Assembly: GCA_903854195.1 (NCBI GenBank) | Contig: CAINVO010000021.1 | Coordinates: 14,032 to 78,031, forward strand | Length of the DNA: 64,000 nt | Reading direction: 5' to 3' | Source of the DNA: an uncultured bacterium | Lineage (GTDB): Bacteria; Patescibacteriota; Minisyncoccia; Phycocordibacterales; CAINVO01 | Shown here: positions 1 through 64,000 of the stretch, one piece after another | Layout of the letters: each line of letters opens with the position of its first letter | How positions within the stretch are numbered: the stretch's first letter is position 1 | The notes under the pieces: generated by a model | The model's database searches: none | The model's input: the letters and a program-made list of their open reading frames with translations, nothing else | What the model was told of the DNA's origin: nothing | Made by a program: the position numbers and the translations under genes

Positions 1-167
1 GGAAAAAAATCAGAATCTTTTGATTTTTTTGACATTACTGCCGTTGCTAATACAGCCGTGTTTCCCATTCTTACTGTGACTGATCCGTTAGCTTGATCTG
101 CTAAATCATTGAATTCCGCACTTAATATTGTTCCAGCAATTTCTATTGAATATGTTTTTTTATTCAT
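1..167 (-). CDS. pnp: Polynucleotide phosphorylase, N-terminal fragment; gene continues beyond the window start
   Basis: The minus-strand translation from the ATG at 167..165 reads MNKKTYSIEIAGTILSAEFNDLADQANGSVTVRMGNTAVLATAVMSKKSKDSDFF. This matches the PNPase N-terminus (ETG.LA.QA.GSV.V..G.T.VL.T.V...DFFP). The rpsO-pnp neighbourhood is conserved. Confidence 0.6.
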   Translation of the reverse strand, partial: MNKKTYSIEIAGTILSAEFNDLADQANGSVTVRMGNTAVLATAVMSKKSKDSDFF

Positions 168-240
168 CTTGGTTAGTCTTTTTCAAAATTATCTCCAAAA
201 TATTCTTAAATTAATAATAACTTAAAATAAAAATCAAAAT

Positions 241-882
241 TTACTCACTAAAATCTGTTGAATCTTCAGGAATATATGACCGTGGAGTGTTTGTGTTTGA
301 TGAAGAAGACTGTTCAGAGTTTGATCTACCAGCTTTTTGAGATTCAGAAGAACCCCTTTGCTTTTTTGCTCCGTGATAATTCATCAAATATTTACTTGGA
401 CTATCGCACATGTCGATAAAATCATCAGCCTTTTCTCTAAGGGATCCCGACGATGATTTTCCAAAAGAAATTACTTCTACCTGACACCCTTCATTAATTT
501 GCAAATATTCAACTAGTGGTACAAAGTCTCCGTCTCCAGACGCAATGATAATGGTATCAAGTTTTGGTGCAAGTTTAATTGCATCTACTGCTAACCCCAC
601 ATCCCAATCCCCCTTTTTTGCTCCACCCAAAAATATTTGAAGATTTTTGGTCTTAGTTTCAATTCCAAGTTTCTCTAGTGCTTCAAAAAAACTTTTTTCT
701 TCGCCACTTTCTGTTGTGATGACATACGCAACGGCACGAATAAGTGCCCTTCCTGCGATCGCCTCTTTCATTATAGCTCCAAAATTTACTCTGGCGTGGT
801 AAAGATTTTTTGCACTATGATATAGGTTTTGAGTATCGATAAATACGCCAACCCTCTGTTCTTTGTGTTTAATAACTGACAT
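241..882 (-). CDS. NYN/LabA-like domain protein (predicted RNA-binding or nuclease PIN-like fold) with a Ser/Glu-rich C-terminal tail
   Basis: N-terminus 'RVGVFIDTQNLYHSAKNLY...' and '...IIIASGDGDFVPLVEYLQ' are typical of the NYN (DUF88/LabA) family. The gene lies between rpsO and pnp. Confidence 0.55.
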   Translation of the reverse strand: MSVIKHKEQRVGVFIDTQNLYHSAKNLYHARVNFGAIMKEAIAGRALIRAVAYVITTESGEEKSFFEALEKLGIETKTKNLQIFLGGAKKGDWDVGLAVDAIKLAPKLDTIIIASGDGDFVPLVEYLQINEGCQVEVISFGKSSSGSLREKADDFIDMCDSPSKYLMNYHGAKKQRGSSESQKAGRSNSEQSSSSNTNTPRSYIPEDSTDFSE

Positions 883-1110
883 TTTGTTTATATAAAAAAT
901 TAACTAACAAATTATAAAAATATATCTATGGGCACGTCTATAAAATAGAAAAAGTACGCTAGATAAAATAAATACTAACAATCTCATGATACTACTTAAT
1001 ATGTAATTAATCTATAAAATTAATCAACAAAAGCAAAAGAATCACAAGCGTGACCTCAAGACTTAAATAGTTCTTATTTATTTAGATTAAACTTTAGGAA
1101 AAAAAGTATC

Positions 1111-1383
1111 TTACTTAGCTTTTTTAAGATCTAGTTTCTTAACTAGTACATCGTAACGCTTAGGGTTCTTCTTTAGAAGATATTTAAGATGAGTTTGACG
1201 ATCTGCTACAAGCTGAAGGAGGCCACGTCTTGAGTGGTTGTCTTTCTGGTGTTTCTTAAGGTGTTTTGCTAACTCCTCAATTCTTTTTGTGATAAGAGAA
1301 ACTTGGACCTCAGGTGAACCTGTGTCTGTGTCGTGAATTTTCACTTCTTTCATCACTTTCGCCTTTTTTACCTTTGTAAGCAT
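1111..1383 (-). CDS. rpsO: 30S ribosomal protein S15; start trimmed from the ORF-track call to the Met of 'MLTKVKKAKV'
   Basis: 'HDTDTGSPEVQVSLITKRIEELAKHLKKHQKDNHSRRGLLQLVADRQTHLKYL' is the canonical S15 core. The ORF-track N-terminal extension has no counterpart in S15. Confidence 0.85.
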   Translation of the reverse strand: MLTKVKKAKVMKEVKIHDTDTGSPEVQVSLITKRIEELAKHLKKHQKDNHSRRGLLQLVADRQTHLKYLLKKNPKRYDVLVKKLDLKKAK

Positions 1384-1441
1384 ATTGATAGATACAGTAG
1401 CATGAAAGGCTATTTTATGCAAGGCGTGATATACTATTTTC

Positions 1442-2497
1442 ATGTCGCACAATATAAATGATTTGAAGCGTCAATATCTAGAATACATTGAAATTGAAAG
1501 GGGTCGTAGCCTTAAAACCGTTGAAAACTATGATCGTTATCTCTCTCGTTTCATTAGTCATACCGGCATAAAATCACCACAAAATATAGATGAAGATTTG
1601 GTTCGTCAGTATAGACTATGGCTCAATCGCCAAGAGGTTCCAGGCTCAAAAAATCGCGGTTTTGCTGATCAAAGAGTTGAAACGCTTAAAAAACGTACTC
1701 AAAACTATTATTTAATCGCACTACGCTCGTTTTTGAAATACATGATTAAAAGAGGGGTTGAGACTATGCCACCAGATCGTATCGACCTTGCTAAGGTCGC
1801 TGAAAGGTCAATAGACACGATTACCAATGAGGAATTACAACGGTTACTAGCTATTCCTGGTAAATTATCAGCTTCTGAATTGTCAGGATCGGTGACTTTT
1901 AAATCAAACAAAACCACAAACACAAAAGACTTATCAAGTGTGGCCCAAAATAAGGCTATATTAAAATCTTTAAGAGACAAAGCAATTCTTGAGCTCTTAT
2001 TCTCAACAGGGCTTCGTGTTTCAGAGCTTTGTTCTTTGGGTAGAGATCTTGATTTAACAAGAGATGAATTTTCAATAAGAGGAAAAGGTGAAAAAGTGAG
2101 AGTGGTTTTCCTTTCCGATCAAGCAAAAGAAGCAATTAAAGGATATTTATCAAAAAGAGTTGATATGGACGAGGCCCTTTTTGTGCACCTTGCTGGAAAA
2201 GGTGAAAAAAATGAGGAAAAACTTAAGTCAAATCGCTCAAACAGACTTACTTCCCGCTCAGTTGAAAGGTTGGTTAAATTTTATGCTATTAAGGCTGGTA
2301 TTTCTAAAAAGGTTACACCTCACGGTTTAAGACATAGCTTCGCTACAGATTTGCTTTCAAATGGTGCCGATCTACGTTCGGTTCAGATGCTTCTTGGACA
2401 CAGTAATATAACAACCACCCAGATATACACCCACGTTACGGATGTTCACCTAAGGGATATCCATAAGAAATTTCATGACAAAAACAGGAAAAATTAA
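1442..2497 (+). CDS. Tyrosine site-specific recombinase, XerC/XerD-like, with a ~40-aa low-complexity insert
   Basis: The C-terminal catalytic region 'HGLRHSFATDLLSNGADLRSVQMLLGHSNITTTQIYTHV' carries the R...H..R...Y signature. The N-terminal SAM-like core-binding domain reads 'ENYDRYLSRF'. Confidence 0.8.
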   Translation: MSHNINDLKRQYLEYIEIERGRSLKTVENYDRYLSRFISHTGIKSPQNIDEDLVRQYRLWLNRQEVPGSKNRGFADQRVETLKKRTQNYYLIALRSFLKYMIKRGVETMPPDRIDLAKVAERSIDTITNEELQRLLAIPGKLSASELSGSVTFKSNKTTNTKDLSSVAQNKAILKSLRDKAILELLFSTGLRVSELCSLGRDLDLTRDEFSIRGKGEKVRVVFLSDQAKEAIKGYLSKRVDMDEALFVHLAGKGEKNEEKLKSNRSNRLTSRSVERLVKFYAIKAGISKKVTPHGLRHSFATDLLSNGADLRSVQMLLGHSNITTTQIYTHVTDVHLRDIHKKFHDKNRKN

Positions 2498-2515
2498 AAC
2501 TTAGGAATAAGAAAT

Positions 2516-3307
2516 ATGAATAAAATCATTAACAAAAAAATAAAATTAATATGCTGGAATGTTAACGGGATAAGAGCTTGGTATAAAAAGGGCTGTCTTG
2601 AAGAGATTTTGAAAGAATCACCTGATGTTTTTTGTTTACAGGAAACTAAAGCTCACCCTGAACAACTTCCTGCGGATCTTTTGAATCCAGAAGGTTATTA
2701 TAGTTATTTTGATCACTCTAAGGTAAAAAAAGGATACAGTGGTGTTGCAATATATACAAAAGAAAAACCAACAAAGGTTGAATACGGCCTAGGCGTTAAA
2801 GATTTGGATCAGGAAGGCCGTTTTTTGGCCTTATTTTATGAAAAATTAGTGATAATTAATACATATTTTCCAAATGGTGGAGGAGGACCAGATAGATTGG
2901 ATTTTAAAATGAAATTTTACGACGCCTTTCTGAAATATATTAAAAATCTTAAAGAAAAGGGATATTCTGTGGTCTTTTGTGGAGATGTTAACACTGCCCA
3001 CACCGAAATGGATATTGCCCGACCAAAGGAGAATGAAAAAAACACAGGATTTTTACCAATGGAGAGGGCCTGGCTAGATGAGGTAGTTTCTTCTGGGTTT
3101 GTGGATACATTTAGATATTTAAACCCAAAAAAAATACAATATAGTTGGTGGGACATGAAGACTTTTGCTAGAGACAGAAATGTTGGCTGGAGGATCGATT
3201 ATTTTTTTGTGAGTCATAATCTTTCTGTGAATGTAAAAGAAAGTAATATTAAGGACAATGTTTTTGGTTCAGACCATTGCCCTATTGAACTTACTCTAGT
3301 CCTTTAA
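2516..3307 (+). CDS. xth: Exodeoxyribonuclease III / AP endonuclease (EEP superfamily)
   Basis: Matches ExoIII motifs: 'KLICWNVNGIRAW', 'FCLQETK', 'GDVNTAH' and a C-terminal 'GSDHCPIEL'. Confidence 0.85.
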   Translation: MNKIINKKIKLICWNVNGIRAWYKKGCLEEILKESPDVFCLQETKAHPEQLPADLLNPEGYYSYFDHSKVKKGYSGVAIYTKEKPTKVEYGLGVKDLDQEGRFLALFYEKLVIINTYFPNGGGGPDRLDFKMKFYDAFLKYIKNLKEKGYSVVFCGDVNTAHTEMDIARPKENEKNTGFLPMERAWLDEVVSSGFVDTFRYLNPKKIQYSWWDMKTFARDRNVGWRIDYFFVSHNLSVNVKESNIKDNVFGSDHCPIELTLVL

Positions 3308-3754
3308 ATAAAGCCTGCTGTCGTTAAAATGCAAAACCTCCACAAAATAAAATTAAAAGGACAAAGGCAAATAATAAGTTATCCACAGTTGTCCTTTACA
3401 TGTCTTTTATAGATGCTATACTTTCTATCAGATAAGGTTTGCGTTCAGGTTTTGCAGACGACAGTTCGTTAAAAATTTAAAAGTTGCAATTAATAAAAGT
3501 CAGTATTTTTATTGAAGAATGATTTGATAATTTCGGCGAAGTTTTTCTCCAAATTTTTAAAGCTTCATTCTAGAGGCACTATTTTCTTGAGATATACTTC
3601 TTAAGATTTACCTCATCATTTCTTTAATCAGAGACTTGTTGCAATAGAAGGTCAGAGCAAAACCGCTTATCGCTTTTTTATCAATATCCGCGATTGGCGG
3701 TTTTTTTATTGGAGATTTTTTTACTATTCAGATAAGGTAAATAAACTTATTTAT

Positions 3755-5212
3755 TTAAATGAAATGCTCACGTCTTATTTTTTCGATTTCTTCTTTATCT
3801 TTTTCTTCTTGTTTCTTTTTCCCATTTTCAGCAAGTCCTATAAGGGTTTTTTCATCATAAGCTACTAGTTTTAGAACCTTGTTTTCTAGATATTTTTCAC
3901 TATTAAGTTCTGGTTTTTCTAGAACTTCCTCCATTAATGCGTTTAAAATGTATCCAACTTTTCGTCCTGGATCCATTTTTGTTATTTCCATTATTCTTTT
4001 ACCGTTAATTTTTAACATGGCAACTGATACAGGATCTCTCATCACTTCATCTATCATGGCCTTATATTTTCTAAATCTATAGGGGTTTTCTTTAGGGCGA
4101 CCTGTTCCAATACGGTCACACATTCTAATGTTCATTAGGTTCCAAATATTCTCTTTGCCGACATTCTGAATCATTCTACGAACAGCTGATGGTGTGATTT
4201 GTTCTGTATCTGAAAAGAACATGTGCCATCGCACAAGGGTGACCACCTGTTCAATTGTCTTTTTGGGAAAGCGAAGTCTTTCCAGTATAATTTGGGACAT
4301 TTTCGCCCCCACAACTTCGTGTCCGTAAAATGTCCACTCACCGTTTTGTCCTTTACGTCGGCTTCTAGGTTTTCCAATATCATGAAGTAACGCTGCAAGC
4401 CTAATCTCTAATCCCCAACCTTTATCTACCGCATGCTGCATGCTGCGAAGTAAATGTTCCCAAACTGTGTATGAATGGGCTTTGTTTTGATCAATCCCAA
4501 TAGACTCTTCAAGTTCAGGGATTATGTATTTAAGAACTCCCAGTTTTTGAGACATTATAATCCCAATCATGGGTTCGTTAGACATAATAATCTTGATAAA
4601 TTCATCACGAATCCTTTCAAAAGCTATCTTTTCTAGAAGTTTCACGTTAAACATTAGTGCTTCCGAGGTCTCATTGTTAATCGTGAAACCTAATTCAGAG
4701 CTAAATCTAACGGCTCTAAGTATTCTAAGCGCATCTTCCTTGAATCGTTCGTTTGCGTCCCCTACGGCTTTTATTGTTTTGGATGCAATGTCTTCTTGTC
4801 CTTTATATAGATCAATAATTTCGCCTTTCTCGGGATCTAGTGCTATGGCATTTATTGTGAAATCTCTTCTCTTAAGGTCATCTTCAATATGTTGGCTGTA
4901 ATGAACCTTATCTGGGTGTCTGTGGTCACTGTAGGTTGTTTCTAGCCTATATGGGGTTACTTCAATGATCCTTATTGATTCATCTTCTTCCTCTTCATTT
5001 ACAACTCCCACTGTCCCGAAGGTGTTCTCATAAAACGTTTTGGGAAAAAGGGATATTATTTGTTCGGGAGTAGCGTTTGTTGTAACATCCCAATCTTTAG
5101 GCTTTTTGTTTAAAATTAAATCTCTAACACATCCACCAACTAAAAAAGCTTCAAAACCTGAGTTTCTTAATGTTTTTGTTATTTGTGAAACACTATTTGG
5201 GACACTTAACAT
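3755..5212 (-). CDS. cca: CCA-adding tRNA nucleotidyltransferase / poly(A) polymerase family with an HD domain; start trimmed to 'MLSVPN...'
   Basis: 'LVGGCVRDLILNKKPKDWDVTT' is the Pol-beta nucleotidyltransferase head domain. 'LLHDIGKP' is the HD motif. The ORF-track N-terminal 46 aa are the antisense reading of tRNA-Arg (5275..5347), so the real start must lie downstream of it. Confidence 0.75.
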   Translation of the reverse strand: MLSVPNSVSQITKTLRNSGFEAFLVGGCVRDLILNKKPKDWDVTTNATPEQIISLFPKTFYENTFGTVGVVNEEEEDESIRIIEVTPYRLETTYSDHRHPDKVHYSQHIEDDLKRRDFTINAIALDPEKGEIIDLYKGQEDIASKTIKAVGDANERFKEDALRILRAVRFSSELGFTINNETSEALMFNVKLLEKIAFERIRDEFIKIIMSNEPMIGIIMSQKLGVLKYIIPELEESIGIDQNKAHSYTVWEHLLRSMQHAVDKGWGLEIRLAALLHDIGKPRSRRKGQNGEWTFYGHEVVGAKMSQIILERLRFPKKTIEQVVTLVRWHMFFSDTEQITPSAVRRMIQNVGKENIWNLMNIRMCDRIGTGRPKENPYRFRKYKAMIDEVMRDPVSVAMLKINGKRIMEITKMDPGRKVGYILNALMEEVLEKPELNSEKYLENKVLKLVAYDEKTLIGLAENGKKKQEEKDKEEIEKIRREHFI

Positions 5213-5274
5213 TTGCTTAATTCTAGTACATCTTTTGATATTTAGCCATTTTAATGTATTATTGGCAGATAAAT

Positions 5275-5347
5275 GCGCCTGTAGCTCAATGGATAGAGCA
5301 CTTGTCTTCGGAACAAGGGGTTGTGGGTTCGAGTCCTGCCAGGCGCA
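5275..5347 (+). tRNA. tRNA-Arg (anticodon TCG), 73 nt, no encoded CCA
   Basis: Cloverleaf by eye: acceptor gcgcctg/caggcgc; D-arm gctc-aatggata-gagc; anticodon stem cttgt/acaag with loop ctTCGga; T-arm gtggg-ttcgagt-cctgc; discriminator A. Confidence 0.8.
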
Positions 5348-5508
5348 CATTTGCGGGTATCCTTATGTTTGTTTGTTATTAATTGACGATCTGCTTGTAT
5401 TGGGTGTCCCATATGCGACCCTATTGTTGTGTAAAATAGAAAATTAGGTATAATTGCAAACGAAACTAATGAGTAAATAGATGACCAGATGGTCCGTTAG
5501 TCGGAATT

Positions 5509-5579
5509 GCGGGTATGGTTTAGTGGTAGAACACATCCTTGCCAAGGATGAGACGGGAGTTCGATTCTCCCTACCCGCA
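5509..5579 (+). tRNA. tRNA-Gly (anticodon GCC), 71 nt, no encoded CCA
   Basis: Acceptor gcgggta/tacccgc; anticodon stem catcc/ggatg with loop ttGCCaa; T-arm gggag-ttcgatt-ctccc. Confidence 0.8.
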
Positions 5580-6029
5580 CAAATAGGTTAAGAACCAATT
5601 TCCATTAAAGACATACTTTGTCAGTTATAAAACATGTGGCAAAAGATTGCTCTCATTTTTACTCATTTCTAATCAATATTTGTGTAATGTCAATAAGTTG
5701 TTTTGTAAAATAACTTGAATTTAGACATGCGAATCCCCTTCTTTTTAGCCGTAACTTTAACTTAGGGTTGACACTCAAACTGTGGATAACTAGGTGGATA
5801 TGTGTATAAAAGACAGTCTTTTTGTTTGAAAATATGGCCTATATGTTTTTGTCTATTAGTGTAGAAAACGCCTAATTTTAAGGGTTTTTTTGGAAAAAGA
5901 CATGGAAAAAATGATGAATTTATGTTGTAAAAAGAATATGTTTCACGTGAAACTAATATTGACATATTTGCGGTCTAATTATTAAGATTTTATCTATATT
6001 TTAGTTAAAATTAATAGCCTATATGTTAA

Positions 6030-6449
6030 ATGTTAATCATGAAACAAATAAAAAATAGTAAATATTGGGGATTGGTTTGTGAAGAGATCGCAACTAATTA
6101 TTTAAAGAGAAAGGGTTATTGCCTAGTCGAGAGGAACTATTTAAAGAAATGTGGTGAAATTGATATTATTGTAGAGAAGGATGGTTTAATACATTTTGTT
6201 GAAGTAAAAGGTGTTATTCATGAAACAAATCCTAATAATGTTAATCGTGTAACCACTAGAAGCTTTGACTGCCATAGGGTGGAGGATAACCTATCATCTA
6301 GGAAACTTAACAGGCTAAAAAGGACAATTGGTGTTTATTTGTCCGAAAAGGCTACAACAGAAAATTGGTGTTTAGATGCAATCTTGATATATCTAAATCC
6401 TAAAAATCGGTCTGCAAGAGCTGTTTTCATGCCAAACATATTGATTTAG
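6030..6449 (+). CDS. YraN/UPF0102-family endonuclease-like protein (Holliday-junction-resolvase fold) with a C-terminal extension; alternative start at 6039
   Basis: 'WGLVCEEIATNYLKRKGYCLVERNYLKKCGEIDIIVEKDGLIHFVEVKGV' matches the YraN signature (G..GE..A..YL...GY.IL.RN.R...GEIDLI......VFVEVK). Confidence 0.55.
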   Translation: MLIMKQIKNSKYWGLVCEEIATNYLKRKGYCLVERNYLKKCGEIDIIVEKDGLIHFVEVKGVIHETNPNNVNRVTTRSFDCHRVEDNLSSRKLNRLKRTIGVYLSEKATTENWCLDAILIYLNPKNRSARAVFMPNILI

Positions 6450-6587
6450 TATTTTTAAATAATATAAGATTTTTAGTTTTTTAAGATGAGAGTCTTTTGT
6501 GTTTTTTCCTTTGTATATTGTTAATGCTGTGTTATGCTTATCGAACATTAGTTGATAGGTGTCATACTTGATGTTGATAGTTTGTAT

Positions 6588-6660
6588 CGGGGCGTGGTGT
6601 AACGGCTAACATTCCTGTTTTGGGAACAGGCGACTCCGGGTTCGAATCCCGGCGCCCCGA
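6588..6660 (+). tRNA. tRNA-Pro (anticodon TGG), 73 nt, no encoded CCA
   Basis: Acceptor cggggcg/cgccccg; anticodon stem cctgt/acagg with loop ttTGGga; T-arm ccggg-ttcgaat-cccgg. Confidence 0.8.
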
Positions 6661-6703
6661 CATTTATATATTGTTAGTATTAGTTTTCGGTTGAATTATT
6701 AAA

Positions 6704-7024
6704 ATGAAAAAATTTCAAGCAAAAAAAGAGGATTTTACCTGTGAAAAATGTGGAGCCTTTGTTAAGGGGGATGGTTATACAAACCATTGTCCCGTTTGTC
6801 TTTGGAGTAAACATGTAGATGTTAATCCTGGTGATAGAAGTGCAACTTGTGGGGGATTAATGGAGCCTGTTGCTGTTGAGGGTGGGGTAGATGGGTCGCT
6901 TATCCATAAATGTCTCCTGTGCGAACACACTAAAAGAAATAGAATACAAAAAAGAGATGATTTTTCTATGGTAATTGTGTTGTCTGAAAAAATAGCAAAA
7001 AAACTATCAAATCAGGCCAAATAG
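6704..7024 (+). CDS. RNHCP-domain zinc-ribbon protein
   Basis: Contains the 'YTNHCPVC' motif plus C-x2-C pairs (CEKCGAF, CLLCEH), resembling the Pfam RNHCP domain. Recalled from memory, not searched. Confidence 0.45.
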   Translation: MKKFQAKKEDFTCEKCGAFVKGDGYTNHCPVCLWSKHVDVNPGDRSATCGGLMEPVAVEGGVDGSLIHKCLLCEHTKRNRIQKRDDFSMVIVLSEKIAKKLSNQAK

Positions 7025-7065
7025 CTTGAAACAATTAAGAAAGGAGAAGTTCTAGTTGTTGATAA

Positions 7066-8379
7066 CTATCGGGCACTACTCAACAATTTTACAAGATTGG
7101 GCTTTGTACTTAAAGAAAAATGATTCTGAGCAATTTGGTTAGATAAAAAAGTGTTTAAATTATTACCTGTTTCCGAGGTAATTTCGTTGTTTATTTGACC
7201 GATAGATAATCCTTGGATTGTGTATTTTGTGCTTATATTGCTAGATAAAATTGAAGTAACTATCCCAACAAAACCGGCATTGTTTGTTATAGGACTTCCA
7301 GACAAACCTATTTGTCCTATAGTAGAAGGTGAGGATATAAAGGTTCCAATATTAAAGGTACTTTGAATATTTAAATTTTCACTTTGTTGTCCTAGACCAT
7401 TTAGGACCTGTTGATAACTTTTTGACCCTGCTGGGTAACCAGTAATGTTTATCGAGGTTCCACTTTGTAGATTTTGATACTGTCCAGACCCAGGAAGTTT
7501 GTAGTATGTATTTCCAGTTTTTAGGTTTGAAATTGATAATATGGCAAAATCATTTTCACCAGTTTCTAGACATTTAGATGGATCATTTATACACTTGTAG
7601 TTGCTTTCTACCCAAGTTGGAGAAATGTAAATAAGGGTAGGGGAGTTTGAAATTGTTTGCGCGGTAGTCCCTGCCCGTATTGAGCATTTAAGATTTTGAC
7701 CGGATGTAGTACCTACTAATAGGAGGTATTCAGCAACGTGTGCGTTTGTTAGGATATTCCCTTGTTCTGTGATGATTGCTCCACTGCCTGATACCATGGA
7801 TTGGTTGTTTCCAACTTGGTTGGTACATATTATATTAACAGTACTATCAGAAATGTTGCTTGAGGGGTTGAGATTTTGCGTTATTGTTGGATTGGTTGAA
7901 TTACTCTGGGGCAAACTCGTATTGTCTGTTGGCGTGTTTGGCTCAACATTTTTGTAGACCTTGTTAATTAAGGCATCTAATTCTTTAAGGGGATTTGATG
8001 TTGTTGCAGTTGGTTGTGCTGGAATTTTTATTACCGTTTTGCCCTTGTCGGTCTTGTTTGTTGAAGATGAAATATTCTCATTTTGGTTTAAAATTAGTAT
8101 TTTGAAGATACTTGAGTCGTTGTTTTGACTTGGAGCTATTGATTTTTCCAATGCCGATTTTGAAGAAAAATCTGAGCCTAGTAGGGGAAATATAGCATTT
8201 ACTGAAAGATCCCCAAGACCACCCTTTGAAGAGTTTGGTGTGTTGTTTTTTTGGATTGAAGTATTGTCTGTTTGATTCAAATTTATACTAGAAAAGAAAC
8301 TTGCAAAAAAACCAATAGAAATTAGAATATGAATTATACCCTTGCCAATCATAGGTATAATTGTATGGATCGAAGTCAT
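7066..8379 (-). CDS. Membrane-anchored trypsin-like (S1 family) serine protease with long Asn/Ser/Thr-rich low-complexity linkers
   Basis: N-terminal TM 'IHILISIGFFASFF'. Catalytic His in 'GNILTNAHV', Asp in 'GENDFAIL', Ser in 'GLSGSPI' (GDSGGP-like). Confidence 0.6.
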   Translation of the reverse strand: MTSIHTIIPMIGKGIIHILISIGFFASFFSSINLNQTDNTSIQKNNTPNSSKGGLGDLSVNAIFPLLGSDFSSKSALEKSIAPSQNNDSSIFKILILNQNENISSSTNKTDKGKTVIKIPAQPTATTSNPLKELDALINKVYKNVEPNTPTDNTSLPQSNSTNPTITQNLNPSSNISDSTVNIICTNQVGNNQSMVSGSGAIITEQGNILTNAHVAEYLLLVGTTSGQNLKCSIRAGTTAQTISNSPTLIYISPTWVESNYKCINDPSKCLETGENDFAILSISNLKTGNTYYKLPGSGQYQNLQSGTSINITGYPAGSKSYQQVLNGLGQQSENLNIQSTFNIGTFISSPSTIGQIGLSGSPITNNAGFVGIVTSILSSNISTKYTIQGLSIGQINNEITSETGNNLNTFLSNQIAQNHFSLSTKPNLVKLLSSAR

Positions 8380-8423
8380 AGCCTCTAGTATATCAGATAA
8401 ATAAATGATAATATGTCACCACT

Positions 8424-8494
8424 GCGGGATTAGTTTAATGGTAGAATAACAGTTTTCCAAACTGTGGGTGGGAGTTCGATTCTCCCATCCCGCA
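8424..8494 (+). tRNA. tRNA-Gly (anticodon TCC), 71 nt, no encoded CCA
   Basis: Acceptor gcgggat/atcccgc; anticodon stem acagt/actgt with loop ttTCCaa; T-arm gggag-ttcgatt-ctccc. Confidence 0.75.
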
Positions 8495-8534
8495 CAACCA
8501 ACGTCGACGTAAAAGGTCACCCATAATAATTATT

Positions 8535-9386
8535 ATGACAAAATACCTCATAACAGGTGGAGAAGGGTTCATTGGAGGCAGAATTGTGAGAGAAACGGGA
8601 GGAGTATCCTACGATATAAAATCTGGTTCTGATATTCTTGATAAAAAAAGATTAGAAGAAGCAGTTAAGGATGCCTGTGGTATATTTCATTGTGCTGCGA
8701 GGATATCTGTTCCTGAAAGTGTTTCTAAACCTGATGAATATTATAAGACCAATGTAGAAGGGACACGATCAGTGTTTGATGTTGCCGAGTCAATCAAGCT
8801 AAAAATAGTTTTTTCAAGCAGCGCTGCTGTATACGGTGATACTACTGTCGCAGTTGGAGAAGAATCTGCAATTAATCCGAAGTCTCCGTATGCTCAAAAT
8901 AAAGTGGACGGGGAAAATATATTGAAAGACTCTTTGTTGCCACACATTGCGTTGCGTTATTTTAATATATACGGTCCAGGCCAATCGTCCCAGTATGCCG
9001 GAGTAATCACCTCTTTTATAGAAAATGCTCTACATGATAATGATTTGATTATCTATGGAGATGGGAGTCAAGTCAGGGATTTTGTTTTTGTGAGTGACAT
9101 CGCTAGAGCAAATGTGATGGCAATGGAGCGTAATAATGTTTCTTTTGAAGTATATAATATAGGGAGTGGAACAGAGACTTCCATAAAAGAATTGGCAGAA
9201 ATGATACTCCGACTAACAGGTTCGACAGCAAAGATCATATACAAACAACCTCGGTCTGGCGATATTATTTATTCTAAAGCAGACACTTCTAAGGCTGAGA
9301 GGGTGATGAAATGGAAAGCAGAAGTTTCTTTAGAGGAGGGTTTGTTGGAAACGATCTCATTTTATAAAGGTTTGATGAAAAAATAA
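8535..9386 (+). CDS. NAD-dependent epimerase/dehydratase (extended SDR), short form (283 aa)
   Basis: Rossmann 'ITGGEGFIGGRIV'; catalytic 'YAQNK' (YxxxK); epimerase-like C-terminus. Confidence 0.7.
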   Translation: MTKYLITGGEGFIGGRIVRETGGVSYDIKSGSDILDKKRLEEAVKDACGIFHCAARISVPESVSKPDEYYKTNVEGTRSVFDVAESIKLKIVFSSSAAVYGDTTVAVGEESAINPKSPYAQNKVDGENILKDSLLPHIALRYFNIYGPGQSSQYAGVITSFIENALHDNDLIIYGDGSQVRDFVFVSDIARANVMAMERNNVSFEVYNIGSGTETSIKELAEMILRLTGSTAKIIYKQPRSGDIIYSKADTSKAERVMKWKAEVSLEEGLLETISFYKGLMKK

Positions 9387-9445
9387 TTATAGGAGGGAGG
9401 CACTATGCATAATTATCTAGATTTATTTAACAAAAATATGTAAAC

Positions 9446-9477
9446 AAAAAACCCGCTCACATGAGCGGGTTTTTTGT
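9446..9477. terminator. Bidirectional rho-independent terminator between the epimerase gene (+) and hup (-)
   Basis: aaaaaa-CCCGCTCACATGAGCGGG-tttttt. Perfect 7-bp GC-rich stem, with A-run and T-run flanks. Confidence 0.65.
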
Positions 9478-9523
9478 AAGTGGATGAAGTGTCGATGGAC
9501 ACTCCGTGCTGAAATAAACTAAA

Positions 9524-9796
9524 TTATTTTACAGCGTCTTTCAATGCTTTAGCTGCGCGAAACTTTGGTACTCGCATTGCTGCAACTTTGATAGCTTCAC
9601 CTGTTCGAGGATTTCGAGCGGTGCGAGCAGCGCGCTGCTTTGCTGAAAAGATACCAAGGCCTGCGATTGAGACCTCATCTCCTTTCTTTAAGCTGCTAAC
9701 GATACTGTCGATAACAGTGTCCACAACCTGCTCAGCCTGCACTTTTGTGCCACCGAGTATGCCGTGTACTGATTCTACGATTCCTGCTTTGTTCAT
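9524..9796 (-). CDS. hup: HU family DNA-binding protein
   Basis: 'MNKAGIVESV...LKKGDEVSIAGLGIFSAKQRAARTARNPRTGEAIKVAAMRVPKFRAAKALKDAV' is the typical HU/IHF fold sequence. Confidence 0.85.
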   Translation of the reverse strand: MNKAGIVESVHGILGGTKVQAEQVVDTVIDSIVSSLKKGDEVSIAGLGIFSAKQRAARTARNPRTGEAIKVAAMRVPKFRAAKALKDAVK

Positions 9797-9961
9797 AGTG
9801 TTTTTTTTAAAACGATTAATTCGACCGCTACTGTCTTGGTACTAATTATATAATAAGCCATTTTTTGTGCAATAGGCACAAGGGTAAGTATTTGTGTGAT
9901 GACTTTGTGTCAATTTTGTGTTTATACGAGTTTTTTTATTTTATTTATTTGATATTTTTTA

Positions 9962-11515
9962 TTATCTTGCAAATTCTATTGCTCTATTTTCTCGGATAAC
10001 AGTTACTTTTATTTCACCTGGATATTTTAAATCATGCTCTATTTTTAGAGCAATTTCACGGGCTAAATCATGAGCTTGTAAATCAGAAATTTCACTGGGT
10101 CTGACAAATACCCTTATTTCTCGGCCTGCTTGGAGTGCATAAGATTTTTCAATACCTGGAAAACCGTTTGCGATTGCTTCAAGATCCCCAAGTCTTTTTA
10201 GATAGTTTTCAACGCTATCGCTACGAGCTCCAGGACGTCCTCCAGAAATAGCGTCAGCTGTTTGGACGATAATTGATTCAACTGTTTCGTATGGGTACTC
10301 TTCGTGATGTGCCTGCATAGCTTTTATGACTTCTTCACTCGTTCCAAATTTTTGCAGGATTCTTCGTCCGATTTCAACATGACTACCTTGAACTTCATGG
10401 TCTAGAGCCTTACCAATGTCGTGTAAAAGAGCGCCTGCTTTTGCTACAAGTACATTTGCGCCAAGCTCCTCAGCAATCATTCCAGCAAGGTGTGCCATTT
10501 CAACAGAGTGCTGGAGTACATTTTGTCCATAACTTGTTCTAAAATATAAACGTCCAAGAATAGATACAACTCTAGGGTCTAGATTAAGAACACCTGTTTC
10601 ATATACAGCTTGTTCTCCTTTCTCTTTTATTATTTTATTGATTTCATTTTTAGCATTTTCAACTTCCTTTTCTATTTTTGCAGGTTGAATACGTCCATCT
10701 GCAATTAAAGCTTCAAGTGCTACGCGTGCGACTTGTCTTCGTATCGGATCAAAAGATGAAATTGTGATTGATCCGGGTGTGTCATCTACAATAATCTCTA
10801 CCCCAGTTTCACGCTCAAATGCCTTAATGTTTCGGCCTTCTTTTCCAATAATTTTTCCTTTTATTTCATTTGACTCAATAACTATATGGGTTGTAAAAAC
10901 ATCCGCAGTAACTGCATTTGCAAGTCGCTGAATAGATGTAGCTAGAATTTCACGAGCTTTTGTTTCAAGCTTTTCCTCACCGTTCATTTCAAGTTTTTTT
11001 AAACGAATTAAGATATCTTCTTCGTTTTCTTTTTCAACCGTTCGTATAAGTTCATTTTTTGCTTCTTCTGTTGAAAGACCAGCTATTCGTGAAAGCTCCG
11101 TCTTTTTGTCTAACTCCAATTTATCAGCCCTCTCTTTTATTGCCTTTATTTCCTCTATGCGTTGCTTGATTAATTCAACCTCCTTATCTATGTCAGTTTG
11201 TCTATGATCCAAAAGCTCCTCTTTTTTTATAAGGCGGTCTTCTGTTTTCTTTATTTTTTCTTCCTTATCCTTTGATTCTTCTCTGACTGTTTTTAATATT
11301 TCTGCTGCCTGACCCTCGGCATCAAGTGTGATTTTCTTGGCCGTCTCTTTTGCTTCAACTTCCATTTGCTTAACCTCAAGCTCAATAGAACCCTTTTTGC
11401 CGAGCGCTATTATCCAACGAAGCATGTAACCACCGACTAGACCAATACTGCCAGTTAAGGCAATAGTGACTAGTAATATTGTTAATGAAAAAACCATGGC
11501 GATTTGTTCGCTCAA
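9962..11515 (-). CDS. rny: Ribonuclease Y
   Basis: N-terminal TM, a long coiled coil, a KH domain ('IIGKEGRNIKAFERETGVEIIVDD') and an HD domain ('LLHDIGKALDHE'). Confidence 0.85.
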   Translation of the reverse strand: MSEQIAMVFSLTILLVTIALTGSIGLVGGYMLRWIIALGKKGSIELEVKQMEVEAKETAKKITLDAEGQAAEILKTVREESKDKEEKIKKTEDRLIKKEELLDHRQTDIDKEVELIKQRIEEIKAIKERADKLELDKKTELSRIAGLSTEEAKNELIRTVEKENEEDILIRLKKLEMNGEEKLETKAREILATSIQRLANAVTADVFTTHIVIESNEIKGKIIGKEGRNIKAFERETGVEIIVDDTPGSITISSFDPIRRQVARVALEALIADGRIQPAKIEKEVENAKNEINKIIKEKGEQAVYETGVLNLDPRVVSILGRLYFRTSYGQNVLQHSVEMAHLAGMIAEELGANVLVAKAGALLHDIGKALDHEVQGSHVEIGRRILQKFGTSEEVIKAMQAHHEEYPYETVESIIVQTADAISGGRPGARSDSVENYLKRLGDLEAIANGFPGIEKSYALQAGREIRVFVRPSEISDLQAHDLAREIALKIEHDLKYPGEIKVTVIRENRAIEFAR

Positions 11516-11764
11516 TGGACAAAGCTAATTAGCTTGAAAAATTTTAAAAATTGAAACTTTTAGTAACATACTTAACTAAATTTTCTAATCTAACTAATCT
11601 AAGTCTCGCGCCCGACGGATTTTAGGATAAGGAAATCTTTGTTTGCTGTCTTGTAGGGAAAAACGGTATCAATCTTTGCGGTTTGTCTGAATGGGCAGAG
11701 CGGAATAATTAATAAATGATAATAATCCTATCTTACAAGAGATTTTTGATTTTGTAAAGTTAAT

Positions 11765-11803
11765 AAAAAACAGTGAAATGTTTAAAATTTCACTGTTTTT
11801 TGT
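11765..11803. terminator. Rho-independent terminator downstream of clpP (minus strand)
   Basis: aaaaaa-CAGTGAAAT-gtttaaa-ATTTCACTG-tttttt. Perfect 11-bp stem. Confidence 0.6.
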
Positions 11804-11820
11804 CTAATTTGATATGTTTT

Positions 11821-12390
11821 TTATAAAACCTTGTCTATAATTCCGTACTTCTTTGCCTCGTTAGCGTCCATGAAGAAGTTTCTATCAGCATCTTTCTCAA
11901 TCTTAGAAATAGGTTGACCTGTGTTTTTTGAAAGCATTTTATACAGAACTTCTCTTGTTTTTATGATGTGTTTAGCGCTGATTTCTATTTCTGTTGCTTG
12001 ACCCTCAGCTCCACCAAGTGGCTGGTGAATCATTATTTCTGAATTCTCAAGTGCGTATCTCTTTCCTTTTTTGCCTGAGGATAGAATCATTGCACCCATT
12101 GATGCTGCCATGCCTACACATATAGTAGAGACATCGTTTTTTATATGATTCATTGTGTCGATAATGGCCATCCCGGCTGTCACGTGACCGCCGGGGGAGT
12201 TGATATACAAAGAAATATCCTTCTTAGGATCTTCAGACTGTAAAAAAAGTAGCTGAGCAATAACAATGTTTGCTACATTTTCATCTATTGGGCCACCAAG
12301 GAAGATAATATTTTCTCTAAGTAGTCGGGAATAGATATCATAAGCTCGTTCGCCAAATTGTGATTTTTCTATAACGGTTGGAATTAACAT
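11821..12390 (-). CDS. clpP: ATP-dependent Clp protease proteolytic subunit
   Basis: '[55 protein letters not shown]' and '[11 protein letters not shown]' are canonical ClpP motifs. Confidence 0.9.
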
Positions 12391-12496
12391 ATATTTTAGC
12401 TCAAGGTTGATTAGGTATTAAAGGTATCCTTGATGTGGCCAGTATAGCAAAAATAGGAAATATGCAAAATTTCGCTCGGATGATACCATATGCGTT

Positions 12497-13249
12497 ATGA
12501 AGTTACACAGATTTTATGTTAAAGAAAAGATAAACAAAAATGATGAGCAGTCAGAGTCTTTTTTAGAGAATAGACCTATTTTAAAACTCAGTTCTCCTTG
12601 TTCGACAGACCTTATTCATCAGTGGAAGCACGTTTTTCGGTTTATGACAGGTGCTGAGGTTATATTGTTTGACAACTCTGGTTTTGAGTACCGAGCAGTG
12701 TTTCACAGTTTGAAAGCTAGCGAAGCAGCTCTAGAAATACTTGAGATTTCTGATAAAAGAGATGAAAATAAAAATATTTGGCTCTTTGCTTCTATTATTA
12801 AGAAAGATAATTTTGAATGGATCGTAGAAAAGGCAACAGAGCTCGGTATAAATGGAATAGTTCCAATACTTAGCGATAGAAGTGAAAAGAAATCTTTAAA
12901 TATTGATAGACTAAATAGAATAGTGGTTGAAGCGAGTGAACAGTCTGGAAGAGTGATTTTGCCAGAGCTTAAACCAATTATGAGTCTTGAAGAAGCTTTT
13001 GTTTTTTCTTCAGGTATAAATCTAAAAGAAATCGTATTTGAACCTAAAGGAAAAAATTTCAAAGAAGTTATAAATGAAAAAAATAAGGTAGACAACTTAG
13101 CAATATTTATTGGTCCAGAGGGTGGTTGGACGGAAAGGGAATTAGATTTTTTCCAAACAAAAAACACGCCAATCTTGAGTCTTGGTCAGCAAGTTTTGCG
13201 TGCTGAGACTGCAGTTGTGGCGTGTCTCTCGATAGCTATCTTCTCCTAG
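12497..13249 (+). CDS. rsmE: 16S rRNA (uracil1498-N3)-methyltransferase RsmE family
   Basis: C-terminal 'IFIGPEGGWTERELDFF' (GPEGG.S..E motif) and the N-terminal PUA-like region. Confidence 0.75.
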   Translation: MKLHRFYVKEKINKNDEQSESFLENRPILKLSSPCSTDLIHQWKHVFRFMTGAEVILFDNSGFEYRAVFHSLKASEAALEILEISDKRDENKNIWLFASIIKKDNFEWIVEKATELGINGIVPILSDRSEKKSLNIDRLNRIVVEASEQSGRVILPELKPIMSLEEAFVFSSGINLKEIVFEPKGKNFKEVINEKNKVDNLAIFIGPEGGWTERELDFFQTKNTPILSLGQQVLRAETAVVACLSIAIFS

Positions 13250-13288
13250 TTAATTTTTTGTATTTCAATCCAAATTAGAATCAGGCTT

Positions 13289-14395
13289 TTATTTTTGTGA
13301 TTCTAAAAACTGCCAAACCTTTTCGTTTGTAAGTACAGTTTCGATATATACTGAAGCTCTGAAAGGATCTGCATCTTTGTAGTATGAAAGAAGATGTGAT
13401 ACTTCATTCTTTATTTCCTCCTCAGATGCCTGAATTTTTTCGTTAATAGCAATCTGATTCATCACTAGTTGAATTTTGGCTCTTTTTTCGGCCTCATTTT
13501 TCCACTCAGCTCTTAAATCCTCGTCTGTTTTTTTAGTGTTCTGCATATAAAGTTCTGGGTCCATACCCATTTCTTTTATGTTTGTCTTGAATTGTGAAAC
13601 CATCCGGTCGGTTTCACTCTCAACCAAAATCTTAGGTAAAATAACTTTTGTCCCTTCGATAATTTTTTCAATCGTTAAAACACGTTTTTTATCTTTCTCT
13701 TTTGTATTTTTTTCGGCTGAAATGTTTTCCTTGATAGCTTTCTTAAAATCTTCAATGTTTTCAAACTCACCAAATTTTTTGATAAAAGCTTCGTCAACTT
13801 CAGGAAGAGGTAAGTCCCCATGGTCATGTTCCCCGTGTTCGTTGTTGTCGCCCCCTATTGCCTTTTTGTCGCCATTGTTTTCAGCGTTTTCATGATAATC
13901 ATGATGTGCTATACGTTTTCTAAGTTCTTCTATCGCGTCTTCAGGCTCTTTTTCTGAAACAGATGAAGTTTCATCAGAAGCGTCTGTTTTTTTAGAAATA
14001 ATTTCTTTGGCAATTTCTTTGTAATCTGGGAGTGAAACTTCAGGAACAACAGCAACTGTAATTGTGATTTCTAAAGGATTGTTTGCTGCCAACTTTGATA
14101 TTGAAACCTTTGGTGAACCGATAGGGTTAATTTTGGCTTCAGCTAGGATTGGTCCATATAAGTCTTTTAATGTAAGTTCAGCGGCTTCTTCAAGTAGTGC
14201 TATTTCTCCGATTTTTTCAATTAATATTTTTTCTGGAATGTGTCCTGGGCGAAAACCATCAATTTTAATTTGTTCACCAAGTATTTTTACTGCCTCAGGT
14301 CTATTTTTAGTAAGTTCTTCGGCAATAATTTCAACTTTTATTTCAACTTCTGATTCTGGGAGTACAACTGAGCTTATTATTTTGAATGATGACAT
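13289..14395 (-). CDS. tig: Trigger factor, short form that probably lacks a PPIase domain
   Basis: N-terminal ribosome-binding domain with 'IDGFRPGHIPEKILIEKIG' (the GFRxGxxP signature). Confidence 0.65.
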   Translation of the reverse strand: MSSFKIISSVVLPESEVEIKVEIIAEELTKNRPEAVKILGEQIKIDGFRPGHIPEKILIEKIGEIALLEEAAELTLKDLYGPILAEAKINPIGSPKVSISKLAANNPLEITITVAVVPEVSLPDYKEIAKEIISKKTDASDETSSVSEKEPEDAIEELRKRIAHHDYHENAENNGDKKAIGGDNNEHGEHDHGDLPLPEVDEAFIKKFGEFENIEDFKKAIKENISAEKNTKEKDKKRVLTIEKIIEGTKVILPKILVESETDRMVSQFKTNIKEMGMDPELYMQNTKKTDEDLRAEWKNEAEKRAKIQLVMNQIAINEKIQASEEEIKNEVSHLLSYYKDADPFRASVYIETVLTNEKVWQFLESQK

Positions 14396-14401
14396 GCTTT
14401 T

Positions 14402-14938
14402 TTATTTTGTATCGTTTCCGTATTTTTCTTGATAAAGTTTTACTGACTTTTCAAATGCCTTTTTTGCCGCCTCAGCTCCTTCAATGCTGTGAATGATTAC
14501 AATTTTGTTTTGAATTTTTTTGTATGTAAGGAAGAAGTGATCAATTTCTTTAATTGTGTGAGGATTTATGTCTCCTAAGTCATTTACATTATTCCAACGT
14601 GGATCTTCTACAGGAACAGCGATTATTTTTGCGTCTGATTCGCCGCTGTCTTCCATGTTAATGATTGCAACTGGACGGACGTGAACCATCACTCCTGGAA
14701 AGAGTGGGTAAGTTGTTAAGATTACAATATCAAGAGGATCACCATCATCCCACAATGTCTGTGGTACAAATCCATAATCAAAAGGATAGTCTTGTGCTGT
14801 ATGCATTGCTCTGTCTAATGCAATAAGGCCAGTTTTTTTGTCTACTTCATATTTATTTTTTGATCCTTTGTTTATTTCAACAATGGTTGTAATAACATCA
14901 GCATTTCCTGGTTCAATGTCACGCCAAATATTTGTCAT
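14402..14938 (-). CDS. ppa: Inorganic pyrophosphatase (family I)
   Basis: Matches 'DGDPLDIVILT' and 'AKIIAVPVEDPRW'. Confidence 0.85.
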   Translation of the reverse strand: MTNIWRDIEPGNADVITTIVEINKGSKNKYEVDKKTGLIALDRAMHTAQDYPFDYGFVPQTLWDDGDPLDIVILTTYPLFPGVMVHVRPVAIINMEDSGESDAKIIAVPVEDPRWNNVNDLGDINPHTIKEIDHFFLTYKKIQNKIVIIHSIEGAEAAKKAFEKSVKLYQEKYGNDTK

Positions 14939-14973
14939 ATTTTTCTATTTTAAATTTATAAATTAAGTAAGTC

Positions 14974-16149
14974 CTAATTTTCTGTTTGAGTATTTTCTTC
15001 TGTGTTAGTTGGAGCGGCAATACCACGGATGTCAATTTTCCAACCTGTTAGTTTTGCTGCAAGGCGAACATTCTGGCCACCTTTTCCAATGGCTAGTGAC
15101 TGTTGGTCTTCTGTAACTTCAACAACTGCTGTTTTGTCAGTTTCGTTTATTTTTACAGAGCTAATCTTTGCAGGTGAAAGAGCATCCTCGATAAATTTTG
15201 TAGGATCTTCTGACCATTCGATAATGTCAATTTTTTCACCTCCAAGCTCACTCATAACTGTAGAAACGCGTACTCCGCGTTGCCCAACCATTGATCCAAT
15301 TGGGTCAATGTGTGAATCAACAGAATGAACTGCAATTTTGGAGCGAGCCCCTGCTTCACGAGCAACGGCTTTAATTTCTACGGTTCCAGCTGCAATCTCA
15401 GGAACTTCAGTTTTAAACAACTGAGCTAAGAATTGTGGATGTGCACGGGAAAGTCTAAGAAAAATACCACGTGGTGTTTCTTCTACTCGAGCAAGGTACA
15501 TACGTAGAGTTTCACCTTGTCTGTAATGTTCACCAGGAATTTGCTCTTCAAATGGTAAAATTCCACTTGCGCGTCCCATATCTATGAAAACATTGCCTCT
15601 TTCTGTACGTTGAACACTTCCAGAAACAATATCTCCTTCACGTTTGCCATATTCGGCAAGAACAGAAACTTTCTCAGCTTCACGAATCTTCTGGATGATA
15701 ACTTGTTTAGCTGTTTGAGCAGCAATGCGTCCGTAATCAGCCTTACTTTCCAAGGGAAAAACAAGTTCTTCTCCAAGTTTTACGTCCTTTTTAATTTTTC
15801 TAGCATCTTCTATTAAAATATGATGTTCTGAGTTGAAATGTTCTTTCTCATCGCCTTCAGTAAATTGGTTTTTATTTGGCTCATTTGAATCTTTTTGGTC
15901 AATCTCACCTTCTGCTGGTTCATCCATGATTACGGTTGTTGGATCAACAACGACTTTAACCTGAAAAAGCTCTGCTCCACCTGAGTTTAGGTCAAATTTG
16001 GCACGAATAAATTGCCCACGTTTTCCGTACTCTTTTTTATAGGCAGTAGCTAGGGCCATCTCGATTGCTTCCAAAACTTTTTCACGAGGTATTCCTCTTT
16101 CGTCTTCGAGTTGATCTAGGACTGAATTTATCACTTTTAGGTCGAACAT
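14974..16149 (-). CDS. nusA: Transcription termination/antitermination factor NusA
   Basis: S1 domain plus tandem KH domains ('IGKGGQNVRLAAKLTGWKIDI'). Confidence 0.85.
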   Translation of the reverse strand: MFDLKVINSVLDQLEDERGIPREKVLEAIEMALATAYKKEYGKRGQFIRAKFDLNSGGAELFQVKVVVDPTTVIMDEPAEGEIDQKDSNEPNKNQFTEGDEKEHFNSEHHILIEDARKIKKDVKLGEELVFPLESKADYGRIAAQTAKQVIIQKIREAEKVSVLAEYGKREGDIVSGSVQRTERGNVFIDMGRASGILPFEEQIPGEHYRQGETLRMYLARVEETPRGIFLRLSRAHPQFLAQLFKTEVPEIAAGTVEIKAVAREAGARSKIAVHSVDSHIDPIGSMVGQRGVRVSTVMSELGGEKIDIIEWSEDPTKFIEDALSPAKISSVKINETDKTAVVEVTEDQQSLAIGKGGQNVRLAAKLTGWKIDIRGIAAPTNTEENTQTEN

Positions 16150-16374
16150 TTTTGTATTTTTGTTTGTTTTTGCCTGTTTTTTGATGATAAAAGCCTTAAT
16201 TTAAGGCCTTTATTCAAAAAAGGGCGGTTCTTATAAAAAAACGAGTCCGCCTTGCGGGCGAACAGGTAACTTACCAACATATTATATATGAAATGTGAGA
16301 AATGTCAAAAAAACATGTACCATATTATAGGTATAAAAGGGTAGTGTTTTTCCGTAAAATTTGATTTTTTACTA

Positions 16375-16412
16375 TTAAAAACCCCCGAGTGCCGCAAAAG
16401 GCATTCGGGGGT
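16375..16412 (-). terminator. Rho-independent terminator immediately after the stop of the 16423..17256 gene
   Basis: CCCCCGAGTGCC-gcaaaa-GGCATTCGGGGG (12-bp stem with one G.U pair), followed on the minus strand by a T-run. Confidence 0.55.
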
Positions 16413-16422
16413 TTGATCTTTT

Positions 16423-17256
16423 TCAAGATATTTGGGCTTGATTTAAAGCCATTTTCTTACCATTTTGTTTGAGAAGTAAGTTTCCGACTGTTCCAACAGC
16501 TTTTTTCCCTCCAATTATGGTAATGGGCAATTTTTTCTCGAATTTTAAACCATCTTCTCGAAAAAACCGCACATGACTTCTTTGTTCCTGTATTTTCCAT
16601 CCATCATTGCCGAAAACCTCTTTGAGGGCATTGGTATTTCTTGTTTCAGGGGATGGGGAACGTAACTTTTTTAAAAAACTTCTATTCAGGTAGAGGACTA
16701 CTCTATCTTTGTAGTGCCTAATTTTCCTATCAGCATGCACTTTTACATCACCAGTCCTTTGTAAATCAGGGAATTCTGCACTTGTAGCTAGGTGGTGCAT
16801 CAACTTTACATCAATAACATAAACATACTGCAGCTCTCGTGCAACAATAGTTCTCCTCCCTAATGTGTCTAGTTTGCGACTAGAAAGCTTGGAGGATGCA
16901 TGGTGCTTTTTGGTCTTACCGTTGATGGCTATATAAAATACTAGGCAATAAAAAGCATGTTTTGGGTCAACCACAAAACCAAAATCTTCTACATTCTTTT
17001 TTGTGGTCTCTATTTGTTTGGCTGTTGGCCTTGAAGCGTGTCTGCCGTTGCACATTTTAACTTGCAGGGCTAAATTCGAACCTTCAATGTAAACATCAGC
17101 AAAATCCCTATAATTTTCATCTTGAGATACAACCTCACCACCAAATAAATGGGCTGTGAGATCTTCTCCAAACATGTATACAGGAATAATTACTCTATCT
17201 GCCGCCGCACAAAAGTATCCACTTTTAGAGTTTTTTCCGGTTCTTTTGTTCATCAA
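16423..17256 (-). CDS. Hypothetical protein (277 aa), possibly a PD-(D/E)xK-fold nuclease
   Basis: Strong SD (AAGGAGG, 9 nt upstream) and its own terminator. Weak motif 'ADVYIEGSNLALQVK' preceded by 'GGEVV' resembles the Hjc-type D...(E/Q)VK arrangement. No confident family assignment. Confidence 0.4.
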   Translation of the reverse strand: MMNKRTGKNSKSGYFCAAADRVIIPVYMFGEDLTAHLFGGEVVSQDENYRDFADVYIEGSNLALQVKMCNGRHASRPTAKQIETTKKNVEDFGFVVDPKHAFYCLVFYIAINGKTKKHHASSKLSSRKLDTLGRRTIVARELQYVYVIDVKLMHHLATSAEFPDLQRTGDVKVHADRKIRHYKDRVVLYLNRSFLKKLRSPSPETRNTNALKEVFGNDGWKIQEQRSHVRFFREDGLKFEKKLPITIIGGKKAVGTVGNLLLKQNGKKMALNQAQIS

Positions 17257-17359
17257 AAAACACCTCCTTTTTATTTGAAAATTTCTTGCCGAAGTATATC
17301 CCTTAATTGTTTTATTGTCATTATAAATTTGCTACAATATAGTTAGTAATATTCTATTT

Positions 17360-19150
17360 ATGCACATCGAAGAAAAACAATTAAAAGATTTTATTTTTGA
17401 TTCAGGTTTAGTTAGTCGTGACGATTTAGATGCTGCTCAAGGTGAAGCTATGAAAAGGGGACATTCTTTGGCAGATATATTAGTAAGTTCTGGAAAAATG
17501 TCAGAGGACGATTTGAGACGTACCCAAGCATATCTTTTGGGTATTCCTTTTGTTGGCCTTAAAAATCAAAAACTTGATTTTGCTGTTTTGTCACTTATTC
17601 CTGAACCTATTGCGAGGACTCATAATATAGTTGCTTTTAAAAAGAACGATGATTCCTTGGAGGTTGCCATGTTGGACACTGAGGACTTGAGTGCTATTGA
17701 TTTTATAAAAAAGAAGACTGGCTTAAAGATTTTGGCCCGGCTAACTGACACTGATTCAATAAAATCTGCACTTCTCCATTATCAAAAAAGTTTAAAAGCT
17801 GACTTCGGAGATATTATTCAGAAGGAGTCGTCAGTAATAAAAACAGTTGGCAATATTTCTATTGAGGACACTACAAACCCTGATGATTTGAAAAGAATAG
17901 CTGAAGACTTACCTGTTGTTCGTATTGTAGATACTCTTTTAAAACACGCAGTTCTCCAGGAGGCTTCAGATATTCATATTGAACAGATGGAAAATGAGGT
18001 TATAGTTAGATATCGTATTGATGGCGTGCTTCGAGATGCCATGATTTTGCCTAAAGCAGCAGGTGCCGGAATTACTGCAAGATTAAAGGTACTTTCTAGT
18101 TTGAAACTTGATGAAAAACGATTACCTCAGGATGGAAGATTCAAGATTGGATTAAACGGTGAGAATATATCTTTTCGTGTATCAACAATGCCAACTTATT
18201 TTGGAGAAAAAACGGTGATGCGCCTCCTTCGTGAAAATGTTTCTGGTTTTACCTTAGAAGGTTTGGGTTTTCATGGTGAGGGGCTTGAAATTTTGCACAA
18301 AGCTTCAAAGCTTACAACGGGGATGATTCTGACAACTGGCCCAACAGGTTCAGGAAAGACAACAACGCTTTATACTGTTCTAGATATTTTAAATACCCCA
18401 GGTGTGAATATTTCGACTATAGAAGACCCTGTTGAGTACCAGATGAAACGAATAAATCAAACTCAGGTTAAACCCGAAATTGGTTTTACATTTTCTACAG
18501 GACTAAGATCTTTGGTTAGACAAGATCCAGATATCATTATGGTTGGGGAAATTCGAGACAATGAAACAGCATCACTGGCTATTAATGCTGCTCTTACAGG
18601 TCACCTTGTGCTATCAACTCTTCATACAAACTCAGCGGCTGGTGCAATTCCAAGACTTATTGATATGAAATGTGAACCTTTTCTGATCTGCTCTACTGTA
18701 AACGTTATTATTGCTCAGAGATTAGTTAGAAAACTTGTTGGAACAAAAGAAAAGTATTTTTTAAAGAAAGATGAGATTATTTCTTTGGGCAAAAAAGCTA
18801 ATCTAGATAGGGTTTTAAAATCCTTGAAAGATGAAAGTATTGTTGCCCCTGATGCGGATTGGTCAAATATTTCTTTTTATAAATACAAAAATAATAATTA
18901 TGGATCGTCTTCTCCAAGTACGAATTCACCAACTGGAATCGAGGATGGGTTTGCTGGCCGGGTAGGAATATATGAGGTGCTTAAAGTTTCACCAGCTATT
19001 AAAGATTTAATAATAAAAGGTTCAAGTTCTGATGAGATAGAAAAGCAGGCAAGATTGGAAGGAATGATGACAATTCTTGAAGATGGAATATTCCATTGTG
19101 TGAAGGGTGTAACAACAATCGAAGAGGTTTTGAGGGTTGTTTCAGAGTAG
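17360..19150 (+). CDS. pilB: Type IV pilus assembly ATPase PilB / GspE family
   Basis: Two N-terminal GSPII_E_N-like domains, Walker A 'GPTGSGKTTTLY', Asp box and His box. Confidence 0.85.
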   Translation: MHIEEKQLKDFIFDSGLVSRDDLDAAQGEAMKRGHSLADILVSSGKMSEDDLRRTQAYLLGIPFVGLKNQKLDFAVLSLIPEPIARTHNIVAFKKNDDSLEVAMLDTEDLSAIDFIKKKTGLKILARLTDTDSIKSALLHYQKSLKADFGDIIQKESSVIKTVGNISIEDTTNPDDLKRIAEDLPVVRIVDTLLKHAVLQEASDIHIEQMENEVIVRYRIDGVLRDAMILPKAAGAGITARLKVLSSLKLDEKRLPQDGRFKIGLNGENISFRVSTMPTYFGEKTVMRLLRENVSGFTLEGLGFHGEGLEILHKASKLTTGMILTTGPTGSGKTTTLYTVLDILNTPGVNISTIEDPVEYQMKRINQTQVKPEIGFTFSTGLRSLVRQDPDIIMVGEIRDNETASLAINAALTGHLVLSTLHTNSAAGAIPRLIDMKCEPFLICSTVNVIIAQRLVRKLVGTKEKYFLKKDEIISLGKKANLDRVLKSLKDESIVAPDADWSNISFYKYKNNNYGSSSPSTNSPTGIEDGFAGRVGIYEVLKVSPAIKDLIIKGSSSDEIEKQARLEGMMTILEDGIFHCVKGVTTIEEVLRVVSE

Positions 19151-19181
19151 AGTTGTATCATTTAAATTAAGCTAATATTTC

Positions 19182-20396
19182 ATGAATTTTAAATACACAG
19201 CCATTGGCGCAGATGGTAAAACAATAAAAGTTATAAAAGATGCTAAAAACAAGGCTGCTCTTTTTCATGAAATAAAGAAAAACGGTGAGACCCTCGTCTC
19301 TGTTGAAGAGGTGACAGAAAAAATTTCACACAGACAGATATCATTTAGTTTTTTGAATAGTATTAGTCAATACGAAAAGATAACATTTGCTAAAAATCTA
19401 GCAGGGATGCTTGAGGCTGGATTATCTTTGTCGAGGGCTCTTGCTGTAATGGAACGCCAGTCAAACAAAAAAGAACTAAGAAAAATTTTAAATGAGCTTA
19501 ATGTTTTGATTGCATCAGGTAAATCATTTAGTGAAGCTCTTGCTGAGATGCCAAAAACATTTAGCCCGTTGTTTGTTTCTATGGTTCGTGCAGGTGAGGA
19601 GAGTGGAAATGTTATCGGAGCCCTTCGTGAAGTAAGCCAGCAAATGGAGAAAAGTTATCTTTTAAAGAAAAAAGTTCATGGAGCAATGATCTATCCTTCA
19701 GTTGTATTAACCGTAATGTTGGTTATAGCTGTATTAATGTTAGTCTATGTGGTTCCAAGTTTAACCTCTACTTTTAAAGATGTTGGAGCAGATTTACCTT
19801 GGTCAACTCAATTTATTATATCTTCAAGTGATTTTATAAAAAATAATTTTATAGTTTTAATAATCGGAATGTTTATTTTAGGAATTATTTTTTATCTTTT
19901 ACTGCAAACAAGACCAGGAAAGAGATCTTGGGATTGGGTTTCGGTAAATTTGCCACTAATAGGTGAAATTGTTAAAGAAACCAATTCTGCTAGAACAACA
20001 AGAACTTTGTCCTCCCTTTTATTGTCAGGTGTTGATATGGTTATGGCTGTAAGAATAACAGGGGACATCCTCCAAAATTCATATTATAGAGATATTTTGA
20101 GAGAAACTGAAAAAGTAGTTGAAAAAGGTGAGCCAATGTCTACTGTTTTTTCGAAAAACACAAAGCTTTACCCAGTTTTTGTATCTGAAATGATGAATGT
20201 TGGAGAAGAAACTGGAAAACTTGCTCCAATGCTAGCTGGTGTTGCTACCTTTTATGAAAACGAAGTTGATCAGAAGACAAAAGATATGTCGACAATTATC
20301 GAGCCTTTTATGATGGTTGTTATAGGCGTGGCTGTTGGTTTTTTTGCAATTTCTATGATCTCTCCAATGTATTCTGTGATGAATAATATTCATTAA
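19182..20396 (+). CDS. pilC: Type IV pilus inner-membrane platform protein PilC / GspF family
   Basis: Two T2SSF repeats and three TM segments. Follows pilB. Confidence 0.8.
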   Translation: MNFKYTAIGADGKTIKVIKDAKNKAALFHEIKKNGETLVSVEEVTEKISHRQISFSFLNSISQYEKITFAKNLAGMLEAGLSLSRALAVMERQSNKKELRKILNELNVLIASGKSFSEALAEMPKTFSPLFVSMVRAGEESGNVIGALREVSQQMEKSYLLKKKVHGAMIYPSVVLTVMLVIAVLMLVYVVPSLTSTFKDVGADLPWSTQFIISSSDFIKNNFIVLIIGMFILGIIFYLLLQTRPGKRSWDWVSVNLPLIGEIVKETNSARTTRTLSSLLLSGVDMVMAVRITGDILQNSYYRDILRETEKVVEKGEPMSTVFSKNTKLYPVFVSEMMNVGEETGKLAPMLAGVATFYENEVDQKTKDMSTIIEPFMMVVIGVAVGFFAISMISPMYSVMNNIH

Positions 20397-20433
20397 TTTT
20401 GAAGTTTTGTTTTTTTGGTAAAATTTTATAAAA

Positions 20434-20880
20434 ATGAACTCACTAATTGAACTATTAATTGCTTTAGGTATAGGGATTTTATTGGTAGGAATTTCCTTCT
20501 TCTCATTTAGTGGTTTGGTAAACTATAACGCTCTAGATAAGGATTCTTCCACTGTGATATCCTATATTCAAAACGCACGAAATTTAACGCTTTCCTCAAA
20601 AAATTATAAAGAATATGGTGTGCATTTTGCTAGCTCAACTGTAACTGTGTTTCCAGGTACATCTTATTCAAACTCTTCAGAAAATTTGGTTTATACTTTG
20701 AATCCACGCGTTGTAATAAAATCTATCGATTTGGTTGGTGGCGGAAATGATTTTTATTTTAATAAGGTGACGGGGAAGCCAAGTGCATCAGGAGCAATCA
20801 CATTGTCACTCATTCCAAATAATTCTAATTCAAGTTCAACTCGCACGATAAGCATTTACGCTACGGGTTTGTCAGAGTAA
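20434..20880 (+). CDS. Pilin/pseudopilin-like protein with an atypical leader
   Basis: N-terminal 'MNSLIELLIALGIGILLV' is a prepilin-like hydrophobic helix with Glu near +5. It lacks the canonical Gly at -1. Confidence 0.45.
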   Translation: MNSLIELLIALGIGILLVGISFFSFSGLVNYNALDKDSSTVISYIQNARNLTLSSKNYKEYGVHFASSTVTVFPGTSYSNSSENLVYTLNPRVVIKSIDLVGGGNDFYFNKVTGKPSASGAITLSLIPNNSNSSSTRTISIYATGLSE

Positions 20881-20889
20881 AATACAATT

Positions 20890-21390
20890 ATGTTTTCTGA
20901 AAAAAATAAATCAGATTTTTCAAGGGGGGTTAGTCTCGTTGAAGTTTTGATTGGGGCATCAATAATCACTATAGCTCTTGTTGTTATAGTAAATATTTAC
21001 GCGTCACTTGTTTCAATTTCAATAAGAAACACACCTAGAATTCAGGCAACTCTTTTGGCAGAAGAAGGAATAGAAGCTGTAAAAATTATGAGGGATGGTG
21101 ATTGGACATCCAACATTGGAACACTGTCTAATTCAACGAACTACCATCTATATTGGAATGGCACCTCATGGATTTCGACAACCACATCGTTTTTAATTGA
21201 TGATGTTTTTGATAGAAATTTTACCATCTCTGATGTTTATAGGGATTCAAATTTTAACATTACAAATACTGGCGGGGGTACTTTTGATGCAGGAAGTAAG
21301 AAAGTTACAGTTACCGTCTCGTGGGCAAATTCAAATGGAACATCAACAACCTTTTTGTCTGGGTATGTTTTTAATACATTCAATAACTAA
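20890..21390 (+). CDS. Type IV prepilin-like protein (class III signal peptide)
   Basis: '...SRG|VSLVEVLIGASIITIALVVI' gives the canonical G|(F/V)xxxE cleavage/methylation motif. Confidence 0.6.
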   Translation: MFSEKNKSDFSRGVSLVEVLIGASIITIALVVIVNIYASLVSISIRNTPRIQATLLAEEGIEAVKIMRDGDWTSNIGTLSNSTNYHLYWNGTSWISTTTSFLIDDVFDRNFTISDVYRDSNFNITNTGGGTFDAGSKKVTVTVSWANSNGTSTTFLSGYVFNTFNN

Positions 21391-21402
21391 AGGTAATTTA
21401 AA

Positions 21403-21957
21403 ATGAAAAAATATTTTTATAAAATTAGAAAAATAGATTTAAAAAAGAATATTAAAGATAATATGGCTTTTTCATTAGTTGAAACTATCATTTATGTTGC
21501 ACTCCTAGCTATTATTTTAACAGTAATAATAGATTCAATTTTAGTGATGAGTAATGCTTATCGTTCAGTGACAGTTACTAGAAATATTGAAGATACCGCA
21601 CTGATTTCAATGGATAGGATGACTAGAGAAATTAGAAACGCTTCAAGTATCGATGAAACACAAACAGTATATAACAATGATCATGGGGCTATATTTTTAA
21701 ATTCAATTGATGCATCAAATACACCAACGTCTATAAAGTTTTATTTAAGTGGTCAAAGAATATTGATAGATGAGAATGGCACTTATCTTGGACCTATCAC
21801 TTCATCAAATGTCTTAGTTGATTCCTTGTACTTTAGGCCAATAGTTTCATCCTCATCTGTAGGTATAAAAATTGAAATGGTATTGGAATCTGGAACTGGT
21901 CAATATTTAAAAAAGGTAAATTTTTATGACACTGTTGTATTAAGAGGTTCGTATTAA
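21403..21957 (+). CDS. Type IV prepilin-like protein (Ala at -1)
   Basis: '...DNMA|FSLVETIIYVALLAIIL' has a prepilin motif with Ala instead of Gly at -1. Confidence 0.5.
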   Translation: MKKYFYKIRKIDLKKNIKDNMAFSLVETIIYVALLAIILTVIIDSILVMSNAYRSVTVTRNIEDTALISMDRMTREIRNASSIDETQTVYNNDHGAIFLNSIDASNTPTSIKFYLSGQRILIDENGTYLGPITSSNVLVDSLYFRPIVSSSSVGIKIEMVLESGTGQYLKKVNFYDTVVLRGSY

Positions 21958-21972
21958 AATATTAAATTAATA

Positions 21973-23298
21973 ATGAAAAAAGAGCACCAACTAAATATTC
22001 ATCAATCCGGGCAAGCGGTACTAACGGCGGTGATTTTCTTTCTCGTCATTTCTCTCCCTATCGTAATGGGTGTTTCAACTCCAGTAACTTTTCAAGCAAG
22101 AGCTGTGTCTGATTTTATTGCTTCAAAACAAGGTTATGTTTTAGCTGATTCACTAAATGATGATGTTTTGTATAGGTTGAATAATGGACAGACATTGCCT
22201 TCAACAATTGTTTTAGGCTTGAATAACGCAACGGCAACAGCCGGAGTTACTTCAAGTGGTGGTGTGGTAGATATTTTAACATCGGGACTAGTTGGAAATA
22301 ACATAACTCGTGTAGTTAGGGGAATATTTAGGCAGGGAGTTGGCATTTCACTAAACTACGCAATACAGGCAGGAGACGGTGGAATAAATTTTTCTAACGG
22401 ATCGGGTGTAAATGGGAGTGTCTATTCTGAAGGATCTGTTGTTGGGGATGATAACTCATATATTTCGGGATCTGCCACGGTTTCAAGTAGTACAGCTTCA
22501 ATTAATGGTAGTTACTCAGGTGCAATGTCTATAGGAAATGGGGTTTATGGGGATTCCTTCGCTAATGCAGTAATGAACACAAAGGTTTCTGGAAATTTAT
22601 ATTGTCAAACGGGTAGCGGTAATATTAATTGGACCTCAGCAAGTATTTATTGTAATACCTCAAGAGCAAATCCAATCTCTCTAAATTTTCCTATAACAGA
22701 TAATCAAATCCAAGCGTGGAAAGATAACGCTTCAAATGGAAGTGTAATCCATCCTACTGCCGGACAATACGTTTTGGATGGAACATCGACGGCTACCCTT
22801 GGACCAGCAAAAATTGTCGGCAATTTGGATATTAAAGATAGTGCCGTTGTCACTCTAGGTGGAAATTTGTGGGTTACTGGAAATATCACCATTGAAGATT
22901 ATGGAAAAATTCAATTAGCAAGCAGTTTTGATTCAAACAGCTCTGTTGTTTTGGCAGATAAAAAAGTACTAATAACAGGTGGAAGTCAGGTTGTGGGGAC
23001 TGGAGTTGATGGAAGTTATGTAATGGTTGTTGATACAAGTAACTGCCCAGAAGACGTTTCGTGTGGGTCACAGCCTGCAATATTAACCAACGGATGGACG
23101 GGATCAGCCCTTCTTGTGGCCCCAAATGGAAGCATTAATCTTGACGGTGGCACAACTACAGGTGCTATAATCGGTAAAAAAGTTTCTCTATTAGGGACTT
23201 CGACTGTTATGTATGGTGGGGGGTTAATAAAATTAAATTTTTATTCTAGTTCAACTGAGCCATGGAATGTTAAAACTTTGGAAGAAGTTGCTAATTGA
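21973..23298 (+). CDS. PilX-N-like minor pilin / pilus tip protein with a Gly/Ser/Asn/Thr-rich beta-helix-like C-terminal domain
   Basis: N-terminus 'HQSGQAVLTAVIFFLVISLPIV' resembles the PilX N-terminal domain. The C-terminal region has repetitive 'G.N..I.D....TLGGNLWVTGNITI'-type beta-helix repeats. Confidence 0.45.
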   Translation: MKKEHQLNIHQSGQAVLTAVIFFLVISLPIVMGVSTPVTFQARAVSDFIASKQGYVLADSLNDDVLYRLNNGQTLPSTIVLGLNNATATAGVTSSGGVVDILTSGLVGNNITRVVRGIFRQGVGISLNYAIQAGDGGINFSNGSGVNGSVYSEGSVVGDDNSYISGSATVSSSTASINGSYSGAMSIGNGVYGDSFANAVMNTKVSGNLYCQTGSGNINWTSASIYCNTSRANPISLNFPITDNQIQAWKDNASNGSVIHPTAGQYVLDGTSTATLGPAKIVGNLDIKDSAVVTLGGNLWVTGNITIEDYGKIQLASSFDSNSSVVLADKKVLITGGSQVVGTGVDGSYVMVVDTSNCPEDVSCGSQPAILTNGWTGSALLVAPNGSINLDGGTTTGAIIGKKVSLLGTSTVMYGGGLIKLNFYSSSTEPWNVKTLEEVAN

Positions 23299-23331
23299 TA
23301 TTGGTTTTATTGGGCATGATATAATGTTTTA

Positions 23332-24234
23332 ATGAAGAAAAAAGTAAAAAAAGTTTCAAAAAAGCTAATTAAAAGCAAAAAAACTCATAAAAAAGATATC
23401 AGTAAACCGTCTAAAAAAAATATTCAAAAGAAACAGGTCATAAGTCCAAAAATTTTAAGAAAGAAAAAAATAGTCATTGGTAATTGGAAAGAAAATCCAG
23501 CTACTTCTGAGGATGTGAAGAATATTATCTCTGGAGTAAAGTCTGTTGTTAAAGATCTCAAAAAAACAGATATTATTTTGTGTGCTCCGCACGCCTTTAT
23601 TTCACAAGTCTCGAGCTCATTTTCAAAAAATTTAAATAAAAATGTCAGTGTTGGTGCACAAGATTTATCTGTAAAGAAAGGTGGGTCATTCACTGGTGAA
23701 GTGTCGGGCACAATGATCCGAAGTGTTGGAGCAACTTATGTAATTATCGGGCACTCCGAAAGGCGAGCTGTTGGAGAAACAGATGAGATTGTTAATACAA
23801 AATTACTTCTAGCTCTTCAGTCCGATCTAAAACCAATTGTTTGTGTTGGCGAAAGTGTGCGTGACGATCAAGGTGAATATCTTTCATATATTAAAAATCA
23901 AATAAAATCTGCACTAAATGGAATGTCTCCAAAATATGCTGACAAAATAATTATCGCGTATGAACCTATTTGGGCAGTGGGTAGTAAAGAGATGCAAACT
24001 GTATCTCCGTATGAGATGCATCAAATGAGTATTTTTATTAAAAAGTATTTAATTGAAATACTGGGTTTAGCTCCAGCCACAATGGTGCCCGTAGTTTATG
24101 GAGGCTCTGTTACGGCAGAAAATGCAGCGGCTATCGTTGGTGAAGGGGAGGCTGATGGAGTTCTTGTGGGTAGAGAAAGTCTTGATTTGATAAAATTCAA
24201 ACAACTATTAAAAAATGTAGATTTAGTAAAATAA
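23332..24234 (+). CDS. tpiA: Triosephosphate isomerase with a ~45-aa Lys-rich N-terminal extension
   Basis: 'IVIGNWKEN', 'IIGHSERR', 'YEPIWAVGS' and 'GGSV' are TIM motifs. The preceding 'MKKKVKKVSKKLIKSKKTHKK...' has no TIM counterpart. Confidence 0.8.
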   Translation: MKKKVKKVSKKLIKSKKTHKKDISKPSKKNIQKKQVISPKILRKKKIVIGNWKENPATSEDVKNIISGVKSVVKDLKKTDIILCAPHAFISQVSSSFSKNLNKNVSVGAQDLSVKKGGSFTGEVSGTMIRSVGATYVIIGHSERRAVGETDEIVNTKLLLALQSDLKPIVCVGESVRDDQGEYLSYIKNQIKSALNGMSPKYADKIIIAYEPIWAVGSKEMQTVSPYEMHQMSIFIKKYLIEILGLAPATMVPVVYGGSVTAENAAAIVGEGEADGVLVGRESLDLIKFKQLLKNVDLVK

Positions 24235-24237
24235 AAA

Positions 24238-25434
24238 ATGACAGAAGAAAATATAAAATTACCTGTATCCGTTGTTGATTATGCAAAAAGTAATTCCATT
24301 AACGGAAAAACAATATTAGTGAGAGTTGATTTCAATGTACCTATTGAGAATGGGGTCGTCTCAGGGGATACTCGTATTAAAAGAAGTTTGGACACTATTA
24401 ATTTTCTTATTGATCAAAAAGCTAAAATTATTTTGATAAGCCACATTGAGGGTAAAGGGGGTGATTCATTAAGACCAGTGTACGATTTTATAAAAAATAC
24501 TTTTCCTGTAAGTTTTGTTGAAGATATTCTTGGAGAGGAGGGACAAACCGCAATTTCTAAATTAATTCCTGGAGAAGTTATTCTGGCCGAAAACATCAGA
24601 ATGTATCCTGAAGAAAAGAAAAATGATATAGATTTCTCCAAGAAACTAGCCAGTTTAGCCGACATTTACGTAAACGATGCGTTTTCTGTTTCTCATCGAT
24701 CCCATGCTTCAATTGTTGGGGTTCCTCAGTTTGTTCCGCATTTTGCAGGTCTACTTTTGATTGATGAAATTGTTCATCTGCAGAAAATTTTCCATCCAAA
24801 ACATCCATTTGTTTTTATCCTAGGTGGTGCAAAATTTGATACAAAATTACCACTAATTCAAAAATTCCTTTCAGTTGCGGATCATGTTTTTGTGGGCGGC
24901 GCGTTAGCAAATGATATTTTTAAAGCCAAAGGTTTTAATGTGGGAGCTTCTTTGGTGTCAGACATGTCTTCTGTTCAAAATATTTCTAATCAAATTTTCT
25001 CAATGAAAGATTTTATTGAAAATCCAAAACTTGTTACGCCAAGTGATGTTGTTGTCCAAAAAGAGGGAATTAAAGGTGTTGATGGTTGTGTGATAAAAAA
25101 AACCAATGAAGTGTTGGAAGATGAGGTGATCTTTGATTCAGGACCAGAGACAGTTGAATTTTTAAAAAAATTAGTAAGTGAATCGAAGTGTGTCTTGTGG
25201 AACGGGCCTCTAGGAAATTACGAAGAAGGATTTACAGGTCCAACAATTGAACTTGCAAAAATAATTGCAGAGACTGGGGTAGATGGTGCTGTTGGGGGAG
25301 GAGATACACTGGCCGCAATAAATACTCTTGGAGATACTGTGGAATCAAAAATAAATTTTATTTCAACAGGAGGGGGCGCAATGCTTCAATATCTTTTAGA
25401 TGAAACATTGGTTGGAATAGATGCTCTGAAATAA
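24238..25434 (+). CDS. pgk: Phosphoglycerate kinase
   Basis: 'KTILVRVDFNVP' N-terminal motif and C-terminal 'GGGA' nucleotide-binding region. Adjacent to tpiA. Confidence 0.9.
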   Translation: MTEENIKLPVSVVDYAKSNSINGKTILVRVDFNVPIENGVVSGDTRIKRSLDTINFLIDQKAKIILISHIEGKGGDSLRPVYDFIKNTFPVSFVEDILGEEGQTAISKLIPGEVILAENIRMYPEEKKNDIDFSKKLASLADIYVNDAFSVSHRSHASIVGVPQFVPHFAGLLLIDEIVHLQKIFHPKHPFVFILGGAKFDTKLPLIQKFLSVADHVFVGGALANDIFKAKGFNVGASLVSDMSSVQNISNQIFSMKDFIENPKLVTPSDVVVQKEGIKGVDGCVIKKTNEVLEDEVIFDSGPETVEFLKKLVSESKCVLWNGPLGNYEEGFTGPTIELAKIIAETGVDGAVGGGDTLAAINTLGDTVESKINFISTGGGAMLQYLLDETLVGIDALK

Positions 25435-25450
25435 ATGCTAAAATATTTAT

Positions 25451-25873
25451 TTAGATTATTTTCTCGCGAATCTTTTCAGCTACAAGTTCTGCTTCACCGT
25501 CGGCATATTTTTTATGAGAACCGAATACTAACCCGTCATCATTTTTTCTTGGAATGATGTGTGTATGGGAGTGAAAAATAACCTGGCCCGCTGCAGGTTC
25601 ATTATTCATGGATATGTTTATTCCATCTGCGTCTAGCGCATTTTTTATAGCTATAGATATTTTTTTAACTGTAAGAGCTATACGGCACAATGTTTCATCT
25701 GGTAAACCATAGATATTTTCAAAATGGTCTTTTGGTATTACCTGAGTATGTCCAATGCTGTTTGGGTTTATGTCTAAAAAAGCAAAAGTGTAGTCATCCT
25801 CGAATACTTTTGTTGTTGAAATTTCCCCTGATATTATTTTACAAAATAGGCAGTTTGGGTCAGATGTGTGCAT
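25451..25873 (-). CDS. HIT-family (histidine triad) nucleotide hydrolase
   Basis: 'HSHTHIIPR' is the HxHxHxx triad. Confidence 0.8.
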   Translation of the reverse strand: MHTSDPNCLFCKIISGEISTTKVFEDDYTFAFLDINPNSIGHTQVIPKDHFENIYGLPDETLCRIALTVKKISIAIKNALDADGINISMNNEPAAGQVIFHSHTHIIPRKNDDGLVFGSHKKYADGEAELVAEKIREKII

Positions 25874-25976
25874 GTATTTTTTATGATTTATATGTTTTTA
25901 TTATACACAATAAATAAAAAAATCACCCGCCAGACATAGTCCGACGGGTGAAAGTATTGGTTTCAGCGGTTAGTTT

Positions 25977-26666
25977 TTATCCGACCGTTTGAGCAATTGT
26001 TTTTTTAGCAGAAGCCACCTCTGCCTGAATTTTTTCTTGAGCTGATTTGAAATATTTGTCCCAAGAAATGTGGCCACGGATCAGTCCAAACTTCTTGGCA
26101 ATTTCAAATGCCCGACTGAACTGATTTCGGAGTTCAGTCGCTGTTTCTTGTTTACCTGATTTTTCGTGCTGAATGATTGTGTAGGCCCTTGATTCTAAAC
26201 AACCCTCCACTTTTTCAGGACTGATTTTTACCTGGAGGATGCTCCAGCAAAAACTCTCGTATAGTTCGAGAATGTCCTCGTAGTATTTTTCAAAGCTGCC
26301 GTACAAGGGGCCTTGAGTCTCAAATATAACGAAGAATCCAATCCTTATGATAAAGATCCCAAGAGTGAGTAGTCCGAGGTACAATCCGATAACAGTCCAC
26401 ATGCTAATGATTTTTGATGTGGAGTCGCCGGCCAATGTTCCTGTTGTGTGCATAATAATCGCGGTTGCGATTATTGGCACCAAGATGGAAATTATCCAGT
26501 AAATAAGGCCTTCAATCGAGAATTTCTCCTCGGTTTGATGTTTTTCCATAAAAGGATCAATTTCATTGTTGGCTTTTGCCCACTCATATCTTATTGTTTC
26601 CTCGACTTTGCCGTTGTAGTGTAAGTCTAGAACTGTTGCTATTTTAGCTGATTTCGTCATTTTCAA
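25977..26666 (-). CDS. Hypothetical membrane protein (2-3 TM helices)
   Basis: Hydrophobic segments 'LIYWIISILVPIIATAIIM' and 'VIGLYLGLLTLGIFIIRIGFFVIF'. No recognisable catalytic motif. Confidence 0.35.
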   Translation of the reverse strand: MKMTKSAKIATVLDLHYNGKVEETIRYEWAKANNEIDPFMEKHQTEEKFSIEGLIYWIISILVPIIATAIIMHTTGTLAGDSTSKIISMWTVIGLYLGLLTLGIFIIRIGFFVIFETQGPLYGSFEKYYEDILELYESFCWSILQVKISPEKVEGCLESRAYTIIQHEKSGKQETATELRNQFSRAFEIAKKFGLIRGHISWDKYFKSAQEKIQAEVASAKKTIAQTVG

Positions 26667-26883
26667 ATGCCATGATTTTAGGATTATGGGGCTTCAGGCC
26701 CAGTCATGGCAACTTCAGGTCGCCAATAACCACTTCATTTTCCTGAATAGTTTGGCGATCTATTCTATGCTAATAGTACAACATATTTATACTTTTTGCA
26801 ATACCCTTGGCTCAAATATTCCTATTTGTAGAGTGATTTGGAAAAACGCACTATATGTTTTTTGTTTGTGTTAAAATAGCCCA

Positions 26884-28755
26884 ATGTCAGTTTCCAAACT
26901 AAATTCTAGTCTATCTGAGTACCCTGAATTAATGCAATCTTTACTTATTAGTAAGGGAATAAAAACCAAAGAGGAGGCTGAAGATTTTTTAACTATTGAT
27001 TATTCAAAGGTCCATGACCCTATGCTTTTAAAGGATATGGATAAGGCTTTGGAACGTATTACTTTGGCTATAAAGCAATGCTTTGATGGTACTTTGAGAC
27101 CAAACCAAATTTTGATTTTTAGCGACTATGATCATGACGGCGTTCCAGGTGCTGTAATTTTTTATGATTTTTTTAAAAAAATTGGACTGGCCGGCGTGAC
27201 AGATTCATTAGGTAATATGTTACCTGAGAAAAACGTTAGGGTTTACATTCCGCATCGACACCATGAAGGCTTCGGTTTAAATCTTGAAGCAATAGATTCT
27301 TTTTCAAAGGAGGAGGTCAAGCTGATGATTACCATTGATTGTGGAATTACAGATGTCGAGGAGGTCGCACGCGCAAAAAAATTGGGTATAGACGTCATAA
27401 TCACAGACCATCATATGACCCCTGATGTTTTACCTGAGGCATTTGCAATAATAAATCCAAAACAAAAAGACTGTGCTTATCCAGAAAAAATGCTGTGTGG
27501 TTCGGGTGTGATTTATAAAGTTGTGCAGGCACTTCTTTTTTACAAGCCTCTTCGAGATCTACTTGAAACTAAGGATATAAAAATAACTGAAGGTTGGGAG
27601 AAGTGGCTTCTTGATATGGTGGGCATTGCCACTCTTTCTGATATGGTTCCGCTTGTGGGTGAAAATCGAATATTTGCACATTATGGTTTGAGGGTTTTAA
27701 GAAAGTCTCCACGGTTGGGGCTCGGTGCACTACTTAGAAAATTAAAAATTGATCAAAGGTATTTATCTGAGGATGATATTGGATTCATGATTTCTCCAAG
27801 AATAAATGCCGCCTCTAGAATGGGGATACCTTATGATGCATTTAGATTATTGTCTACGGAAAATGTCGTAGAGGCTGGAGCTCTAGCTGACCACCTGGAT
27901 AAAATAAATAGTGAACGGAAAGGAAAGGTTGCTGCTTTGTCCAAAGAAATTAAGAAAGTGTTAAATGAAAAATTTGGAATTGTTGAAGGTGGTCAAAGTT
28001 ACAATACAAAAAATAACAGTGAAGACGAAAGCAAAGATGAAAGTTCTAACATTCCAGATGTAATAGTTTTTGGTAATCCAAACTGGAGTCCTGCACTTCT
28101 TGGTTTAGTTGCAGGTAATATTGTTGAGCAATATGATCGACCAGTTTTTCTGTGGGGAAGAGACGGTGACGACATGACAGTTCTAAAAGGTTCGTGTCGT
28201 TCGAATGATCGAGCAAGTGTTGTTGAAATTATGAAAATGGCATCTGAAGAAAATATAGGAATGTTTAAAGATTTTGGAGGACACAGTGCTGCAGGAGGTT
28301 TTAGTATTTTTTCTGAAAAAATACATAATATTTCAGAAGCACTAAATAGTAGTTTTTTAAATATTGTGGATATTGAAAGTAAAAAAAATGATAAGGATAA
28401 ATCAGAAAATAACAAAGAGAATAAAAAATTTGATCGTGAAATATCTGTTGATGATGTGAATTGGCAAAATTATTCCATTGTAGAAAAGATGGCGCCATAC
28501 GGTACAGGAAATCCAAAGCCAGTTTTTTTGATAAGAGACATTTTTGCAGAAGAGATTAAATTGTTTGGAAAAGAAAAAAATCATTTAGAAATTTTAATGA
28601 AAAATACAGCTGGAAAAAAAGTTTCAGCAATCGGGTTTTTTATGGATATTGGAAACCTAAAAAAGGATACAAAAATTGATTTACTTTGTACCATGGAAAA
28701 GTCACACTTTCGTAATTTTCCAGAGCTTCGGTTGCGAATTGTCGGTATGATATAA
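26884..28755 (+). CDS. recJ: Single-stranded-DNA-specific exonuclease RecJ
   Basis: DHH motifs 'IFSDYDHDGV', 'ITIDCG' and 'IITDHHMTP'. DHHA1 'GGHSAAGG'. The OB-fold-bearing C-terminus contains a low-complexity insert. Confidence 0.8.
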   Translation: MSVSKLNSSLSEYPELMQSLLISKGIKTKEEAEDFLTIDYSKVHDPMLLKDMDKALERITLAIKQCFDGTLRPNQILIFSDYDHDGVPGAVIFYDFFKKIGLAGVTDSLGNMLPEKNVRVYIPHRHHEGFGLNLEAIDSFSKEEVKLMITIDCGITDVEEVARAKKLGIDVIITDHHMTPDVLPEAFAIINPKQKDCAYPEKMLCGSGVIYKVVQALLFYKPLRDLLETKDIKITEGWEKWLLDMVGIATLSDMVPLVGENRIFAHYGLRVLRKSPRLGLGALLRKLKIDQRYLSEDDIGFMISPRINAASRMGIPYDAFRLLSTENVVEAGALADHLDKINSERKGKVAALSKEIKKVLNEKFGIVEGGQSYNTKNNSEDESKDESSNIPDVIVFGNPNWSPALLGLVAGNIVEQYDRPVFLWGRDGDDMTVLKGSCRSNDRASVVEIMKMASEENIGMFKDFGGHSAAGGFSIFSEKIHNISEALNSSFLNIVDIESKKNDKDKSENNKENKKFDREISVDDVNWQNYSIVEKMAPYGTGNPKPVFLIRDIFAEEIKLFGKEKNHLEILMKNTAGKKVSAIGFFMDIGNLKKDTKIDLLCTMEKSHFRNFPELRLRIVGMI

Positions 28756-28763
28756 TCATCGAC

Positions 28764-29516
28764 ATGGCACAAATAGATTCTAAAAAAAATGAAATAATTA
28801 TTTTTACGGACGGTTCTTCTCGTGGTAATCCCGGTCCTGGTGGCTGGGGTGCTATCGTGGTTTCAGGTGAAAAAATTACAGAAATTGGAGGCTCAGAAGA
28901 AAGGACAACAAACAACCGTATGGAAATGGCGGCTGCAAGTGCAGCTCTGAAAAGTGAAAATTCTTTATCTTCTTGTTATATTGTGTATACAGATTCTTCA
29001 TATTTAATAAATGGAATAACTAAATGGGTAAATGGTTGGCAGAGAAATAATTGGAAGACAAAAGATGGTGGTATGGTTTTGAATAAAGATTTATGGCAGG
29101 AACTCATTTCTTCAGTTGGAGAAAAAAGAGTTGAATGGAAATATATTGGCGGACATAGTGGTATTCATGGTAATGAAAGATGTGATGTCATCGCTACCAC
29201 TTTTGCAGACAGTTTGTCTGGAGGTGAAAAACCTAATCTATTCGTAGGACAAATTTCTAAATACAAAGATGAAATTGGTGTTGATATTTTAAATTTAAAG
29301 CTTGACGAAAAAAAGTCAGAAAGTAAGGCGTCTACGCGCGCAAGGTCTTCAACTAGAGCGTATTCGTATGTTTCTATGGTCAATGGCGTTATCTCTCGAG
29401 ATCGTACATGGGCAGAATGTGAAGCTAAAGTAAAAGGTGTAAAAGGTGCACGATTTAAAAAATCTATAAGTCCAGAAGATGAGTCTTCTATTATAAAAGA
29501 GTGGCAGAATAAATAA
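28764..29516 (+). CDS. rnhA: Ribonuclease HI with a C-terminal hybrid-binding (HBD / Cauli_VI-like) domain
   Basis: N-terminal catalytic domain 'IIIFTDGSSRGNPGPGGWGAIV...TNNRMEMAAA'. C-terminal 'YSYVSMVNGVISRDRTWAECEAKVKGVKGARFKKSISPEDE' matches the HBD consensus (TW.EC...V.G..GA.FKKF.T.EDE). Confidence 0.8.
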   Translation: MAQIDSKKNEIIIFTDGSSRGNPGPGGWGAIVVSGEKITEIGGSEERTTNNRMEMAAASAALKSENSLSSCYIVYTDSSYLINGITKWVNGWQRNNWKTKDGGMVLNKDLWQELISSVGEKRVEWKYIGGHSGIHGNERCDVIATTFADSLSGGEKPNLFVGQISKYKDEIGVDILNLKLDEKKSESKASTRARSSTRAYSYVSMVNGVISRDRTWAECEAKVKGVKGARFKKSISPEDESSIIKEWQNK

Positions 29517-29937
29517 AAAATCAAAAATATCTAGGGTATAAAGGTGTTATTCAGTGTTTGTTGTATTAAAAATAGTCAAAGGGTTCTCGAAGGTATGTTG
29601 TTTTGCAATAATTGATTCACAAGAGAAAAACAGAAATTACTTTGTGAAACACCAAAGTGTCCTGGTTATCAGCACAGGGGATAGGGATTTTTTAATGTAA
29701 CAAGTCTATTCTCTGATAAAAATAAGTATGGTTGCTTTTGTAGAAGATAATGAAACAAAAGAATGTTATTCATGATGCAGTAAAACTAACCCAAATGAAT
29801 ATTAAAATTTTAGCGTGACTAAAAAGATATAGAGCATCTCAAAAAAATAATATTTAAAAATATTTTATAAATTCCTAGTAATGATTTGTTGATAAACTTT
29901 TGATTGAAATATGTCAGTTAAAGTTTAGTTTAAGTAG

Positions 29938-31671
29938 GTGAAATTAAAAATAATTTTCATAGTTAACTTTTTTAAAAAATCACTAATTTTCTATGGATGT
30001 ATCCTATCGTTTTGTTTAGGTATTTTAACTGCCGATATTTATAGAATTTTTTTACTTGAAAAAGTATGGGAAATATTTTTTTTAGGTTTGCTTACGTTAT
30101 TATCCTTTTGTATTTTGTTCTTAATCTTTGCAAAAAATTATTTATGGCGGCACTCAAATAATTTCTCTGGGCGGGTGATAATTATTGCGGTAATTTGGTT
30201 TTATATTTTTGGAGTTGTTGTGTTGCTTTTTAACTTAGACTCAAGGTCTCACTTAATGGATAATTATGTCGGTAAAAAAATAGTACTTACCGGTTGGGTT
30301 TCTGATGATCCAGAAATTAGAGCTCATGCACAGAGATTCCATTTTGAGGTCAGTAATGTAAAAAGTGTTGGAGGGGTTGAAGGTGTAAAATCTAATTCTC
30401 TAGAAAATATTTTTGTAACTGCCCCTTTGTTTCCAAAGGTATCATATAGAGAAAATCTACAGGTGTCTGGCTCTTTGACACGGCCGATGAATTTTTCAAC
30501 GCAAAGTCTTGGCCCAAGTAAAAGTGAAAAAGATAATGTTAAAACTTTTGATTATGTGGAATATCTTTCTGAAAAAGGGGTTGAGTATGTTGTAAGATCT
30601 GGAACGCTATTGGAGTCTACTTCAACTTCAAAAATCAGTTTGATTGCAAAATATTTTACACTCCCTGTTGTAGAAATGTTATTAAAAATTAAATATAATT
30701 TTTTATCAAAAATAAATCAGGTTTTACCAGAGCCGTATAGCTCACTGATGGGCGGATTAATCATTGCTGGTAAGAATTCTTTAGATGCAGATCTTCAGGA
30801 AAAATTTAAAAGAGTGGGAATTATTCACATAGTTGTTTTGTCGGGTCAAAACATAACGATTGTTGCAGATGCGATGATAGTAATTTTTTCTTTCCTGCCA
30901 GTTTTTTGGTCCGCATTTTTTGGAGGTGTCGGTGTAGTTTTATTTACCTTAATGGCAGGGGCTACGCCTACAGTTGTTAGAGCTTCAATTATGGCAATCA
31001 TTGCAGTTATCTCCCGAATGGTTTCTAGAAAATATAATGCAACAAGAGCTCTATATTTAGCAGCACTTATAATGCTAATTTTTAACCCGAGATTATTGTT
31101 GCATGATCCGTCTTTTCAACTTAGTTTTATTGCTACTGCAGGTCTTATACTTTTCTCACCTATTTTTGAGTGTCTATTTAGTTTTGTTCCTGAAAAATAT
31201 TTTTATAAAATTTTGAAAGAACTGTTGGTGGCAACATTTTCTACTCAAATTTTTACACTACCATTTCTTTTGTATAGCATGGGAGGTTTGTCTTTGATTG
31301 CCTTGCCTGTCAATCTCCTTGTTGTACCTCTAGTCCCAATTACAATGTTATTGGGTTTTTTAATGGGACTTTTTTGTTTCTTGAGTAATTATTTGGCAAT
31401 ACCTGTGATTTTTGTTTCATATCTACTTTTAGATCTTGAGCTTTGGATTGTGGATGTCGGTTCTTCGTTTTCTTGGGCATATACAACAATCCACCCATTT
31501 GGTGTTGGGTGGATTGTCCTAGCGTATCTCGTGCTGCTAATTTTTTGTTTGTTTTACTATCTTTATGATTTTTTAGGTTCAGAAACTTTTGCAAATCTCT
31601 CTTCAACAACATCCCCATTGATGTTTGAGAAAAAAGCCTCAAGATATTTTTTCTTTTCAGATGGCGGGTAA
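29938..31671 (+). CDS. comEC: ComEC/Rec2-family DNA-uptake channel protein (DUF4131 + competence domain), without an attached MBL nuclease domain
   Basis: Polytopic membrane protein with the ComEC competence-domain signature region 'RALYLAALIMLIFNPRLLLHDPSFQLSFIATAGLILFSPIF'. Confidence 0.7.
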   Translation: MKLKIIFIVNFFKKSLIFYGCILSFCLGILTADIYRIFLLEKVWEIFFLGLLTLLSFCILFLIFAKNYLWRHSNNFSGRVIIIAVIWFYIFGVVVLLFNLDSRSHLMDNYVGKKIVLTGWVSDDPEIRAHAQRFHFEVSNVKSVGGVEGVKSNSLENIFVTAPLFPKVSYRENLQVSGSLTRPMNFSTQSLGPSKSEKDNVKTFDYVEYLSEKGVEYVVRSGTLLESTSTSKISLIAKYFTLPVVEMLLKIKYNFLSKINQVLPEPYSSLMGGLIIAGKNSLDADLQEKFKRVGIIHIVVLSGQNITIVADAMIVIFSFLPVFWSAFFGGVGVVLFTLMAGATPTVVRASIMAIIAVISRMVSRKYNATRALYLAALIMLIFNPRLLLHDPSFQLSFIATAGLILFSPIFECLFSFVPEKYFYKILKELLVATFSTQIFTLPFLLYSMGGLSLIALPVNLLVVPLVPITMLLGFLMGLFCFLSNYLAIPVIFVSYLLLDLELWIVDVGSSFSWAYTTIHPFGVGWIVLAYLVLLIFCLFYYLYDFLGSETFANLSSTTSPLMFEKKASRYFFFSDGG

Positions 31672-32171
31672 TCTAGCATATATGAATGTTCCCACATGTC
31701 TAAAAGTAATATGGGTGTTAGCCCGGTTAGGTGTCCAAACTGCTGTTCGTCAACCCAAGCATTTAAAAGTGTATCCGTTTTTGAGTCATAATAAAGTATT
31801 GCCCAACCGACACCACGAGTCATTGCTAATGTGTTAAATTCCTTAAACCAAGTATCAAAATTTCCCCAGACCTGGGCAATTTTCTTCGACAAAGGACTTT
31901 CAAGATCAGCTTGTTTCGGTCCTCCTTCAAATTGATCAAAATAATATTCATGGTTTCTCATTCCGTCAAATTCAAAGCCAAAACGTCTGCGAAGTTCGCC
32001 AATTAGATAAACGTTTTTCTCTGTATCTGTACTAAACTCTCCGATTTTTTGGAGAATAAGGTTGCTGTGTTTCACATACCCCGTGTAAAGTTTTAAGTGT
32101 TCCTCTATGTTTTTTGCTGATATACCTTTTAGCTCAGGTATATTAAATTTTTTTTCAATATATGTATGCAT
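31563..32171 (-). CDS. Fe/Mn superoxide dismutase
   Basis: 'DMWEHSYMLDY' (DxWEHxYY-type) and the C-terminal '...NGDVVEERFAKV'. Overlaps the comEC 3' end convergently by ~109 bp. Confidence 0.8.
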   Translation of the reverse strand: MHTYIEKKFNIPELKGISAKNIEEHLKLYTGYVKHSNLILQKIGEFSTDTEKNVYLIGELRRRFGFEFDGMRNHEYYFDQFEGGPKQADLESPLSKKIAQVWGNFDTWFKEFNTLAMTRGVGWAILYYDSKTDTLLNAWVDEQQFGHLTGLTPILLLDMWEHSYMLDYPPSEKKKYLEAFFSNINGDVVEERFAKVSEPKKS

Positions 32172-32186
32172 ATTAATTATTGTTAG

Positions 32187-33110
32187 TTGCCTGATAAATT
32201 AATTTTAAAATTGATTATGGAAAGTATACCACGCACCTTTGATACATTATCATCTAGTAGATTATTTCCTATTGTCAAAAAATGCCTAATTTTATTGGTT
32301 ATTTTCTCATGTACATTTATTATCTATTTCTATTGGGCAGAAGGTCGTATTTCATTTTTAGGTATTTCTGCACGGAAACTTAAGATTTACCCAATTAATT
32401 TTGAAAAAACTAGGGCATTTGTAATATTAACTCCCGCTGGAAAAACTATACTTATAGACGCAGGTGGAGAAGATAGAAAAATCTTAACAAAACTTGGCTC
32501 AATTTTACCTTTTTATAAAAATAAAATAGATCTTTTGATAATTTCAAGTATGGATATTAATACAATCGGAGGGGTTCCGTATGTTCTAGAAAAATATAAT
32601 GTCAAAAACATTATGTTGCCTCTTGAAATGTCGATTGTAGATAGGTTGATTTCAGGTAAGGAACCAATAAAAGGTTATTCAAAAAGTTTCATAGTTGCTT
32701 TGAATGCCCTAGTCGTAGAAATAAGAAAACAAAAGACAAAGGTTGTGGTTGGTAAAAAGGGTATGAGGGTTTTAGTTGGAGTTTCTGTAGACGGTGAGAC
32801 ACAACAAATGCAAAATGTCAGTATTGATGTTTTGTTTCCAGATAGAACATTTTCCGAAATAAGAAGAGAAATCCATGATGGGGTACTTGTTTCTAAATTT
32901 ACATACGGAAAAACTGACTTTGTTTTTTCGGATGGTGTAAGTGGGCCTCTTGGACTATATGTCCAAGGTTTAATAAATTTCAAGGGTGTTGATATTTATA
33001 AAATTGACGATGTGAGAACTCTGAATCAAAGCGTCCTATTTTCAGATTTAGACAAAAATAAAAACCGTCAACTTTATGAAAGTGACGGCTCTATTATTAG
33101 GTTCTTTTAG
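32187..33110 (+). CDS. Membrane-anchored degenerate metallo-beta-lactamase-fold protein (ComEC C-terminal-domain-like, catalytic His motif lost)
   Basis: 'VILTPAGKTILIDAGG...IDLLIISSMDINTIGGVPYVL' aligns to the MBL 'ISHxHxDHxGG' box, but all three His and the Asp are substituted. N-terminal TM helix. Confidence 0.4.
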   Translation: MPDKLILKLIMESIPRTFDTLSSSRLFPIVKKCLILLVIFSCTFIIYFYWAEGRISFLGISARKLKIYPINFEKTRAFVILTPAGKTILIDAGGEDRKILTKLGSILPFYKNKIDLLIISSMDINTIGGVPYVLEKYNVKNIMLPLEMSIVDRLISGKEPIKGYSKSFIVALNALVVEIRKQKTKVVVGKKGMRVLVGVSVDGETQQMQNVSIDVLFPDRTFSEIRREIHDGVLVSKFTYGKTDFVFSDGVSGPLGLYVQGLINFKGVDIYKIDDVRTLNQSVLFSDLDKNKNRQLYESDGSIIRFF

Positions 33111-33117
33111 TTTTGGA

Positions 33118-33360
33118 CTAGATAAGGCCAGCTTTTCTTAGGGTAGCAAAAGCACCATTTTTTTGAATAGTCTTGATAGCTTTTGTTGAAATAGTAAGAG
33201 TGATTGATTTTTTGAGTTCAGGAATATAAATTTTCTTTTTCTGAAGATTTGGGTATTTTCGAACCATGCCAGTAGGGTTATACTGAGTAGCACGAGTACG
33301 GTTTGAGTAACCGCCCCCCATTCGAGATGTTTTTTGATTGATTGGACAAGCTTTTGCCAT
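33118..33360 (-). CDS. rpmB: 50S ribosomal protein L28
   Basis: 'MAKACPINQKTSRMGGGYSNRTRATQYNP' resembles the L28 N-terminus (MAK.C.ICGK....G.NVSHS.RRTKR...PNLQ). Confidence 0.65.
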   Translation of the reverse strand: MAKACPINQKTSRMGGGYSNRTRATQYNPTGMVRKYPNLQKKKIYIPELKKSITLTISTKAIKTIQKNGAFATLRKAGLI

Positions 33361-33487
33361 ATGTTTGGTGTGCTCGCTATGCTATCATAGAGGGGTCGTT
33401 TTGACAATACTTAGTTGATAAATGGCACATAAATGTTTTCAAATGTACATGCAGGTTGGTTTAAAAAATCTTAAAATTTAAATAAAA

Positions 33488-34132
33488 ATGACAATTGCCT
33501 TTATATTTTCTTTAGCGATATTAATTATGTCTGTGGTTGTGCATGAGGTTTCTCATGGTTTGGCTGCAGATGCTCAAGGAGACCCTACAGCTCGTTTGGC
33601 GGGTCGTTTAACCTTAAACCCTATAAAACACCTAGATCCAATAGGGTCTGTCCTCATACCTATTATATGTGCCCTGTTGCCTGGCACCTTTATGATTGGC
33701 TGGGCTAAGCCTGTTCCATTTAATCCATATAATCTAAGAAACCAAAGGTGGGGTGAGGCTATTGTTGCTATTGCCGGACCTCTTTCTAATATTGCCATTG
33801 CAACTATAGCTGGTGTTGTTATCCGGATTGCTCAAACGGGTTCATTTTTTGGGTTAGCTTTTTCTCTATCTCTACCAGCAATTAACTTTCTTTCCTTAAT
33901 TGTGATAACTAACATCGTACTTGCCTTGTTTAACCTCATGCCAATACCCCCTCTTGATGGTTCAAAAATCCTATTTTCTCTTATTCCTAGCCGTTATCCG
34001 GCATTTAGAGTTTTTTTTGAAAAATACTCCTTAGTTGTTTTGCTTCTATTTATTTTTGTCCTGTGGCCGATAGTTTTTAATGTCTTGCCATATATTTACT
34101 TTTTATTTACAGGTCAACCCTTGCATTTTTAG
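33488..34132 (+). CDS. Site-2 protease / peptidase M50 family membrane metalloprotease
   Basis: 'HEVSHGLAA' is the HExxH motif. 'NLMPIPPLDGSKIL' is the LDG motif. Multiple TM helices. Confidence 0.7.
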   Translation: MTIAFIFSLAILIMSVVVHEVSHGLAADAQGDPTARLAGRLTLNPIKHLDPIGSVLIPIICALLPGTFMIGWAKPVPFNPYNLRNQRWGEAIVAIAGPLSNIAIATIAGVVIRIAQTGSFFGLAFSLSLPAINFLSLIVITNIVLALFNLMPIPPLDGSKILFSLIPSRYPAFRVFFEKYSLVVLLLFIFVLWPIVFNVLPYIYFLFTGQPLHF

Positions 34133-34215
34133 CGACCTCATAGTAAAGTAGCCACTACGTAAATAAACACGTAGATGCATTTGTGCATCACGGAAAAAAT
34201 CGAAAAAATAACAAA

Positions 34216-34638
34216 ATGCCAACAGTAAATCAACTTTTAAAGCGCAAACGAACAAAAACACCTAGAAAGTCAAAAGCTATTGCCTTGACTCGTGGTTTTA
34301 ATGCACTTAAAAATCGCCCAACTTACTACCCAGCTCCATTTAAACGAGGTGTTTGTACAAAAGTTACAACAAAGACTCCCAAGAAGCCTAACTCAGCTAT
34401 TCGAAAGATTGCTCGAGTTCGTCTTACAAACGGTCTTGAAGTTACTGCTTACATTCCAGGTGAAGGACACAATCTACAGGAGCACTCAGTGGTAGTTCTA
34501 CGAGGTGGAAAAGTAAAGGATATTGGTGTACGTTATACTATTGTACGAGGTGTGCTTGATACTCAAGGAGTTGAGAAGCGCCGAAAGGTTCGCTCGATGT
34601 ATGGTACAAAGAAGCCTAAAAAAGCTGGTTCTAAATAA
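34216..34638 (+). CDS. rpsL: 30S ribosomal protein S12; start trimmed to 'MPTVNQL'
   Basis: '[14 protein letters not shown]...[10 protein letters not shown]' is canonical S12. Confidence 0.9.
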
Positions 34639-34665
34639 ATTTAATTAATACAATTTCTCAAAAAC

Positions 34666-35136
34666 ATGCGAAGAAAAGTTAAAAATCGAAATATCGTAAA
34701 ACCTGATCCTGTTTTTCAATCTGAAAAAATTGAGAAGTTTGTTAACTATGTCATGGAAAGAGGAAAGAAAAATGCTGCTAGATCTATTGTTTATGGAGCT
34801 TTTGATGCTATTAAAGAAAAGGAAAAGGTAGAAAACGCTTTAGAAATTTTTGATACTGCTCTTAAAAATACAGCCCCACAAATGGAAGTACGTTCAAGAC
34901 GTGTTGGAGGTGCCAACTATCAGGTTCCTCGCGAAGTTCGTGCTGAACGAAGAAGTTATCTTTCAATGAAATGGATCATTCTTGCAGCACGAGCAAAGAA
35001 AGGCCAACCTATGCATCTTAAACTTGCCGATGAAATTATTCTTGCTTCAAAAAATGAAGGAGAAGCTGTTAAAAAGCGTGAAAATACTCACAAGATGGCG
35101 GATGCAAACAAGGCTTTTGCTCACCTAGCCTGGTAA
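34666..35136 (+). CDS. rpsG: 30S ribosomal protein S7
   Basis: 'MRRKV...[20 protein letters not shown]' is the canonical S7 sequence. Confidence 0.9.
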
Positions 35137-35144
35137 TTAGTTAG

Positions 35145-35190
35145 AAAAAGACCCTCTTGGCAATTTCTCGCCAAGAGGGTCTTTTTTTGT
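35145..35190 (+). terminator. Rho-independent terminator after rpsG
   Basis: AAAGACCCTCTTGGC-aatttctcg-CCAAGAGGGTCTTTTTTT. Confidence 0.65.
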
Positions 35191-35260
35191 TGAAAGGTTT
35201 GTATTTTCTCTAGTATTGGTATATAAATCTAAATAGATTTTTGGAAAGGAGGTTGTAAAT

Positions 35261-35563
35261 ATGGGGATAAAATCTCACAAATTTAGCGTTAGGAAGGTAA
35301 AGAAAACAAAAAAACAAAAAAGAGCGGAAAAAAGGGTGCATAGAAATAAATATGAACATCTGGTCCCAGTAAGAATTTTTGACTATGATCCAATTGATAA
35401 AAAGTATAGAACCTTGCCGTTACCCTCAAAACCGGGGGAAGTTTATGGAAAAGGTTACATCGTGATCCACCATGGCCGAAGATATAGTCTTCGGTATGAA
35501 GTTACCATTCCGAAAAATGGGATTGCTAACGGGGATTTTATACTCGTCGGCAGTGTTAAATAG
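35261..35563 (+). CDS. Hypothetical small basic protein (100 aa) inserted between rpsG and fusA
   Basis: Strong SD (GGAAAGGAGG, 8 nt upstream). Terminators on both sides. Lys/Arg-rich N-terminus 'VRKVKKTKKQKRAEKRVHRNK'. No known family recognised. Confidence 0.45.
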   Translation: MGIKSHKFSVRKVKKTKKQKRAEKRVHRNKYEHLVPVRIFDYDPIDKKYRTLPLPSKPGEVYGKGYIVIHHGRRYSLRYEVTIPKNGIANGDFILVGSVK

Positions 35564-35587
35564 TATTAAAAAATAGATTTACTTTTT

Positions 35588-35631
35588 TAAAGCCAGACCA
35601 CTCAAAAAACATTTGAAGGGTCTGGCTTTTA
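35588..35631 (+). terminator. Rho-independent terminator after the small 35261..35563 gene
   Basis: AAAGCCAGACC-actcaaaaaacatttgaag-GGTCTGGCTTTT. Confidence 0.6.
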
Positions 35632-35722
35632 TTCTTAAATAATGCTATTTTACGAAGACGACTTTCAACTATTATACAAGTTGGTACTAGAGTCGGTTAT
35701 TTTATTTATAAAACAATATTTT

Positions 35723-37864
35723 ATGGAAAGAGATTATTCACTCGAAAAAACACGTAACTTCGGTATCATTGCGCACATCGATGCTGGTAAAACAACTACA
35801 TCTGAGCGTATTCTTTATTATACTGGTATGAGTCATAAGATTGGTGAGGTTCACGAGGGTGAAGCTACAACTGACTGGATGGAACAAGAAAAAGAGCGAG
35901 GTATTACTATTACTGCCGCTGCCATTACTTGTTTTTGGAACCCATCATATATGGGCAAGGATCAATCACTAAAACATCGTTTTAATATTATTGATACACC
36001 TGGGCACGTAGATTTTACTGTAGAGGTGGAACGATCTCTTAAGGTGCTTGATGGAGGAGTTGTTGTTTTTGACGGTGTGGCCGGAGTAGAACCACAATCA
36101 GAGACAGTTTGGAGACAGGCAGATAAATATAACGTACCACGTGTTTGTTTCATAAATAAATTAGACCGAACAGGAGGCTCATTTGAGCGTTCTTATCAAT
36201 CAATTTTGGATCGTTTAAATAAAAATGCTGTCCGCATGCAGATTCCAATTGGAGAAGAAGAAAAATTTGAGGCTGTTATTGATCTTATGAAGATGAAAGC
36301 ATATTACTTCGAAGGTGATATGGGAATTAACGTTCGTGAAGATGAAATTCCAGAAGCTTATTTGGCTGATGCAAAAAAATATCGTGCAGAGCTTGTAGAG
36401 CGTATTGTAGAAAATGATGACGGTCTTATGTCAGCATATCTTGAAGGTAAGGAAATTTCTATTTCTGCTCTAAAAGAAACTCTCCGAAAGGCAACTATTG
36501 CAAATAAAATTTTCCCAGTGTTTACAGGTTCTGCTTTGAAAAACAGAGGAGTCCAACTTGTGCTTGATGCCGTTGTTGATTATCTACCATCACCACTAGA
36601 TGTTCCTCCAGTAAAAGGAACTGATCCAGCGAATGGTGAAGAAATTTTGAGACATGCATCTGACACTGAACCTTTTTCTGCTCTTGCTTTCAAGCTTCAG
36701 TCAGATCCGTTTGTAGGTCAGCTTACTTTCTTCCGCGTTTATTCAGGTACAGTAGAAGCTGGTTCTTATCTTTACAACTCAACAACAGGAAATAAGGAGC
36801 GCCTTGGACGTATTGTTAGACTTCAAGCAGATAAACGTGAAGAAGTTAAAAAAGTTTACGCTGGAGAAATTGCAGCAGCTGTAGGTCTTAAAGAAGCAAA
36901 AACATCTCACACTTTTTGTGATGAAAATAATCCAATTGTTCTTGACCCTATTAAGTTCGCAGAGCCAGTTGTGTCATTGCGTATTGAACCAAAGACAAAG
37001 GCTGATCAAGAGAAGATGGGTATGGCTTTGAAAAAACTTGGAGATGAGGATCCAACTTTCCGTATTTCTACAAACCCTGAAACTATGGAGACTATTATTT
37101 CAGGAATGGGGGAGCTTCACCTAGAAATCATGGTTGATCGTATGAAACGTGAATTCGGAGTTGAGGCAAATGTTGGTAAGCCTCAGGTTGCATATCGAGA
37201 AACAATTCTCGGCACAGCAGAAGCTGAACATAAATATATTAAACAGTCTGGAGGTAAAGGTCAGTATGGTCACGTTAAGATTACTTTGAAGCCTATGGAA
37301 AAACTTGAAGAAGGCGCAAAGATTCCTAAAAATGTTAAGAGATACGATGACTTTGAATTTATCGATAGTATCAAAGGAGGTGTTATTCCTCAGGAATTTA
37401 TTCCTGCAGTTGAAAAGGGTGTACGTGAAGCTATGGAGCGAGGTATCGTTGCCGGTTTCAAACTTGTAAATGTGTCTTGTGAACTTACATTCGGTTCTTA
37501 TCACGATGTTGACTCATCCGAAATCGCATATAAGATCGCAGGTTCCCAAGCCTTCCAGGAAGGTGCTAAACGAGCAAAACCAGTTATTCTAGAACCTATT
37601 ATGAAAGTAGAAGTTGTAACACCTGAGCAGTTCATGGGAGACATCACTGGTTCTCTTTCTGCAAAACGCGCTCAAATCGAAGGTATGGAAGATCGCGGCA
37701 TGAACAAAGCTATTAAGGCTATGGTTCCATTGTCTGAAATGTTTGGTTATACAACAGCTCTTCGTTCCATGACAGCAGGACGTGGATCAGCAACTATGGA
37801 GTTTGATCACTACGAAGTTGTTCCTCCAAATGTTGAGAAGACTATTGTTGAAACACGTAAGTAA
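35723..37864 (+). CDS. fusA: Elongation factor G; start trimmed to '[25 protein letters not shown]'
   Basis: G-domain motifs ([21 protein letters not shown]) and EF-G domains II-V. Confidence 0.9.
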
Positions 37865-37977
37865 TAAAAATATAAAAACCCTTTCGGTGACACGCATAAA
37901 TCTTTACTAAGATTTTGCTATGCTCGGAGCCAAGCTCCTGTGCAATGTCACCGAAAGGGTTTTTATATTTTTATTAC
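37861..37977. repeat. 32-bp perfect inverted repeat with a 53-bp spacer, overlapping the fusA stop codon
   Basis: 37861-37892 'gtaataaaaatataaaaaccctttcggtgaca' is the exact reverse complement of 37946-37977. Pairing continues imperfectly into the last fusA codons, giving about 44 bp with 2 mismatches. Confidence 0.7.
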
Positions 37978-38014
37978 TTACACGTTTCCCCATTATTATT
38001 AAGATTGGAAATAG

Positions 38015-38056
38015 AAAAAATCGGTCACGCGCTCGCGCGTGACCGATTTTGTTTTT
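38015..38056. terminator. Bidirectional rho-independent terminator between fusA (+) and the 38082..38828 gene (-)
   Basis: aaaaaa-TCGGTCACGCGC-tc-GCGCGTGACCGA-ttttgttttt. Perfect 12-bp GC-rich stem. Confidence 0.7.
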
Positions 38057-38081
38057 GTTGTTTTTCAACAACTTACTTTTG

Positions 38082-38828
38082 TTATGACCCGCCAGCGATC
38101 GCAGCATTTTTATCATCAACAAGTCTGTTGTAAAGGCTACGAAGTTCCTCGAAGCTTTTGTAAGTACCTCCGCCCATTGAATACTCCATACAAGCATAGA
38201 CCCCTTCAGGACTTTCCAACGCATCGTTTCCGATGAATAGTTGAAACTTCTGATCCGGAAATCCGCCAGATGAGATTCTCGAACAAAGTTCAGAGAGTAT
38301 CCCGACATTCCATTCGTCGTTCCTGTGCTCTTCACCCATGATGGCCCCTTCAATCAAATTCAAGCACCCAGAAACAAAGTGATATTCTGTTGGAATATAT
38401 ATGATCCGTGGAACATGATTGATAAGAAGAGTCCCTTGTATCCTTCCGAAGTAGAACGCCTTCTTTGTCATTCTTGGGCCTTGGTCATCTGACCTCATTC
38501 TGACATTGTGTTTTTTTACACCCACCAATACGTACTGTCCTTGGTTTTCATCAATTGTTTTTTTCAATCCAATTAATGTTTCAACAATCTCCTCATGGAA
38601 ACCAAAGGAAGATATAACACTGTCAGTGAAATCTTCTCCAGTGGTAATCAATCCTTTGCGAAGTTCAGCTAAAAGTCTGGCTTCTTTTTCGGATTGTCGG
38701 CTTTGGATTTCTTCAATGGCAGAATTTGACTCCGCTCTGATTTTTGTAACTTCACTTTTTGAAGCAGCTTGTTCCTGCCAAAAAGTTTCGATGTCTTTAA
38801 ACCCTACGGGTTTCTCTTGTTCACTCAT
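38082..38828 (-). CDS. Hypothetical protein (248 aa) with an N-terminal coiled coil
   Basis: No confident family. The C-terminal 'MGGGTYKSFEEL' has a faint resemblance to the LOG/SLOG 'PGGxGTxEEL' motif, which is insufficient for assignment. Has its own terminator. Confidence 0.4.
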   Translation of the reverse strand: MSEQEKPVGFKDIETFWQEQAASKSEVTKIRAESNSAIEEIQSRQSEKEARLLAELRKGLITTGEDFTDSVISSFGFHEEIVETLIGLKKTIDENQGQYVLVGVKKHNVRMRSDDQGPRMTKKAFYFGRIQGTLLINHVPRIIYIPTEYHFVSGCLNLIEGAIMGEEHRNDEWNVGILSELCSRISSGGFPDQKFQLFIGNDALESPEGVYACMEYSMGGGTYKSFEELRSLYNRLVDDKNAAIAGGS

Positions 38829-38904
38829 TATGTGTATTTCTGTTCACAAATCTACTCTGAAAACAAAAGAAGTCAATATTTATAAAATATAAATATGATA
38901 AAAA

Positions 38905-38956
38905 TAAAAGAAAAGACCAGTCATACGTTTCCGTGCGACTGGTCCGTTTTTTTTTG
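38905..38956 (-). terminator. Rho-independent terminator after the 38987..39520 gene
   Basis: GACCAGTC-atacgtttccgtgc-GACTGGTC, followed on the + strand by tttttttt and preceded by aaaag (A-run). Confidence 0.55.
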
Positions 38957-38986
38957 GTAAAAACTTGTTAGGTTCAGTAAACTGAA

Positions 38987-39520
38987 TCATTCCTCTTCAG
39001 CGATGCGCCTGAAATGTTGATGCATTTTTTCTTTAAGTTTGCTGAATTCGTGGACGATCATTCCACCAGAATCATTGATGAAAAATTCAACCTGAAGATT
39101 AACTTTTGCACCCTCCTCTCCTGTCTGACGAAAGTCACTTCGATATGCAATAATAATTTTTCCGAGTGAATATGCATATCCAATTTCTGAAGCAGTGCCA
39201 CTGTCAACTTCCTGTCCATCAAGAAGTGCGAGAACGATTCTTGAACAACGTATTGCTTCGACGTTTCGTTCTCCAGTGATTTTGTTTGCCTCTTGAAATC
39301 TTCTGTCACGGATTTTTCCAAGTGGAAGTTTGAGTGCCTTTTCGAAAAGTTCGAGTGGCGCCTTTTCAAATGGATTGATTACTTCGTACCCAATTTTTTT
39401 GAGCACCGGAGTAATCTTTTTTTGAAGAAAAAATCTCCCTGCCTCTGAAAACCCAAAGGGGTTAGCAAGGTAAACTCCGGGTTTTTTATACCCGATTTCT
39501 GTTGTAGTGTTACTTTTCAT
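38987..39520 (-). CDS. Nucleoside 2-deoxyribosyltransferase-like protein (PF05014 family)
   Basis: 'PGVYLANPFGFSEAGR' and 'DSGTASEIGYAYSLGKIIIAY' match the NDT signature, including the catalytic Glu in the DxGTxxExGxA box. Confidence 0.6.
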   Translation of the reverse strand: MKSNTTTEIGYKKPGVYLANPFGFSEAGRFFLQKKITPVLKKIGYEVINPFEKAPLELFEKALKLPLGKIRDRRFQEANKITGERNVEAIRCSRIVLALLDGQEVDSGTASEIGYAYSLGKIIIAYRSDFRQTGEEGAKVNLQVEFFINDSGGMIVHEFSKLKEKMHQHFRRIAEEE

Positions 39521-39618
39521 TTTATATCAGTTCAATCTAGATTCCATATTAAGGAAAAAAGTAGAATAAGCAAGCTTATAGGGTCTTCACCCCGGTATTT
39601 TAATTTTTGCTTTTTAAA

Positions 39619-39671
39619 ATAAAAAACCATCAATTTAAGTTGTGAAGCTTAAATTGATGGTTTGTTTTTTT
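39619..39671. terminator. Bidirectional terminator after the 39723..41411 gene
   Basis: aaaaaa-CCATCAATTTAAG-ttgtgaag-CTTAAATTGATGG-tttgttttttt. Perfect 15-bp stem. Confidence 0.6.
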
Positions 39672-39722
39672 GAGTTTTTCTTTCGGGTCAGTGAAACTGT
39701 TTCGTAATCCCGACCTTTTTCA

Positions 39723-41411
39723 TTAGAGTTTGAACGATACCGAGACTCCTTCAATTTTGGAAACTTTCTTCAAAGCACTTTCCACTAAAGGGTGTTTTTT
39801 TGGTAATCCAAATCCAATTAAAAACTGTCGCCTCATTCCATGATGCCTAAAATGAAATGATGCCATATTCACTTCCATTTCCTTGAATATAGAAGAAATT
39901 TCATTTAGGAGGCCTCTACGGTCTGTTGATCTGTTGAAGCTGACAATGGCAACCCTTTCTGGATTACGTTCTTCCATAAGGGCTATGAGCTCATCAAAGA
40001 GGTTGTTTGATTCTTTAATGTATCGCGGCCCAACATATTTTGCAGCTTCGTCGAAGAAGTTGCCGAGAGGGGCATTGTCGCCGCTCTTTATACAATCTGC
40101 TATACAGTTGCGTACTCTGGTAGCAATCTCCAAGGACCGATCAATACTTCTTAGAGCATAGATGTTTTCTGTCATTATTCCAGGATAAACGGCACGATTT
40201 TTTAGCATTCGGCCATATTTGCACAATGAAATGTTGTAGAAACCTGTGGCTAATTTCATATACTCTCCAATAGGTATGCCAGACTCTTTTAAAGAAAGGC
40301 ACTCTATTAAATTGTAAAAATGTTCTTTACCTTGGATTTCACCCATTATTTCATCATGCCTCTCTGCGTTTATCCATACAGCCTTGGCTCCTGTCGAAAG
40401 AAGGAATTCCTCTACCCAGGCTTTTTTGCCATTTAACCTCCCGTTGCAGACGGCTATTGCTCGACCTTTCCAGCTCCTTGCGGATGGGGGAAAGGTTGGG
40501 TGAAACCCAATTACTTGAGCCTTTGTCGCAAGCATGGCTTCCATTGCTGGAGCTTTTACAGATGTGATGTCAAAGACTAGCTGGTCTTCCTTAAGATGCT
40601 TAGAAATCTTTGAAATAAGCCCTGGGGTCTCTTTTGTTGGGGTACAGAATACAACAACATCGGATCTCCTTATTATTCGCCATATTTTTGACGGATGGGT
40701 ATCTTCACTGATTGACTCAGTTTTGCAACCAAGTTCTTTGAACCTCCTTATAAATGCTAGTCCAAACTTACCCTTTCCTCCAAATACGGCTATATTTAAG
40801 GGTTCAACATAAGGATCGTGATAAAAAACACCGAAAGTGGTGCTATTTCGCGGACAATCCTGAATTTGTTCCTCTAGCACTTTTAATCCATATTTTTTTG
40901 CAATTTTCAGACTTCCTATTGCTGCGATTGTTCTGGATTCTATGCATGTGGCAGTTCTCCTTGCAGCTAAGGCTGTGGATTTTGAGGCTAAAAACCTCAA
41001 TTTCTTAAGGTGAGCATGTTTTTTTATGTTCCCTCTGCATTGATCGTAAGCCTCTCTTTTCGTACTTATAAGTGTTATTTCCTTTACGGATTTAATGCTT
41101 GGATGTACGAGCAAGTTGTGACTTATTTGAAGGGTGATTTTGTCAATTTGTCCAATGTTTGGATTGTTTTTAAGTAATTTTTTGCATACCCTTGTGACGC
41201 CCATAATTTCTCCACAAGTGGAATTATTTATGGGTAGAACTGCAAAAACTTCACTTTCTCTTAGTCTTTTTATTATTTCTCTGTGTGAGTCACACAAAGT
41301 TACAAAAAATTGACCATTTTTCCACTGATAATGCTTTGCAAAAGCAAAAGCTGCCACTTGGCCATTTGTTCCTGCTGGTCCTAGGGCCAGTATTTCTCTA
41401 ATTTCATTCAT
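39723..41411 (-). CDS. Fusion protein: prephenate dehydratase-like domain, prephenate/arogenate dehydrogenase-like NAD-binding domain, and a C-terminal ACT domain
   Basis: N-terminal 'ILALGPAGTNGQVAA', 'LPINNSTCGEI', 'ISTKREAYDQC' and 'AAIGSLKIAKKYGLKVLEEQIQDCPRNSTTF' are PDT-like. Middle 'IAVFGGKGKFGLAFIRR...VFDITSVKAPAMEAM...ERHDEIMGEI' is TyrA-like. C-terminal 'RVAIVSFNRSTDRRGLLNEISSIFKEMEVNMASF' is ACT-like. Confidence 0.6.
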   Translation of the reverse strand: MNEIREILALGPAGTNGQVAAFAFAKHYQWKNGQFFVTLCDSHREIIKRLRESEVFAVLPINNSTCGEIMGVTRVCKKLLKNNPNIGQIDKITLQISHNLLVHPSIKSVKEITLISTKREAYDQCRGNIKKHAHLKKLRFLASKSTALAARRTATCIESRTIAAIGSLKIAKKYGLKVLEEQIQDCPRNSTTFGVFYHDPYVEPLNIAVFGGKGKFGLAFIRRFKELGCKTESISEDTHPSKIWRIIRRSDVVVFCTPTKETPGLISKISKHLKEDQLVFDITSVKAPAMEAMLATKAQVIGFHPTFPPSARSWKGRAIAVCNGRLNGKKAWVEEFLLSTGAKAVWINAERHDEIMGEIQGKEHFYNLIECLSLKESGIPIGEYMKLATGFYNISLCKYGRMLKNRAVYPGIMTENIYALRSIDRSLEIATRVRNCIADCIKSGDNAPLGNFFDEAAKYVGPRYIKESNNLFDELIALMEERNPERVAIVSFNRSTDRRGLLNEISSIFKEMEVNMASFHFRHHGMRRQFLIGFGLPKKHPLVESALKKVSKIEGVSVSFKL

Positions 41412-41510
41412 AACTTACAATCTTTTCTCTCAATTTTTGTCAAAATTCTATTGAAAACTCTGAGGCGATACTACGCTACTCATGGATAAAGTCAAAACCG
41501 TAAAAATAAT

Positions 41511-41538
41511 TTGACTTTCCAAAGGTATTTGCTATGAT
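41511..41538 (+). promoter_or_regulatory. Candidate sigma-70-type promoter for tuf and the downstream S10 genes
   Basis: TTGACT-16 nt-TATGAT, ~200 nt upstream of the tuf ATG. A 9-bp perfect hairpin (aagtttaac/gttaaactt, 41688..41717) sits just before the tuf start. Confidence 0.4.
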
Positions 41539-41736
41539 GACCCGTATCGCGTTTTGCGCTTTTTTTGTCTACGCTGAGAAATTGTTTTCCAATTACTTAG
41601 CTGGTGCAGACCAAGTGGGGCAGAATCAAGATAAAAGTCATTTTATTATCATTCATCAATAATCATATAAGTGCTAGGTGGTAAAGTTTAACAAGTTCTC
41701 GCGCGTTAAACTTTGATACTTAGCCAAAAAAAACAT

Positions 41737-42927
41737 ATGGCAGAAATATTTGATCGATCAAAGCCACACGTTAACGTAGGTACCATTGGACACGTTGACC
41801 ACGGCAAAACAACTCTAACAGCAGCTATTTTGAATGTGCTTTTCCGCGCTGGAAAAGATGTAAAACTTAAAGCTGTTGACCAGATTGACTCAGCCCCAGA
41901 AGAAAAAGCTCGTGGAATCACAATTGCTCTTTCTCACAACGAGTACTCAACAGATGCTCGTCACTATGCTCACATTGATGCCCCAGGTCACGCCGACTAC
42001 ATCAAGAACATGATCACAGGTGCCGCTCAGATGGACGGTGCTATTCTAGTGGTTGCTGCTACAGACGGTGCTATGCCCCAAACTCGTGAGCACGTTCTTC
42101 TAGCAAAGCAGGTGGGTGTACCTAAAATTATCGTTTTCCTAAACAAGTGTGACATGGTTGATGATCCAGATATGATCGACCTTGTTGAAGCTGAGATCCG
42201 TGAACTTCTAGCAAAGCAGGGATTTGATGAGAACTGTCCAGTTATCCGTGGTTCTGCTCTTAAGGCTCTTGAAGCAAAAGACAACACAGATGAATGGTCA
42301 AAGAAGGTTCTAGAACTTGCTGACGCTCTTGATACATATATTCCTATGCCTATTCGTGAGACAGATAAGCCTTTCCTTATGCCTGTAGAAGATATCTTCT
42401 CAATTGAAGGACGAGGCACAGTGGTAACTGGACGTATTGAAAGAGGTATTTGTAAATTAGGTGATGAAATCGAAATTATCGGTATCAAAAACACAGTAAA
42501 GACAACTATCACTGGTATTGAAATGTTCAACAAACAGCTTACCGAAGGTATGGCTGGAGACAACGCAGGTATCCTAGTTCGAGGTCTTAAAAAAGAAGAC
42601 ATCACTCGAGGTCAGGTTCTTGCAAAACCAGGTTCAGTAACTCCTCACACAGATTTCGAATCAGAAGTTTACATTTTGAAGAAAGAGGAAGGTGGCCGTC
42701 ACACTCCATTCTTCACAGGTTACAAACCACAGTTCTATATCCGTACAACTGACGTTACAGGTGAAGTAACTTTGAAAGAAGGTGTTGAAATGGTTATGCC
42801 AGGAGATACAGTTACATTCAAGGTAAAACTAGTTTCACCAGTTGCCCTAGAAGAGAAACAGAGATTTGCTATCCGTGAAGGTGGTAAAACAGTAGGCGCC
42901 GGAGTTGTAACAAAAATCGTTGCCTAA
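41737..42927 (+). CDS. tuf: Elongation factor Tu; start trimmed to '[27 protein letters not shown]'
   Basis: Canonical EF-Tu throughout. Confidence 0.95.
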
Positions 42928-42955
42928 TAAAAACAATAATCATTAATAAAACATC

Positions 42956-43318
42956 ATGGCAACAAAAGAATCGACAAAGAAAAAGGAGGCAGCTCACAAA
43001 ACCGAAGATGGTTTTGGAAAGCTTCGCATTCGTGTCCGAGCATATGAATCAAAAATTCTTGATGCTTCGGTTAAGCAGATTATGGATACAGCTATCCGTT
43101 ATGATGCAAAGATTCTTGGTCCTATTCCCTTGCCAACTGAGATAAAAAAATATACAGTCAACCGATCGGCGTTCGTCTACAAAAATGCGCGAGAACAGTT
43201 TGAGATGCGCGTCCACAAGCGCTTGCTTGATATCGTCAACCCTTCACCAAAAATTATAGAAGCTTTGACAAACATGAGCTTGCCATCAGGTGTGACAATC
43301 GACGTTAAAATGATGTAA
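42956..43318 (+). CDS. rpsJ: 30S ribosomal protein S10 (with a short N-terminal extension)
   Basis: 'LRIRVRAYESKILDASVKQIMDTA...GPIPLPT' is the S10 core. Confidence 0.85.
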   Translation: MATKESTKKKEAAHKTEDGFGKLRIRVRAYESKILDASVKQIMDTAIRYDAKILGPIPLPTEIKKYTVNRSAFVYKNAREQFEMRVHKRLLDIVNPSPKIIEALTNMSLPSGVTIDVKMM

Positions 43319-43347
43319 TCCGACTTATTCAGAATTAAATAACCATT

Positions 43348-43950
43348 ATGAAATTTACACTGGGAACAAAACAAAATATGACACAAGTCTTCGATGAAGA
43401 AGGTAATGTGTATCCTGTTACTGTCATCAAGACTGGGCCTGTTGTTGTTACTCAGATAAAAACAAAGGAACGTGATGGTTATGAGGCGATACAGATTGGT
43501 TTTGGTACAAAAAGTTCAAAACGAATCAGTAAACCTATGAAAGGACATTTGAAAGATATGGGAAATTTCAGTACTCTAAAAGAAATTCAAATTTCTGCAG
43601 CTGATCTAAAGGTGGGTGATACCGTAGAAAACAATCTTGAATCTGGTGATAAAGTTGTTGTTTCTGCAATAACAAAAGCTAAAGGTTTTCAAGGTGTAGT
43701 TAAGCGTCATGGTTTTAAGGGTGGTCCACGATCTCACGGTCAAAAGCACTCAGAGCGCGAACCAGGTTCTATCGGTACAGCTGGTTACCAGCGAGTTTTC
43801 AAAGCTCGACGTATGGCCGGCCGTATGGGCGGGGACCGAGTTTCTGTTAAAAATCTACTCGTTGTAGATTTTGACAAGACAACAGGTGAAATACTTATCC
43901 GAGGTGCAGTACCAGGTCGCCGTGGCACACTAGTAGAAATCAACGGCTAG
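43348..43950 (+). CDS. rplC: 50S ribosomal protein L3
   Basis: '[23 protein letters not shown]' matches the L3 signature. Confidence 0.9.
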   Translation: [200 protein letters not shown]

Positions 43951-43987
43951 TTTAATTATATTAGTCCAAAACTGAACAAATAAAATC

Positions 43988-44704
43988 ATGGAAACAAAAA
44001 TTTACAGCCAAACAGGAAAAGAAAAAGGAAGTATTACTCTACCCGAGGATATCTTCGGTCTTTCTTGGAATGCCGATCTAGTTCACCAGGTTGTTCAGGG
44101 TATGCGCTCAAATGAACGTACACCAATTGCTCACACAAAAACTCGTGGAGAAGTTCGTGGTGGAGGTAAGAAGCCTTGGCAGCAGAAGGGTACAGGACGT
44201 GCTCGTCACGGTTCAACTCGATCACCTATATGGGTAGGTGGAGGTGTTGCTCACGGTCCAAGAAACGATAAAAATTACACTCGTAAGATTAACAAAAAGA
44301 TGAAAACAAAAGCTTTGTTTACTATTCTTTCTGCAAAACTTCGCGATGGTGAAATTCTTTTTATCGAATCAATCAACCTTCCAGCATCAAAAACAAAAGA
44401 AGCAAAGGAGTTTATTGGAAACATTGCTACAATCAAGGGTTTTGAAAAAATTGCAACAAAAAAGACAAACACAGCTTACGTTGCTATCCCTACAAAAGAT
44501 GATTCAGTTAAGCGCGGTTTTTCAAATTTTGGAAATATTGCTCTTGATGAAGTTCGCAACCTAAACCCATTAACTGCTCTTCAGTATAAATATTTGGTTA
44601 TTTCATCCCCTGAAGAAGCTCTTAAAGTTTTTTCTGCAAAACCAAAAGCTAAAGCAAAGATTGCTACAGCTAAAAAAGAAAAGGTTACTACAAAGACTAA
44701 ATAA
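43988..44704 (+). CDS. rplD: 50S ribosomal protein L4 (with a Lys/Ala-rich C-terminal tail)
   Basis: The L4 core 'KPWQQKGTGRARHGSTRSPIWVGGGVAHGP'. Confidence 0.85.
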   Translation: METKIYSQTGKEKGSITLPEDIFGLSWNADLVHQVVQGMRSNERTPIAHTKTRGEVRGGGKKPWQQKGTGRARHGSTRSPIWVGGGVAHGPRNDKNYTRKINKKMKTKALFTILSAKLRDGEILFIESINLPASKTKEAKEFIGNIATIKGFEKIATKKTNTAYVAIPTKDDSVKRGFSNFGNIALDEVRNLNPLTALQYKYLVISSPEEALKVFSAKPKAKAKIATAKKEKVTTKTK

Positions 44705-44709
44705 AATAT

Positions 44710-45009
44710 ATGGCAACAATTTCAACTAAAAAACACGTATCAGAAGTTATATCAAAACCTCACATCACAGAGAAGGCTAGTGTTCTTGCTGAAACAGGAA
44801 ATGTCTACACATTTCAGGTTACAAAAGAGGCTAATAAAAGAAGTGTAGCAAAAGCTATAAAGGAGATGTTTAAGGTAGATGCTGTAAAAGTTGCTATTGT
44901 GAACCTTCCTGCAAAGAAAGTTTTTACAAAAGGAAAGTCAGGATCAACAAAGGCAATTAAGAAGGCTTATATTTACCTTAAGAAAGGTGACAAGATTGAA
45001 TTGATATAG
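44710..45009 (+). CDS. rplW: 50S ribosomal protein L23
   Basis: 'ISKPHITEKA...YTFQVTKEANKRSVAKAIKEMFKVDAVKV' matches L23. Confidence 0.85.
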   Translation: MATISTKKHVSEVISKPHITEKASVLAETGNVYTFQVTKEANKRSVAKAIKEMFKVDAVKVAIVNLPAKKVFTKGKSGSTKAIKKAYIYLKKGDKIELI

Positions 45010-45051
45010 TAGAAATAACAGACCAGATAATATAGTAATAGATTTAAAAAC

Positions 45052-45891
45052 ATGAAATCCTATAAACCAACATCCCCATCACGTCGACAAATGAGTAATA
45101 TTTCTTATAGAGATGTTATCACTGCTACTACACCCCATAAAGCTCTTACAAAGGGTTTTAAGCGTTCTGTTGGTCGCAACAACCAAGGTGTTATTACTAC
45201 TCGCCATAAAGGTTCTGGTCACAAAAGAGTTTTCAGAGATATAGATTTTAAATACACAAAACTAGATATTCCTGCAACTATTTCAACTATTGAGTATGAT
45301 CCAAACCGATCAGCTTTTATTTCTCTTGTTACTTATAAGGATGGTGAGAAAAAATATTCTATTCTTCCAAAATCATTAAACGTTGGCGACACTTTTATTG
45401 TGTCAGAAAAGGCTGAAATTAAGGCTGGAAATCGTCTCCCACTTAAAAATATCCCAGTTGGTACATTTGTATACGGAGTAGAAGTCAAACCAAAAGGCGG
45501 TGCATCTATTGCGCGATCAGCTGGAAATTATGCTGAAGTTGTTGCCCATGACGAAGGATATGCTCAAATCAAAATGCCTTCATCAGAAGTTCGTAAGGTT
45601 AAGGATGAGTGTTGGGCATCAGTCGGAGAAGTTTCAAATGATGAAAATCGTCTGCAAAATTATGGAAAAGCAGGACGTAGTCGTTGGAAAGGTATCCGCC
45701 CTACAGTTAGAGGTACAGCACAGAACCCAGTAGACCACCCACATGGAGGAGGAGAAGGACGTCAGGGTCGTGGTCGCCGTCGCGCAATCTCAGTTTACGG
45801 CAAACCAACAGGAAAGGGACAGAAATCTCGACATCCTAAGAAATATTCAAATAAATTTATTGTAAAGCGAAGAAAAGTAGGAAAGAAATAA
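45052..45891 (+). CDS. rplB: 50S ribosomal protein L2
   Basis: 'GRNNQGVITTRHKGSGHKR' and 'VRGTAQNPVDHPHGGGEG' match L2. Confidence 0.9.
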   Translation: MKSYKPTSPSRRQMSNISYRDVITATTPHKALTKGFKRSVGRNNQGVITTRHKGSGHKRVFRDIDFKYTKLDIPATISTIEYDPNRSAFISLVTYKDGEKKYSILPKSLNVGDTFIVSEKAEIKAGNRLPLKNIPVGTFVYGVEVKPKGGASIARSAGNYAEVVAHDEGYAQIKMPSSEVRKVKDECWASVGEVSNDENRLQNYGKAGRSRWKGIRPTVRGTAQNPVDHPHGGGEGRQGRGRRRAISVYGKPTGKGQKSRHPKKYSNKFIVKRRKVGKK

Positions 45892-45925
45892 AAAAAAGAC
45901 CCTCAAATGAGGGTCTTTTTTTGTG
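45892..45925 (+). terminator. Rho-independent terminator immediately after rplB, in the position normally occupied by the rplB-rpsS junction
   Basis: aaaaaa-AGACCCTCA-aat-TGAGGGTCT-ttttttt. Confidence 0.65.
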
Positions 45926-45940
45926 CAGACGCACGTGTTT

Positions 45941-45996
45941 AAAATAAGAAAAACCCACCAGCTGTGACAGGTTTTCCTGTTTAAGGTGGTGGGTTT
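45941..45996 (-). terminator. Rho-independent terminator for the minus-strand 45999..46301 gene
   Basis: On the minus strand: ACCCACCA-...-TGGTGGGT followed by ttttcttatttt. An inner acagg/cctgt hairpin is also present. Confidence 0.5.
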
Positions 45997-45998
45997 GA

Positions 45999-46301
45999 TT
46001 AACTCAGAATGCCGCAACTTCCTTTGCTTGGGATCCAGAGTACTGCTTCTGGCCATTTTAATGGCGATAGGGTGATGTTTTGAGGGAATCTTGCCACAAT
46101 TCCGTCAGGGAAGCTTATGAGCTCAGTCACGACCCCTACTAATGTTTCCCAGTGGCCTAGGAATTTATATGGAATGATTAGTTGGCTGCCATCTAGGACA
46201 GCGCGAATTAATTGGTTTTCAGTAGGGATGTTTATTCTCTGAACACCAATGAATATACTTGCTGGGTTTAGTGGGTAACCATTTTCGTCAGTTACTTTCA
46301 T
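45999..46301 (-). CDS. Hypothetical protein (100 aa) inserted, antisense to the operon, between rplB and rpsS; locally elevated GC
   Basis: Strong SD (TAAGGAG, 6 nt upstream of the ATG). Own terminator. No recognisable family. Confidence 0.45.
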   Translation of the reverse strand: MKVTDENGYPLNPASIFIGVQRINIPTENQLIRAVLDGSQLIIPYKFLGHWETLVGVVTELISFPDGIVARFPQNITLSPLKWPEAVLWIPSKGSCGILS

Positions 46302-46450
46302 GTAATCTCCTTAGTTATCTGGACGGTTTATCCGGACAGATTGGTTTTTCAAGAAAGGGTTTTGCGTAATGTAAAACCATCACTTTCTGACTATACTTTA
46401 ATACAAAAAGTTCGCATTGTCAATACATAGAGTAAACTTGTTAAAATTTA

Positions 46451-46560
46451 AGCCACACATATAGCTCTTTTTGAGAACCTTGCGCAGGCTGACGGGCCGA
46501 GAAGAGCAAAATCCCAGCAGGGATTTATGTGTGTGATCAAAAAGAGCTATATGTGTGGCT
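46451..46560. repeat. 24-bp perfect inverted repeat with a 62-bp spacer (110-bp hairpin element) upstream of the rpsS promoter
   Basis: 46451-46474 'agccacacatatagctctttttga' is the exact reverse complement of 46537-46560. The spacer holds a 7-bp hairpin, aaatccc-agca-gggattt. Confidence 0.7.
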
Positions 46561-46566
46561 GATAAT

Positions 46567-46595
46567 TTGACATTAAATACATCCCTTGATAGTAT
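46567..46595 (+). promoter_or_regulatory. Candidate sigma-70 promoter re-initiating rpsS-rplV-rpsC...
   Basis: TTGACA-17 nt-TAGTAT, 42 nt upstream of the rpsS ATG. Confidence 0.5.
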
Positions 46596-46636
46596 GGGCA
46601 TCTAAGTCCAATACGGGCTTTTTATTTACACATCAA

Positions 46637-46978
46637 ATGACAAGATCACTCAAAAAAGGACCATACGTTGACGAAAAACTACTCAAAAAAATTGAGGGTA
46701 AAAAGCCGGTAGAAACTGGTGTTATTAAGACATGGGCACGAAGAAGCCAGATTTCACCAGAAATGGTTGGATTTATCTTCGGTGTGCACAATGGCAAGCA
46801 GCACCTAGAGGTTCTTGTATCAGAGGAGATGGTAGGACACAGACTCGGTGAATTTTCTCCTACAAAGAAATTTATCCGTCATGGAGGTAAAATGCAAAAG
46901 GAACAAGAAGCTGCTAAGAAAGATGCAGAGGTTGCAGCAGCAAAGGCGGCAAAATCAACAGTTGCAGTTAAAAAATAA
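46637..46978 (+). CDS. rpsS: 30S ribosomal protein S19 (start trimmed to '[12 protein letters not shown]'; Lys/Ala-rich C-terminal tail)
   Basis: '[16 protein letters not shown]...[25 protein letters not shown]' matches S19. Confidence 0.85.
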
Positions 46979-47053
46979 AATTGTAAATAAAAGCCAAATT
47001 AGAGACTACTTCAAAATCAAAATTTTCAATAAACTTCAAATAATTTAAAAAAC

Positions 47054-47524
47054 ATGAAAGCCGCATTACAAAACTATCGACAATCTCCTCGCAAAGTCCG
47101 TGTTGTGGCTGATGTTATTCGTGGAAAAAACGTAAACGATGCTCTTAAAGCTCTTTCTTTTGTTCCACGTCGAGCAGCTGAGCCCGTTTCAAAAGTACTT
47201 AAGAGTGCTATTGCGAACGCTGTAAATAATTTTCAGGTAGATGCTGACTCATTGTTTGTTAAAGAAGTTCAGGTTAATAAGGCTGTTACTTTAAAACGTA
47301 TCATGCCTCGCGCTCGTGGATCAGCTTCTCGTATAAACAAGCGATCAAGTCACATATCAATTATTTTAGAAGTAAAAGGTGAAAAGGTTACAGCTATTTC
47401 AGAAAAAGCAGTTTCAGTAAAAGCTGAAAAAACTACAAAGAAAGTTAAGGCTGAAAAAGTTGAAACTTCATCAGAAGCGAAAGTTATTAAAACAAAGAAA
47501 ACAGTAAAAACTAAGAATAAATAA
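47054..47524 (+). CDS. rplV: 50S ribosomal protein L22 (Lys-rich C-terminal extension)
   Basis: 'ALQNYRQSPRKVRVVADVIRGKNVNDALKALSFVPRRAAEPVSKVLKSAIANA' matches L22. Confidence 0.85.
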   Translation: MKAALQNYRQSPRKVRVVADVIRGKNVNDALKALSFVPRRAAEPVSKVLKSAIANAVNNFQVDADSLFVKEVQVNKAVTLKRIMPRARGSASRINKRSSHISIILEVKGEKVTAISEKAVSVKAEKTTKKVKAEKVETSSEAKVIKTKKTVKTKNK

Positions 47525-47528
47525 ATTT

Positions 47529-48185
47529 ATGTCACACACAGTTCACCCATATGCACATAGACTAGGTATCATCCGCGACTGGAAGTCACGATGGTTTGGC
47601 GTGAACGCTCAGTACAGAGATTTTCTAAAAGGGGACATTCTTATTCGTGAGTATTTGGAAAAGAAACTTCGTGGAATGTTTATTGGTGATATTGAAATGG
47701 AAAGAAGTGCAAAAGCTCTTCGTATTATTATCAAAACATCACGCCCTGGAGTTATTATTGGAAGAAGTGGTGAAGGTGCCACAAAACTGCGTGCTGATAT
47801 AGAAAAGAAACTTTTGAAAATTGGTGTCAAACACCAGCAGGAGCTTAAGATTGATATTGAGGAAATAAAAATTCCAGAATCAAGTTCAGCTATTGTTGCC
47901 CAGATGGTTGCAGAGGGTCTAGAAAAGCGTATGCCTTTCCGACGTGTCCTAAAACAAATGGTAGAAAAGTCTATGGCAAATCGTGAAGTAAAAGGTATTA
48001 AGATCTTGCTTTCGGGTCGCCTCGGTGGCGCCGATATGTCTCGAAAAGAAGAACTTAAAAAGGGTCGTATTCCTCTCCAAACTCTACGTGCTGATATAGA
48101 TTTCAAACGATATGAGGCCCATATGCCTTACGGTAATATTGGTATAAAAGTTTGGATCTACAAGGGTGAGATTTTCAATAAATAA
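47529..48185 (+). CDS. rpsC: 30S ribosomal protein S3
   Basis: 'HPYAHRLGIIRDWKSRWF' plus KH and S3-C domains. Confidence 0.9.
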   Translation: MSHTVHPYAHRLGIIRDWKSRWFGVNAQYRDFLKGDILIREYLEKKLRGMFIGDIEMERSAKALRIIIKTSRPGVIIGRSGEGATKLRADIEKKLLKIGVKHQQELKIDIEEIKIPESSSAIVAQMVAEGLEKRMPFRRVLKQMVEKSMANREVKGIKILLSGRLGGADMSRKEELKKGRIPLQTLRADIDFKRYEAHMPYGNIGIKVWIYKGEIFNK

Positions 48186-48207
48186 TTACTAAAATAATAA
48201 CACCAAC

Positions 48208-48633
48208 ATGCTTGTACCAAGAAAAGTAAAACATCGAAAATGGCAGACAGCTCGAAAAAATCCTAATAAGATGACGCCTGATACTCGTGGTATCACTCTT
48301 TCTTTTGGATCTTTTGGTATCAAAGCTACAACAGCTTTCCGTATTCGTTCTAACCAGCTTGAGTCAGCAAGAAAGGTTCTTGCTCGTTCAGCTTCAAAAA
48401 CAGGTCGTGTTTGGATTCGTATTTTTCCAGATCGTCCATATACACAGAAGGCTGCCGAGGTAGGAATGGGTAAGGGAAAGGGAGATCCTCAGGGTTATTG
48501 CTTTGAAGTTAAGCCAGGACGTGTTATCTTCGAGATTGATGGAGTTGAAGAATCCGTAGCACGTGAAGCTCTAAGAAAAGCTGGTACAAAACTTCCAGTA
48601 AAAACACGTATCATTTCACGAGACCAAGCATAG
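48208..48633 (+). CDS. rplP: 50S ribosomal protein L16
   Basis: 'MLVPRKVKHRK' and 'RMGKGKGDPQGY' match L16. Confidence 0.9.
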   Translation: MLVPRKVKHRKWQTARKNPNKMTPDTRGITLSFGSFGIKATTAFRIRSNQLESARKVLARSASKTGRVWIRIFPDRPYTQKAAEVGMGKGKGDPQGYCFEVKPGRVIFEIDGVEESVAREALRKAGTKLPVKTRIISRDQA

Positions 48634-48664
48634 TCAATAAGTTTCAATAGATAAAAATAAATAT

Positions 48665-48859
48665 ATGTCAGAATACAAAGATAAAAATCAAAAAGACCTT
48701 CTAAAATCTCTTAATGAAAAGCAGACTAAGCTTGGTGAGTTTCGTTTTGGAACAGCAGGAAGTAAATCAAAAAACATTCGAGAAGGTAGATCACTAAGAC
48801 GAGATATCGCTCGCATTAAAACAGAGCTTACTGTATTAGCTTCTAGCTCAACAAAATAA
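48665..48859 (+). CDS. rpmC: 50S ribosomal protein L29
   Basis: Short helical protein 'LKSLNEKQTKLGEFRFGTAGSKSKNIREGRSLRRDIARIKT', in the conserved operon position. Confidence 0.75.
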   Translation: MSEYKDKNQKDLLKSLNEKQTKLGEFRFGTAGSKSKNIREGRSLRRDIARIKTELTVLASSSTK

Positions 48860-48876
48860 TTTTATAAAATAAAAAC

Positions 48877-49161
48877 ATGACTGAGAAAAAAATAACAACT
48901 AAAAAGGTAGTAAAAGCAGACGCAAAAGTAGTTAGTAAAAAACACGTTCTTTCAGGTGTTGTTGTGTCTGATAAGATGAAGGACACTGTTGTTGTCTCAG
49001 TCACAAACTTTGTAAAAGCTCCAAAGTATGGTAAATACATAGAGCGTTCAAAGAAGTACAAGGCACATGATGCTGGAAATACAAAGAAAATAGGGGATAA
49101 AGTTCAAATTGTTGAGTGTCGTCCTATTTCAAAAGACAAGCATTTCACAATCGTGAAATAA
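48877..49161 (+). CDS. rpsQ: 30S ribosomal protein S17
   Basis: '[18 protein letters not shown]...[16 protein letters not shown]...[18 protein letters not shown]' matches S17. Confidence 0.85.
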
Positions 49162-49195
49162 AAATTTAAAATATTTATTAAACTAATTAACTACT

Positions 49196-49567
49196 ATGAT
49201 ACAGCCACGATCAATCGTTCAAATAGCAGACAACTCGGGAGCCAAAATAGGCCGTATATTCAAAGTGCTTGGTAGCTCAAAAAAGCGATATGCTGAGATC
49301 GGTGAGCTTGTAGTCCTTTCAGTACAAAAAGCAGAGCCTCGTAAACAAGTAAAGAAGAAGGATGTTTTACAGGCCGTTGTTGTACGTCAAAGAAAGGCTT
49401 TTCGTAGAAAAGACGGTTCTTATATCAGATTTGACGAAAATGCAGTAGTTATTGTGGACAAGGTAAAAGGTGAGCCAATCGCAGGACGTATCTTCGGTCC
49501 AATTCCAAGAGAAATTTCAGAAAAAGGTTATCAGAAAATTGCTTCACTTGCACCAGAAGTCGTTTAA
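49196..49567 (+). CDS. rplN: 50S ribosomal protein L14
   Basis: 'MIQPRSIVQIADNSGAK' matches L14. Confidence 0.9.
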   Translation: MIQPRSIVQIADNSGAKIGRIFKVLGSSKKRYAEIGELVVLSVQKAEPRKQVKKKDVLQAVVVRQRKAFRRKDGSYIRFDENAVVIVDKVKGEPIAGRIFGPIPREISEKGYQKIASLAPEVV

Positions 49568-49582
49568 TATAAAATTACTACC

Positions 49583-49798
49583 ATGAATATCAAAAAAGGA
49601 GATAGCGTTATCATCATAACAGGTAAATACAAAGGCAAATCAGGTAAGGTTGCAAAAGCTTTACCTAAGAAAAGTTCCGTCGTTGTTGAGGGTGCCAACC
49701 TTAGAAAGCGACACAAGAAGCCAACACGTGGGGGACAGAAAGGTCAGATTGTTGAATATGCAGCTCCTATTCATGTTTCAAATGTAAAGAAGGCATAA
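49583..49798 (+). CDS. rplX: 50S ribosomal protein L24 (short, 71 aa)
   Basis: KOW motif 'IKKGDSVIIITGKYKGKSGKV'. Confidence 0.8.
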   Translation: MNIKKGDSVIIITGKYKGKSGKVAKALPKKSSVVVEGANLRKRHKKPTRGGQKGQIVEYAAPIHVSNVKKA

Positions 49799-49805
49799 TA
49801 AAAAT

Positions 49806-50360
49806 ATGAAAACAACTACACCTACAATTAAAGAAAAAGAGAAAGGGCTATTCGATGCTCTTAAAGGCGATTTTGGTTTTACAAACAAACTACAGGCACC
49901 TCGTATAACAAAGGTTGTTCTTGGTGCTACAACTGGTTCTATTAAGGATCCAAAGAAGAAAGAACTAGTTGGTGACCGTTTGGTTAAGATTTCTGGTCAA
50001 AAGGTTTCTCCAAAAGCTGCTAAAAAATCAGTTGCCAGCTTTAAAATACGTCAAGGAGATCAAGTTGGTTACCAGGTAACATTGCGAGGCCTTAAAATGT
50101 ACAGTTTCCTTGATAAGCTTACAAATATTGCACTTCCTCGTACTCGAGACTTTCGTGGTCTAAATCCTGCAGCTATTGATGATATGGGTAATTTCACTAT
50201 TGGTATCAAAGAGCACACAGTTTTTCCTGAAACTTCAGATGAAGAACTAAAGGATGTCTTTGGATTTGCTGTTACAATAGTAACAACATCAAAAGATAAA
50301 AAATTAACTAGAATTATGTTAGAGAATCTAGGTTTTCCTTTCAAAAAAGAGGCAAAATAA
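49806..50360 (+). CDS. rplE: 50S ribosomal protein L5
   Basis: 'GATTGSIKDPKK' and 'DFRGLNPAAIDDMGNFTIGIKEHTVFPE' match L5. Confidence 0.85.
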   Translation: MKTTTPTIKEKEKGLFDALKGDFGFTNKLQAPRITKVVLGATTGSIKDPKKKELVGDRLVKISGQKVSPKAAKKSVASFKIRQGDQVGYQVTLRGLKMYSFLDKLTNIALPRTRDFRGLNPAAIDDMGNFTIGIKEHTVFPETSDEELKDVFGFAVTIVTTSKDKKLTRIMLENLGFPFKKEAK

Positions 50361-50370
50361 ATAAGAAATT

Positions 50371-50406
50371 AAAAACACCCCCTTCGCAAGATGGGGGTGT
50401 TTTTAA
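50371..50406 (+). terminator. Rho-independent terminator inside the spc operon, after rplE
   Basis: aaaaa-CACCCCC-ttcgcaagat-GGGGGTG-tttttaatt. Confidence 0.55.
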
Positions 50407-50454
50407 TTAAATTTGTTTGTAACACATAAAAAACACTTAAATGACCCTAAATAT

Positions 50455-50483
50455 TTGACTTTATATTGCTGTCCTGCTAGTAT
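50455..50483 (+). promoter_or_regulatory. Candidate sigma-70 promoter re-initiating rpsZ-rpsH-rplF...
   Basis: TTGACT-17 nt-TAGTAT, the same architecture as the promoter at 46567. Confidence 0.45.
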
Positions 50484-50520
50484 AAGCCGAAGCTCAATTG
50501 AGCTATTTTTTTAACCATCT

Positions 50521-50706
50521 ATGGCAAAAACATCTGTAAAAGTAAGAGCATTAAAGGAACCTAAATTTGCAAGTCGCGTAGTGCGACGTTGTTTCCGTTG
50601 CGCACGTAAGAATGGCTATATGCGTGATTTCGGTCTATGCCGTATTTGTTTCCGTGAAGCTGCTAATGAAGGCCGTCTTCCAGGTATCAAAAAGTCATCT
50701 TGGTAA
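50521..50706 (+). CDS. rpsZ: 30S ribosomal protein S14, zinc-binding Z-type (61 aa)
   Basis: 'CFRCARKNGYMRDFGLCRICFRE' is the C4 zinc-ribbon S14-Z. Confidence 0.85.
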   Translation: MAKTSVKVRALKEPKFASRVVRRCFRCARKNGYMRDFGLCRICFREAANEGRLPGIKKSSW

Positions 50707-50759
50707 TTTCAAAATTTTCAGAAATAGAAATCAAAAATTCCAAACAATAATTTAAAAAC

Positions 50760-51149
50760 ATGAGAGATCCAATCGCAGAACTTATAACAAAACTTAAAAA
50801 CGCAAACATTGCTGGCAAAGAGACAGTATCTTTTCCATATTCAAAAATGCGTGAGCAGGTACTTAACACTCTTGAGAAGCGTGGTTTTGTTAAGAATATC
50901 GCGAAGAAGGGTAAGAAGGTAAATAAAGCTCTTGAGGCTACTCTAGTGTATGAAGACGGAAAGTCTCGTATTCAGGGAGTACTTCTTGTTTCAAAATATT
51001 CAAAGCGTGTTTACTACAAAGTTGCTGATATTAAACCAGTAAGAAATGGTTTCGGAGCGCTTATCATTACAACCCCACAGGGTATTTTGACAGACTTCGA
51101 AGCTCGTAAGGCAAAGGTCGGCGGTGAACCATTGTTTAAAATCTGGTAA
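50760..51149 (+). CDS. rpsH: 30S ribosomal protein S8
   Basis: 'DPIAELITKLKNA' matches the S8 N-terminus. Confidence 0.9.
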   Translation: MRDPIAELITKLKNANIAGKETVSFPYSKMREQVLNTLEKRGFVKNIAKKGKKVNKALEATLVYEDGKSRIQGVLLVSKYSKRVYYKVADIKPVRNGFGALIITTPQGILTDFEARKAKVGGEPLFKIW

Positions 51150-51187
51150 TTAACTGCCAATCAAATAGAACTAATAATTTCAAATAT

Positions 51188-51721
51188 ATGTCACGAATCG
51201 GAAAACAAATCATCGCCATGTCAGCAGGAACAGAAGCTAACCTTGATGGAAACACTCTTACTATTAAGGGTCCAAAAGGTGAGATTTCTCGTACATTTCG
51301 TGACTCTATCGCAGTCGCAATAGAAGGTGGTAATATTTCTCTTTCAACAAAAAGAAATGATATTGCAACACGTTCACTTTGGGGCACATACTCTTCTCAC
51401 ATTGCAAACATGGTAGAAGGTGTTGAAAAACTTTTTGTAAAGAAGCTCATCATTGAAGGTATTGGTTACAGAGCTGAAGTTTCAGGAAATGATATCACTC
51501 TTATCATCGGTTTTTCTCACCCTGTAAAAATCGCTATTCCTGCAGGACTTAAGGTTATTGTTGAGAAAAGTGTAATTACAATTACAGGAGTAGACAAAGA
51601 AACTGTAGGCGCTTTTGCTGCAACACTTCGTTCATGGAAAAAACCAGAACCATACAAAGGTAAGGGTATTAGATACGAAGGTGAAGTTATTCGCCGCAAG
51701 CAGGGTAAAAAATCTGTATAA
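51188..51721 (+). CDS. rplF: 50S ribosomal protein L6
   Basis: 'MSRIGKQII' and two alpha/beta L6 repeats. Confidence 0.9.
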   Translation: MSRIGKQIIAMSAGTEANLDGNTLTIKGPKGEISRTFRDSIAVAIEGGNISLSTKRNDIATRSLWGTYSSHIANMVEGVEKLFVKKLIIEGIGYRAEVSGNDITLIIGFSHPVKIAIPAGLKVIVEKSVITITGVDKETVGAFAATLRSWKKPEPYKGKGIRYEGEVIRRKQGKKSV

Positions 51722-51753
51722 TCAATAAATAATATTCATTATTAAAAAAAGCC

Positions 51754-52101
51754 ATGATTACAAAAAGCAAATCACAACAGAGAGAAAGACGACGTAAGCG
51801 TATTCGCGCTAAGGTTGTTGGTACAGAAGCTCGTCCAAGACTTGCTATTTTTAAGTCAAATAAAGCTATTTACGCTCAAATCATCGATGATGACAAAGGT
51901 GTTACATTAGCTTCTGCGACTTCTCTTACTCTAAAAGGAAAGACTAAAACTGATCAATCAAAACAAGTTGGTATTGCTGTAGCAAAAGCAGCTATTGCAA
52001 AAGGTATCAAGAAGGCAGTATTTGATCGAGGTGGTTTTATTTACACAGGTCGTGTACAAGCTTTAGCGGAAGGTGCTAGAGAGGGGGGTCTTGAATTCTA
52101 A
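51754..52101 (+). CDS. rplR: 50S ribosomal protein L18
   Basis: '[35 protein letters not shown]' matches L18. Confidence 0.85.
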
Positions 52102-52124
52102 ATTTAAATAATTATTTTAACAGT

Positions 52125-52769
52125 ATGACTACAAACGACACACAAAACACAAATCCAGTATCTGCTCCAGTTGCTTCAACTGCTGCTGCTTTTCCTGCAC
52201 CTAATACAGGTTCTCCATATCGTGGAGGTGGCAGAGGAGGTCCTCAGAGAGGTGGAGATAGTCGTGGTGGTCCTCGTGGTCCTGGCCGTGGTGGTCCTAG
52301 AAGAGAGCCTCGCGCAAAGCCAGAGTTTGATCAGAAGATCATAAGTATTCGTCGCGTGACTCGTGTAGCATCAGGAGGACGCCGTTTCAGCTTCAGTGTT
52401 GCTATCGTTGCTGGAGACAAGAAGGGTCGTGTAGGAGTAGGTACGGGTAAAGCAGGCGATACATCTCTAGCTATTGAAAAAGCTCTAAAGAGTGCAAAGA
52501 AGCACATGATTACAATCAAGCATACAGCTGATATGTCTATCCCTCACGAAGTAGATGTAAAATACTCAAGTGCACGTGTACACATCATGCCAGCTAAAGG
52601 AAAAGGTTTGGTTGCTGGATCTGCTGTACGTATAGTACTTGAACTTGCTGGTATCAAAGACATCACAGCAAAGCTTCGTTCACCAAGTAAGAACCCTCTA
52701 AACATTGCTCAGGCAACTATCAAAGCACTTTCAACTTTGAAAGCTCGACCAGTAAAAGTTGCTAAATAA
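52125..52769 (+). CDS. rpsE: 30S ribosomal protein S5 with a ~60-aa Arg/Gly/Pro-rich N-terminal extension
   Basis: S5 core from 'EFDQKIISIRRVTRVASGGRRFSFSVAIVAGDKKGRVGVGTGKA'. Preceded by 'PYRGGGRGGPQRGGDSRGGPRGPGRGGPRRE'. Confidence 0.85.
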   Translation: MTTNDTQNTNPVSAPVASTAAAFPAPNTGSPYRGGGRGGPQRGGDSRGGPRGPGRGGPRREPRAKPEFDQKIISIRRVTRVASGGRRFSFSVAIVAGDKKGRVGVGTGKAGDTSLAIEKALKSAKKHMITIKHTADMSIPHEVDVKYSSARVHIMPAKGKGLVAGSAVRIVLELAGIKDITAKLRSPSKNPLNIAQATIKALSTLKARPVKVAK

Positions 52770-52786
52770 ATTCTAATTTTAAATAT

Positions 52787-53227
52787 ATGCAGATACACAA
52801 CATTAAGCGAAAAACAAAAAATAAGAAAAGCGTTTCAGTAGGACGTGGAGGTACTCGTGGTAAAACATCTGGCCGTGGTACAAAAGGACAGAATGCTCGA
52901 GCCGGACACAAAAAGCGTCCAGAACTTCGTGATATTATCAAGAAGATTCCAAAACTACGCGGACGAGGAAGAAACTCAAACCTATCTATAAACGATAAGC
53001 CTATTGTTGTTAATTTAAATGTTATCGAAAGAGATCTTAAAGATGGTGTTGTCATTACACCTTCACTCCTAGTTTCATCAGGTATTCTTTCAAAGTACAA
53101 AGGTAAGAATCCAGTAGTTAAAATTCTAGCATCTGGAGAGATTACAAAAAAAATCACTATCTCAGGATGTAAGGTGTCCGCAACTGCAAAAGAAAAGATC
53201 GAAAAGGCTGGCGGAAGCGTCAAATAA
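52787..53227 (+). CDS. rplO: 50S ribosomal protein L15; follows rpsE directly with no L30 gene between them
   Basis: 'GRGGTRGKTSGRGTKGQNARAGHKKRP' matches L15. Confidence 0.85.
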   Translation: MQIHNIKRKTKNKKSVSVGRGGTRGKTSGRGTKGQNARAGHKKRPELRDIIKKIPKLRGRGRNSNLSINDKPIVVNLNVIERDLKDGVVITPSLLVSSGILSKYKGKNPVVKILASGEITKKITISGCKVSATAKEKIEKAGGSVK

Positions 53228-53254
53228 TTAGCCGAAAGGTCAATAAATAAAACA

Positions 53255-54532
53255 ATGAACACTTTTTTCCAAAAACTTAAGCTGGTGTTCCAAGACAAGA
53301 GTCTTAGAAACCGTGTTATCTTCATGCTCGCTTCACTAGTAGTGTTTCGTTTATTGGCAGTTATTCCTATCCCTGGTGTTGATATTGGAAAGCTTCAGGC
53401 TTTTTTTAACAGCAACCAGTTTTTTGGTTTACTTAATATTTTTTCAGGAGGTGGACTGTCAACTCTGTCTATCGTAATGCTTGGAGTTGGTCCATATATC
53501 ACTGCATCTATTATTATGCAGCTTTTGACAATGATGTCTCCGTCTCTAAAAGCTATGTATCAAGAGGATGGGGAAGCTGGACGTAAAAAATTCAGTCAGT
53601 ACTCAAGACTTTTGACTGTGCCTCTAGCTTTGATCCAGGGCTTTGGTTTTATTATTTTGTTAGAGCGTCAAGGAGTTCTTGGAACACTTGGAGGTATGTC
53701 TTTGATTACAAGTGTTATCTCAATTGTAGCTGGATCAGTACTTCTAATGTGGTTAGGTGAACTTATGACAGAGTTTGGAATCGGAAATGGTGTGTCTATG
53801 ATTATTTTCTCAGGTATCGTTTCTCGTATTCCAACAGCTCTTAGTCAACTTGCTTACAGTTACACTCCAGCTCAAATTCCTTTGTATGTTGGAATCGTGA
53901 TTGTTGCCCTAGCTGTCATTTTCCTAGTAGTTGTCATTACAGAAGCAGAGAGACCAATTCCTGTTACATATGCAAAGCAGGTACGTGGAAACAAGGTGTA
54001 TGGAGGTGTTTCAACTTATCTTCCTTTACGTCTAAATCAGGCTGGAGTTATTCCAATAATCTTCGCTTTGTCTATTCTTCTCTTTCCTCAAATGATTTTT
54101 AATGTTTTGAGTCATGTTGGTAATGCTACTGTAAACGCAATTTCAAAAAATATTCTAGATATTATTGCTAATCAATGGGTATATGCTATTGCTTATTTTG
54201 TACTTGTTTTCTTGTTTACATATTTCTACACTGCAGTAACTTTTGATCCACATCAGATCTCAACAAACCTACAACGTGGAGGTGCTTTTATTCCAGGTAT
54301 TCGTCCAGGTGATTCTACTTCAGAGTATCTTTCAAAGGTTGTGACTCGTATCACACTTGTAGGTGCGGTATTTCTAGGAGCTATCGCTGTTCTTCCAGTT
54401 ATCCTTCCTTTGCTTTTCGTAGGTATTCCAAAGTCTATGGCGGTTGGAGGTACAGCCGTACTTATCGTGGTATCAGTAGTATTGGATCTTGTTAAAAAGA
54501 TTGACGCTCAGGTTTCGATGAGAGAGTATTAA
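53255..54532 (+). CDS. secY: Preprotein translocase subunit SecY
   Basis: Ten TM helices with 'LGVGPYITASIIMQLL' and 'GTGVSMIIFSGIVS'-type motifs. Confidence 0.9.
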   Translation: MNTFFQKLKLVFQDKSLRNRVIFMLASLVVFRLLAVIPIPGVDIGKLQAFFNSNQFFGLLNIFSGGGLSTLSIVMLGVGPYITASIIMQLLTMMSPSLKAMYQEDGEAGRKKFSQYSRLLTVPLALIQGFGFIILLERQGVLGTLGGMSLITSVISIVAGSVLLMWLGELMTEFGIGNGVSMIIFSGIVSRIPTALSQLAYSYTPAQIPLYVGIVIVALAVIFLVVVITEAERPIPVTYAKQVRGNKVYGGVSTYLPLRLNQAGVIPIIFALSILLFPQMIFNVLSHVGNATVNAISKNILDIIANQWVYAIAYFVLVFLFTYFYTAVTFDPHQISTNLQRGGAFIPGIRPGDSTSEYLSKVVTRITLVGAVFLGAIAVLPVILPLLFVGIPKSMAVGGTAVLIVVSVVLDLVKKIDAQVSMREY

Positions 54533-54541
54533 AACACAAAT

Positions 54542-54579
54542 AAAAAAACGCCGGAACAATTGTTCCGGCGTTTTTTTTA
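54542..54579. terminator. Bidirectional rho-independent terminator after secY
   Basis: aaaaaaa-CGCCGGAACAATTGTTCCGGCG-tttttttt. Perfect 11-bp palindrome. Confidence 0.7.
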
Positions 54580-54587
54580 TTTGAACA

Positions 54588-55376
54588 CTACTCAGTGGCT
54601 GTTTTCCAAGCCAAACCAAAAATCATTTTCATCATGCCGTGAATGATTTCATCTTCGATGATGACACCGATGACATTTTCCTTGCCTAGTTTTGTTATGG
54701 ACACTTTATTTTTTCCATAGATTGTGAGTTCTGCTTCATACGGAAAGATTTCTTTAGAAACAAATTTTATCACAGGCCATATGTTTTTGCTGGTACCAGC
54801 AAAAACCGCTTCGTTGTAACCTCGTGCAGCTTTTGTATCAGGTATAATTGCTCGAGTGGTGATGCCGATTCTCTCTTTGCCTTTAATAAACTCACGAAGT
54901 TTGCCAGTAGGGAGGTAGTTTTGAAATTTCTCAGCATTTGAAAAAGCAAGCATTTCATATTTTTCATTTCCAGAAATCATATCCATACAAATATCGTAGA
55001 CAGCATCAGGTCCTTCAAAGTAAAGCACACGTGGTTTGTTTGTTGTAAGATTAAATAACCCCTCAAGTTCTGGAATTAATTTCTTTGCTTTATCCATCTG
55101 ATCTTCGGCTATTCGGACTTTGTCTTTTGCATAACGCATCAGTTTTTCTGGCTTATCTACCTGATAGTAAAGCTTATTCTTCTTTTCAATCTCATTTACT
55201 AGGCCTTTTATTGTCAGATCCAGAAGCACTTTGTAGACAGTGGTCCTTTTGAGCTTGGTTATTTCAGCTATTTTAGAAGGGAAGGCACCGCCAAGCTCTA
55301 CCAAAGCAGCGTATATAAGTGCCTCTTTTTCTGAAAGACCAGCATTTTGGATTTGTTTAGATAGTTTGTTTTCCAT
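54588..55376 (-). CDS. TrmB-family transcriptional regulator
   Basis: N-terminal wHTH 'LSEKEALIYAALVELGGAFPSKIAEITKLKRTTVYKVLLDLTIKGLV' is typical of TrmB. Confidence 0.7.
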   Translation of the reverse strand: MENKLSKQIQNAGLSEKEALIYAALVELGGAFPSKIAEITKLKRTTVYKVLLDLTIKGLVNEIEKKNKLYYQVDKPEKLMRYAKDKVRIAEDQMDKAKKLIPELEGLFNLTTNKPRVLYFEGPDAVYDICMDMISGNEKYEMLAFSNAEKFQNYLPTGKLREFIKGKERIGITTRAIIPDTKAARGYNEAVFAGTSKNIWPVIKFVSKEIFPYEAELTIYGKNKVSITKLGKENVIGVIIEDEIIHGMMKMIFGLAWKTATE

Positions 55377-55571
55377 ATGTATGTGATTTATATAGCTAAA
55401 TTGTACTAAATACCATGGATATTGTCAATTTAAACGGACAAAATATTTAAAACTAGAAATAATGTCTTATTTAAAGGCATTATTGTGTAATATTTTGACA
55501 TATATAATGCACATATTTAAAATATGTTGTATAATATCGTTATAAATTAATTATTAAGATTTAGTAAAAAA

Positions 55572-56666
55572 ATGAATAAAATTACAAAAGCAATTTTGGC
55601 CATAGTAGCTATCGCGTTAATCGTTTGGGGTATAGTGGCTATAGTAGAAAAGCCGTCCACTTCATCAACAAAGGCAACTGTTAAGATTGGTCTAGTTCTG
55701 CCAATGACAGGAAATGCCGGTTTCTTGGGTGAGTCTGCACAAAATGCTGCAGAGCTCGCTCTCAAAGATGCCGGTGTTACAAAGAATGACTATAAGCTGG
55801 TATTCGAAGATGACTCCTTTGATCCAGTAAAAACAGTAACAGCTGTAAACAAAATGATCAGTGTTGATCATGTAAGTTCTATCGTTACTTTTGGATCAGG
55901 TACAAGTAACGCAGCTAGTCCCATTACTGAGGCAAATAAAATTCCTCACTTTGGTCTAGCTTCTGATCCAACATCAGCAAAAGGTGATTATAACTATATT
56001 CACTGGACACCTCCGTTTAAAGAAGGTCAGCTTCTAGCGCAGGAGCTGGTTCGCAGAGGATATAAGAGCGTATCTATTATAGGTACAAATCATCCTGGAA
56101 CTTTGGCAGTAACAGATTCTTTAAGGCAGGCTCTTCAGGGAACCGATGTGAAAATAGTTTCTTATGATTTAACAAATGTTGGTGATAAAGATTTCAAAAC
56201 TGTCATCAATAAAGTGAAAACTGCAAATCCAGACATCATCGTCTTGGAACAGTTTTCACCCGAAATTGAAATCACCGCAAAACAAATCAAAGAGCTTGGT
56301 ATTAAGACACCGGTTACTTCTGTAGAAACATTTGCATGGAGTAATCAGATAGGTTTATTTGAAGGGGATTGGTTTGTTGCAGATGCAAAAGTTTCACCGG
56401 CATTTGTTGCGGAGTACAAAGCTGCTTATGGTAAAAATCCAGCACCAGGTGCATCATATATATATGATTTAGTGACATTATTAGTGAATATACAGGAAAA
56501 GTCAGACAAACCAATTGCGGCAGCAGATATTCCTACAGTTCTAAATCAAATGGGCTCATACAACTCAGCACTATTTGGAAACGTGGCAATCGATAAAGAT
56601 GGATTTTTCATCACTGATGCTTCGGTACAGATCATTAAGGATGGTAAGGCAGAGATGGTGAACTAA
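55572..56666 (+). CDS. ABC-transporter substrate-binding protein, Leu/Ile/Val-binding (LivJ/K, Peripla_BP_6) family; membrane-anchored
   Basis: N-terminal anchor, then 'KIGLVLPMTGNAGFLGESAQNAAELALKDAG...YKLVFEDD' (LIVBP signature). Confidence 0.75.
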   Translation: MNKITKAILAIVAIALIVWGIVAIVEKPSTSSTKATVKIGLVLPMTGNAGFLGESAQNAAELALKDAGVTKNDYKLVFEDDSFDPVKTVTAVNKMISVDHVSSIVTFGSGTSNAASPITEANKIPHFGLASDPTSAKGDYNYIHWTPPFKEGQLLAQELVRRGYKSVSIIGTNHPGTLAVTDSLRQALQGTDVKIVSYDLTNVGDKDFKTVINKVKTANPDIIVLEQFSPEIEITAKQIKELGIKTPVTSVETFAWSNQIGLFEGDWFVADAKVSPAFVAEYKAAYGKNPAPGASYIYDLVTLLVNIQEKSDKPIAAADIPTVLNQMGSYNSALFGNVAIDKDGFFITDASVQIIKDGKAEMVN

Positions 56667-56726
56667 TTAAACAGTAGGCAAAAACAAAAAAGCATTAGCG
56701 AAATACTCGCTAATGCTTTTTTGTTT

Positions 56727-57461
56727 TTACAAACTCTCCCACAATATCTCAAATATAGATCTGAATACGTCTACCATTGGGGGGATAGCGATGACTACAC
56801 ATAGAGCATCTACTTCAGGGCCCACAATTACAATTTTATCGTTGTAAATATCGATAGTACTTTTGAACTTGTACTTTTCTGGCATGTATTTATATTCACG
56901 GAGGAGAGATGTGTCGTTTTGACCTTCTTCACCCATTGAGTCACCAGACAAAAGTAGTTTTACTCGAGTGCTATTTTCCGCTCGCTTTTTTCTGAAGTCT
57001 AGAAAGAAATCACGATCAGTGTTTAACCAAGTCGAAGCACTTCCAATAATGTAATATTCTTTATTTTTGTATTCACTTAGGATTTCATCATAGAAAAGTT
57101 TAAGTTCATCTTTTGATTTGATGAATCTCACACCGTAAATACTCTTGTCGGTTTTGGCTAAGCCCTCTAGATAGGGGATTATTTTATTAAAAGACTTAAT
57201 CTTTCTTTCAAAAAGAGTGCCTAGTTGTTGTGGTTTAACAGGATAAAAGAGTTTTTTACCTCCTTGTTCATAGACAGTGACTATTCCTTGGGAGATGAGT
57301 CTTTCGAGGATTGGATAGACCGTGGTCCTCTTTATATTTACTTCGCTAGCCAAAGATGTAGCGCTGCAGCCACCAGTTTTTAAAAGGCCTACATAAAGGT
57401 CTATTTCTTGCTCAGAAAGTCCCAAATCCTTCAATATATCTAGATAGTTATTAGTATTCAT
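56727..57461 (-). CDS. TrmB-family transcriptional regulator (second copy, paralog of 54588..55376)
   Basis: 'LSEQEIDLYVGLLKTGGCSATSLASEVNIKRTTVYPILERLISQGIV'. Confidence 0.7.
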   Translation of the reverse strand: MNTNNYLDILKDLGLSEQEIDLYVGLLKTGGCSATSLASEVNIKRTTVYPILERLISQGIVTVYEQGGKKLFYPVKPQQLGTLFERKIKSFNKIIPYLEGLAKTDKSIYGVRFIKSKDELKLFYDEILSEYKNKEYYIIGSASTWLNTDRDFFLDFRKKRAENSTRVKLLLSGDSMGEEGQNDTSLLREYKYMPEKYKFKSTIDIYNDKIVIVGPEVDALCVVIAIPPMVDVFRSIFEILWESL

Positions 57462-57547
57462 GTTGTTATTTTTTTACGACAGCTTACCTAAATATAGTAT
57501 ATCAGGCTAAAAATAAAGTCAATACCAGCTATACTTGTCTAAAATAG

Positions 57548-57576
57548 TTGACAATAGGCTAAGAATAGTATATAAT
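57548..57576 (+). promoter_or_regulatory. Consensus sigma-70 promoter for the second binding-protein gene
   Basis: TTGACA-17 nt-TATAAT, exact consensus, 41 nt upstream of the 57618 ATG. Confidence 0.55.
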
Positions 57577-57617
57577 GAACGTATTAAAATATTATAAATA
57601 AATCAAATAAGAAATTC

Positions 57618-58739
57618 ATGACTAAAACAAATAAAATAATCATATGGGTCATAGCCATTCTAGCTGTAGTTGCCATAGCATTTGTGTTGAGCACACATAA
57701 AGCTTCTGCAGATAAAGTAGAGATTGGGGCATTGTTCCCATTAACTGGAGGCCTAGCTTCATATGGAGAGCCTGCCCAGAAATCTGCACAATTAGCCGTT
57801 GATGAAATAAATGCAGCGGGTGGTATAAACGGGAAACATCTCGAAATCAATTTCCAAGATCATAAATGTGATCCAAAACTAGCAGTGACTGCATATCAGA
57901 GTTTGCATAGCCAAGGTGTTAAAACTTACCTTGAAGTGGCATGTAGTGGCGCAGTACTCAGTGTTGCTCCACAGCTTAATGACTCAGTCCTTCTAGTGTC
58001 AGCGGCTACATCTCCAAAGATTAGTAAGGTTTCTCCTTATGTCTTTAGAAACTATGCTTCAGATGATAACGAGTCGAAACTTTTTGCAGACCAAATCATC
58101 AAGAGTGGATATAAAAATGTTGGTGTAATATTTGAAGAAACAGATTATGCAAAAGGACTTGAAGTTGACCTAGAAAAATATTTAGCAGGATCTGGAGTAA
58201 ATGTTATCGCTGAAGGGTTTACAGCAAATTCTACAGATGTAAAGACACAAGTATCTAAAATCAAATCAGATAAGGTGGATGCGGTGTTTGTAAGTGTACA
58301 GACTGTCACAACAGGGGATGTAGTACTTGGAGAAATAGAAAAGCAGGGATACAAACCAGCAAATCTAATTGTGAATGAAAATATTCTAAAATCTTCGCAA
58401 CTTCTTTCAAAGTACTCAAACCTTCTTGAAGGTGCAACAAGTGCGGACTACATAACAAATGACAATCCGGCTCTTACAAAAATGCTCGATGCTTACAAAG
58501 CGAAATACGGTGTTGATTGTCCTCAGAAAAACATTTGTGCCACAGTGTACGACAACGTATATATCCTGGCTGAAGCTATAAAGACAAATGGATATGATGC
58601 AAATGCAATCAAAACATATCTAGCTAGCTCAACGTACAATGGTTCCAGCGGAACAATCGGCTTTGACCAAAACAATGACAGAAGCAATGCAAACTATACA
58701 TTGTTTAAAATAGAGGGATGGAAGGTGGTGGTGAAATAG
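57618..58739 (+). CDS. ABC-transporter substrate-binding protein, LivJ/K family (second paralog)
   Basis: 'EIGALFPLTGGLASYGEPAQKSAQLAVDEINAAGGINGKHLEINFQDHKCDP'. Confidence 0.75.
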   Translation: MTKTNKIIIWVIAILAVVAIAFVLSTHKASADKVEIGALFPLTGGLASYGEPAQKSAQLAVDEINAAGGINGKHLEINFQDHKCDPKLAVTAYQSLHSQGVKTYLEVACSGAVLSVAPQLNDSVLLVSAATSPKISKVSPYVFRNYASDDNESKLFADQIIKSGYKNVGVIFEETDYAKGLEVDLEKYLAGSGVNVIAEGFTANSTDVKTQVSKIKSDKVDAVFVSVQTVTTGDVVLGEIEKQGYKPANLIVNENILKSSQLLSKYSNLLEGATSADYITNDNPALTKMLDAYKAKYGVDCPQKNICATVYDNVYILAEAIKTNGYDANAIKTYLASSTYNGSSGTIGFDQNNDRSNANYTLFKIEGWKVVVK

Positions 58740-58825
58740 ATAATTAATTAATAAATTACCAAACAGAAAGCCCTAATCATAGGGCTTTTGTGTTAAAATA
58801 TTGCTAATATATTCAGAAATAATTT

Positions 58826-59692
58826 ATGGACATTATTCCTCAACTCGTTGCTAATAGTATTATTGCCGGAGCTTTTTATGCGCTTATTGCCCTTGGTTTC
58901 AATCTCATTTATGGCACTACAAAGTTTTTCAATTTAACTCATGGTGTCATTGCTGCAATTGGAGGGTATACCGTTTTCTTTTTAACTACAACTTTCGGCT
59001 GGAATATTTATGCATCAGCTGTTGTGGGAGTGTTCGTGGCAGGGCTTGTCGGATACCTTCTTGAGAAATCACTCTACAAACAACTACGAAAAAGAAAAGC
59101 ATCACAGATGGTCTTCTTGGTGGCTTCACTCGGGGCATTTACCGCACTGCAGGCGGTCATTGCCATTATTTTCTCTAGTCAGTTTCAGACTTTATCTATT
59201 GGCTCATGGGACTTGCAAACATTTAACATTTTTGGAGGCATTATCACGGTAGTACAGTTGGTGACTTTGGTTTCAGCTATCGTTATCATGATTGTTCTCG
59301 GAATTGTTATGAGATGGACAATGTTTGGTAAAGCGGTGGAGGCAATCAGCGATGAAGAAGAAGTGGCAAAGGTGGTAGGTATTCACACAAACAAAATAAT
59401 AGGTCGAGTATTTTTCATCGGGTCCGCGATTGCAGGCCTTGCTGGTATTTTGATCGGTCTTGATACAGGACTCGAGCCAACAATGGGAATGGGGCTTTTG
59501 CTCAAAGGGGTGATTGCTTCTATTATCGGAGGCATCGGAAATGTATATGGGGGAGTGCTCGGTGCATTCTTACTTGGGTTTATAGAAAACTTTGGTATTT
59601 GGAAAATATCAGGGGAGTGGAAGGATGCGATTGCTTTTGGTGTACTTATTATTTTTCTGCTATTTCGCCCACAAGGTATTTTAAGAAAATAG
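58826..59692 (+). CDS. livH: Branched-chain amino acid ABC transporter permease, LivH family
   Basis: Polytopic membrane protein with 'GYLLEKSLYKQLRKRK' and a C-terminal 'GVLLGALLLGFIEN'-type motif. Confidence 0.75.
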   Translation: MDIIPQLVANSIIAGAFYALIALGFNLIYGTTKFFNLTHGVIAAIGGYTVFFLTTTFGWNIYASAVVGVFVAGLVGYLLEKSLYKQLRKRKASQMVFLVASLGAFTALQAVIAIIFSSQFQTLSIGSWDLQTFNIFGGIITVVQLVTLVSAIVIMIVLGIVMRWTMFGKAVEAISDEEEVAKVVGIHTNKIIGRVFFIGSAIAGLAGILIGLDTGLEPTMGMGLLLKGVIASIIGGIGNVYGGVLGAFLLGFIENFGIWKISGEWKDAIAFGVLIIFLLFRPQGILRK

Positions 59693-59719
59693 AGATGAGG
59701 AATTTGCAATAATAAAAAC

Positions 59720-60586
59720 ATGGAATATTTAATACACTTAGGAATACTCTTTACAATCTACGCGGGACTTGCAGTGAGTCTCAATCTTATTGTGGGGTAC
59801 ACAGGGCTCTTGTCTGTTACCCAAGCAGCATTTTATGGAATCGGCGCATATACTACTGCGATATTGATGACAGATCACGGTGTGAACTTTTTCCTTTCCA
59901 TTTTGATCGGTATTTTGGTGTCGGGGCTAGTTTCACTTTTTATAGGTTGGATATTAAGCAGATTTAAAGATGACTATTATGCTCTGGTGTCGTTTGGTTT
60001 CAACATTATTGTTTATAGTATTTTTCTAAACTGGCAGAGCTTAACTCGTGGCCCGCTTGGTATTCCTGGTATCAACAAACCTGAACTTTTCGGAATAGAT
60101 TTTTCTCGAAATATTAATTTCTTGATTTTGACCGTGATAATAATGGCTGCAATCTATGGCGTGTGTGCTTTTATAGTGCACTCATCTTTTGGCCGAGTAC
60201 TTAAAGCTATTCGTGAAGATGAGAAAGCTATCAGCATCTTCGGATACAATACATCTACATATAAACTTGTGATTTTTGTAATCTCAGCAAGTATTGCTGC
60301 AGTTTGTGGATCACTTTTTGCAAGCTACATTACTTTTATTGACCCATCTACTTTTAGTTTGAACGAATCTATTTTTATACTCGCTATGATTATCCTTGGC
60401 GGTCTTGCGAACCTTCGCGGCTCATTACTTGGCGCTTTGTTTTTGATTTTGCTTCCAGAGATTTTACGTTTTGTAGGTTTTCCAACTGATGTTGCCGCAC
60501 AAATGCGAGAGTTGGTTTATGGATTGATCTTGGTTTTACTCATGTTGTATAGACCACAGGGGATATTGGGGGAGTATAAGTTATAA
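59720..60586 (+). CDS. livM: Branched-chain amino acid ABC transporter permease, LivM family
   Basis: 'GYTGLLSVTQAAFYGIGAYTTAIL' is typical of LivM. Confidence 0.75.
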   Translation: MEYLIHLGILFTIYAGLAVSLNLIVGYTGLLSVTQAAFYGIGAYTTAILMTDHGVNFFLSILIGILVSGLVSLFIGWILSRFKDDYYALVSFGFNIIVYSIFLNWQSLTRGPLGIPGINKPELFGIDFSRNINFLILTVIIMAAIYGVCAFIVHSSFGRVLKAIREDEKAISIFGYNTSTYKLVIFVISASIAAVCGSLFASYITFIDPSTFSLNESIFILAMIILGGLANLRGSLLGALFLILLPEILRFVGFPTDVAAQMRELVYGLILVLLMLYRPQGILGEYKL

Positions 60587-60593
60587 TAAAATT

Positions 60594-61346
60594 ATGCCTA
60601 TACTACAGACAAAAAAACTAACAAAGAAATTCGGAGGCATCAGTGCTTTGAATAATCTTTCTATAGAGTTTGAAGCTGGAAAAATTACTGGAGTGATTGG
60701 TCCTAATGGATCTGGTAAGTCTACCTTGGTAAATGTTTTGACCGGTCTTTTGCCGATAACTTCAGGCAGGATTATTATTGCAGACTCTACTAGTCTCAAA
60801 AAAATAGCAGCCCATGAAATGCCATCTTTTGGTATCACTAGGACTTTTCAGGAAGTACGACTTCTTGAGCAGATGACGGTGCTCGACAACATCTTGGTTG
60901 TAATTACAAAGAGAAATGTTATCGGTGCTTTGTTTGAAAAACATAAAACTCATTATCTTAAAATTGCAGAAAATGTTTTGGAAAGATTAGGTTTGTGGGC
61001 AAAGAGAGGCGAGCTCGCAGTCAACCTGTCATATGGACAAAGAAAACTTTTGGAAATTGCTCGAGTGCTTGCCATGACTGAGGCTGAGTCTACAGATGTA
61101 AAAATATTTTTCTTTGACGAGCCATTCGCAGGTCTTTTTCCTGAAATGGTAAAGCTCGTGGTGTCTGTGATGAAAGACTTGAAACAAAAAGGTAAGACCC
61201 TGGTGCTCATTGAACACAATATGGATTTGATCCGTGAACTTTCAGATAAGGTGATTGTGATGGATAGTGGAGAATTGCTAGCAGAAGGATTGCCTGAGGA
61301 GGTGCTATCCAGAAGAGATGTGATAGAGGCGTATTTGGGGGAGTAA
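60594..61346 (+). CDS. livG: ABC transporter ATP-binding protein, LivG family
   Basis: Walker A 'GPNGSGKST', signature 'LSYGQRKLLEIAR', Walker B 'FFDEP'. Confidence 0.8.
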   Translation: MPILQTKKLTKKFGGISALNNLSIEFEAGKITGVIGPNGSGKSTLVNVLTGLLPITSGRIIIADSTSLKKIAAHEMPSFGITRTFQEVRLLEQMTVLDNILVVITKRNVIGALFEKHKTHYLKIAENVLERLGLWAKRGELAVNLSYGQRKLLEIARVLAMTEAESTDVKIFFFDEPFAGLFPEMVKLVVSVMKDLKQKGKTLVLIEHNMDLIRELSDKVIVMDSGELLAEGLPEEVLSRRDVIEAYLGE

Positions 61347-61384
61347 ATAATTTTAAAAAACTTTTAAATAAAATAAATTATAAA

Positions 61385-62131
61385 ATGTCTACCGACCTCA
61401 ACAAACAAAAAGAAATAATGCTAGAGCTCAGAAATATTCACGTGCACTACGGTGGGGTCAAAGCTCTGGATGGATTTTCTGCACAAATAGATGAAGGGGA
61501 GATAGTGGCTTTTATGGGCCCAAACGGGGCAGGAAAGTCTACAGCTTTAAAAAGTATATTTGGTCTCGTACCTATGTCAGAAGGGGAAATTGTTTGGAGG
61601 GGTAACAAAATCAATAATCCAAAACCACATGAAATGGTTCCACTTGGTATATCTTTTGTGACACAAGGTAAGAGGGTTTTTAAACATCTCACCGTGAAAG
61701 AAAATTTGGAAATCGGAGGTTTCGGACTAAATAATAAATCTCTTTTAAAGGAAAGAATAAAGGAGGTACTTGAACTTTTTCCAGCTCTCGTGCCAAAGAT
61801 CAAACAAAAAGCTGGTCAGCTTTCGGGAGGACAACAGCAAATGGTAGCTATAGCTAGAGGGCTCATTACTGATCCTCGTTTACTTTTGCTTGATGAGCCG
61901 TCTCTTGGCCTAGCACCAAAAGTAGTCAAAGAAGTTTTTGAAAAAATTCAAGAAATAAATCAAAAAAGAAATACTGCAATCATTGTGGTGGAGCATAATC
62001 TCAAATCACTTTTACCTATTGTACATCGAGCCTATGTTTTGGATAAGGGAAAAATGGTCAAACATGGTGAGCCAGATGAACTAATGAAAACTAAGATTTT
62101 AGAAAAGGTGTTTTTAGGCGCACTTATCTAA
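61385..62131 (+). CDS. livF: ABC transporter ATP-binding protein, LivF family
   Basis: Walker A 'GPNGAGKST', signature 'LSGGQQQMVAIARGL', Walker B 'LLLDEPSLGL'. Confidence 0.8.
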   Translation: MSTDLNKQKEIMLELRNIHVHYGGVKALDGFSAQIDEGEIVAFMGPNGAGKSTALKSIFGLVPMSEGEIVWRGNKINNPKPHEMVPLGISFVTQGKRVFKHLTVKENLEIGGFGLNNKSLLKERIKEVLELFPALVPKIKQKAGQLSGGQQQMVAIARGLITDPRLLLLDEPSLGLAPKVVKEVFEKIQEINQKRNTAIIVVEHNLKSLLPIVHRAYVLDKGKMVKHGEPDELMKTKILEKVFLGALI

Positions 62132-62207
62132 TTTTCTGTCTTTACTAAAATAACTCGACTTAGCATTATCTAGTACCATTTTTTCGTGTTTTCTGTATAA
62201 TGGCCTC

Positions 62208-62927
62208 ATGAATTCGTCAACAGACAATATCTCCGCTGGTCAAAGCACCGGTTTCAAAAAGGAGCCGTTAACCTTTATTTTTATTGGTAGATCAGGATGT
62301 GGTAAGGGTACCCAGATTGATCTTCTGACTAAGTTTATAAAAAACGAAGAAATTAAATCTGCCAAAAATATAGAAGATGAAACTGGTTTTGCCCCAGAAC
62401 CAAGAGAAATTTTTGCTTTGGAAACAGGCGAGAGTTTTCGTCACTTTCTAGATAATACTGGAAAATATGGCAACACCCCTCAAACTGCCACCCAAAAAAT
62501 TGCTAGTGATGTATATAGTTCAGGTGCAAGACAGCCAGATTTTTTGGCAATATGGATGTGGGCAGATGCAATGGTGGAAAAATTTAACTTAGACAGTCAT
62601 TTGATTGTTGACGGAAGTCCTAGATCATTAGACGAAGCAAAAATTCTTGACACTGCTATAAAATTTTATAAAAGGGAAAATCCTTTTGTTGTGTATCTTA
62701 ATGTTTCGCAGGAATGGTCACGTAAACATTTACTTTCCCGAGGCCGTGAAGATGATATTGATATTGCTATGATTCAAAAACGTCTTGATTGGTACCAGAA
62801 AGATGTTATCCCTGCAGTTGATTTTTTTAAAGATAATGATGGGTATAATTTTTTGCAAATAAATGGTGAGCAGCCAATAGAAAAAGTTCACAGAGATTTA
62901 ATTAATGAGATTTTGGCTAGAGCTTAA
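62208..62927 (+). CDS. adk: Adenylate kinase-like nucleoside-monophosphate kinase (divergent, with a ~40-aa insert)
   Basis: P-loop 'GRSGCGKGTQ', 'VDGSPRSLDEA' (DGFPR-like), 'RGREDDIDIAMIQKRLDWYQK' (R..DD....KRL..Y). It sits in the secY-adk-map position. Confidence 0.6.
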   Translation: MNSSTDNISAGQSTGFKKEPLTFIFIGRSGCGKGTQIDLLTKFIKNEEIKSAKNIEDETGFAPEPREIFALETGESFRHFLDNTGKYGNTPQTATQKIASDVYSSGARQPDFLAIWMWADAMVEKFNLDSHLIVDGSPRSLDEAKILDTAIKFYKRENPFVVYLNVSQEWSRKHLLSRGREDDIDIAMIQKRLDWYQKDVIPAVDFFKDNDGYNFLQINGEQPIEKVHRDLINEILARA

Positions 62928-62956
62928 ATACTTAAATATTAGAATAAAATTTTAAA

Positions 62957-63766
62957 ATGATCACTATAAAAAAAGAGGAGGATATAGTTAGATTGAGAAA
63001 AGCAGGTAAAATTTTGGCTGCTATGCTTGTTGAGCTATCAAAAAAAACATTACCTGGCGTCAGCACTCTTGATATTGATAATTATACAAATGAGCTTTGT
63101 AAAAAATACGGAGTAGTTCCTGTTTTTTTAAATTATAAACCGTATGGAGCTTCTAGACCTTTTCCAGCAAGTATTTGTGTCTCAATAAATGATGAAATTG
63201 TTCACGGTATCCCAAATGAAACTCCACGTACTTTTAAGGAAGGGGATATCGTTTCATTGGATATGGGTGTTTCCTATGAAGGTATGATAGTTGATAGTGC
63301 CACCACAGTTGGTGTTGGTAAAATAGATGAGGCAGCTCAGAGATTACTTGATACAACACGCGGGTCGTTGAAGGCTGGCATAAAAGCTGCTGTTTCTGGA
63401 AGCCGCACAGGAGATATTGGTTTTGCTGTTGAAGATTTTGTAAATAATGAATCAAAAATTTTTGCAGAAAAAACTGGTTTAAAAAAGATTAAACCATTTG
63501 GTATTGCAGAAAATTTAGGTGGGCACGGAGTGGGGTATGAAGTACACGAAGATCCATTTGTACCAAATTTTGGAAAAAAGAATCAAGGGCCAATTTTAAA
63601 ACCTGGTATGGTGATTGCGATTGAACCAATGTTAAATGAAGGAACCGATCGGATTATGATTGGTCGTGATGGTTGGGTTTACCAAACACTCGACGGTAAA
63701 CGCAGTGCACATTTTGAACACACAGTTCTAATAACCGACAAAGGTCCTGAAATTCTTACCGCATAA
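62957..63766 (+). CDS. map: Methionine aminopeptidase type I
   Basis: Metal ligands occur in 'SLDMGVSYEGMIVDSATT', 'GHGVGYEVHEDP' and 'IAIEPML...FEHTVLIT'. Confidence 0.85.
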   Translation: MITIKKEEDIVRLRKAGKILAAMLVELSKKTLPGVSTLDIDNYTNELCKKYGVVPVFLNYKPYGASRPFPASICVSINDEIVHGIPNETPRTFKEGDIVSLDMGVSYEGMIVDSATTVGVGKIDEAAQRLLDTTRGSLKAGIKAAVSGSRTGDIGFAVEDFVNNESKIFAEKTGLKKIKPFGIAENLGGHGVGYEVHEDPFVPNFGKKNQGPILKPGMVIAIEPMLNEGTDRIMIGRDGWVYQTLDGKRSAHFEHTVLITDKGPEILTA

Positions 63767-63803
63767 ATATATTTTGTATTTTAATTTTGCTATACTGTAA
63801 GTA

Positions 63804-64000
63804 ATGGAATCTCGTTTTTTACCAGAAACTTCAGTGGATGCTTCTACTGTGAATAAAAAGTTTCAAACTCCAGAAGAGGAGTTGGTATATCTCCGTGGGC
63901 AAGTAGCTGAAAAAGAAAAAGCTTTGTTTGAACAAGGTATAGAAAATAAAAGAGAGGATGTTATTAAACATCAAATTTCTACATACAAAGATAATAGTCC
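63804..64000 (+). CDS. Hypothetical protein, 5' fragment (runs off the window end)
   Basis: Open frame from the ATG at 63804, 'MESRFLPETSVDASTVNKKFQTPEEELVYLRGQVAEKEKALFEQ...', with no stop before the window end. Not infA-like. Confidence 0.25.
   Translation, partial: MESRFLPETSVDASTVNKKFQTPEEELVYLRGQVAEKEKALFEQGIENKREDVIKHQISTYKDNS

Follow-up and report, generated by a model that had tools for sequence, protein, structure and literature searches.

The interval between fusA and tuf in this Paceibacteria-type Patescibacterium, whose EF-G is 81–82% identical to those of Zambryskibacteria and Paceibacterota MAGs, is a lineage-typical slot for variable cargo, not a new nucleotide system. We consider the reading as a whole probable, namely a split str operon, a slot subject to turnover, and three independently transcribed and unrelated genes occupying it here. 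Within the window (the entire 64-kb stretch of DNA analysed), 3,872 bp separate fusA from tuf, and the ORF coordinates agree with the first-pass annotation in placing three minus-strand genes, antisense to their neighbours, in this interval. From the fusA side these are a 248-aa ORF (38082–38828), a 177-aa nucleoside 2-deoxyribosyltransferase (NDT)-like ORF (38987–39520) and a 562-aa ORF (39723–41411), each of which is coding in its own frame and in no other as judged by codon log-odds. The plus-strand fusA gene (mechanical ORF 35642–37864; Pfam GTP_EFTU, EFG_II, EFG_III, EFG_IV and EFG_C) is the final gene of an rpsL-rpsG-fusA unit, and its true start likely lies near 35723, since the alignments of relatives begin at residue ∼20–30. 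On the far side, tuf (EF-Tu by Pfam; 41737–42927, plus strand) likely starts at ATG 41737, its mechanical ORF beginning at TTG 41713; rpsJ follows 28 nt downstream, with tuf at the head of the S10 unit.

We sampled relatives as one species-representative genome each, covering up to 10 kb around fusA. In those with EF-G identity of at least 69%, the fusA-tuf spacer ranged from 125 to 6,690 bp (median 2,370 bp) and exceeded 1 kb in 15 of 21, such that the split junction, taken at first for an exception, is the rule in this lineage; in seven further relatives tuf was absent within 4–10 kb of fusA. The rpsL-rpsG and tuf-rpsJ spacers in the same survey had medians of 37 bp and 116 bp, respectively, and never exceeded 1 kb, the latter always being short. 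The cargo is unrelated between genomes, with singletons making up 155 of 205 spacer ORFs, and includes pyrC/D/E/F, purD, efflux pumps (HlyD/FtsX), a subtilase, RsmE, a T4SS-coupling-like protein and PG-binding surface proteins. None of the three block genes occurs within up to 10 kb on either side of fusA in 80 relatives. Other insertions are present in the same genome, 586 bp between rpsG and fusA and 7.7 kb, with a LIV-type transporter, between secY and adk.

The best-scoring promoter-like site in the region, TTGACT-16-(TG)TATGAT (41511–41538, plus strand), had been assigned to tuf as its own promoter. Promoter-like sites as such are not in excess (9 in the region versus 9.6 in shuffles), and we accept this one as real because it is conserved in relatives and not because of site counts: about 15 of them carry TTGAC(A/T)-16-TGnTAnnAT 130–250 nt upstream of tuf, matching in both type and position. 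Directly after it comes a short GC hairpin (41549–41559) with a U7 run (41549–41566 in all, plus strand), which has a counterpart with differing stem sequences in most close relatives. A long imperfect hairpin (arms 41673–41692 and 41705–41724, plus strand) then precedes the start codon, with the apical loop AAGUUCUCGCGC; this hairpin covaries, and its UCUCG loop is conserved. A search of Rfam families gave no match to the tuf leader. Leader-based control is known from attenuation at the L4-S10 leader and from tufB autoregulation (Brandis et al. 2016, as cited in PMC6735719). The tuf/S10 unit described here shares with such leader-controlled translation operons a structured 5′ leader that contains a terminator-like hairpin and, near the start codon, a conserved stem-loop, whereas its sequence and architecture are unrelated to those of the E. 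coli S10 leader.

At the other end of the slot, the 32-bp perfect hairpin originally described after fusA proved to be a 55-nt inverted repeat (87%; arms 37838–37892 and 37946–38000) with a 36-nt perfect core and a 53-nt spacer. Its left arm overlaps the end of the fusA coding sequence, stop codon included, and its right arm repeats the 3′ end of fusA in inverted form, together with the A-tract/GC stem belonging to it. The repeat is unique in the window and folds at −104 kcal/mol (z = −13.5), far beyond chance; most close relatives carry ordinary 11–19-nt terminator hairpins after fusA. It is probably an extended bidirectional terminator. Next to it, between the convergent fusA and 248-aa genes, lies a GC-rich perfect hairpin (38017–38050) that is terminator-like on both strands, as had been proposed, although its perfect arms measure 16 nt and not 12. 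These stacked bidirectional hairpins would shield fusA and the block from each other's converging transcription. Inside the block, a hairpin of 16–18 bp with T-runs on both sides (39624–39663) is terminator-like and lies between the 562-aa and NDT genes, and a GACCAGT/ACTGGTC hairpin with a T-run (38915–38945, minus strand; 7-bp stem, 16-nt loop) lies downstream of the NDT gene; the latter was read directly from the sequence, the scan being limited to loops of ≤8 nt. Scan and direct reading together bear out that each of the three genes has its own terminator-like hairpin. Two further promoter-like sites on the minus strand are consensus matches only: TTGACT-16-TAGATT (38849–38876), 20 nt ahead of the 248-aa ORF, and TTGACT-16-TAGTAT (41468–41495), which faces the 562-aa gene and diverges from the tuf promoter. 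From this arrangement we infer the transcription-unit boundaries and that the three genes are transcribed independently; read-through despite the hairpins could nevertheless join all three in a single unit.

The inverted duplication at the 3′ end of fusA, whose 36-nt perfect core contains the stop codon, might also mark the breakpoint of a genome-specific local inversion or rearrangement, or the block might be a recent horizontal island. The absence of the three genes near fusA in the 80 relatives fits such an origin, as do the lack of a close homologue anywhere for two of the three genes and a somewhat elevated GC3 (0.32–0.38 versus 0.274±0.052 in the window, 1–2 sd above the mean); the genome also has DNA-uptake genes, namely those for ComEC and type IV pili. 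We regard this explanation as unlikely. The overall GC of the block equals that of its flanks and its RSCU distances (0.12–0.15) fall inside the range of the other window genes (0.129±0.028). Moreover, the block carries neither an integrase nor a transposase, nor any other gene for mobility, there are no flanking direct repeats, the tuf end has no matching repeat, and no donor lineage is identifiable. The repeat arms, only 53 nt apart, do not bracket the block.

The most unusual gene of the block is the 562-aa fusion, in which the expected prephenate dehydratase (PDT, residues ∼7–197; Pfam E = 5e-29), TyrA-type prephenate dehydrogenase (PDH, ∼205–475; PDH_N E = 1.6e-10) and probable ACT (∼490–562; weak, E = 0.016–0.06) domains were all recovered. 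Its NCBIfam matches are domain-level and all far below equivalog cutoffs. The protein matches PRK11199 (E = 1e-35) and, with motifs aligned, PDB 2pv7 (E = 1e-21), as well as PDT structures, and its TyrA domain is nearest to the T-protein class. GGKGKFG, DITSVK, GFHPTF and YGRML correspond in the alignment to TyrA motifs and NSTTF to NxTRF of PDT (TTF replacing the known TRF), and GxGxxG is retained along with the motifs containing the catalytic His, Ser and Arg. No retrieved sequence was related over the full length; the best matches have 26–36% identity over 25–48% of the length. Known fusions include the T-protein (AroQ-TyrA) and P-protein (AroQ-PheA-ACT) of E. coli/H. influenzae and the four-domain TyrA-AroQ-PheA-ACT protein of Archaeoglobus fulgidus (PMC1173090; PMC11237513). 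Like these, the 562-aa protein combines a PheA-type dehydratase, a TyrA domain and a C-terminal ACT-like domain; unlike them, it has the order PheA-TyrA-ACT, with PDH between PDT and ACT, and no chorismate mutase domain. The conserved motifs suggest a highly divergent bifunctional enzyme with two predicted products from prephenate, phenylpyruvate and 4-hydroxyphenylpyruvate. A chorismate mutase gene is missing from the 64-kb window, as are aminotransferase and shikimate genes, which leaves the metabolic sense of this putative enzyme unproven.

The 177-aa protein belongs to the NDT family (PF05014, E = 7e-21; 75 bits, cutoff 28.8), and the DSGTASEIGYA box singled out in the first-pass annotation is intact at residues 106–116. 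Key residues are Tyr17, Asn86, Asp106, Glu112, Asn141 and Gln143. Its closest known counterparts are the tetrameric NDTs CtNDT (Chroococcidiopsis thermalis, PDB 8PQP–8PQT), DpNDT (7O62) and that of E. faecalis (7M5H). CtNDT gives a match at E = 4e-9, the best in the PDB by sequence, the subfamily itself having no solved structure there; Glu112 and Tyr17 correspond to its nucleophile E88 and to Y7 (PMC10913048, PMC7308715). The AF2 model is confident (pLDDT 88.7), and its best Foldseek matches are tetrameric NDTs (E about 1e-7, TM 0.57–0.70). Shared with these enzymes are PF05014, an N-terminal YLAxPxGFS with its Tyr, the D-x-G-x-x-x-E-x-G nucleophile motif, and the DFR and N-L-x motifs, whereas identity is only 22–28%. 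Relative to CtNDT, Asn86 takes the place of Asp62 and Gln that of Met in the NLM motif; at D111 our protein has a one-residue deletion and Glu, while most members of the subfamily keep Asp. The subfamily is widespread, Asn86 is invariant in it, and we met no assayed member in the literature. Because the nucleophile motif is intact, a salvage role is reasonable, in contrast to the salvage module with a partner that had been suggested: the enzyme would most likely exchange or remove bases on 2′-deoxynucleosides, and the conserved residues and fold point to a covalent Glu112-deoxyribosyl intermediate.

The one-residue deletion defines a rare 'QTGE(E/K)GA' subtype, found in just 2 of the 120 best NDT homologues. 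Because a distant genome (L088/L091; EF-Tu 69% identical) has the same subtype directly upstream of tuf, the presence of the NDT in the fusA-tuf slot may not be wholly random. It is improbable, all the same, that a Patescibacteria sublineage inherited the NDT beside tuf from its ancestor, perhaps under shared regulation with translation genes, and that only the neighbours of the NDT turn over. Two of four distinct subtype contexts (the window and L088/L091) place it immediately upstream of tuf, but in opposite orientations and with NDTs only ∼51% identical, and the other two (L093/L115 and L094) lie away from tuf; nor did any NDT appear within up to 10 kb on each side of fusA in the 80 EF-G-related loci.

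The 248-aa protein is a lineage-specific orphan. Its predicted structure has a long helix at the N terminus and an alpha/beta region at the C terminus (AF2 pLDDT 35.7); Pfam, NCBIfam and PADLOC profiles gave zero matches, 5.8 billion clusters returned only the protein itself, and 1.84 billion representatives returned itself and one coiled-coil match. No NDT-partner pair can be conserved, since this protein has no homologue. That the two, with or without the PDT-PDH gene, form one salvage module or a novel nucleotide-signalling, DNA-modification or defence system is very improbable and largely refuted by their independent phyletic patterns. Their genes are adjacent on one strand (158 nt apart), the NDT/SLOG-type fold serves some nucleotide-centred systems (LDcluster4 matched weakly, E = 7.5e-5, below cutoff) and L088 has the same NDT subtype, then an unknown protein, then tuf, yet that protein is unrelated to ours, eight NDT-homologue neighbourhoods have nothing in common, the gap between the two genes contains a promoter-like site as well as a terminator-like hairpin, the NDT carries the Tyr, Glu, Asp and Asn of nucleoside-acting NDTs, neither protein has a PADLOC match at E ≤ 1, and the 562-aa protein has a single weak and short one (LeoBC, E = 0.0011, 42 residues).

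In Proteobacteria, multigene insertions occur between operons of the rpoBC-str-S10-spc-alpha supercluster (PMC6735719; PMC8046335). As in those cases, unrelated genes here lie between collinear translation-gene units, each keeping its own promoter and terminator. The present break differs in that it interrupts the classical str operon itself, at the fusA-tuf junction, is the majority state across the whole clade, and has hypervariable content that is, in this genome, antisense. We propose that the str operon of this Paceibacteria (Patescibacteria/CPR) clade would consist of two transcription units, rpsL-rpsG-fusA, closed by a terminator, and tuf-rpsJ and onward, begun by a conserved promoter and structured leader. 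Between them lies a permissive slot in which genes are replaced from genome to genome and which, in this genome, holds three functionally unrelated minus-strand genes that would be transcribed independently.

The window carries rpsL (34183–34638), rpsG (34666–35136), fusA (35642–37864), tuf (41713–42927, with a probable start at ATG 41737) and rpsJ (42956–43318) on the plus strand. Between fusA and tuf lie three minus-strand ORFs, encoding proteins of 248 aa (38082–38828), 177 aa (38987–39520, similar to nucleoside 2-deoxyribosyltransferases, NDTs) and 562 aa (39723–41411). All three show positive codon log-odds in the annotated frame and negative values in the other five, and the layout of this block agrees with the first-pass annotation, save for slight corrections to the hairpin arm lengths. 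The mechanically called ORFs of fusA and rpsL begin with N-terminal extensions of 27 residues (35642–35722) and 11 residues (34183–34215), respectively, that fall outside the alignment with relatives, which points to later true starts, probably ATG 35723 (MERDYSLEK...) for fusA and ATG 34216 (MPTVNQL...) for rpsL. The 586-bp rpsG-fusA spacer holds a 100-aa ORF (35261–35563) with a very basic N-terminus and a weak coding signal (log-odds of 0.063 versus 0.31±0.12); neither Pfam nor NCBIfam has a match for it, and a set of 80 related loci contains no counterpart.

Those 80 fusA loci were taken from species-representative genomes, and their neighboring translation genes were placed by tblastn. 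EF-G of the window is 81–82% identical to EF-G of Zambryskibacteria and Paceibacterota MAGs, and the genes elsewhere in the window are typical for Patescibacteria (those for a type IV pilus ATPase with its platform, ComEC, RecJ, TIM, PGK, and many unknowns). In relatives with an EF-G identity of at least 69%, the fusA-tuf spacer spans 125–6,690 bp (median 2,370 bp) and exceeds 1 kb in 15 of 21, while tuf is absent from the 4–10 kb available in seven further fusA loci. Across the same set of relatives, the rpsL-rpsG and tuf-rpsJ spacers (medians of 37 bp and 116 bp) never exceed 1 kb, and the rpsG-fusA spacer does so in 40%. The fusA-tuf median is 535 bp in more distant Patescibacteria, and the two Firmicutes loci sampled have spacers of 44 and 156 bp. 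Thus, the window, with 3,872 bp between fusA and tuf, differs from the canonical contiguous str operon (rpsL-rpsG-fusA-tuf), in which this spacer measures tens to a few hundred base pairs, but given the range in its relatives it is ordinary for its clade. The premise that the split junction is exceptional, on which the first-pass annotation had built, is not supported by the spacers of relatives.

ORFs found in the spacer are mostly unrelated between genomes, with 155 of 205 being singletons. Cargo in relatives includes a T4SS-coupling-like ATPase, peptidoglycan-binding surface proteins, a pyrC-pyrD-pyrE-pyrF set, purD, an HlyD/FtsX pump, a subtilase, and RsmE; none of the three block genes of the window is present in the 80 fusA loci, which extend up to 10 kb to each side of fusA. 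A minus-strand ORF of 248 aa in the spacer of one related locus (L021) was considered as a homologue of the window's 248-aa protein and rejected, as it encodes the RsmE methyltransferase. Most close relatives have a plain terminator hairpin 10–30 nt 3′ of fusA, and about 15 of them carry a TTGAC(A/T)-16-TGnTA(G/T)(T/G)AT promoter 130–250 nt upstream of tuf; in the window, a promoter-like TTGACT-16-TATGAT with an upstream TG lies at 41511–41538 on the plus strand. The terminator hairpin after fusA and the conserved tuf promoter in relatives suggest that the clade would run rpsL-rpsG-fusA and tuf-S10 as two separate units, the space between them acting as a cargo slot.

Other parts of the ribosomal gene cluster are also spaced out. 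Of 20 close relatives, 4 (L006, L009, L015, and L020) have rpsJ and rplC more than 1 kb apart, with spacers of 1.6–2.2 kb, so some Paceibacteria have an interruption within the S10 operon as well. In the window, secY (53255–54532) and adk-map (62208–63766) are separated by a 7.7-kb insertion (54588–62131) encoding two TrmB-family regulators on the minus strand, two LIV-type periplasmic binding proteins, two permeases, and two ATPases; the binding proteins, permeases, and ATPases constitute an amino-acid ABC transporter inside the ribosomal supercluster (spc/alpha region).

With respect to how the block arrived, we favor ordinary turnover of the slot, possibly by an old transfer, over a recent island. 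The block encodes no integrase or transposase domain and has neither flanking direct repeats nor a repeat partner at the tuf end. Its GC content equals that of the flanks, and the RSCU distances of its genes (0.12–0.15) fall within the window distribution (0.129±0.028); a GC3 that is 1–2 sd high in the block genes is the one mildly raised value in the comparison of GC and codon usage. It is the lack of mobility genes and flanking repeats, together with the matching GC and RSCU, that argues for slot turnover.

Some other regions of the window were noted in passing. Genes for a NYN-domain protein, a tyrosine recombinase (1442–2497), and an exo/endonuclease-phosphatase occupy 241–3307 and adjoin a loose cluster of four tRNA genes (5275–8495); they could represent XerC/D housekeeping functions, or an integrated element could have its edge here. 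At 17360–20396 are the genes for the type IV pilus ATPase and platform, directly followed by four consecutive plus-strand ORFs (20434–23298; 148, 166, 184, and 441 aa) that have no Pfam match and probably encode divergent pilins or pilus assembly proteins.

We examined the proteins encoded by the block. The 177-aa protein matches PF05014 (Nuc_deoxyrib_tr) with 75 bits, well above the cutoff of 28.8 (E = 7e-21; profile positions 1–114 of 117). Its homologues at 40–50% identity number more than 1,100 and come from bacteria and DPANN archaea. An AF2 model for which 31 homologues were aligned reached a pLDDT of 88.7 and displays the NDT fold: the top 30 Foldseek matches are all NDTs, led by Chroococcidiopsis thermalis NDT (CtNDT), the Enterococcus faecalis structure 7M5H, and DpNDT (7O62), with DNPH1 and CMP glycosidases clearly lower (E = 5e-4 to 3e-3). 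Among solved structures, CtNDT and other tetrameric NDTs come closest in sequence (E = 4e-9, the best PDB match); the subfamily itself has no solved structure, and we came across no assayed member.

The active site of the protein can be read against CtNDT, for which the roles of Y7 and of the catalytic nucleophile E88 (E98 in LlNDT) have been described (PMC10913048). Glu112, within the DSGTASEIGYA motif, aligns with E88 and is invariant across 31 subfamily members, as is Tyr17, which aligns with Y7. A Tyr beside the nucleophile marks enzymes that act on 2′-deoxy substrates, whereas ribo-acting members have Phe (PMC7308715). At the position of CtNDT D62 (LlNDT D72) the protein has Asn86, not Asp, in a register that is probable given a 5-residue indel nearby; this Asn is likewise invariant in the subfamily alignment, together with D106, N141, and Q143. 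Most subfamily members read DNEG at the position of the leaving-group acid of CtNDT, D111, whereas the window protein reads QTGE-EG, with a one-residue deletion and a Glu nearby; this deletion, “QTGE(E/K)GA” versus “LSxDNEGSx,” is shared with a handful of others. The N-L-M motif contributed by the partner subunit is NLQ, so that Asn141 is kept and Met is replaced by Gln. Sequence comparison places the protein in a distinct NDT subfamily, and we conclude that it is predicted to cleave the N-glycosidic bonds of 2′-deoxynucleosides via a Glu112-linked intermediate, by either base transfer or hydrolysis. A role in salvage would be in keeping with the ComEC, RecJ, and nucleases encoded by the same genome.

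The 562-aa protein was described in the first-pass annotation as a fusion of prephenate dehydratase (PDT), prephenate dehydrogenase (PDH), and ACT, and the two enzyme domains are recognizable with their catalytic motifs. The PDT domain matches PF00800 (E = 5e-29; profile positions 1–177 of 181), and its NSTTF aligns with NVTRF of 6vh5, with the Thr kept and the Arg replaced by Thr. In the E. coli P-protein, the catalytic Thr of the TRF motif is T278. The PDH domain (about residues 205–475) follows PDT directly, with no ACT there, and matches PDH_N with 41 bits against a cutoff of 26.5 (E = 1.6e-10). Its GGKGKFG, DITSVK, GFHPTF, HDEIMGEIQ..HF, and YGRML segments align with H. influenzae TyrA (2pv7, E = 1.4e-21), preserving the motifs GxGxxG, DxTSVK, HP(M/T)F, HDxxMxxIQ, and GR; in TyrA proteins, such motifs supply the NAD(P)-binding GxGxxG, the catalytic Ser and His, and the substrate-binding Arg. 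ACT is represented by weak matches at residues 494–524 (E = 0.016–0.06), below the cutoff. NCBIfam agrees with Pfam on the block genes at the domain level only: the 562-aa protein has no equivalog match, and all 19 matches lie below their cutoffs (the best, NF008400, at 123 bits versus 273). A word-indexed search found no full-length relative, only partial matches of 26–36% to CM-PDH and CM-PDT proteins. The known TyrA-AroQ-PheA-ACT fusion of A. fulgidus includes chorismate mutase (PMC1173090, PMC11237513), whereas the 562-aa protein lacks it and has a different domain order. Other aromatic-pathway genes are absent from the 64-kb window. Judged by its domains, the predicted protein combines a known pair of enzymes in a new architecture.

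The 248-aa protein is an orphan. It has no Pfam match, finds only itself among 5.8 billion clusters, and in a complete HMMER search of 1.84 billion representatives matched only itself and one coiled-coil segment; a single-sequence AF2 prediction, without an alignment, gave an unusable pLDDT of 35.7. This result bears on the proposal of the first-pass annotation that the NDT and an uncharacterized partner may form either a salvage module or a novel nucleotide-centered system. Neighborhoods of NDT homologues share nothing among themselves or with the window, PADLOC returned no match at E≤1 for the NDT or the 248-aa protein, and PHROGs gave NDT and PDT/PDH-like matches only, with no link to a defense system. 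A hairpin with a T-run and a promoter-like site separate the NDT and 248-aa genes. A LeoBC match in the 562-aa protein (PADLOC, 42 residues, E = 0.0011) is weak and short and was discarded as spurious.

An observation that could speak for such a system comes from a distant Patescibacterium, whose EF-Tu is 69% identical. There (contig L088, positions 1423–3929, identical to L091; ENA ERZ27253378 k141_1378320), the same rare “QTGE” NDT subtype, with a “QTGEKGAV” indel, lies 850 bp upstream of tuf-rpsJ-rplC, and a 225-aa unknown protein is encoded between NDT and tuf. The NDT gene there has the opposite orientation to that of the window, its adjoining unknown proteins are unrelated to the window's, and the subtype lies away from tuf in two other contexts (NDT contigs L093/L115 and L094). 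The shared position next to tuf may go back to an old linkage, or it may be coincidental in a hotspot, and it leaves the two-gene system unrescued. In a further NDT contig (L092), a tuf-like gene near NDT was rejected as a case of such linkage, since it encodes archaeal aIF2-gamma. We regard it as highly improbable that the NDT and the 248-aa orphan, possibly with the PDT-PDH-ACT protein, form a lineage-specific nucleotide- or metabolite-modifying system next to tuf without counterpart in described families. The existence of the block is confirmed, but its genes are unrelated and make up a variable insertion of a kind typical for the lineage, not a nucleotide-centered system.

The boundaries of the slot carry structured elements of their own. 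At the 3′ end of fusA is a 55-nt inverted repeat (37838–38000) whose core is perfect over 36 nt and whose arms are 53 nt apart, followed by a perfect GC hairpin with 16-nt arms; the region folds at −104 kcal/mol (z = −13.5). The left arm takes in the last fusA codons and the stop, and the right arm repeats in inverted form both these codons (E-T-R/C-K-stop) and the terminator's 5′ half. No second copy was found in the window and the repeat is absent from relatives, one of which (L010) has a different repeat in the same place, with 24-nt arms and an 84-nt loop. The most plausible reading of the inverted copy is that it extends, as a palindrome, a bidirectional terminator lying between two convergent genes; it may have arisen by template switching or palindrome extension, for example, although this is speculative. 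Terminator-like hairpins also occur 3′ of the 562-aa gene and of the NDT gene.

At the other boundary, the tuf leader of the window (41511–41724) consists of a TTGAC(A/T)-16-TGnTAnnAT promoter, a GC hairpin with a U-run, and a covarying hairpin. Most close relatives have the short GC hairpin and U-run 3′ of the conserved promoter. The covarying element, an imperfect hairpin of ~20 rungs that ends 10–25 nt before the tuf ATG and displays UCUCG in an 11–13-nt apical loop, is present in the window and in nine related loci (L002 13024–13099, L009 13808–13883, L011 8237–8312, L022 12657–12733, L023 10062–10137, L024 9993–10068, L025 16809–16884, L028 8027–8102, and L033 13024–13099). In a structural alignment built by hand, fitted to each sequence's own fold and scored with our own script, so that the numbers lean towards structure, 86% of cells pair compared to 51±3% in 1,000 column shuffles (none as high as observed), double-sided changes occur in all 21 rungs, and slid controls score 0.11–0.22 versus 0.96. 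Sequence identity is 35% in the arms and 60% in the loop. As an independent check, we searched both strands of 2.6 Mb for T(C/T)TCG: only 10 of 5,004 sites fall in a hairpin loop whose stem has 15 or more of 18 rungs paired, and 8 of these 10 lie 37–53 nt upstream of tuf. RNAalifold on a MAFFT alignment of the leaders found no structure because MAFFT lost the register of stems of unequal length, which N-padding failed to restore, and a covariance model from four close leaders was too specific and found only its seeds. Rfam, searched at the gathering threshold over the whole window and at an E-value threshold over both intergenic regions, returned only tRNAs and meaningless matches of hairpins to miRNAs. 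The hairpin is a candidate for a new cis-regulatory or stabilizing RNA of the tuf-S10 unit.

Three items of this region are unusual, namely the PDT-PDH-ACT architecture, which is an orphan, the cargo slot seen across the clade, and the hairpin in the tuf leader; none of them is a major surprise alone. CPR organisms are generally thought unable to make amino acids, and a PDT-PDH-ACT fusion in such an organism hints at partial-pathway complementation with a host. The tuf/S10 unit of Paceibacteria relatives carries a covarying leader hairpin with a conserved loop, and in a large clade of ultra-small bacteria the fusA-tuf junction, which is supposed to be invariant, serves as a hypervariable cargo slot, with nucleotide-metabolism genes recurring among its cargo. 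This slot matters for synteny-based annotation, for binning, and for how reduced genomes gain and lose accessory metabolism.

Follow-up and report, generated by a model that had tools for sequence, protein, structure and literature searches.

A long palindrome at the fusA stop codon of an uncultured Patescibacteriota bacterium encloses a covarying three-way-junction fold

Introduction

The Correia/NEMIS, ERIC, RUP and BOX elements are dispersed intergenic repeats of ~100-150 bp that form long hairpins when transcribed. Their presence varies between relatives, they often lie at gene ends, and the whole unit is conserved, terminal inverted repeats included, with target duplications being usual. 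REPIN/REP sequences are hairpin-forming dispersed intergenic units mobilised by RAYT transposases; conservation affects their stems and leaves the loop free. In the attC sites of integrons, structure is conserved over sequence and one folded strand is functional; the stem base, with its R and L boxes and extrahelical bases, is conserved and the apex is variable. Intrinsic terminators work without a conserved apex.

Here we analyse a hairpin, called E1, at the 3' end of the elongation factor gene fusA in a window of 64 kb, this being the whole stretch of DNA studied. The original prediction drew attention to the exceptional arms of this hairpin and considered a mobile repeat, a stabiliser of the mRNA 3' end, an insertion scar or a protein-binding palindrome. 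This interpretation has to be turned around, since it is the enclosed 53-nt spacer that is conserved, the arms being unique. We present the geometry of E1, the fold and distribution of its core, its position relative to genes and its counterparts in relatives, and then weigh the possible explanations.

Relative to the Correia/NEMIS, ERIC, RUP and BOX repeats, conservation is here confined to the centre and ~12 bp of inner stem, the outer arms being locus-specific mirrored flank. Relative to REPIN/REP the conservation is reversed, and no Y1/HUH transposase is found among the neighbour matches listed. Unlike in attC, the apex is conserved and the base variable, the stem bases share nothing between copies and thus lack the conserved attC boxes (RYYYAAC...GTTRRRY), and no integrase or cassette array appears among the window genes checked or the neighbour matches listed. 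Bidirectional intrinsic terminators resemble E1 in lying after a stop codon, between convergent or tandem genes, and in combining an A-tract, a stem and a T-tract, but their loop consists of 3-8 arbitrary bases, whereas E1 carries a 53-nt covarying three-way junction on a stem of 32-44 bp and is under stronger selection on the strand antisense to the terminated gene. Finally, 6S, the small SRP RNA and Y RNA share with the family a long helix joining the 5' and 3' ends, a conserved apical domain and a size of ~100-250 nt; in contrast to them, the family is multi-copy with variable occupancy, and its junction is unlike SRP domain IV or the 6S central bubble.

A long hairpin across the fusA stop codon

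The best database matches of the fusA product are 713-aa EF-G proteins of Candidatus Pacebacteria/Paceibacterota (83-92% identity). At the end of this gene, the 32-mer GTAATAAAAATATAAAAACCCTTTCGGTGACA (37861-37892, plus strand) has its exact reverse complement at 37946-37977, as originally predicted, and nothing matching it occurred in 100 dinucleotide shuffles of the window. The announced extension to ~44 bp, with two mismatches reaching into the last fusA codons, proved correct as well: 37850-37860 pairs with 37978-37988, the latter being a mirror copy of the fusA end with two transitions. The two mismatches of the plus strand (A-C and C-A) become G-U pairs on the minus strand, so that the minus-strand helix is unbroken. 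This helix, P0, contains 44 bp (37850-37893 with 37945-37988), of which 41 are Watson-Crick and three G-U pairs. It spans the last four sense codons and the stop codon, which falls within the left arm, and its 3' arm overlaps the reading frame by 15 nt, stop included. A repeat search delimits arms of 55 nt (37838-37892 and 37946-38000, 87% complementary, 53 nt between). Folding gives -102.4 kcal/mol (z = -13.5) for the plus strand and -105.8 kcal/mol (z = -14.3) for the minus strand, a stability far beyond chance. All features are collected in Table 1.

An independently assembled ENA contig of 3.5 kb (L005) is identical to the window across the E1 region, over 406 shared nt, which argues against an artefact of the window's own assembly. 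The same contig carries an identical copy of the convergent 248-aa ORF located downstream, for which Pfam and PHROGs searches returned no match. Between E1 and this ORF, the conventional terminator expected 40 bp further on begins exactly 40 nt past 37977. The repeat search describes it as 16-nt perfect arms 2 nt apart and the terminator scan as 15 pairs (8 G-C) closed by a 4-nt loop, with T-runs on both strands; its counterpart is conserved in the relative L065.

E1 is the longest hairpin of the window, yet it follows the local building style. The ordinary terminators of the window have arms of 15-29 nt, A/T tracts counted, as exemplified by a perfect 22-nt palindrome at 54542-54577 and by 29-nt arms at 56673-56735, and relatives carry perfect 20-22-bp terminator stems after fusA. 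The earlier judgement that such stems lie far beyond ordinary terminators is qualified by the length of these neighbours.

Table 1. Coordinates of E1, its surroundings and the second family member of the window
Feature	Position	Strand	Evidence and remarks
fusA (EF-G, 713 aa)	35723..37864	+	Full EF-G domain set in Pfam; start MERDYSLEK; TAA 37862-37864
3' arm of closing helix P0	37850..37893	-	Antisense to fusA stop and last four sense codons; 37861-37892 is the perfect 32-mer
Conserved 53-nt core, three-way-junction motif	37893..37945	-	Homologous to E2 core; R1 match
P1a, internal loop and P1	37921..37944	-	Covariation in family alignment
P1a pairs	37942-37944 with 37921-37923	-	Followed by internal loop ACA/GA
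P1 hairpin	37934-37938 with 37926-37930, loop 37931-37933	-	Closing pairs covary
P2 hairpin GCAAAAUCUU-AGUA-AAGAUUU(A)UGC	37894..37918	-	Bulged A 37897, loop 37905-37908
5' arm of P0	37945..37988	-	37946-37977 is the perfect 32-mer
G+C-rich bidirectional intrinsic terminator	38017..38050	both	Repeat search and terminator scan; proximal to convergent 248-aa ORF
Convergent 248-aa ORF	38082..38828	-	First gene of three-gene minus-strand block between fusA and tuf
Second family member E2	46439..46572	+	Perfect 24-bp stem 46451-46474 with 46537-46560; core 46475-46536
rpsS promoter-like site TTGACA-17-TAGTAT with TG	46567..46595	+	Homologous flank in L066

The conserved core and its selected strand

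Searching for further copies of the stem and the spacer, as had been suggested, gave opposite results for the two: the 32-mer is unique and the E1 arms have no further copy, whereas the 53-nt spacer recurs in E2, in metagenome loci and in relatives. On the minus strand the E1 core reads TTGCACAGG-AGCTTGGCT-CCGAG-CAT-AGCAAAATCTTAGTAAAGATTTATGCG. It aligns with the plus-strand core of E2, and the arms of the two elements are unrelated. The covariance model R1 finds exactly two copies in the 64-kb window, E2 at 46464-46547 (+) with 89 bits and E1 at 37877-37961 (-) with 83.3 bits (E = 1e-28), the latter score being partly circular since E1 is among the 22 sequences used to build the model.

The family consensus is composed of P1a, an RCA/GA internal loop, a P1 of variable size, a CGAG-NAN-A junction and P2, the latter with a bulged A and an A-N-Y-A loop, all enclosed by P0. 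E1 fits this definition, with all helices present at 37894-37944 inside P0. In members of class A, P1 is a hairpin of only 4-5 bp; members of class B measure ~170-260 nt and possess an elaborate conserved P1 of >100 nt.

The three-way-junction fold is backed by abundant covariation. In an alignment of 39 family sequences, whose pairing counts are flattered because it was fitted to R1, 96.5% of the cells pair and double changes affect 22 of 26 pairs; the covariation score reaches 0.60, where shuffles give 0.17 and slid partners no more than 0.10. Pair 20:51 of P1a occurs as GC, UA and AU in the alignment and, by eye, as CG in L028. In divergent copies the P2 stem has a wholly different sequence with compensation, and in the orthologs too it is replaced by compensatory sequence. 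The selected strand is the one antisense to fusA, minus in this window. P0 pairs show G-U over A-C in a ratio of 41:11, and our own tally of the pair table for the core and inner P0 gives ~24:4.

P0 itself is composite. Its inner 12-14 bp look homologous by eye among E1, E2, the two copies of L065 (a and b) and L067, and resemble short inverted repeats (CCyUUUnGrG.. / ..CCGAAArGG); the outer 3-31 bp are specific to each locus.

Several other identities were considered and rejected. A small ORF within the element is incompatible with a P1 length that varies out of frame and with a conservation pattern that is that of base pairs. The consensus was compared with SRP domain IV, the 6S central bubble, the hammerhead and other small ribozymes, group II domain V, retron msr/msd, TIGR or omega-type guide RNAs and a kink-turn at the RCA/GA loop, and Rfam lent support to none of them; the Watson-Crick covariation of N26 with N46 excludes the kink-turn.

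Distribution of the family

A scan of metagenomes with the core pattern yielded 59 loci, of which ~55 are true members and the remainder chance matches. R1 finds further divergent copies in L013, L024, L025, L052 and L061, where a second or third copy lies within 3-10 kb, and extra copies are also present in L065 and L069. The members belong to Paceibacteria-type (CPR) genomes and to metagenome contigs. The 19-mer of the stem has four matches in the genome collection, about the estimated chance level, and the one inspected (L003) lies in an unrelated context.

The strict core pattern has no match in viral contigs, and neither phage nor plasmid records gave a blastn match to the whole element. 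In the window and in 17 loci, nothing reaches an Rfam gathering score; at E <= 10 only generic long-hairpin miRNA models appear, far below threshold. The family is absent from Rfam 15 and from the papers searched.

The neighbourhoods are ordinary. All-against-all clustering of flanking ORFs returned only spurious ORFs overlapping the RNA. Among the Pfam matches listed for 68 flanking proteins (25 of 104 families), all are ordinary housekeeping families (such as FtsW, Hsp70, DnaJ, GreA, tRNA synthetases and SecA), with no transposase, reverse transcriptase or integrase, and the window genes checked include none of these three nor a cassette array.

Gene-end position and terminator character

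The element occupies the interval between a stop codon, which it follows directly, and the next promoter. Of 42 loci, 32 have a convergent ORF next downstream; the stop of this ORF and the end of the matched core pattern are 6-61 nt apart, one outlier aside. The arms overlap this convergent ORF in five loci and end 5-34 nt short of it in 14 other scored loci. In tandem gene pairs the element is antisense in 16 cases and sense in five.

Both strands of E1 present the inner stem CCCTTTCGGTGACA...TGTCACCGAAAGGG followed by TTTTTATATTTTT. With its A-tract, stem and T-tract, E1 therefore has the look of a terminator in either direction. Throughout the family the stems lie between A- and T-tracts, and the fusA hairpins of the relatives L067 and L069 share the layout of E1; there, the element is the only hairpin that the repeat search finds between fusA and the next gene. 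A terminator-type role, or that of the 3'-end stabiliser raised in the original prediction, is thus plausible for the arms, given these tracts, the position after the stop codon and the lone hairpins of the two relatives. E1 departs from the usual short G+C-rich stem (~5-15 bp) with its small loop (3-8 nt), being A+T-rich, 32 bp long when perfect and 44 bp when extended, and enclosing 53 nt; the consensus terminator scan did not call it, though it called 38017-38050. Moreover, E2 and copy b of L065 lie between divergent genes, where a terminator is not expected. E2 is situated between two divergent promoter-like sites, one belonging to a 100-aa minus-strand ORF and the other to rpsS; the -35 hexamer of the latter constitutes the outermost part of the right arm of E2.

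A promoter scan found no promoter for a minus-strand RNA of E1, and by eye only a weak -10-like box, AATAAT, is visible close upstream of the helix. A clear promoter-like site (TTGTCA-17-TATACT) precedes L045, and the extended -10 TGTTAAAAT stands immediately before the E2 stem. Many copies have no room for a promoter of their own, and in L069 the next start codon follows the arm after just 15 nt. An invertible promoter switch was also considered and rejected in view of poor hexamers in the core, arms that vary from locus to locus and covarying hairpins.

Orthologous sites and mirrored arms

Relatives were reached by homology search with the fusA protein, an exact-protein look-up having returned no match. 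Three of them (L065, L067 and L069), all outside the R1 training set, carry copies scoring 51-64 bits. Two of these copies lie at the fusA 3' end: 11157-11236 (-) of L067, with 51 bits, and 12158-12242 (-) of L069, with 64 bits and perfect 32-nt arms whose sequence is unlike that of E1. The EF-G proteins of the relatives sharing the fusA-end element are 86-87% identical, and the element has the same orientation and other arms. P1 is identical in E1 and L069, and double changes preserve 21 of 34 pairs. The genes downstream of the element in L067 and L069 are unrelated to the block of the window.

Other sites differ in occupancy. Two sites that are empty in the window, one after rpsG and one upstream of tuf, carry copies in L065. 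This relative also possesses part of the block of the window, namely its PDT/PDH gene and a short stretch like the 3' end of the 248-aa ORF, and has no core at the fusA end. The loop of the L065 fusA hairpin contains GACTCGC...CCGTTC, considered as a possible core remnant, and its 6-7-mer matches to the core are not significant. L066 has a hairpin with 50-nt arms at the site equivalent to E2. Since fusA and tuf are adjacent in L066 and L068, the three-gene block that separates them in the window is lineage-specific. The slot at the fusA 3' end, common to the window, L067 and L069, and the slot upstream of rpsS, common to the window and L066, are old. Other sites were gained or lost among close relatives. 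Copies of one genome are more alike than positional orthologs, with 72% between E1 and E2 versus 63% between E1 and L067, and 90% between copies a and b of L065. This similarity within genomes and the gain and loss of sites also fit a mobile or a gene-converting element. The original prediction would have seen a single-copy sequence, present in relatives as one simple conserved fusA terminator, as evidence against a special element; the 32-mer is indeed unique, the spacer is not, and the orthologous fusA ends lack such a common terminator.

The arms follow the flanks of each locus. In the window, in L065 and in L068 the far arm copies the terminal fusA codons of that very genome. In E2 the right arm consists of orthologous flank DNA as far as the rpsS -35 hexamer, with the left arm mirroring it. 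By eye, the flanks of E1, E2 and both L065 copies are inverted rather than direct, and only ambiguous palindromic TA/AT dinucleotides could be taken for duplications. Template switching can create a perfect hairpin in one event, and this quasipalindrome mutation makes or perfects the whole hairpin at once (PMC10710096). It would suit arms that mirror coding or promoter flank, remain perfect and diverge between genomes. It differs from the present case in being a mutational mechanism and not a family, and its operation here is deduced from the outcome only.

Possible nature of the element

We consider it probable, at roughly 0.6, that E1 belongs to a widespread family of rod-shaped elements of ~100-250 nt which carry a conserved apex on a long P0. 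This apex is a three-way junction of ~55-60 nt. Judging from sequence, the arms most likely act as a bidirectional terminator, and copying from arm to arm would keep them perfect. P0, which has an A-tract and a U-tract, is a putative bidirectional intrinsic terminator that would end both fusA transcription and an antisense RNA bearing the apex. Transcription of the antisense strand may yield the apex as a small hairpin RNA, to be recognised by a putative partner; this would be a protein or else a processing enzyme, RNase III for instance, that attacks the long duplex. We propose that repeated copying of one arm from the other, through intrastrand template switching or through hairpin-directed correction, keeps the arms perfect and has extended them into the last fusA codons, their growth presumably halting only on meeting functional sequence. 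A bolder version, which we regard as rather doubtful, makes the apex an active RNA module, either a new class of ribozyme or the binding site of an unknown CPR protein, with self-extending, re-templated arms; it would amount to a novel type of genetic element, a structured RNA seated at the tip of terminator hairpins.

A MITE-like origin, already proposed in the original prediction, is unlikely in our view, and the element is no classical MITE. A non-autonomous unit of ~85 nt, made of the core and of ~12-bp terminal inverted repeats corresponding to inner P0, would transpose between genes, preferably into or beside terminator hairpins, and the long outer arms would be secondary. The element is indeed dispersed and multi-copy, with two copies in 64 kb and more in five of the metagenome loci named above (L013 to L061), its occupancy differs between close relatives (rpsG and tuf sites of L065), and paralogs of one genome have lineage-specific core features in common. 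The inner arms look like short inverted repeats; however, the terminal inverted repeats are unshared between copies beyond the ~12-14 bp of inner stem. The excess of 16 antisense over five sense copies resembles the orientation bias of transposable elements. Against this origin, the G-U pairs are strand-specific, and class B has an elaborate P1 conserved over >100 nt. No target-site duplication is seen by eye at the four copies with inverted flanks, and neither the matches listed nor the window genes checked contain a transposase, reverse transcriptase or integrase. In the old fusA and rpsS slots, the fold is kept by compensatory substitutions; such changes in positional orthologs point to in-place selection on the folded strand and not on ends recognised by a transposase.

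We find it improbable that the family consists of genes for trans-acting sRNAs, that is, 6S-, SRP- or Y-like rod-shaped ribonucleoproteins or sibling sRNAs, in which P0 would be a processing or terminator stem and the gene-end location incidental to genome compaction. The rod with its paired 5' and 3' ends and conserved branched apex, the strong purifying selection on structure, the strand-specific signal, the larger class B versions (~170-260 nt) and the promoter-like sites before L045 and the E2 stem would agree with such genes. Against them stand a copy number too high and too variable for a housekeeping RNA, the lack of any Rfam match, be it with 6S, SRP, Y or another family, the many copies devoid of space for a promoter, a junction whose 5' side is too short for a 6S-type open-promoter mimic, and a class A P1 of only 4-5 bp. 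The idea of an insertion scar or attachment site at the edge of the block between fusA and tuf is already largely refuted and highly improbable: no direct repeat was found throughout 37400-42000, hairpin and whole block included, nor any att-type repeat at the far end of the block, L067 and L069 have the fusA-end core next to other downstream genes, L065 has the PDT/PDH gene and the stretch like the 248-aa ORF with no core, and the metagenome neighbours among the matches listed are ordinary housekeeping families. It drew its appeal from the lineage-specific character of the block and from the fact that all four copies of the window and L065 adjoin lineage-specific genes. A plain oversized intrinsic terminator or a protein-binding DNA palindrome, either with a meaningless loop, would account for the position after the stop codon, the A/T tracts and the long terminators of the region; this explanation is already refuted by the conservation of the spacer, the loop being precisely the conserved and covarying part, and by arms which are what a DNA-binding protein reads and which differ wholly between copies and orthologs.

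Implications

CPR or Patescibacteria have tiny genomes and, to our knowledge, almost no characterised non-coding RNAs, and we know of no such host that can yet be grown alone. The present analysis provides a multi-copy, well-covarying RNA fold with a model (R1), defined helices and dozens of loci. Its layout is unusual: the functional-looking part occupies the place of a terminator loop and is read antisense to the gene being terminated. In their behaviour the arms are self-mirroring DNA, able to overwrite non-coding flank and to copy coding sequence. Should the apex be an active module, the core would be the cause of the giant perfect palindromes and not a passenger in them, the palindrome would extend into tolerant flank such as stop codons and -35 boxes, and Paceibacteria would hold a self-extending hairpin element without counterpart among known repeats. 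If the apex binds a factor or catalyses a reaction, it would offer a handle on the insulation of transcription units or on RNA processing, and if the family is selfish, it would represent a new style of bacterial repeat. For annotation, the family accounts for the puzzling giant palindromes found at gene ends in these genomes.

A giant hairpin at the fusA 3' end

The large inverted repeat found at the 3' end of fusA (E1) indeed contains a perfect 32-bp stem, one arm of which, GTAATAAAAATATAAAAACCCTTTCGGTGACA, is the exact reverse complement of the other; dinucleotide shuffles of the window gave zero matches to this 32-mer. An inverted-repeat search delimited longer arms separated by 53 nt. The original observation of pairing into the last fusA codons with two mismatches was borne out on the plus strand. 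On the minus strand, these mismatches are G-U pairs and the helix is an unbroken 44 bp. The folding energy lies 13-14 standard deviations below that of shuffles on either strand. The GC-rich terminator said to follow was recovered as a G+C-rich bidirectional terminator. Over the 406 nt shared here, the window is identical to L005, an ENA contig from a separate assembly. Scanning the genome collection with a 19-mer of the stem returned only about the chance number of matches.

Coordinates of the hairpins and neighboring features (window unless a relative or metagenome locus is named)
Feature	Position	Strand	Remarks
fusA	35723-37864	+	EF-G domain set; TAA 37862-37864 inside E1 left arm
E1 perfect stem	37861-37892 / 37946-37977		32 bp
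E1 extension	37850-37860 / 37978-37988		two plus-strand mismatches
E1 arms, repeat search	37838-37892 / 37946-38000
G+C-rich terminator	38017-38050		bidirectional
fusA-tuf block	38082-41411	-	three genes
E2	46439-46572	+	between rplB and rpsS
rpsG-fusA junction	35137-35722
Junction ORF	35261-35563		100 aa
rplB-rpsS ORF	45999-46301	-	100 aa
tuf upstream sequence	41505-41575; L065 11228-11300; L066 8218-8290
Ordinary terminators	9444-9477, 45891-45922, 54542-54577, 56673-56735
L065 fusA hairpin	8121-8237
L065 ORF remnant	~8296-8330
Mini-core hairpins	L066 4834-4982, 13325-13451; L068 692-780, 5133-5247
Class B elements	L014 ~7300-7505; L010 ~3215-3540
L069 hairpin to next gene	12259-12276

A conserved spacer and its family

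A window-wide search for large inverted repeats uncovered a second hairpin of the same build (E2), at a site flanked by two divergent promoter-like sites; its 36-nt arms include a perfect 24-bp stem and enclose a 62-nt spacer. The arms of E1 and E2 share nothing. The E2 spacer, read on the plus strand, aligns with the E1 spacer, read on the minus strand, as TTGCrCAGG - small hairpin - CCGAG-nAn-AGCAAAATC-yy-AGyA-rr-GATTTATGyGTGT, with compensatory changes at the tip of the E2 hairpin. Judged from sequence comparison, the conserved part of the inverted repeat is the spacer and not the stem.

A 21-base core pattern searched against metagenomes retrieved 59 loci; apart from four or five, they clearly carry the same motif. 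At 21 positions the pattern itself imposed conservation on the loci anchored in this way; additional copies detected by the covariance model of the core (R1) show that covariation does occur there. In class A, which includes both window copies, helix P1 is a 4-5-bp hairpin. In class B (L008, L010, L012, L014, L021, L046 and others) it is replaced by a long conserved hairpin of >100 nt (AAATTAGAAAACAACGACGA ... GACGATTGTTTTCTTGATTTCC) with optional internal insertions, for a total of ~170-260 nt excluding the outer stem; the closing helix of the L010 element reaches ~35 bp. A form intermediate between the two classes is also present. Relatives further carry a mini-core, a 27-nt spacer (TAAGACTTGGGCAAGCGCCCCGGAGCG) made of P1a and P1 without P2, always bounded by GAGAC...GTCTC in hairpins with 31-61-nt arms and undetected by R1.

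The window, 17 loci and class B had no match in Rfam 15 at gathering score or E <= 10, the sole matches being generic long-hairpin miRNA models far below threshold. A full-text literature search for the motif in CPR/Patescibacteria found no description, and literature beyond that search could hold one; the core family appears undescribed in the sources searched. E1 is very probably a member of this conserved structured family, whose closing helix is the inverted repeat first noticed.

Apex fold and selected strand

The structure was obtained with RNAalifold on 22 class-A sequences and with R1, built on the same 22. Inside the long closing helix P0, helix P1a comprises three pairs (U-A, N-N, C-G) and is separated from P1 by an RCA/GA internal loop; the junction reads CGAG-NAN-A, and P2 (GCAAAAUCnn / nnGAUUU-A-UGY) has a bulged A and an A-N-Y-A tetraloop. 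In a 39-sequence alignment, which was fitted to the model and favors pairing, 96.5% of cells pair, both sides change in 22 of the 26 pairs, and the covariation score of 0.60 compares with 0.17 for shuffles and no more than 0.10 with slid partners. An independent MAFFT alignment already holds double changes in 16 of the 26. At P1a position 20:51 the alignment has G-C, U-A and A-U, and L028, read by eye, has C-G. P2 is fully rewritten with compensation in copies missed by the search pattern (AAAUC/GAUUU to UUUCC/GGAAA, GCA/UGC to GGA/UCC).

Since the core fixes orientation, the arms could be scored without bias: P0 over unique loci contains 563 Watson-Crick, 41 G-U and 11 A-C pairs, and core plus inner P0 in the 22-sequence set contain, by our own tally of the pair table, ~24 G-U vs 4 A-C. 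Deamination of an exposed sense strand should bias these counts the opposite way, so the strand taken here as forward is the one folded and selected. For E1 this is the minus strand, antisense to fusA.

Occupancy in related genomes

The best EF-G matches (83-92% identity) belong to Candidatus Paceibacterota/Parcubacteria (CPR) and place the window there. DNA of six fusA regions from relatives (L065-L070) was scanned with the model and for repeats. Two have a full minus-strand core where fusA ends: in L067 (EF-G 86%), 15 nt after the stop and within 21-nt arms, and in L069 (87%), with a 55-nt spacer between perfect 32-nt arms of completely different sequence starting from the stop codon. In L068 (89%), 44-nt arms span the last fusA codons, abut the tuf -35 box and enclose the 27-nt mini-core. 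The long hairpin of the closest relative, L065 (92%), mirrors its own, different last fusA codons around an unrelated 34-nt loop, and L066 (89%) and L070 (87%) have plain perfect hairpins of 22 and 20 bp with 5-nt loops. The L065 loop contains GACTCGC...CCGTTC, which match both ends of the L065 cores; this could be a decayed copy or chance. P1 (AGGAGCTTGGCTCCGAGCA) is identical in E1 and L069, with P2 and P0 rewritten; across the three positional orthologs, double changes preserve 21 of 34 pairs, which indicates that the element at this site is old and maintained in place.

The counterpart of E2 in L066, immediately adjoining the rpsS -35 box upstream, is a hairpin with 50-nt arms and a mini-core. 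The two share homologous flank DNA in their right outer arms (GTGTGGCTGATAATTTGACA vs GTGTTGCTAACTTATTTGACA), and in both the left arm is a mirror of the right. L065 carries two nearly identical cores (90%), after rpsG and ahead of the tuf promoter; at these sites the window shows either a plain terminator or nothing. L070 has one core upstream of fusA. Cores of the same genome are closer than positional orthologs (E1/E2 72% vs E1/L067 63%).

The rpsG-fusA junction is a hot spot for accessory genes: L065 has a RelB-like gene there, L069 has MazE plus Fic, L068 has a 326-aa ORF, and L066 has no gene at all. In the window the junction is split by an ORF with a basic N-terminus and no Pfam or PHROGs match, which has a ribosome-binding site of its own and is flanked on both sides by hairpin terminators. 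The ORF inserted between rplB and rpsS has a good ribosome-binding site, its own terminator and no family match; in L066 this slot is taken by a 248-aa PG_binding_1 protein. Upstream of tuf, the sequence conserved in three genomes comprises a promoter-like TTGACT-17-TATGAT, then GACCCGTATCGCGTTTTGCGC and a 7-T run; it resembles a short leader hairpin plus U-tract, possibly an attenuator, ~150 nt before the start codon. In L069, the hairpin ends only 15 nt before the next ATG and an extended -10-like TGTTATACT overlaps the arm end, so the downstream gene would be leaderless or nearly so, or co-transcribed through the hairpin.

Genomic setting and terminator build

Element placement is not random. 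The downstream ORF is convergent in 32 of the 42 loci having one, its stop lying, one outlier aside, 6-61 nt away from where the matched core pattern ends. Divergent genes flank the element in only 2 of 34 fully scored loci; within tandem pairs the element is antisense in 16 cases and sense in 5. No protein neighbor is conserved among the flanking ORFs. The 25 families listed for 68 flanking proteins are ordinary housekeeping ones (e.g. FtsW, Hsp70, DnaJ, GreA, tRNA synthetases, SecA), with no transposase, reverse transcriptase or integrase among them.

Often an A-tract precedes the 5' arm and a U-tract follows the 3' arm (..AAAAUAGUCUCUG... / ...AGAGCUAUUUU), the shape of a bidirectional terminator and a build shared by the window's ordinary terminators, with 15-29-nt arms. 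The latter are long near-perfect palindromes including the A-/T-tracts, and the stem GACCCTC.../...GAGGGTC is common to several. Past the ~15 bp in the model, the outer stem measures 3-31 bp across the family (E1 29, E2 27, L064 31, L065 copies 25 and 22).

Origin and proposed working

The element combines a covarying three-way-junction module, conserved on the strand antisense to the upstream gene, with a long closing helix of terminator build. It takes up the space separating a stop codon from the next promoter and persists for long at specific slots, with gains and losses elsewhere; its arms vary by locus, pair almost perfectly and mirror the functional sequence next to them. We favor, with a probability of about 0.6, a composite of a bidirectional terminator helix, an antisense-expressed apex read by a partner and re-templated arms. 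The helix, which probably acts as a terminator, would end transcription in both directions. A repeat search of L067 and L069 found the element to be the only hairpin between fusA and the next gene; in the window, E1 would be backed up by the G+C-rich terminator belonging to the convergent 248-aa ORF. The apex would be expressed within a hairpin RNA from the antisense strand, starting at a candidate -10-like box abutting the helix (by eye, TGTTAAAAT before E2, AATAAT before E1 and, in L069, TATAAC opposite the next gene's extended -10), and then be read by a putative partner. A duplex of 25-45 bp would also be a natural substrate for RNase III. Finally, one arm may be re-templated from the other, which would make arms perfect, totally different between orthologs and copies of each genome's own fusA codons. 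Template switching can create a perfect hairpin in a single event (PMC10710096). Arm growth would halt where the copied-over side becomes functional, in keeping with arms that reach a stop codon or coding end on one side and a -35 box on the opposite side, and go no further.

A MITE-like mobile repeat, as originally suggested, would account for the copy number, variable occupancy, within-genome similarity and antisense bias; it is nevertheless rather unlikely, as the element has no conserved termini, no transposase appeared among the flanking-protein families listed or the window genes checked, no target duplications were seen by eye, and in-place compensatory evolution and the elaborate class-B forms would be left unexplained. 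Less probable still is a trans-acting RNP RNA or sibling sRNA family, a reading that suits the rod shape and the selection on structure and misfits the copy-number dynamics and the absent promoter space. The notion of a scar or att site at the edge of the fusA-tuf block (248-aa ORF, nucleoside 2-deoxyribosyltransferase, fused prephenate dehydratase/dehydrogenase) is highly improbable: no direct repeat turned up in 37400-42000, L065 shares part of the block but has no core beside fusA, and L067 and L069 have the core there with unrelated genes downstream. In L066 and L068 fusA and tuf are adjacent, and of the 248-aa ORF L065 keeps no more than a short piece similar to its 3' end. A meaningless oversized terminator or protein-binding palindrome, the least credible proposal, is refuted by a conservation pattern in which the core is kept and the arms are not.

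The element would work like a bidirectional intrinsic terminator, whose small arbitrary loop it lacks. Its distribution resembles that of palindromic intergenic repeats in other bacteria, whose conserved termini are missing. Its conserved branched apex and free, self-mirroring arms invert the logic of REPIN and attC. Outside the definition of either, it is a variation on bidirectional terminators and palindromic intergenic repeats.

Follow-up and report, generated by a model that had tools for sequence, protein, structure and literature searches.

Organization of the rplB–rpsS region

In the window, i.e., the whole stretch of 64,000 nucleotides analysed here, the genes rplB and rpsS of the ribosomal S10 cluster are separated by 745 bp holding an ORF on the opposite strand, terminator- and promoter-like sites and a 110-bp structured element (Table 1). 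The rplB product uL2 shows 65–78% identity to the proteins of 80 Paceibacteria/Patescibacteria MAGs, and uS19 encoded by rpsS bears an Ala/Lys-rich C-terminal extension of the kind known from Parcubacteria (PMC9297842). The same gene order is present in four independent ENA assemblies (ERZ1426655, ERZ18630316, ERZ27229609, and ERZ27313173), and the three contigs with DNA available (L001–L003) match the window at 100% identity in the portion of the gap that each of them covers, so that they are uninformative on strain variation. L001 spans the entire gap, while L002 ends within the inverted repeat of the structured element. Hence, the suspicion that the spacer might be an assembly artefact did not hold up.

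Table 1. Features of the rplB–rpsS junction and a second copy of the long-stem element in the window.
Feature	Position	Strand	Description
Second, diverged copy of the long-stem element	37857-37981	+	36-bp stem; left arm overlaps last codons and stop of fusA; CM R3 89 bits
rplB (uL2)	45052-45891	+	279-aa ORF; last gene of predicted upstream unit rpsJ-rplC-rplD-rplW-rplB
Terminator-like hairpin, bidirectional	45891-45922	both	Adjoins rplB stop; A7-GACCCTCA / TGAGGGTC-T7
Terminator-like hairpin with T-run	45947-45996	-	Directly after stop of 100-aa ORF
100-aa gene (P0001)	45999-46301	-	ORF in the gap; member of an undescribed family of small beta-barrel proteins of about 100 aa
Shine-Dalgarno sequence TAAGGAG	46307-46313	-	5 nt before ATG of 100-aa ORF
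Conserved 5'UTR hairpin	46317-46341	-	AUCUG-UC-CGG-AUAAA-CCG-UC-CAGAU; candidate cis-regulatory (operator) element
Promoter-like site of 100-aa gene	46395-46423	-	TTGACA-17-TAAAGT; sequence match
Long-stem structured element (inverted repeat)	46451-46560	- (by homology with other copies)	110 bp
Promoter-like site of rpsS	46567-46595	+	TTGACA-17-TAGTAT; extended -10 TG upstream
rpsS leader hairpin with U-run	46604-46627	+	Between promoter-like site and start codon; terminator-/attenuator-like
rpsS (uS19)	46637-46978	+	First gene of predicted downstream unit rpsS-rplV-rpsC-rplP...

Intrinsic (Rho-independent) terminators combine a G+C-containing stem-loop with an immediately adjoining U-run and are placed at gene 3' ends. 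The hairpin adjoining the rplB stop, with 15-nt arms of 100% complementarity, an A-run on one side and a T-run on the other, passes a scan for such sites on both strands and is a putative intrinsic terminator, as had been proposed in the initial annotation. Likewise, the convergent terminator assigned there to the minus-strand ORF can be recognized, with the hairpin following the ORF stop (45947-45978/45996) passing the same scan on the minus strand. Promoters of the sigma-70 type are characterized by a -35 hexamer TTGACA and a -10 hexamer TATAAT, spaced by 16–18 nt and correctly placed upstream of a gene. Both promoter-like sites agree with this consensus at 10 of 12 positions, in line with the near-consensus promoter previously noted before rpsS. 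Shuffled sequence, however, contains promoter- and terminator-like sites as a class no less often than this region does, and the weight of these matches thus derives from their position and conservation, not from their counts.

Variability of the junction among relatives

The adjacency of rplB and rpsS, initially taken as essentially universal, is far from being so in this clade. Among the 80 best uL2 matches, a sample that does not fix the taxonomic extent of the split, 57 of the 74 assessable relatives (about three quarters) have more than 300 bp between the two genes or carry rpsS elsewhere. This number comprises 38 of 55 relatives with a gap of more than 300 bp (median over the gaps 630 bp, range 58–3882 bp) and 19 further loci without rpsS within at least 1.5 kb. 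The junctions L3|L4, L4|L23, S19|L22, L22|S3, and S3|L16 never exceed 300 bp in these relatives, and L23|L2 does so in a single one. A second variable junction is S10|L3 (rpsJ|rplC), with more than 300 bp in 20 of 72 cases. The cargo found 3' of rplB is heterogeneous, 138 of its 210 ORFs being singletons, and includes relocated rplS or rplJ-rplL blocks, DUF3298, AbiEii, C5 methylase, NUDIX and patatin proteins, among others.

A strict promoter match is located within 130 nt before rpsS in 40 of the 55 relatives, and a hairpin with U-run equivalent to the rpsS leader hairpin in 29 of them. In the closest relative, the hexamers before rpsS are the same as in the window. Since the promoter-like site precedes rpsS even where the gap amounts to only 55–110 bp, the 100-aa gene likely occupies a permissive spacer that had already existed between two units of transcription. 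The initial idea of an operon broken by this gene is consequently valid insofar as the S10 cluster is interrupted both physically and by sequence signals, but a co-transcribed operon does not appear to have been disrupted, as the relatives with short gaps already possess the rpsS promoter. As judged from these signals, the rplB|rpsS junction is a boundary between two predicted transcription units with highly variable cargo.

Foreign or variable genes at unit boundaries of a conserved translation gene cluster have been described before, and the situation is similar here. However, the known cases are reported to concern a separation between operons, whereas the boundary found here lies inside the classical single operon S10, at rplB|rpsS and additionally at rpsJ|rplC. 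Neither the rplB|rpsS split nor the protein family nor the structured element was described in the literature searched, the coverage of which is incomplete and hence no proof of novelty.

The 100-aa gene and its protein family

The minus-strand ORF of 100 aa with its strong Shine-Dalgarno sequence, both indicated already in the initial annotation, is corroborated as a real gene by its conservation. Its closest homologue shares 62% identity, dN/dS of this pair amounting to about 0.15, and an exhaustive profile search retrieved 53 family clusters. This search mode was needed for revealing the family, as a word-index search found just two and then seven proteins. From 32 sequences, AF2 predicts a single barrel with very high confidence (pLDDT 95.7, pTM 0.85), superseding a run on two sequences alone (pLDDT 68.6). 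Remote homology and structure prediction have thus resulted in a confident fold and an undescribed family. That the ORF could have arisen by chance in a non-coding spacer, or the locus by chimeric assembly, might be presumed from the missing database annotation, the proneness of MAG-derived sequence to assembly problems and the contig break inside the inverted repeat. The agreement of the assemblies, the purifying selection, the 53 homologous clusters and the predicted structure, together with the conserved architecture of promoter, hairpin and Shine-Dalgarno sequence, already refute this explanation, which is left with a negligible probability.

The higher GC content noted for the ORF is confirmed at 43.2% compared to a window mean of 36.6%, placing it among the top 5% of 303-nt windows, but the excess is modest and becomes clearer at third codon positions (39.6% versus 19–31% in the neighbouring ribosomal protein genes). 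In 9 of 10 family loci, the GC content of the family gene exceeds that of its flanks. Raised GC values of the family gene could partly reflect amino acid composition. On sequence grounds, the ORF is a gene under purifying selection with foreign-looking composition. The description as a small cargo gene inserted into the ribosomal operon can be retained in this respect, but not in the sense of a one-off insertion into a universal adjacency.

In the other family loci, the gene is found at non-syntenic positions, and the 10 loci do not share any neighbour. At the equivalent relative place, these other loci show TTGAC(A/C)-16/18-TAnnnT, and all 10 combine a promoter-like site, a covarying 5'UTR hairpin and the ORF. 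The gene's own promoter-like site and 5'UTR hairpin were not part of the initial annotation. Taken together with the GC pattern, this arrangement suggests a horizontally moving gene for a probably self-regulating nucleic-acid-binding protein. Searches with the family HMM against the 210 ORFs of the relatives' gaps did not give a member. A minus-strand 101-aa ORF in the gap of one relative (L009), considered as an analogue of the gene, is probably spurious, given its overlap with the structured element. Metagenome and viral collections, scanned with back-translated patterns, did not reveal further family loci, with no relatives in IMG/VR, and a cluster look-up of the protein family provided no names.

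The predicted structure shows weak resemblance to Sm/WYL barrels. What the 100-aa model would share with the WYL, Sm and Hfq barrels (BrxR 7t8k/7t8l, CapW 7tb6, PafBC 6sj9, DriD 7tzv, and Hfq 1kq1) is a helix preceding a strongly bent five-stranded beta-sheet barrel of 50–65 residues. WYL and Sm/Hfq barrels bind RNA, ssDNA or small ligands. On the sequence level, however, neither the WYL domain profile PF13280 nor Pfam LSM or Hfq matches the protein, and Hfq/Sm proteins are defined by Sm1 and Sm2 motifs plus a ring-forming oligomer. Among 32 family members, a Pfam scan did not detect any family at E ≤1, WYL, Sm and Hfq included, and a scan of 10 longer or fused members returned nothing useful. 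For the 100-aa protein itself, no match was obtained in Pfam, PHROGs or PADLOC (E ≤10 in each) or in NCBIfam, nor in a PDB sequence profile search at E ≤10, and a fold search of the BFVD viral predicted structures gave no significant match. Nucleic acid binding, as suggested by the modelled fold, is only a lead.

Being encoded by a fast-moving small gene that is restricted to the lineage and regulated on its own, the protein might alternatively be a toxin, antitoxin, immunity protein or anti-phage accessory parked beside essential genes and therefore hard to lose. The weak structural neighbours, which include the WYL domains of the defence regulators BrxR and CapW as well as an immunity protein at low Z, would be compatible with this, as would be the AbiEii and DNA methylase genes that relatives have at this junction. 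Toxin–antitoxin systems are conserved pairs of two adjacent co-oriented small genes, or of a gene and an RNA. Here, no other gene is present between rplB and rpsS, and a conserved partner is missing in all 10 loci. Moreover, the protein is without PADLOC, PHROGs and Pfam matches, without significant viral structure matches and without relatives in IMG/VR, and its single-barrel model lacks the HTH domain carried by defence-associated WYL regulators. Thus, the check for toxin/antitoxin, phage or defence signatures was negative in these collections, and a defence role appears improbable.

The 5'UTR hairpin

In each of the 10 family loci, a short conserved hairpin precedes the gene at the corresponding position. 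In an alignment of the ten hairpins, picked and centred by eye, 75% of cells are paired compared to 25–42% in slid controls, and the observed score was reached by 0 of 500 shuffles. The match of CM R1 at 46311-46347 (32.2 bits) is the sole significant one in the window. Operator hairpins bound by the product of the own gene are well known for translational control, as in ribosomal-protein leaders, phage coat-protein operators and T4 RegA. The hairpin resembles these in being a short stem-loop with conserved stem and loop, located between transcription start and Shine-Dalgarno sequence and specific to its own mRNA. In contrast to them, it overlaps neither the Shine-Dalgarno sequence nor the start codon, and binding by the protein is putative, with a DNA operator or 5' stabiliser role being likewise conceivable. 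Covariation of the hairpin would also be expected if a palindromic DNA operator evolved in concert with an autoregulator binding DNA as a dimer. Equally, the hairpin could represent a generic 5' stabiliser unrelated to the protein.

The long-stem element

The inverted repeat between the two promoter-like sites was initially described as a 110-bp perfect element. Its length is confirmed, while perfect complementarity is restricted to the 24-bp arms (46451-46474 and 46537-46560), which enclose a non-palindromic core of 62 nt with two small hairpins. Fold z-scores of -7.7 and -9.2 and a CM R3 score of 98 bits (E 1.6e-20) are indicative of a structured element. Altogether, 13 copies were found by CM search in 757 kb, and 94% of cells are paired in the family, with 25 of 28 pairs changed on both sides. 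Arms covary freely, whereas an asymmetric core of 57 nt is conserved across species. Even within one genome, copies differ strongly in their arms yet keep complementarity and the conserved core, as exemplified by the different arm sequences of the two copies in the window.

Regarding their location, copies are found adjoining the rplB stop (three), after fusA (two), between rpsJ and rplC (one) and, in tandem, after clpB (two). The positions 3' of rplB and 3' of fusA are shared by genomes with 69–76% uL2 identity, and three near relatives carry a copy directly 3' of rplB without having the 100-aa gene. The element hence is one of a conserved structured family and does not resemble a cargo vehicle. 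A link between the protein and the element was likewise rejected, as the latter is present in only one (L087) of nine other family loci, at a distance of 3 kb from the family gene. The copy at the rplB–rpsS junction is situated between two divergent promoter-like sites and inverted relative to rplB. It may consequently not be transcribed, and a role at the DNA level or as a relic would fit this copy better than one at transcript ends.

Compared to known repeat families, palindromic intergenic repeats located in transcripts, such as ERIC/IRU, Correia elements and BOX/RUP, and also bidirectional terminators are similar in being imperfect palindromes of 90–130 nt, intergenic, near gene ends and in either orientation. 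As in bidirectional terminators, the arms are A-rich on the 5' side and U-rich on the 3' side. In contrast to the repeat families, the copies are not near-identical, are position-conserved 3' of rplB and fusA and have no match in Rfam. With Rfam 15, only four tRNAs reach the threshold in the window, and no credible sub-threshold match is located on the inverted repeat or the 5'UTR hairpin. MITEs possess terminal inverted repeats conserved between copies, a target-site duplication and many near-identical copies. A classification as MITE was rejected, as the arms of the window's two copies differ, a flanking direct repeat is missing and searches of JGI metagenomes and IMG/VR for the exact 22-mer of the arm were negative, with 64 kb of the genome examined. 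Integron attC sites have 5'-RYYYAAC...GTTRRRY-3' core sites ending an imperfect hairpin with extrahelical bases, with an integron integrase or a cassette array nearby. The element was also rejected as attC, since its ends, 5'-GTTAAAA...TTTGAC-3', are of opposite polarity and its 24-bp stem is free of bulges.

In a broader sense, the 100-aa gene might belong to a mobile element targeting the ribosomal operon, with the inverted repeat as element end or MITE delivering or mobilizing the cargo. The foreign-like GC content at third codon positions, the non-syntenic family loci and the fact that the long-stem element occurs in either orientation, forms a tandem in L087 and is present at several variable junctions would agree with such an origin, and insertion of a core into hairpin loops is conceivable from arms resembling bidirectional terminator stems. 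However, the repeat is found on one side of the gene only, direct repeats are missing around the 670-bp insert, and neither the gap nor the top Pfam families of the relatives' gaps include an integrase or transposase. Besides, the absence of the element from eight of nine other family loci searched, its distance to the family gene in the remaining one and the lack of arm matches in the metagenome and viral collections do not favour delivery by the repeat, and diverged complementary arms combined with conserved core and positions rather point to old constrained elements than to recent transposition. Mobilization of this kind is thus unlikely, albeit slightly better placed than a defence function.

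Proposed organization and implications

Considering all evidence, the S10 cluster of the Paceibacteria lineage would be divided into two transcription units, rpsJ to rplB and rpsS onwards, with the latter under the control of a sigma-70-type promoter of its own and of a leader that contains a hairpin. Because co-transcription across rplB|rpsS would not be needed, the spacer could undergo insertion, deletion and rearrangement and would have turned hypervariable throughout the clade. In the window, it would have received a self-contained and probably horizontally acquired cassette on the opposite strand, comprising promoter, 5'UTR hairpin, Shine-Dalgarno sequence, 100-aa ORF and terminator. The product, predicted as a compact beta-barrel, might bind nucleic acid, most likely RNA, and regulate its own mRNA via the hairpin. 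The long-stem element, which in relatives usually comes right after clpB or one of the highly expressed translation genes rplB, rpsJ and fusA, may act as a transcript-end structure, i.e., a terminator, stabiliser or processing site. For this reading as a whole, i.e., two-unit cluster, variable spacer, gene cassette and long-stem element, a probability of about 0.6 can be assigned.

A more far-reaching model is tentative and clearly less probable. It assumes that the S10 operon of Paceibacteria is broken at fixed points, rplB|rpsS and rpsJ|rplC, marked by the long-stem RNA/DNA element as an operon-end or insulator module or as a mobile core targeting hairpin loops, thereby making clade-wide hotspots of gene exchange. 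The 100-aa gene would then represent a new mobile and self-regulating family of RNA-binding beta-barrel proteins recognizing a dedicated hairpin with an AUGRA loop in the mRNA that encodes them.

CPR phylogenomics and binning checks use the block of 16 ribosomal protein genes as their standard backbone, on the assumption of synteny. A break throughout the clade, with variable cargo that reaches more than 4 kb between rplB and rpsS, entails contig fragmentation, split marker sets and ribosomal regions flagged by island predictors. Beyond this, the analysis yields a protein family that is confidently folded, lacks known relatives and has a cis hairpin dedicated to it, as well as a structured element with strong covariation at the 3' ends of translation genes and a conserved attenuator-like leader before rpsS. 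With respect to genome evolution, the most conserved gene order of bacteria can apparently dissolve in ultra-small symbionts after internal promoters arise.

Arrangement of the rplB–rpsS spacer

The antisense 100-aa gene between rplB and rpsS is one instance of a clade-wide split of the S10 cluster with a hypervariable spacer. Hence, the small cargo gene inserted into a ribosomal operon that the initial annotation had proposed stands as a real and probably acquired gene, but not as a singular break of a universal rule. The translation gene cluster is of the Patescibacteria type, with tuf, rpsJ, rplC, rplD, rplW, rplB, rpsS, rplV, rpsC and rplP onwards all on the plus strand, and the rplB–rpsS gap amounts to 745 bp. 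As annotated initially, a terminator-like hairpin abuts the rplB stop codon and the 100-aa ORF has its own convergent terminator, Shine–Dalgarno (SD) sequence and an elevated GC content (43.2% versus 36.6% for the window; GC3 of 39.6% versus 19–31% in the adjoining ribosomal protein genes). The inverted repeat described as perfect does extend over 110 bp, with perfect pairing in arms that enclose an intervening core.

Features of the rplB–rpsS spacer and of the fusA-side element copy (window numbering)
Feature	Position	Strand
Second, diverged copy of the long-stem element, 36-bp near-perfect stem	37857–37981	+
Separate bidirectional terminator past the fusA-side copy	38017–38050	
rplB	45052–45891	+
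15-bp perfect hairpin with A7/T7 flanks, terminator-like	45891–45922	both
Second hairpin with T-run	45947–45996	–
100-aa ORF	45999–46301	–
SD sequence TAAGGAG	46307–46313	–
25-nt hairpin in the 5′UTR of the 100-aa ORF	46317–46341	–
Promoter-like site TTGACA-17-TAAAGT	46423–46395	–
110-bp inverted repeat, 24-bp perfect arms and 62-nt core	46451–46560	
Promoter-like site TTGACA-17-TAGTAT, extended –10	46567–46595	+
rpsS leader, short GC hairpin then U-run, between promoter and start codon	46604–46627	+
rpsS	46637–46978	+

The same gene order is present in four independent ENA assemblies, and the three with available DNA are identical to the window across the part of the gap that each covers, so that the arrangement is confirmed and is not an assembly artefact. 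The public contig ERZ27229609:k141_270055 starts within the core of the inverted repeat, indicating that the repeat breaks some assemblies; its last ~19 bases are Illumina adapter sequence AGATCGGAAGAGCACACGT (alignment A3, columns 1468–1486). Besides, uS19 of the window bears an Ala/Lys-rich C-terminal extension (encoded at 46900–46975), as already known for Parcubacteria (PMC9297842).

Variability of the junction among relatives

By uL2 comparison (65–78% identity), the window is nearest to MAGs that go under the labels Paceibacteria, Paceibacterota, Parcubacteria or similar ones. In the GTDB contigs of the 80 best uL2 relatives (one genome per species), S10, L3, L4, L23, L2, S19, L22, S3 and L16 were placed by tblastn. 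The junctions L3–L4, L4–L23, S19–L22, L22–S3 and S3–L16 stay within 300 bp throughout, and at L23–L2 a single relative is above this length. In contrast to the initial view of an essentially universal rplB–rpsS adjacency, the L2–S19 gap shows a median of 630 bp (range 58–3882 bp) and is above 300 bp at 38 of the 55 loci; in 19 further loci rpsS was not found within the at least 1.5 kb of sequence available downstream of rplB. A second, weaker variable junction is S10–L3, where 20 of the 72 relatives are above 300 bp; it is tight in the window (43318/43348). In the closest relative (L005, 78% uL2 identity), the gap measures 92 bp. Compared with L005, the window spacer has gained about 670 bp.

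The content 3′ of rplB varies by genome, with 138 of 210 ORFs being singletons. Among the recurrent items, rplS occurs in 8 loci, an rplJ(-rplL) block accompanied by an MscS-like gene and an HTH gene in 11, and a DUF3298 gene on the minus strand in 9, whereas AbiEii, C5 DNA methylase, NUDIX, patatin, CAP, RuvB and NAPRTase genes are single or rare. A 101-aa minus-strand ORF in the gap of relative L009 (4852–5157) resembles the arrangement in the window but is probably spurious, as it overlaps a structured element (4848–4940) and lacks homologues in the set of gap ORFs. Translation genes are overrepresented in the genomic islands predicted for Patescibacteria (PMC12455944), which is compatible with the present findings; literature searches gave no description of an S10 cluster split at rplB–rpsS.

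The 100-aa protein family and its 5′UTR hairpin

The 100-aa ORF is a real gene. Its product has one close homologue (P0002, 62% identity), with dN 0.33, dS about 2.2 and dN/dS about 0.15. Searching 1.84 billion representatives with a profile yielded 53 clusters at E ≤ 1e-3 and 21 at E ≤ 1e-10, mostly of 99–125 aa, sharing the motifs GYPxNPxSIFIGxxR, PVRFxGxWExLxGxV, FxDG and LKxWxxxxLWIPxxGx(A/C)G(I/V)L, the last usually at the C-terminus or within about 10 residues of it. Pfam, PHROGs, NCBIfam, PADLOC and PDB sequences gave no match, none of the sources searched supplied a name, and literature searches did not reveal a description of the family. With a 32-sequence alignment, AF2 produced a confident model (pLDDT 95.7, pTM 0.85) of short N-terminal strands, a helix (residues 28–37), five consecutive strands and a C-terminal strand. 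Foldseek on PDB returned nothing close (BrxR at E 0.2) and the BFVD fold search no significant match. Thus, the protein is modelled as a small Sm/WYL-like barrel, with membership in neither family demonstrable. Five longer members (P0004, P0011, P0021, P0028 and P0036; 190–250 aa) are extended at the N- or C-terminus by about 100 aa without Pfam match, which could hint at partner domains.

Nine other loci encoding family members were recovered (L004, L085, L087, L088, L091 and L094–L097), never adjoining rplB or rpsS. Neighbors are unrelated housekeeping genes (for example, RelA/ParB, GrpE, NrdR/AsnS-like or PAP2/methyltransferase genes) or runs of hypothetical ORFs, and a conserved partner gene was not found. 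Common to all ten loci, window included, are a TTGAC(A/C)-16/18-TAnnnT site, a hairpin, an SD sequence and the start codon. The hairpin consists of a 4–5-bp outer stem, a small internal loop and YGG-AUGRA-CCR (loop AUAAA in the window), with the variant CUGC-AYAGA-GCAG in two loci. When the ten hairpins, chosen and centred by eye, are aligned without gaps, 75% of cells pair versus 25–42% with the partner slid, 21 cells are changed on both sides and the covariation score was reached by none of 500 shuffles. The corresponding covariance model detected in the 64-kb window only the gene's own copy (32.2 bits; next match 15.6 bits, E 0.23). The family gene exceeds its flanks in GC and GC3 at nine of ten loci, with a GC difference of up to 16 points, which could mark horizontal mobility or a compositional constraint; GC and GC3 above the flanks were noted for L004, L085, L087, L091, L094, L095 and L096 (L096, 52% versus 37%). 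From the non-syntenic loci, shared architecture, covariation, uniqueness of the hairpin in the window and GC excess, we infer a horizontally mobile gene whose product would recognize its own 5′UTR hairpin. Loop conservation and five G-U cells favor RNA, although the hairpin might instead be a palindromic operator at the DNA level. In two loci the family ORF has been called further upstream, into this hairpin (L091, 3001–3069; L097, 154–189, where the annotated ATG is that of the AUGGA loop). The true starts likely follow the AAGGAG-type SD, so that the 124 and 112 aa, respectively, given in databases are probably overestimates.

A long-stem structured element

The inverted repeat ahead of rpsS, read on the minus strand, aligns over a 57-nt core with the copy at fusA, whose left arm takes in the last codons and stop codon of fusA. 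The arms of the two copies differ while complementarity is kept, 10 of 28 pairs being compensatory. Two covariance models retrieved 13 copies from 757 kb searched: immediately past the 3′ end of rplB, on the rplB strand, in each of L008, L009 and L066, in the rpsJ–rplC junction of L033 (2122–2378), between fusA and tuf in L059, corresponding to the fusA copy of the window, downstream of rplJ in L054, in tandem on the minus strand directly 3′ of a clpB-like gene in L087 (11154–11360), and four at other positions or in inverted orientation. Among the latter is the rpsS-proximal copy of the window, inverted between divergent promoters. In an eight-sequence alignment, fitted to the model and thereby favoring structure, 94% of cells pair versus 38–52% in slid controls, both partners have changed in 25 of 28 pairs, and the shuffles fall short of every observed measure. 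As for the 100-aa protein, a function can only be inferred; the element would be a conserved transcript-end structure, i.e., a terminator, stabilizer or processing site. Its 20–40-bp outer stems, A-rich on the 5′ and U-rich on the 3′ side, resemble the bidirectional terminators of the window's genome. In a less likely reading, the element would be a conserved core that sits within terminator hairpins. No Rfam family matches the element, nor did literature searches return a description. L087 also has a 100-aa family member 3 kb from its tandem copies; in the sequence searched, the element is not associated with the gene family.

Transcription of rpsS

The initially annotated restart of the operon from a promoter ahead of rpsS is supported, and among the relatives a strict match lies at most 130 nt from rpsS in 40 of 55 loci. 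Even the shortest L2–S19 gaps (55–110 bp) have a TTGAC(A/T)-16/17-TAnnAT site ahead of rpsS, and in L005 the promoter of the window (TAATTTGACA...TAGTATG) lies only 14 nt past the rplB stop. A leader hairpin with U-run is present in 29 of 55 loci (for example, L039, L051, L055 and L064) and looks like an attenuator or autoregulatory leader of the rpsS unit; it often reads AAGCUCGUUAGGAGCUUUUUGUU. These sequence features are most simply explained if rpsS begins a separate transcription unit in this lineage, which would leave the spacer ahead of it free to vary.
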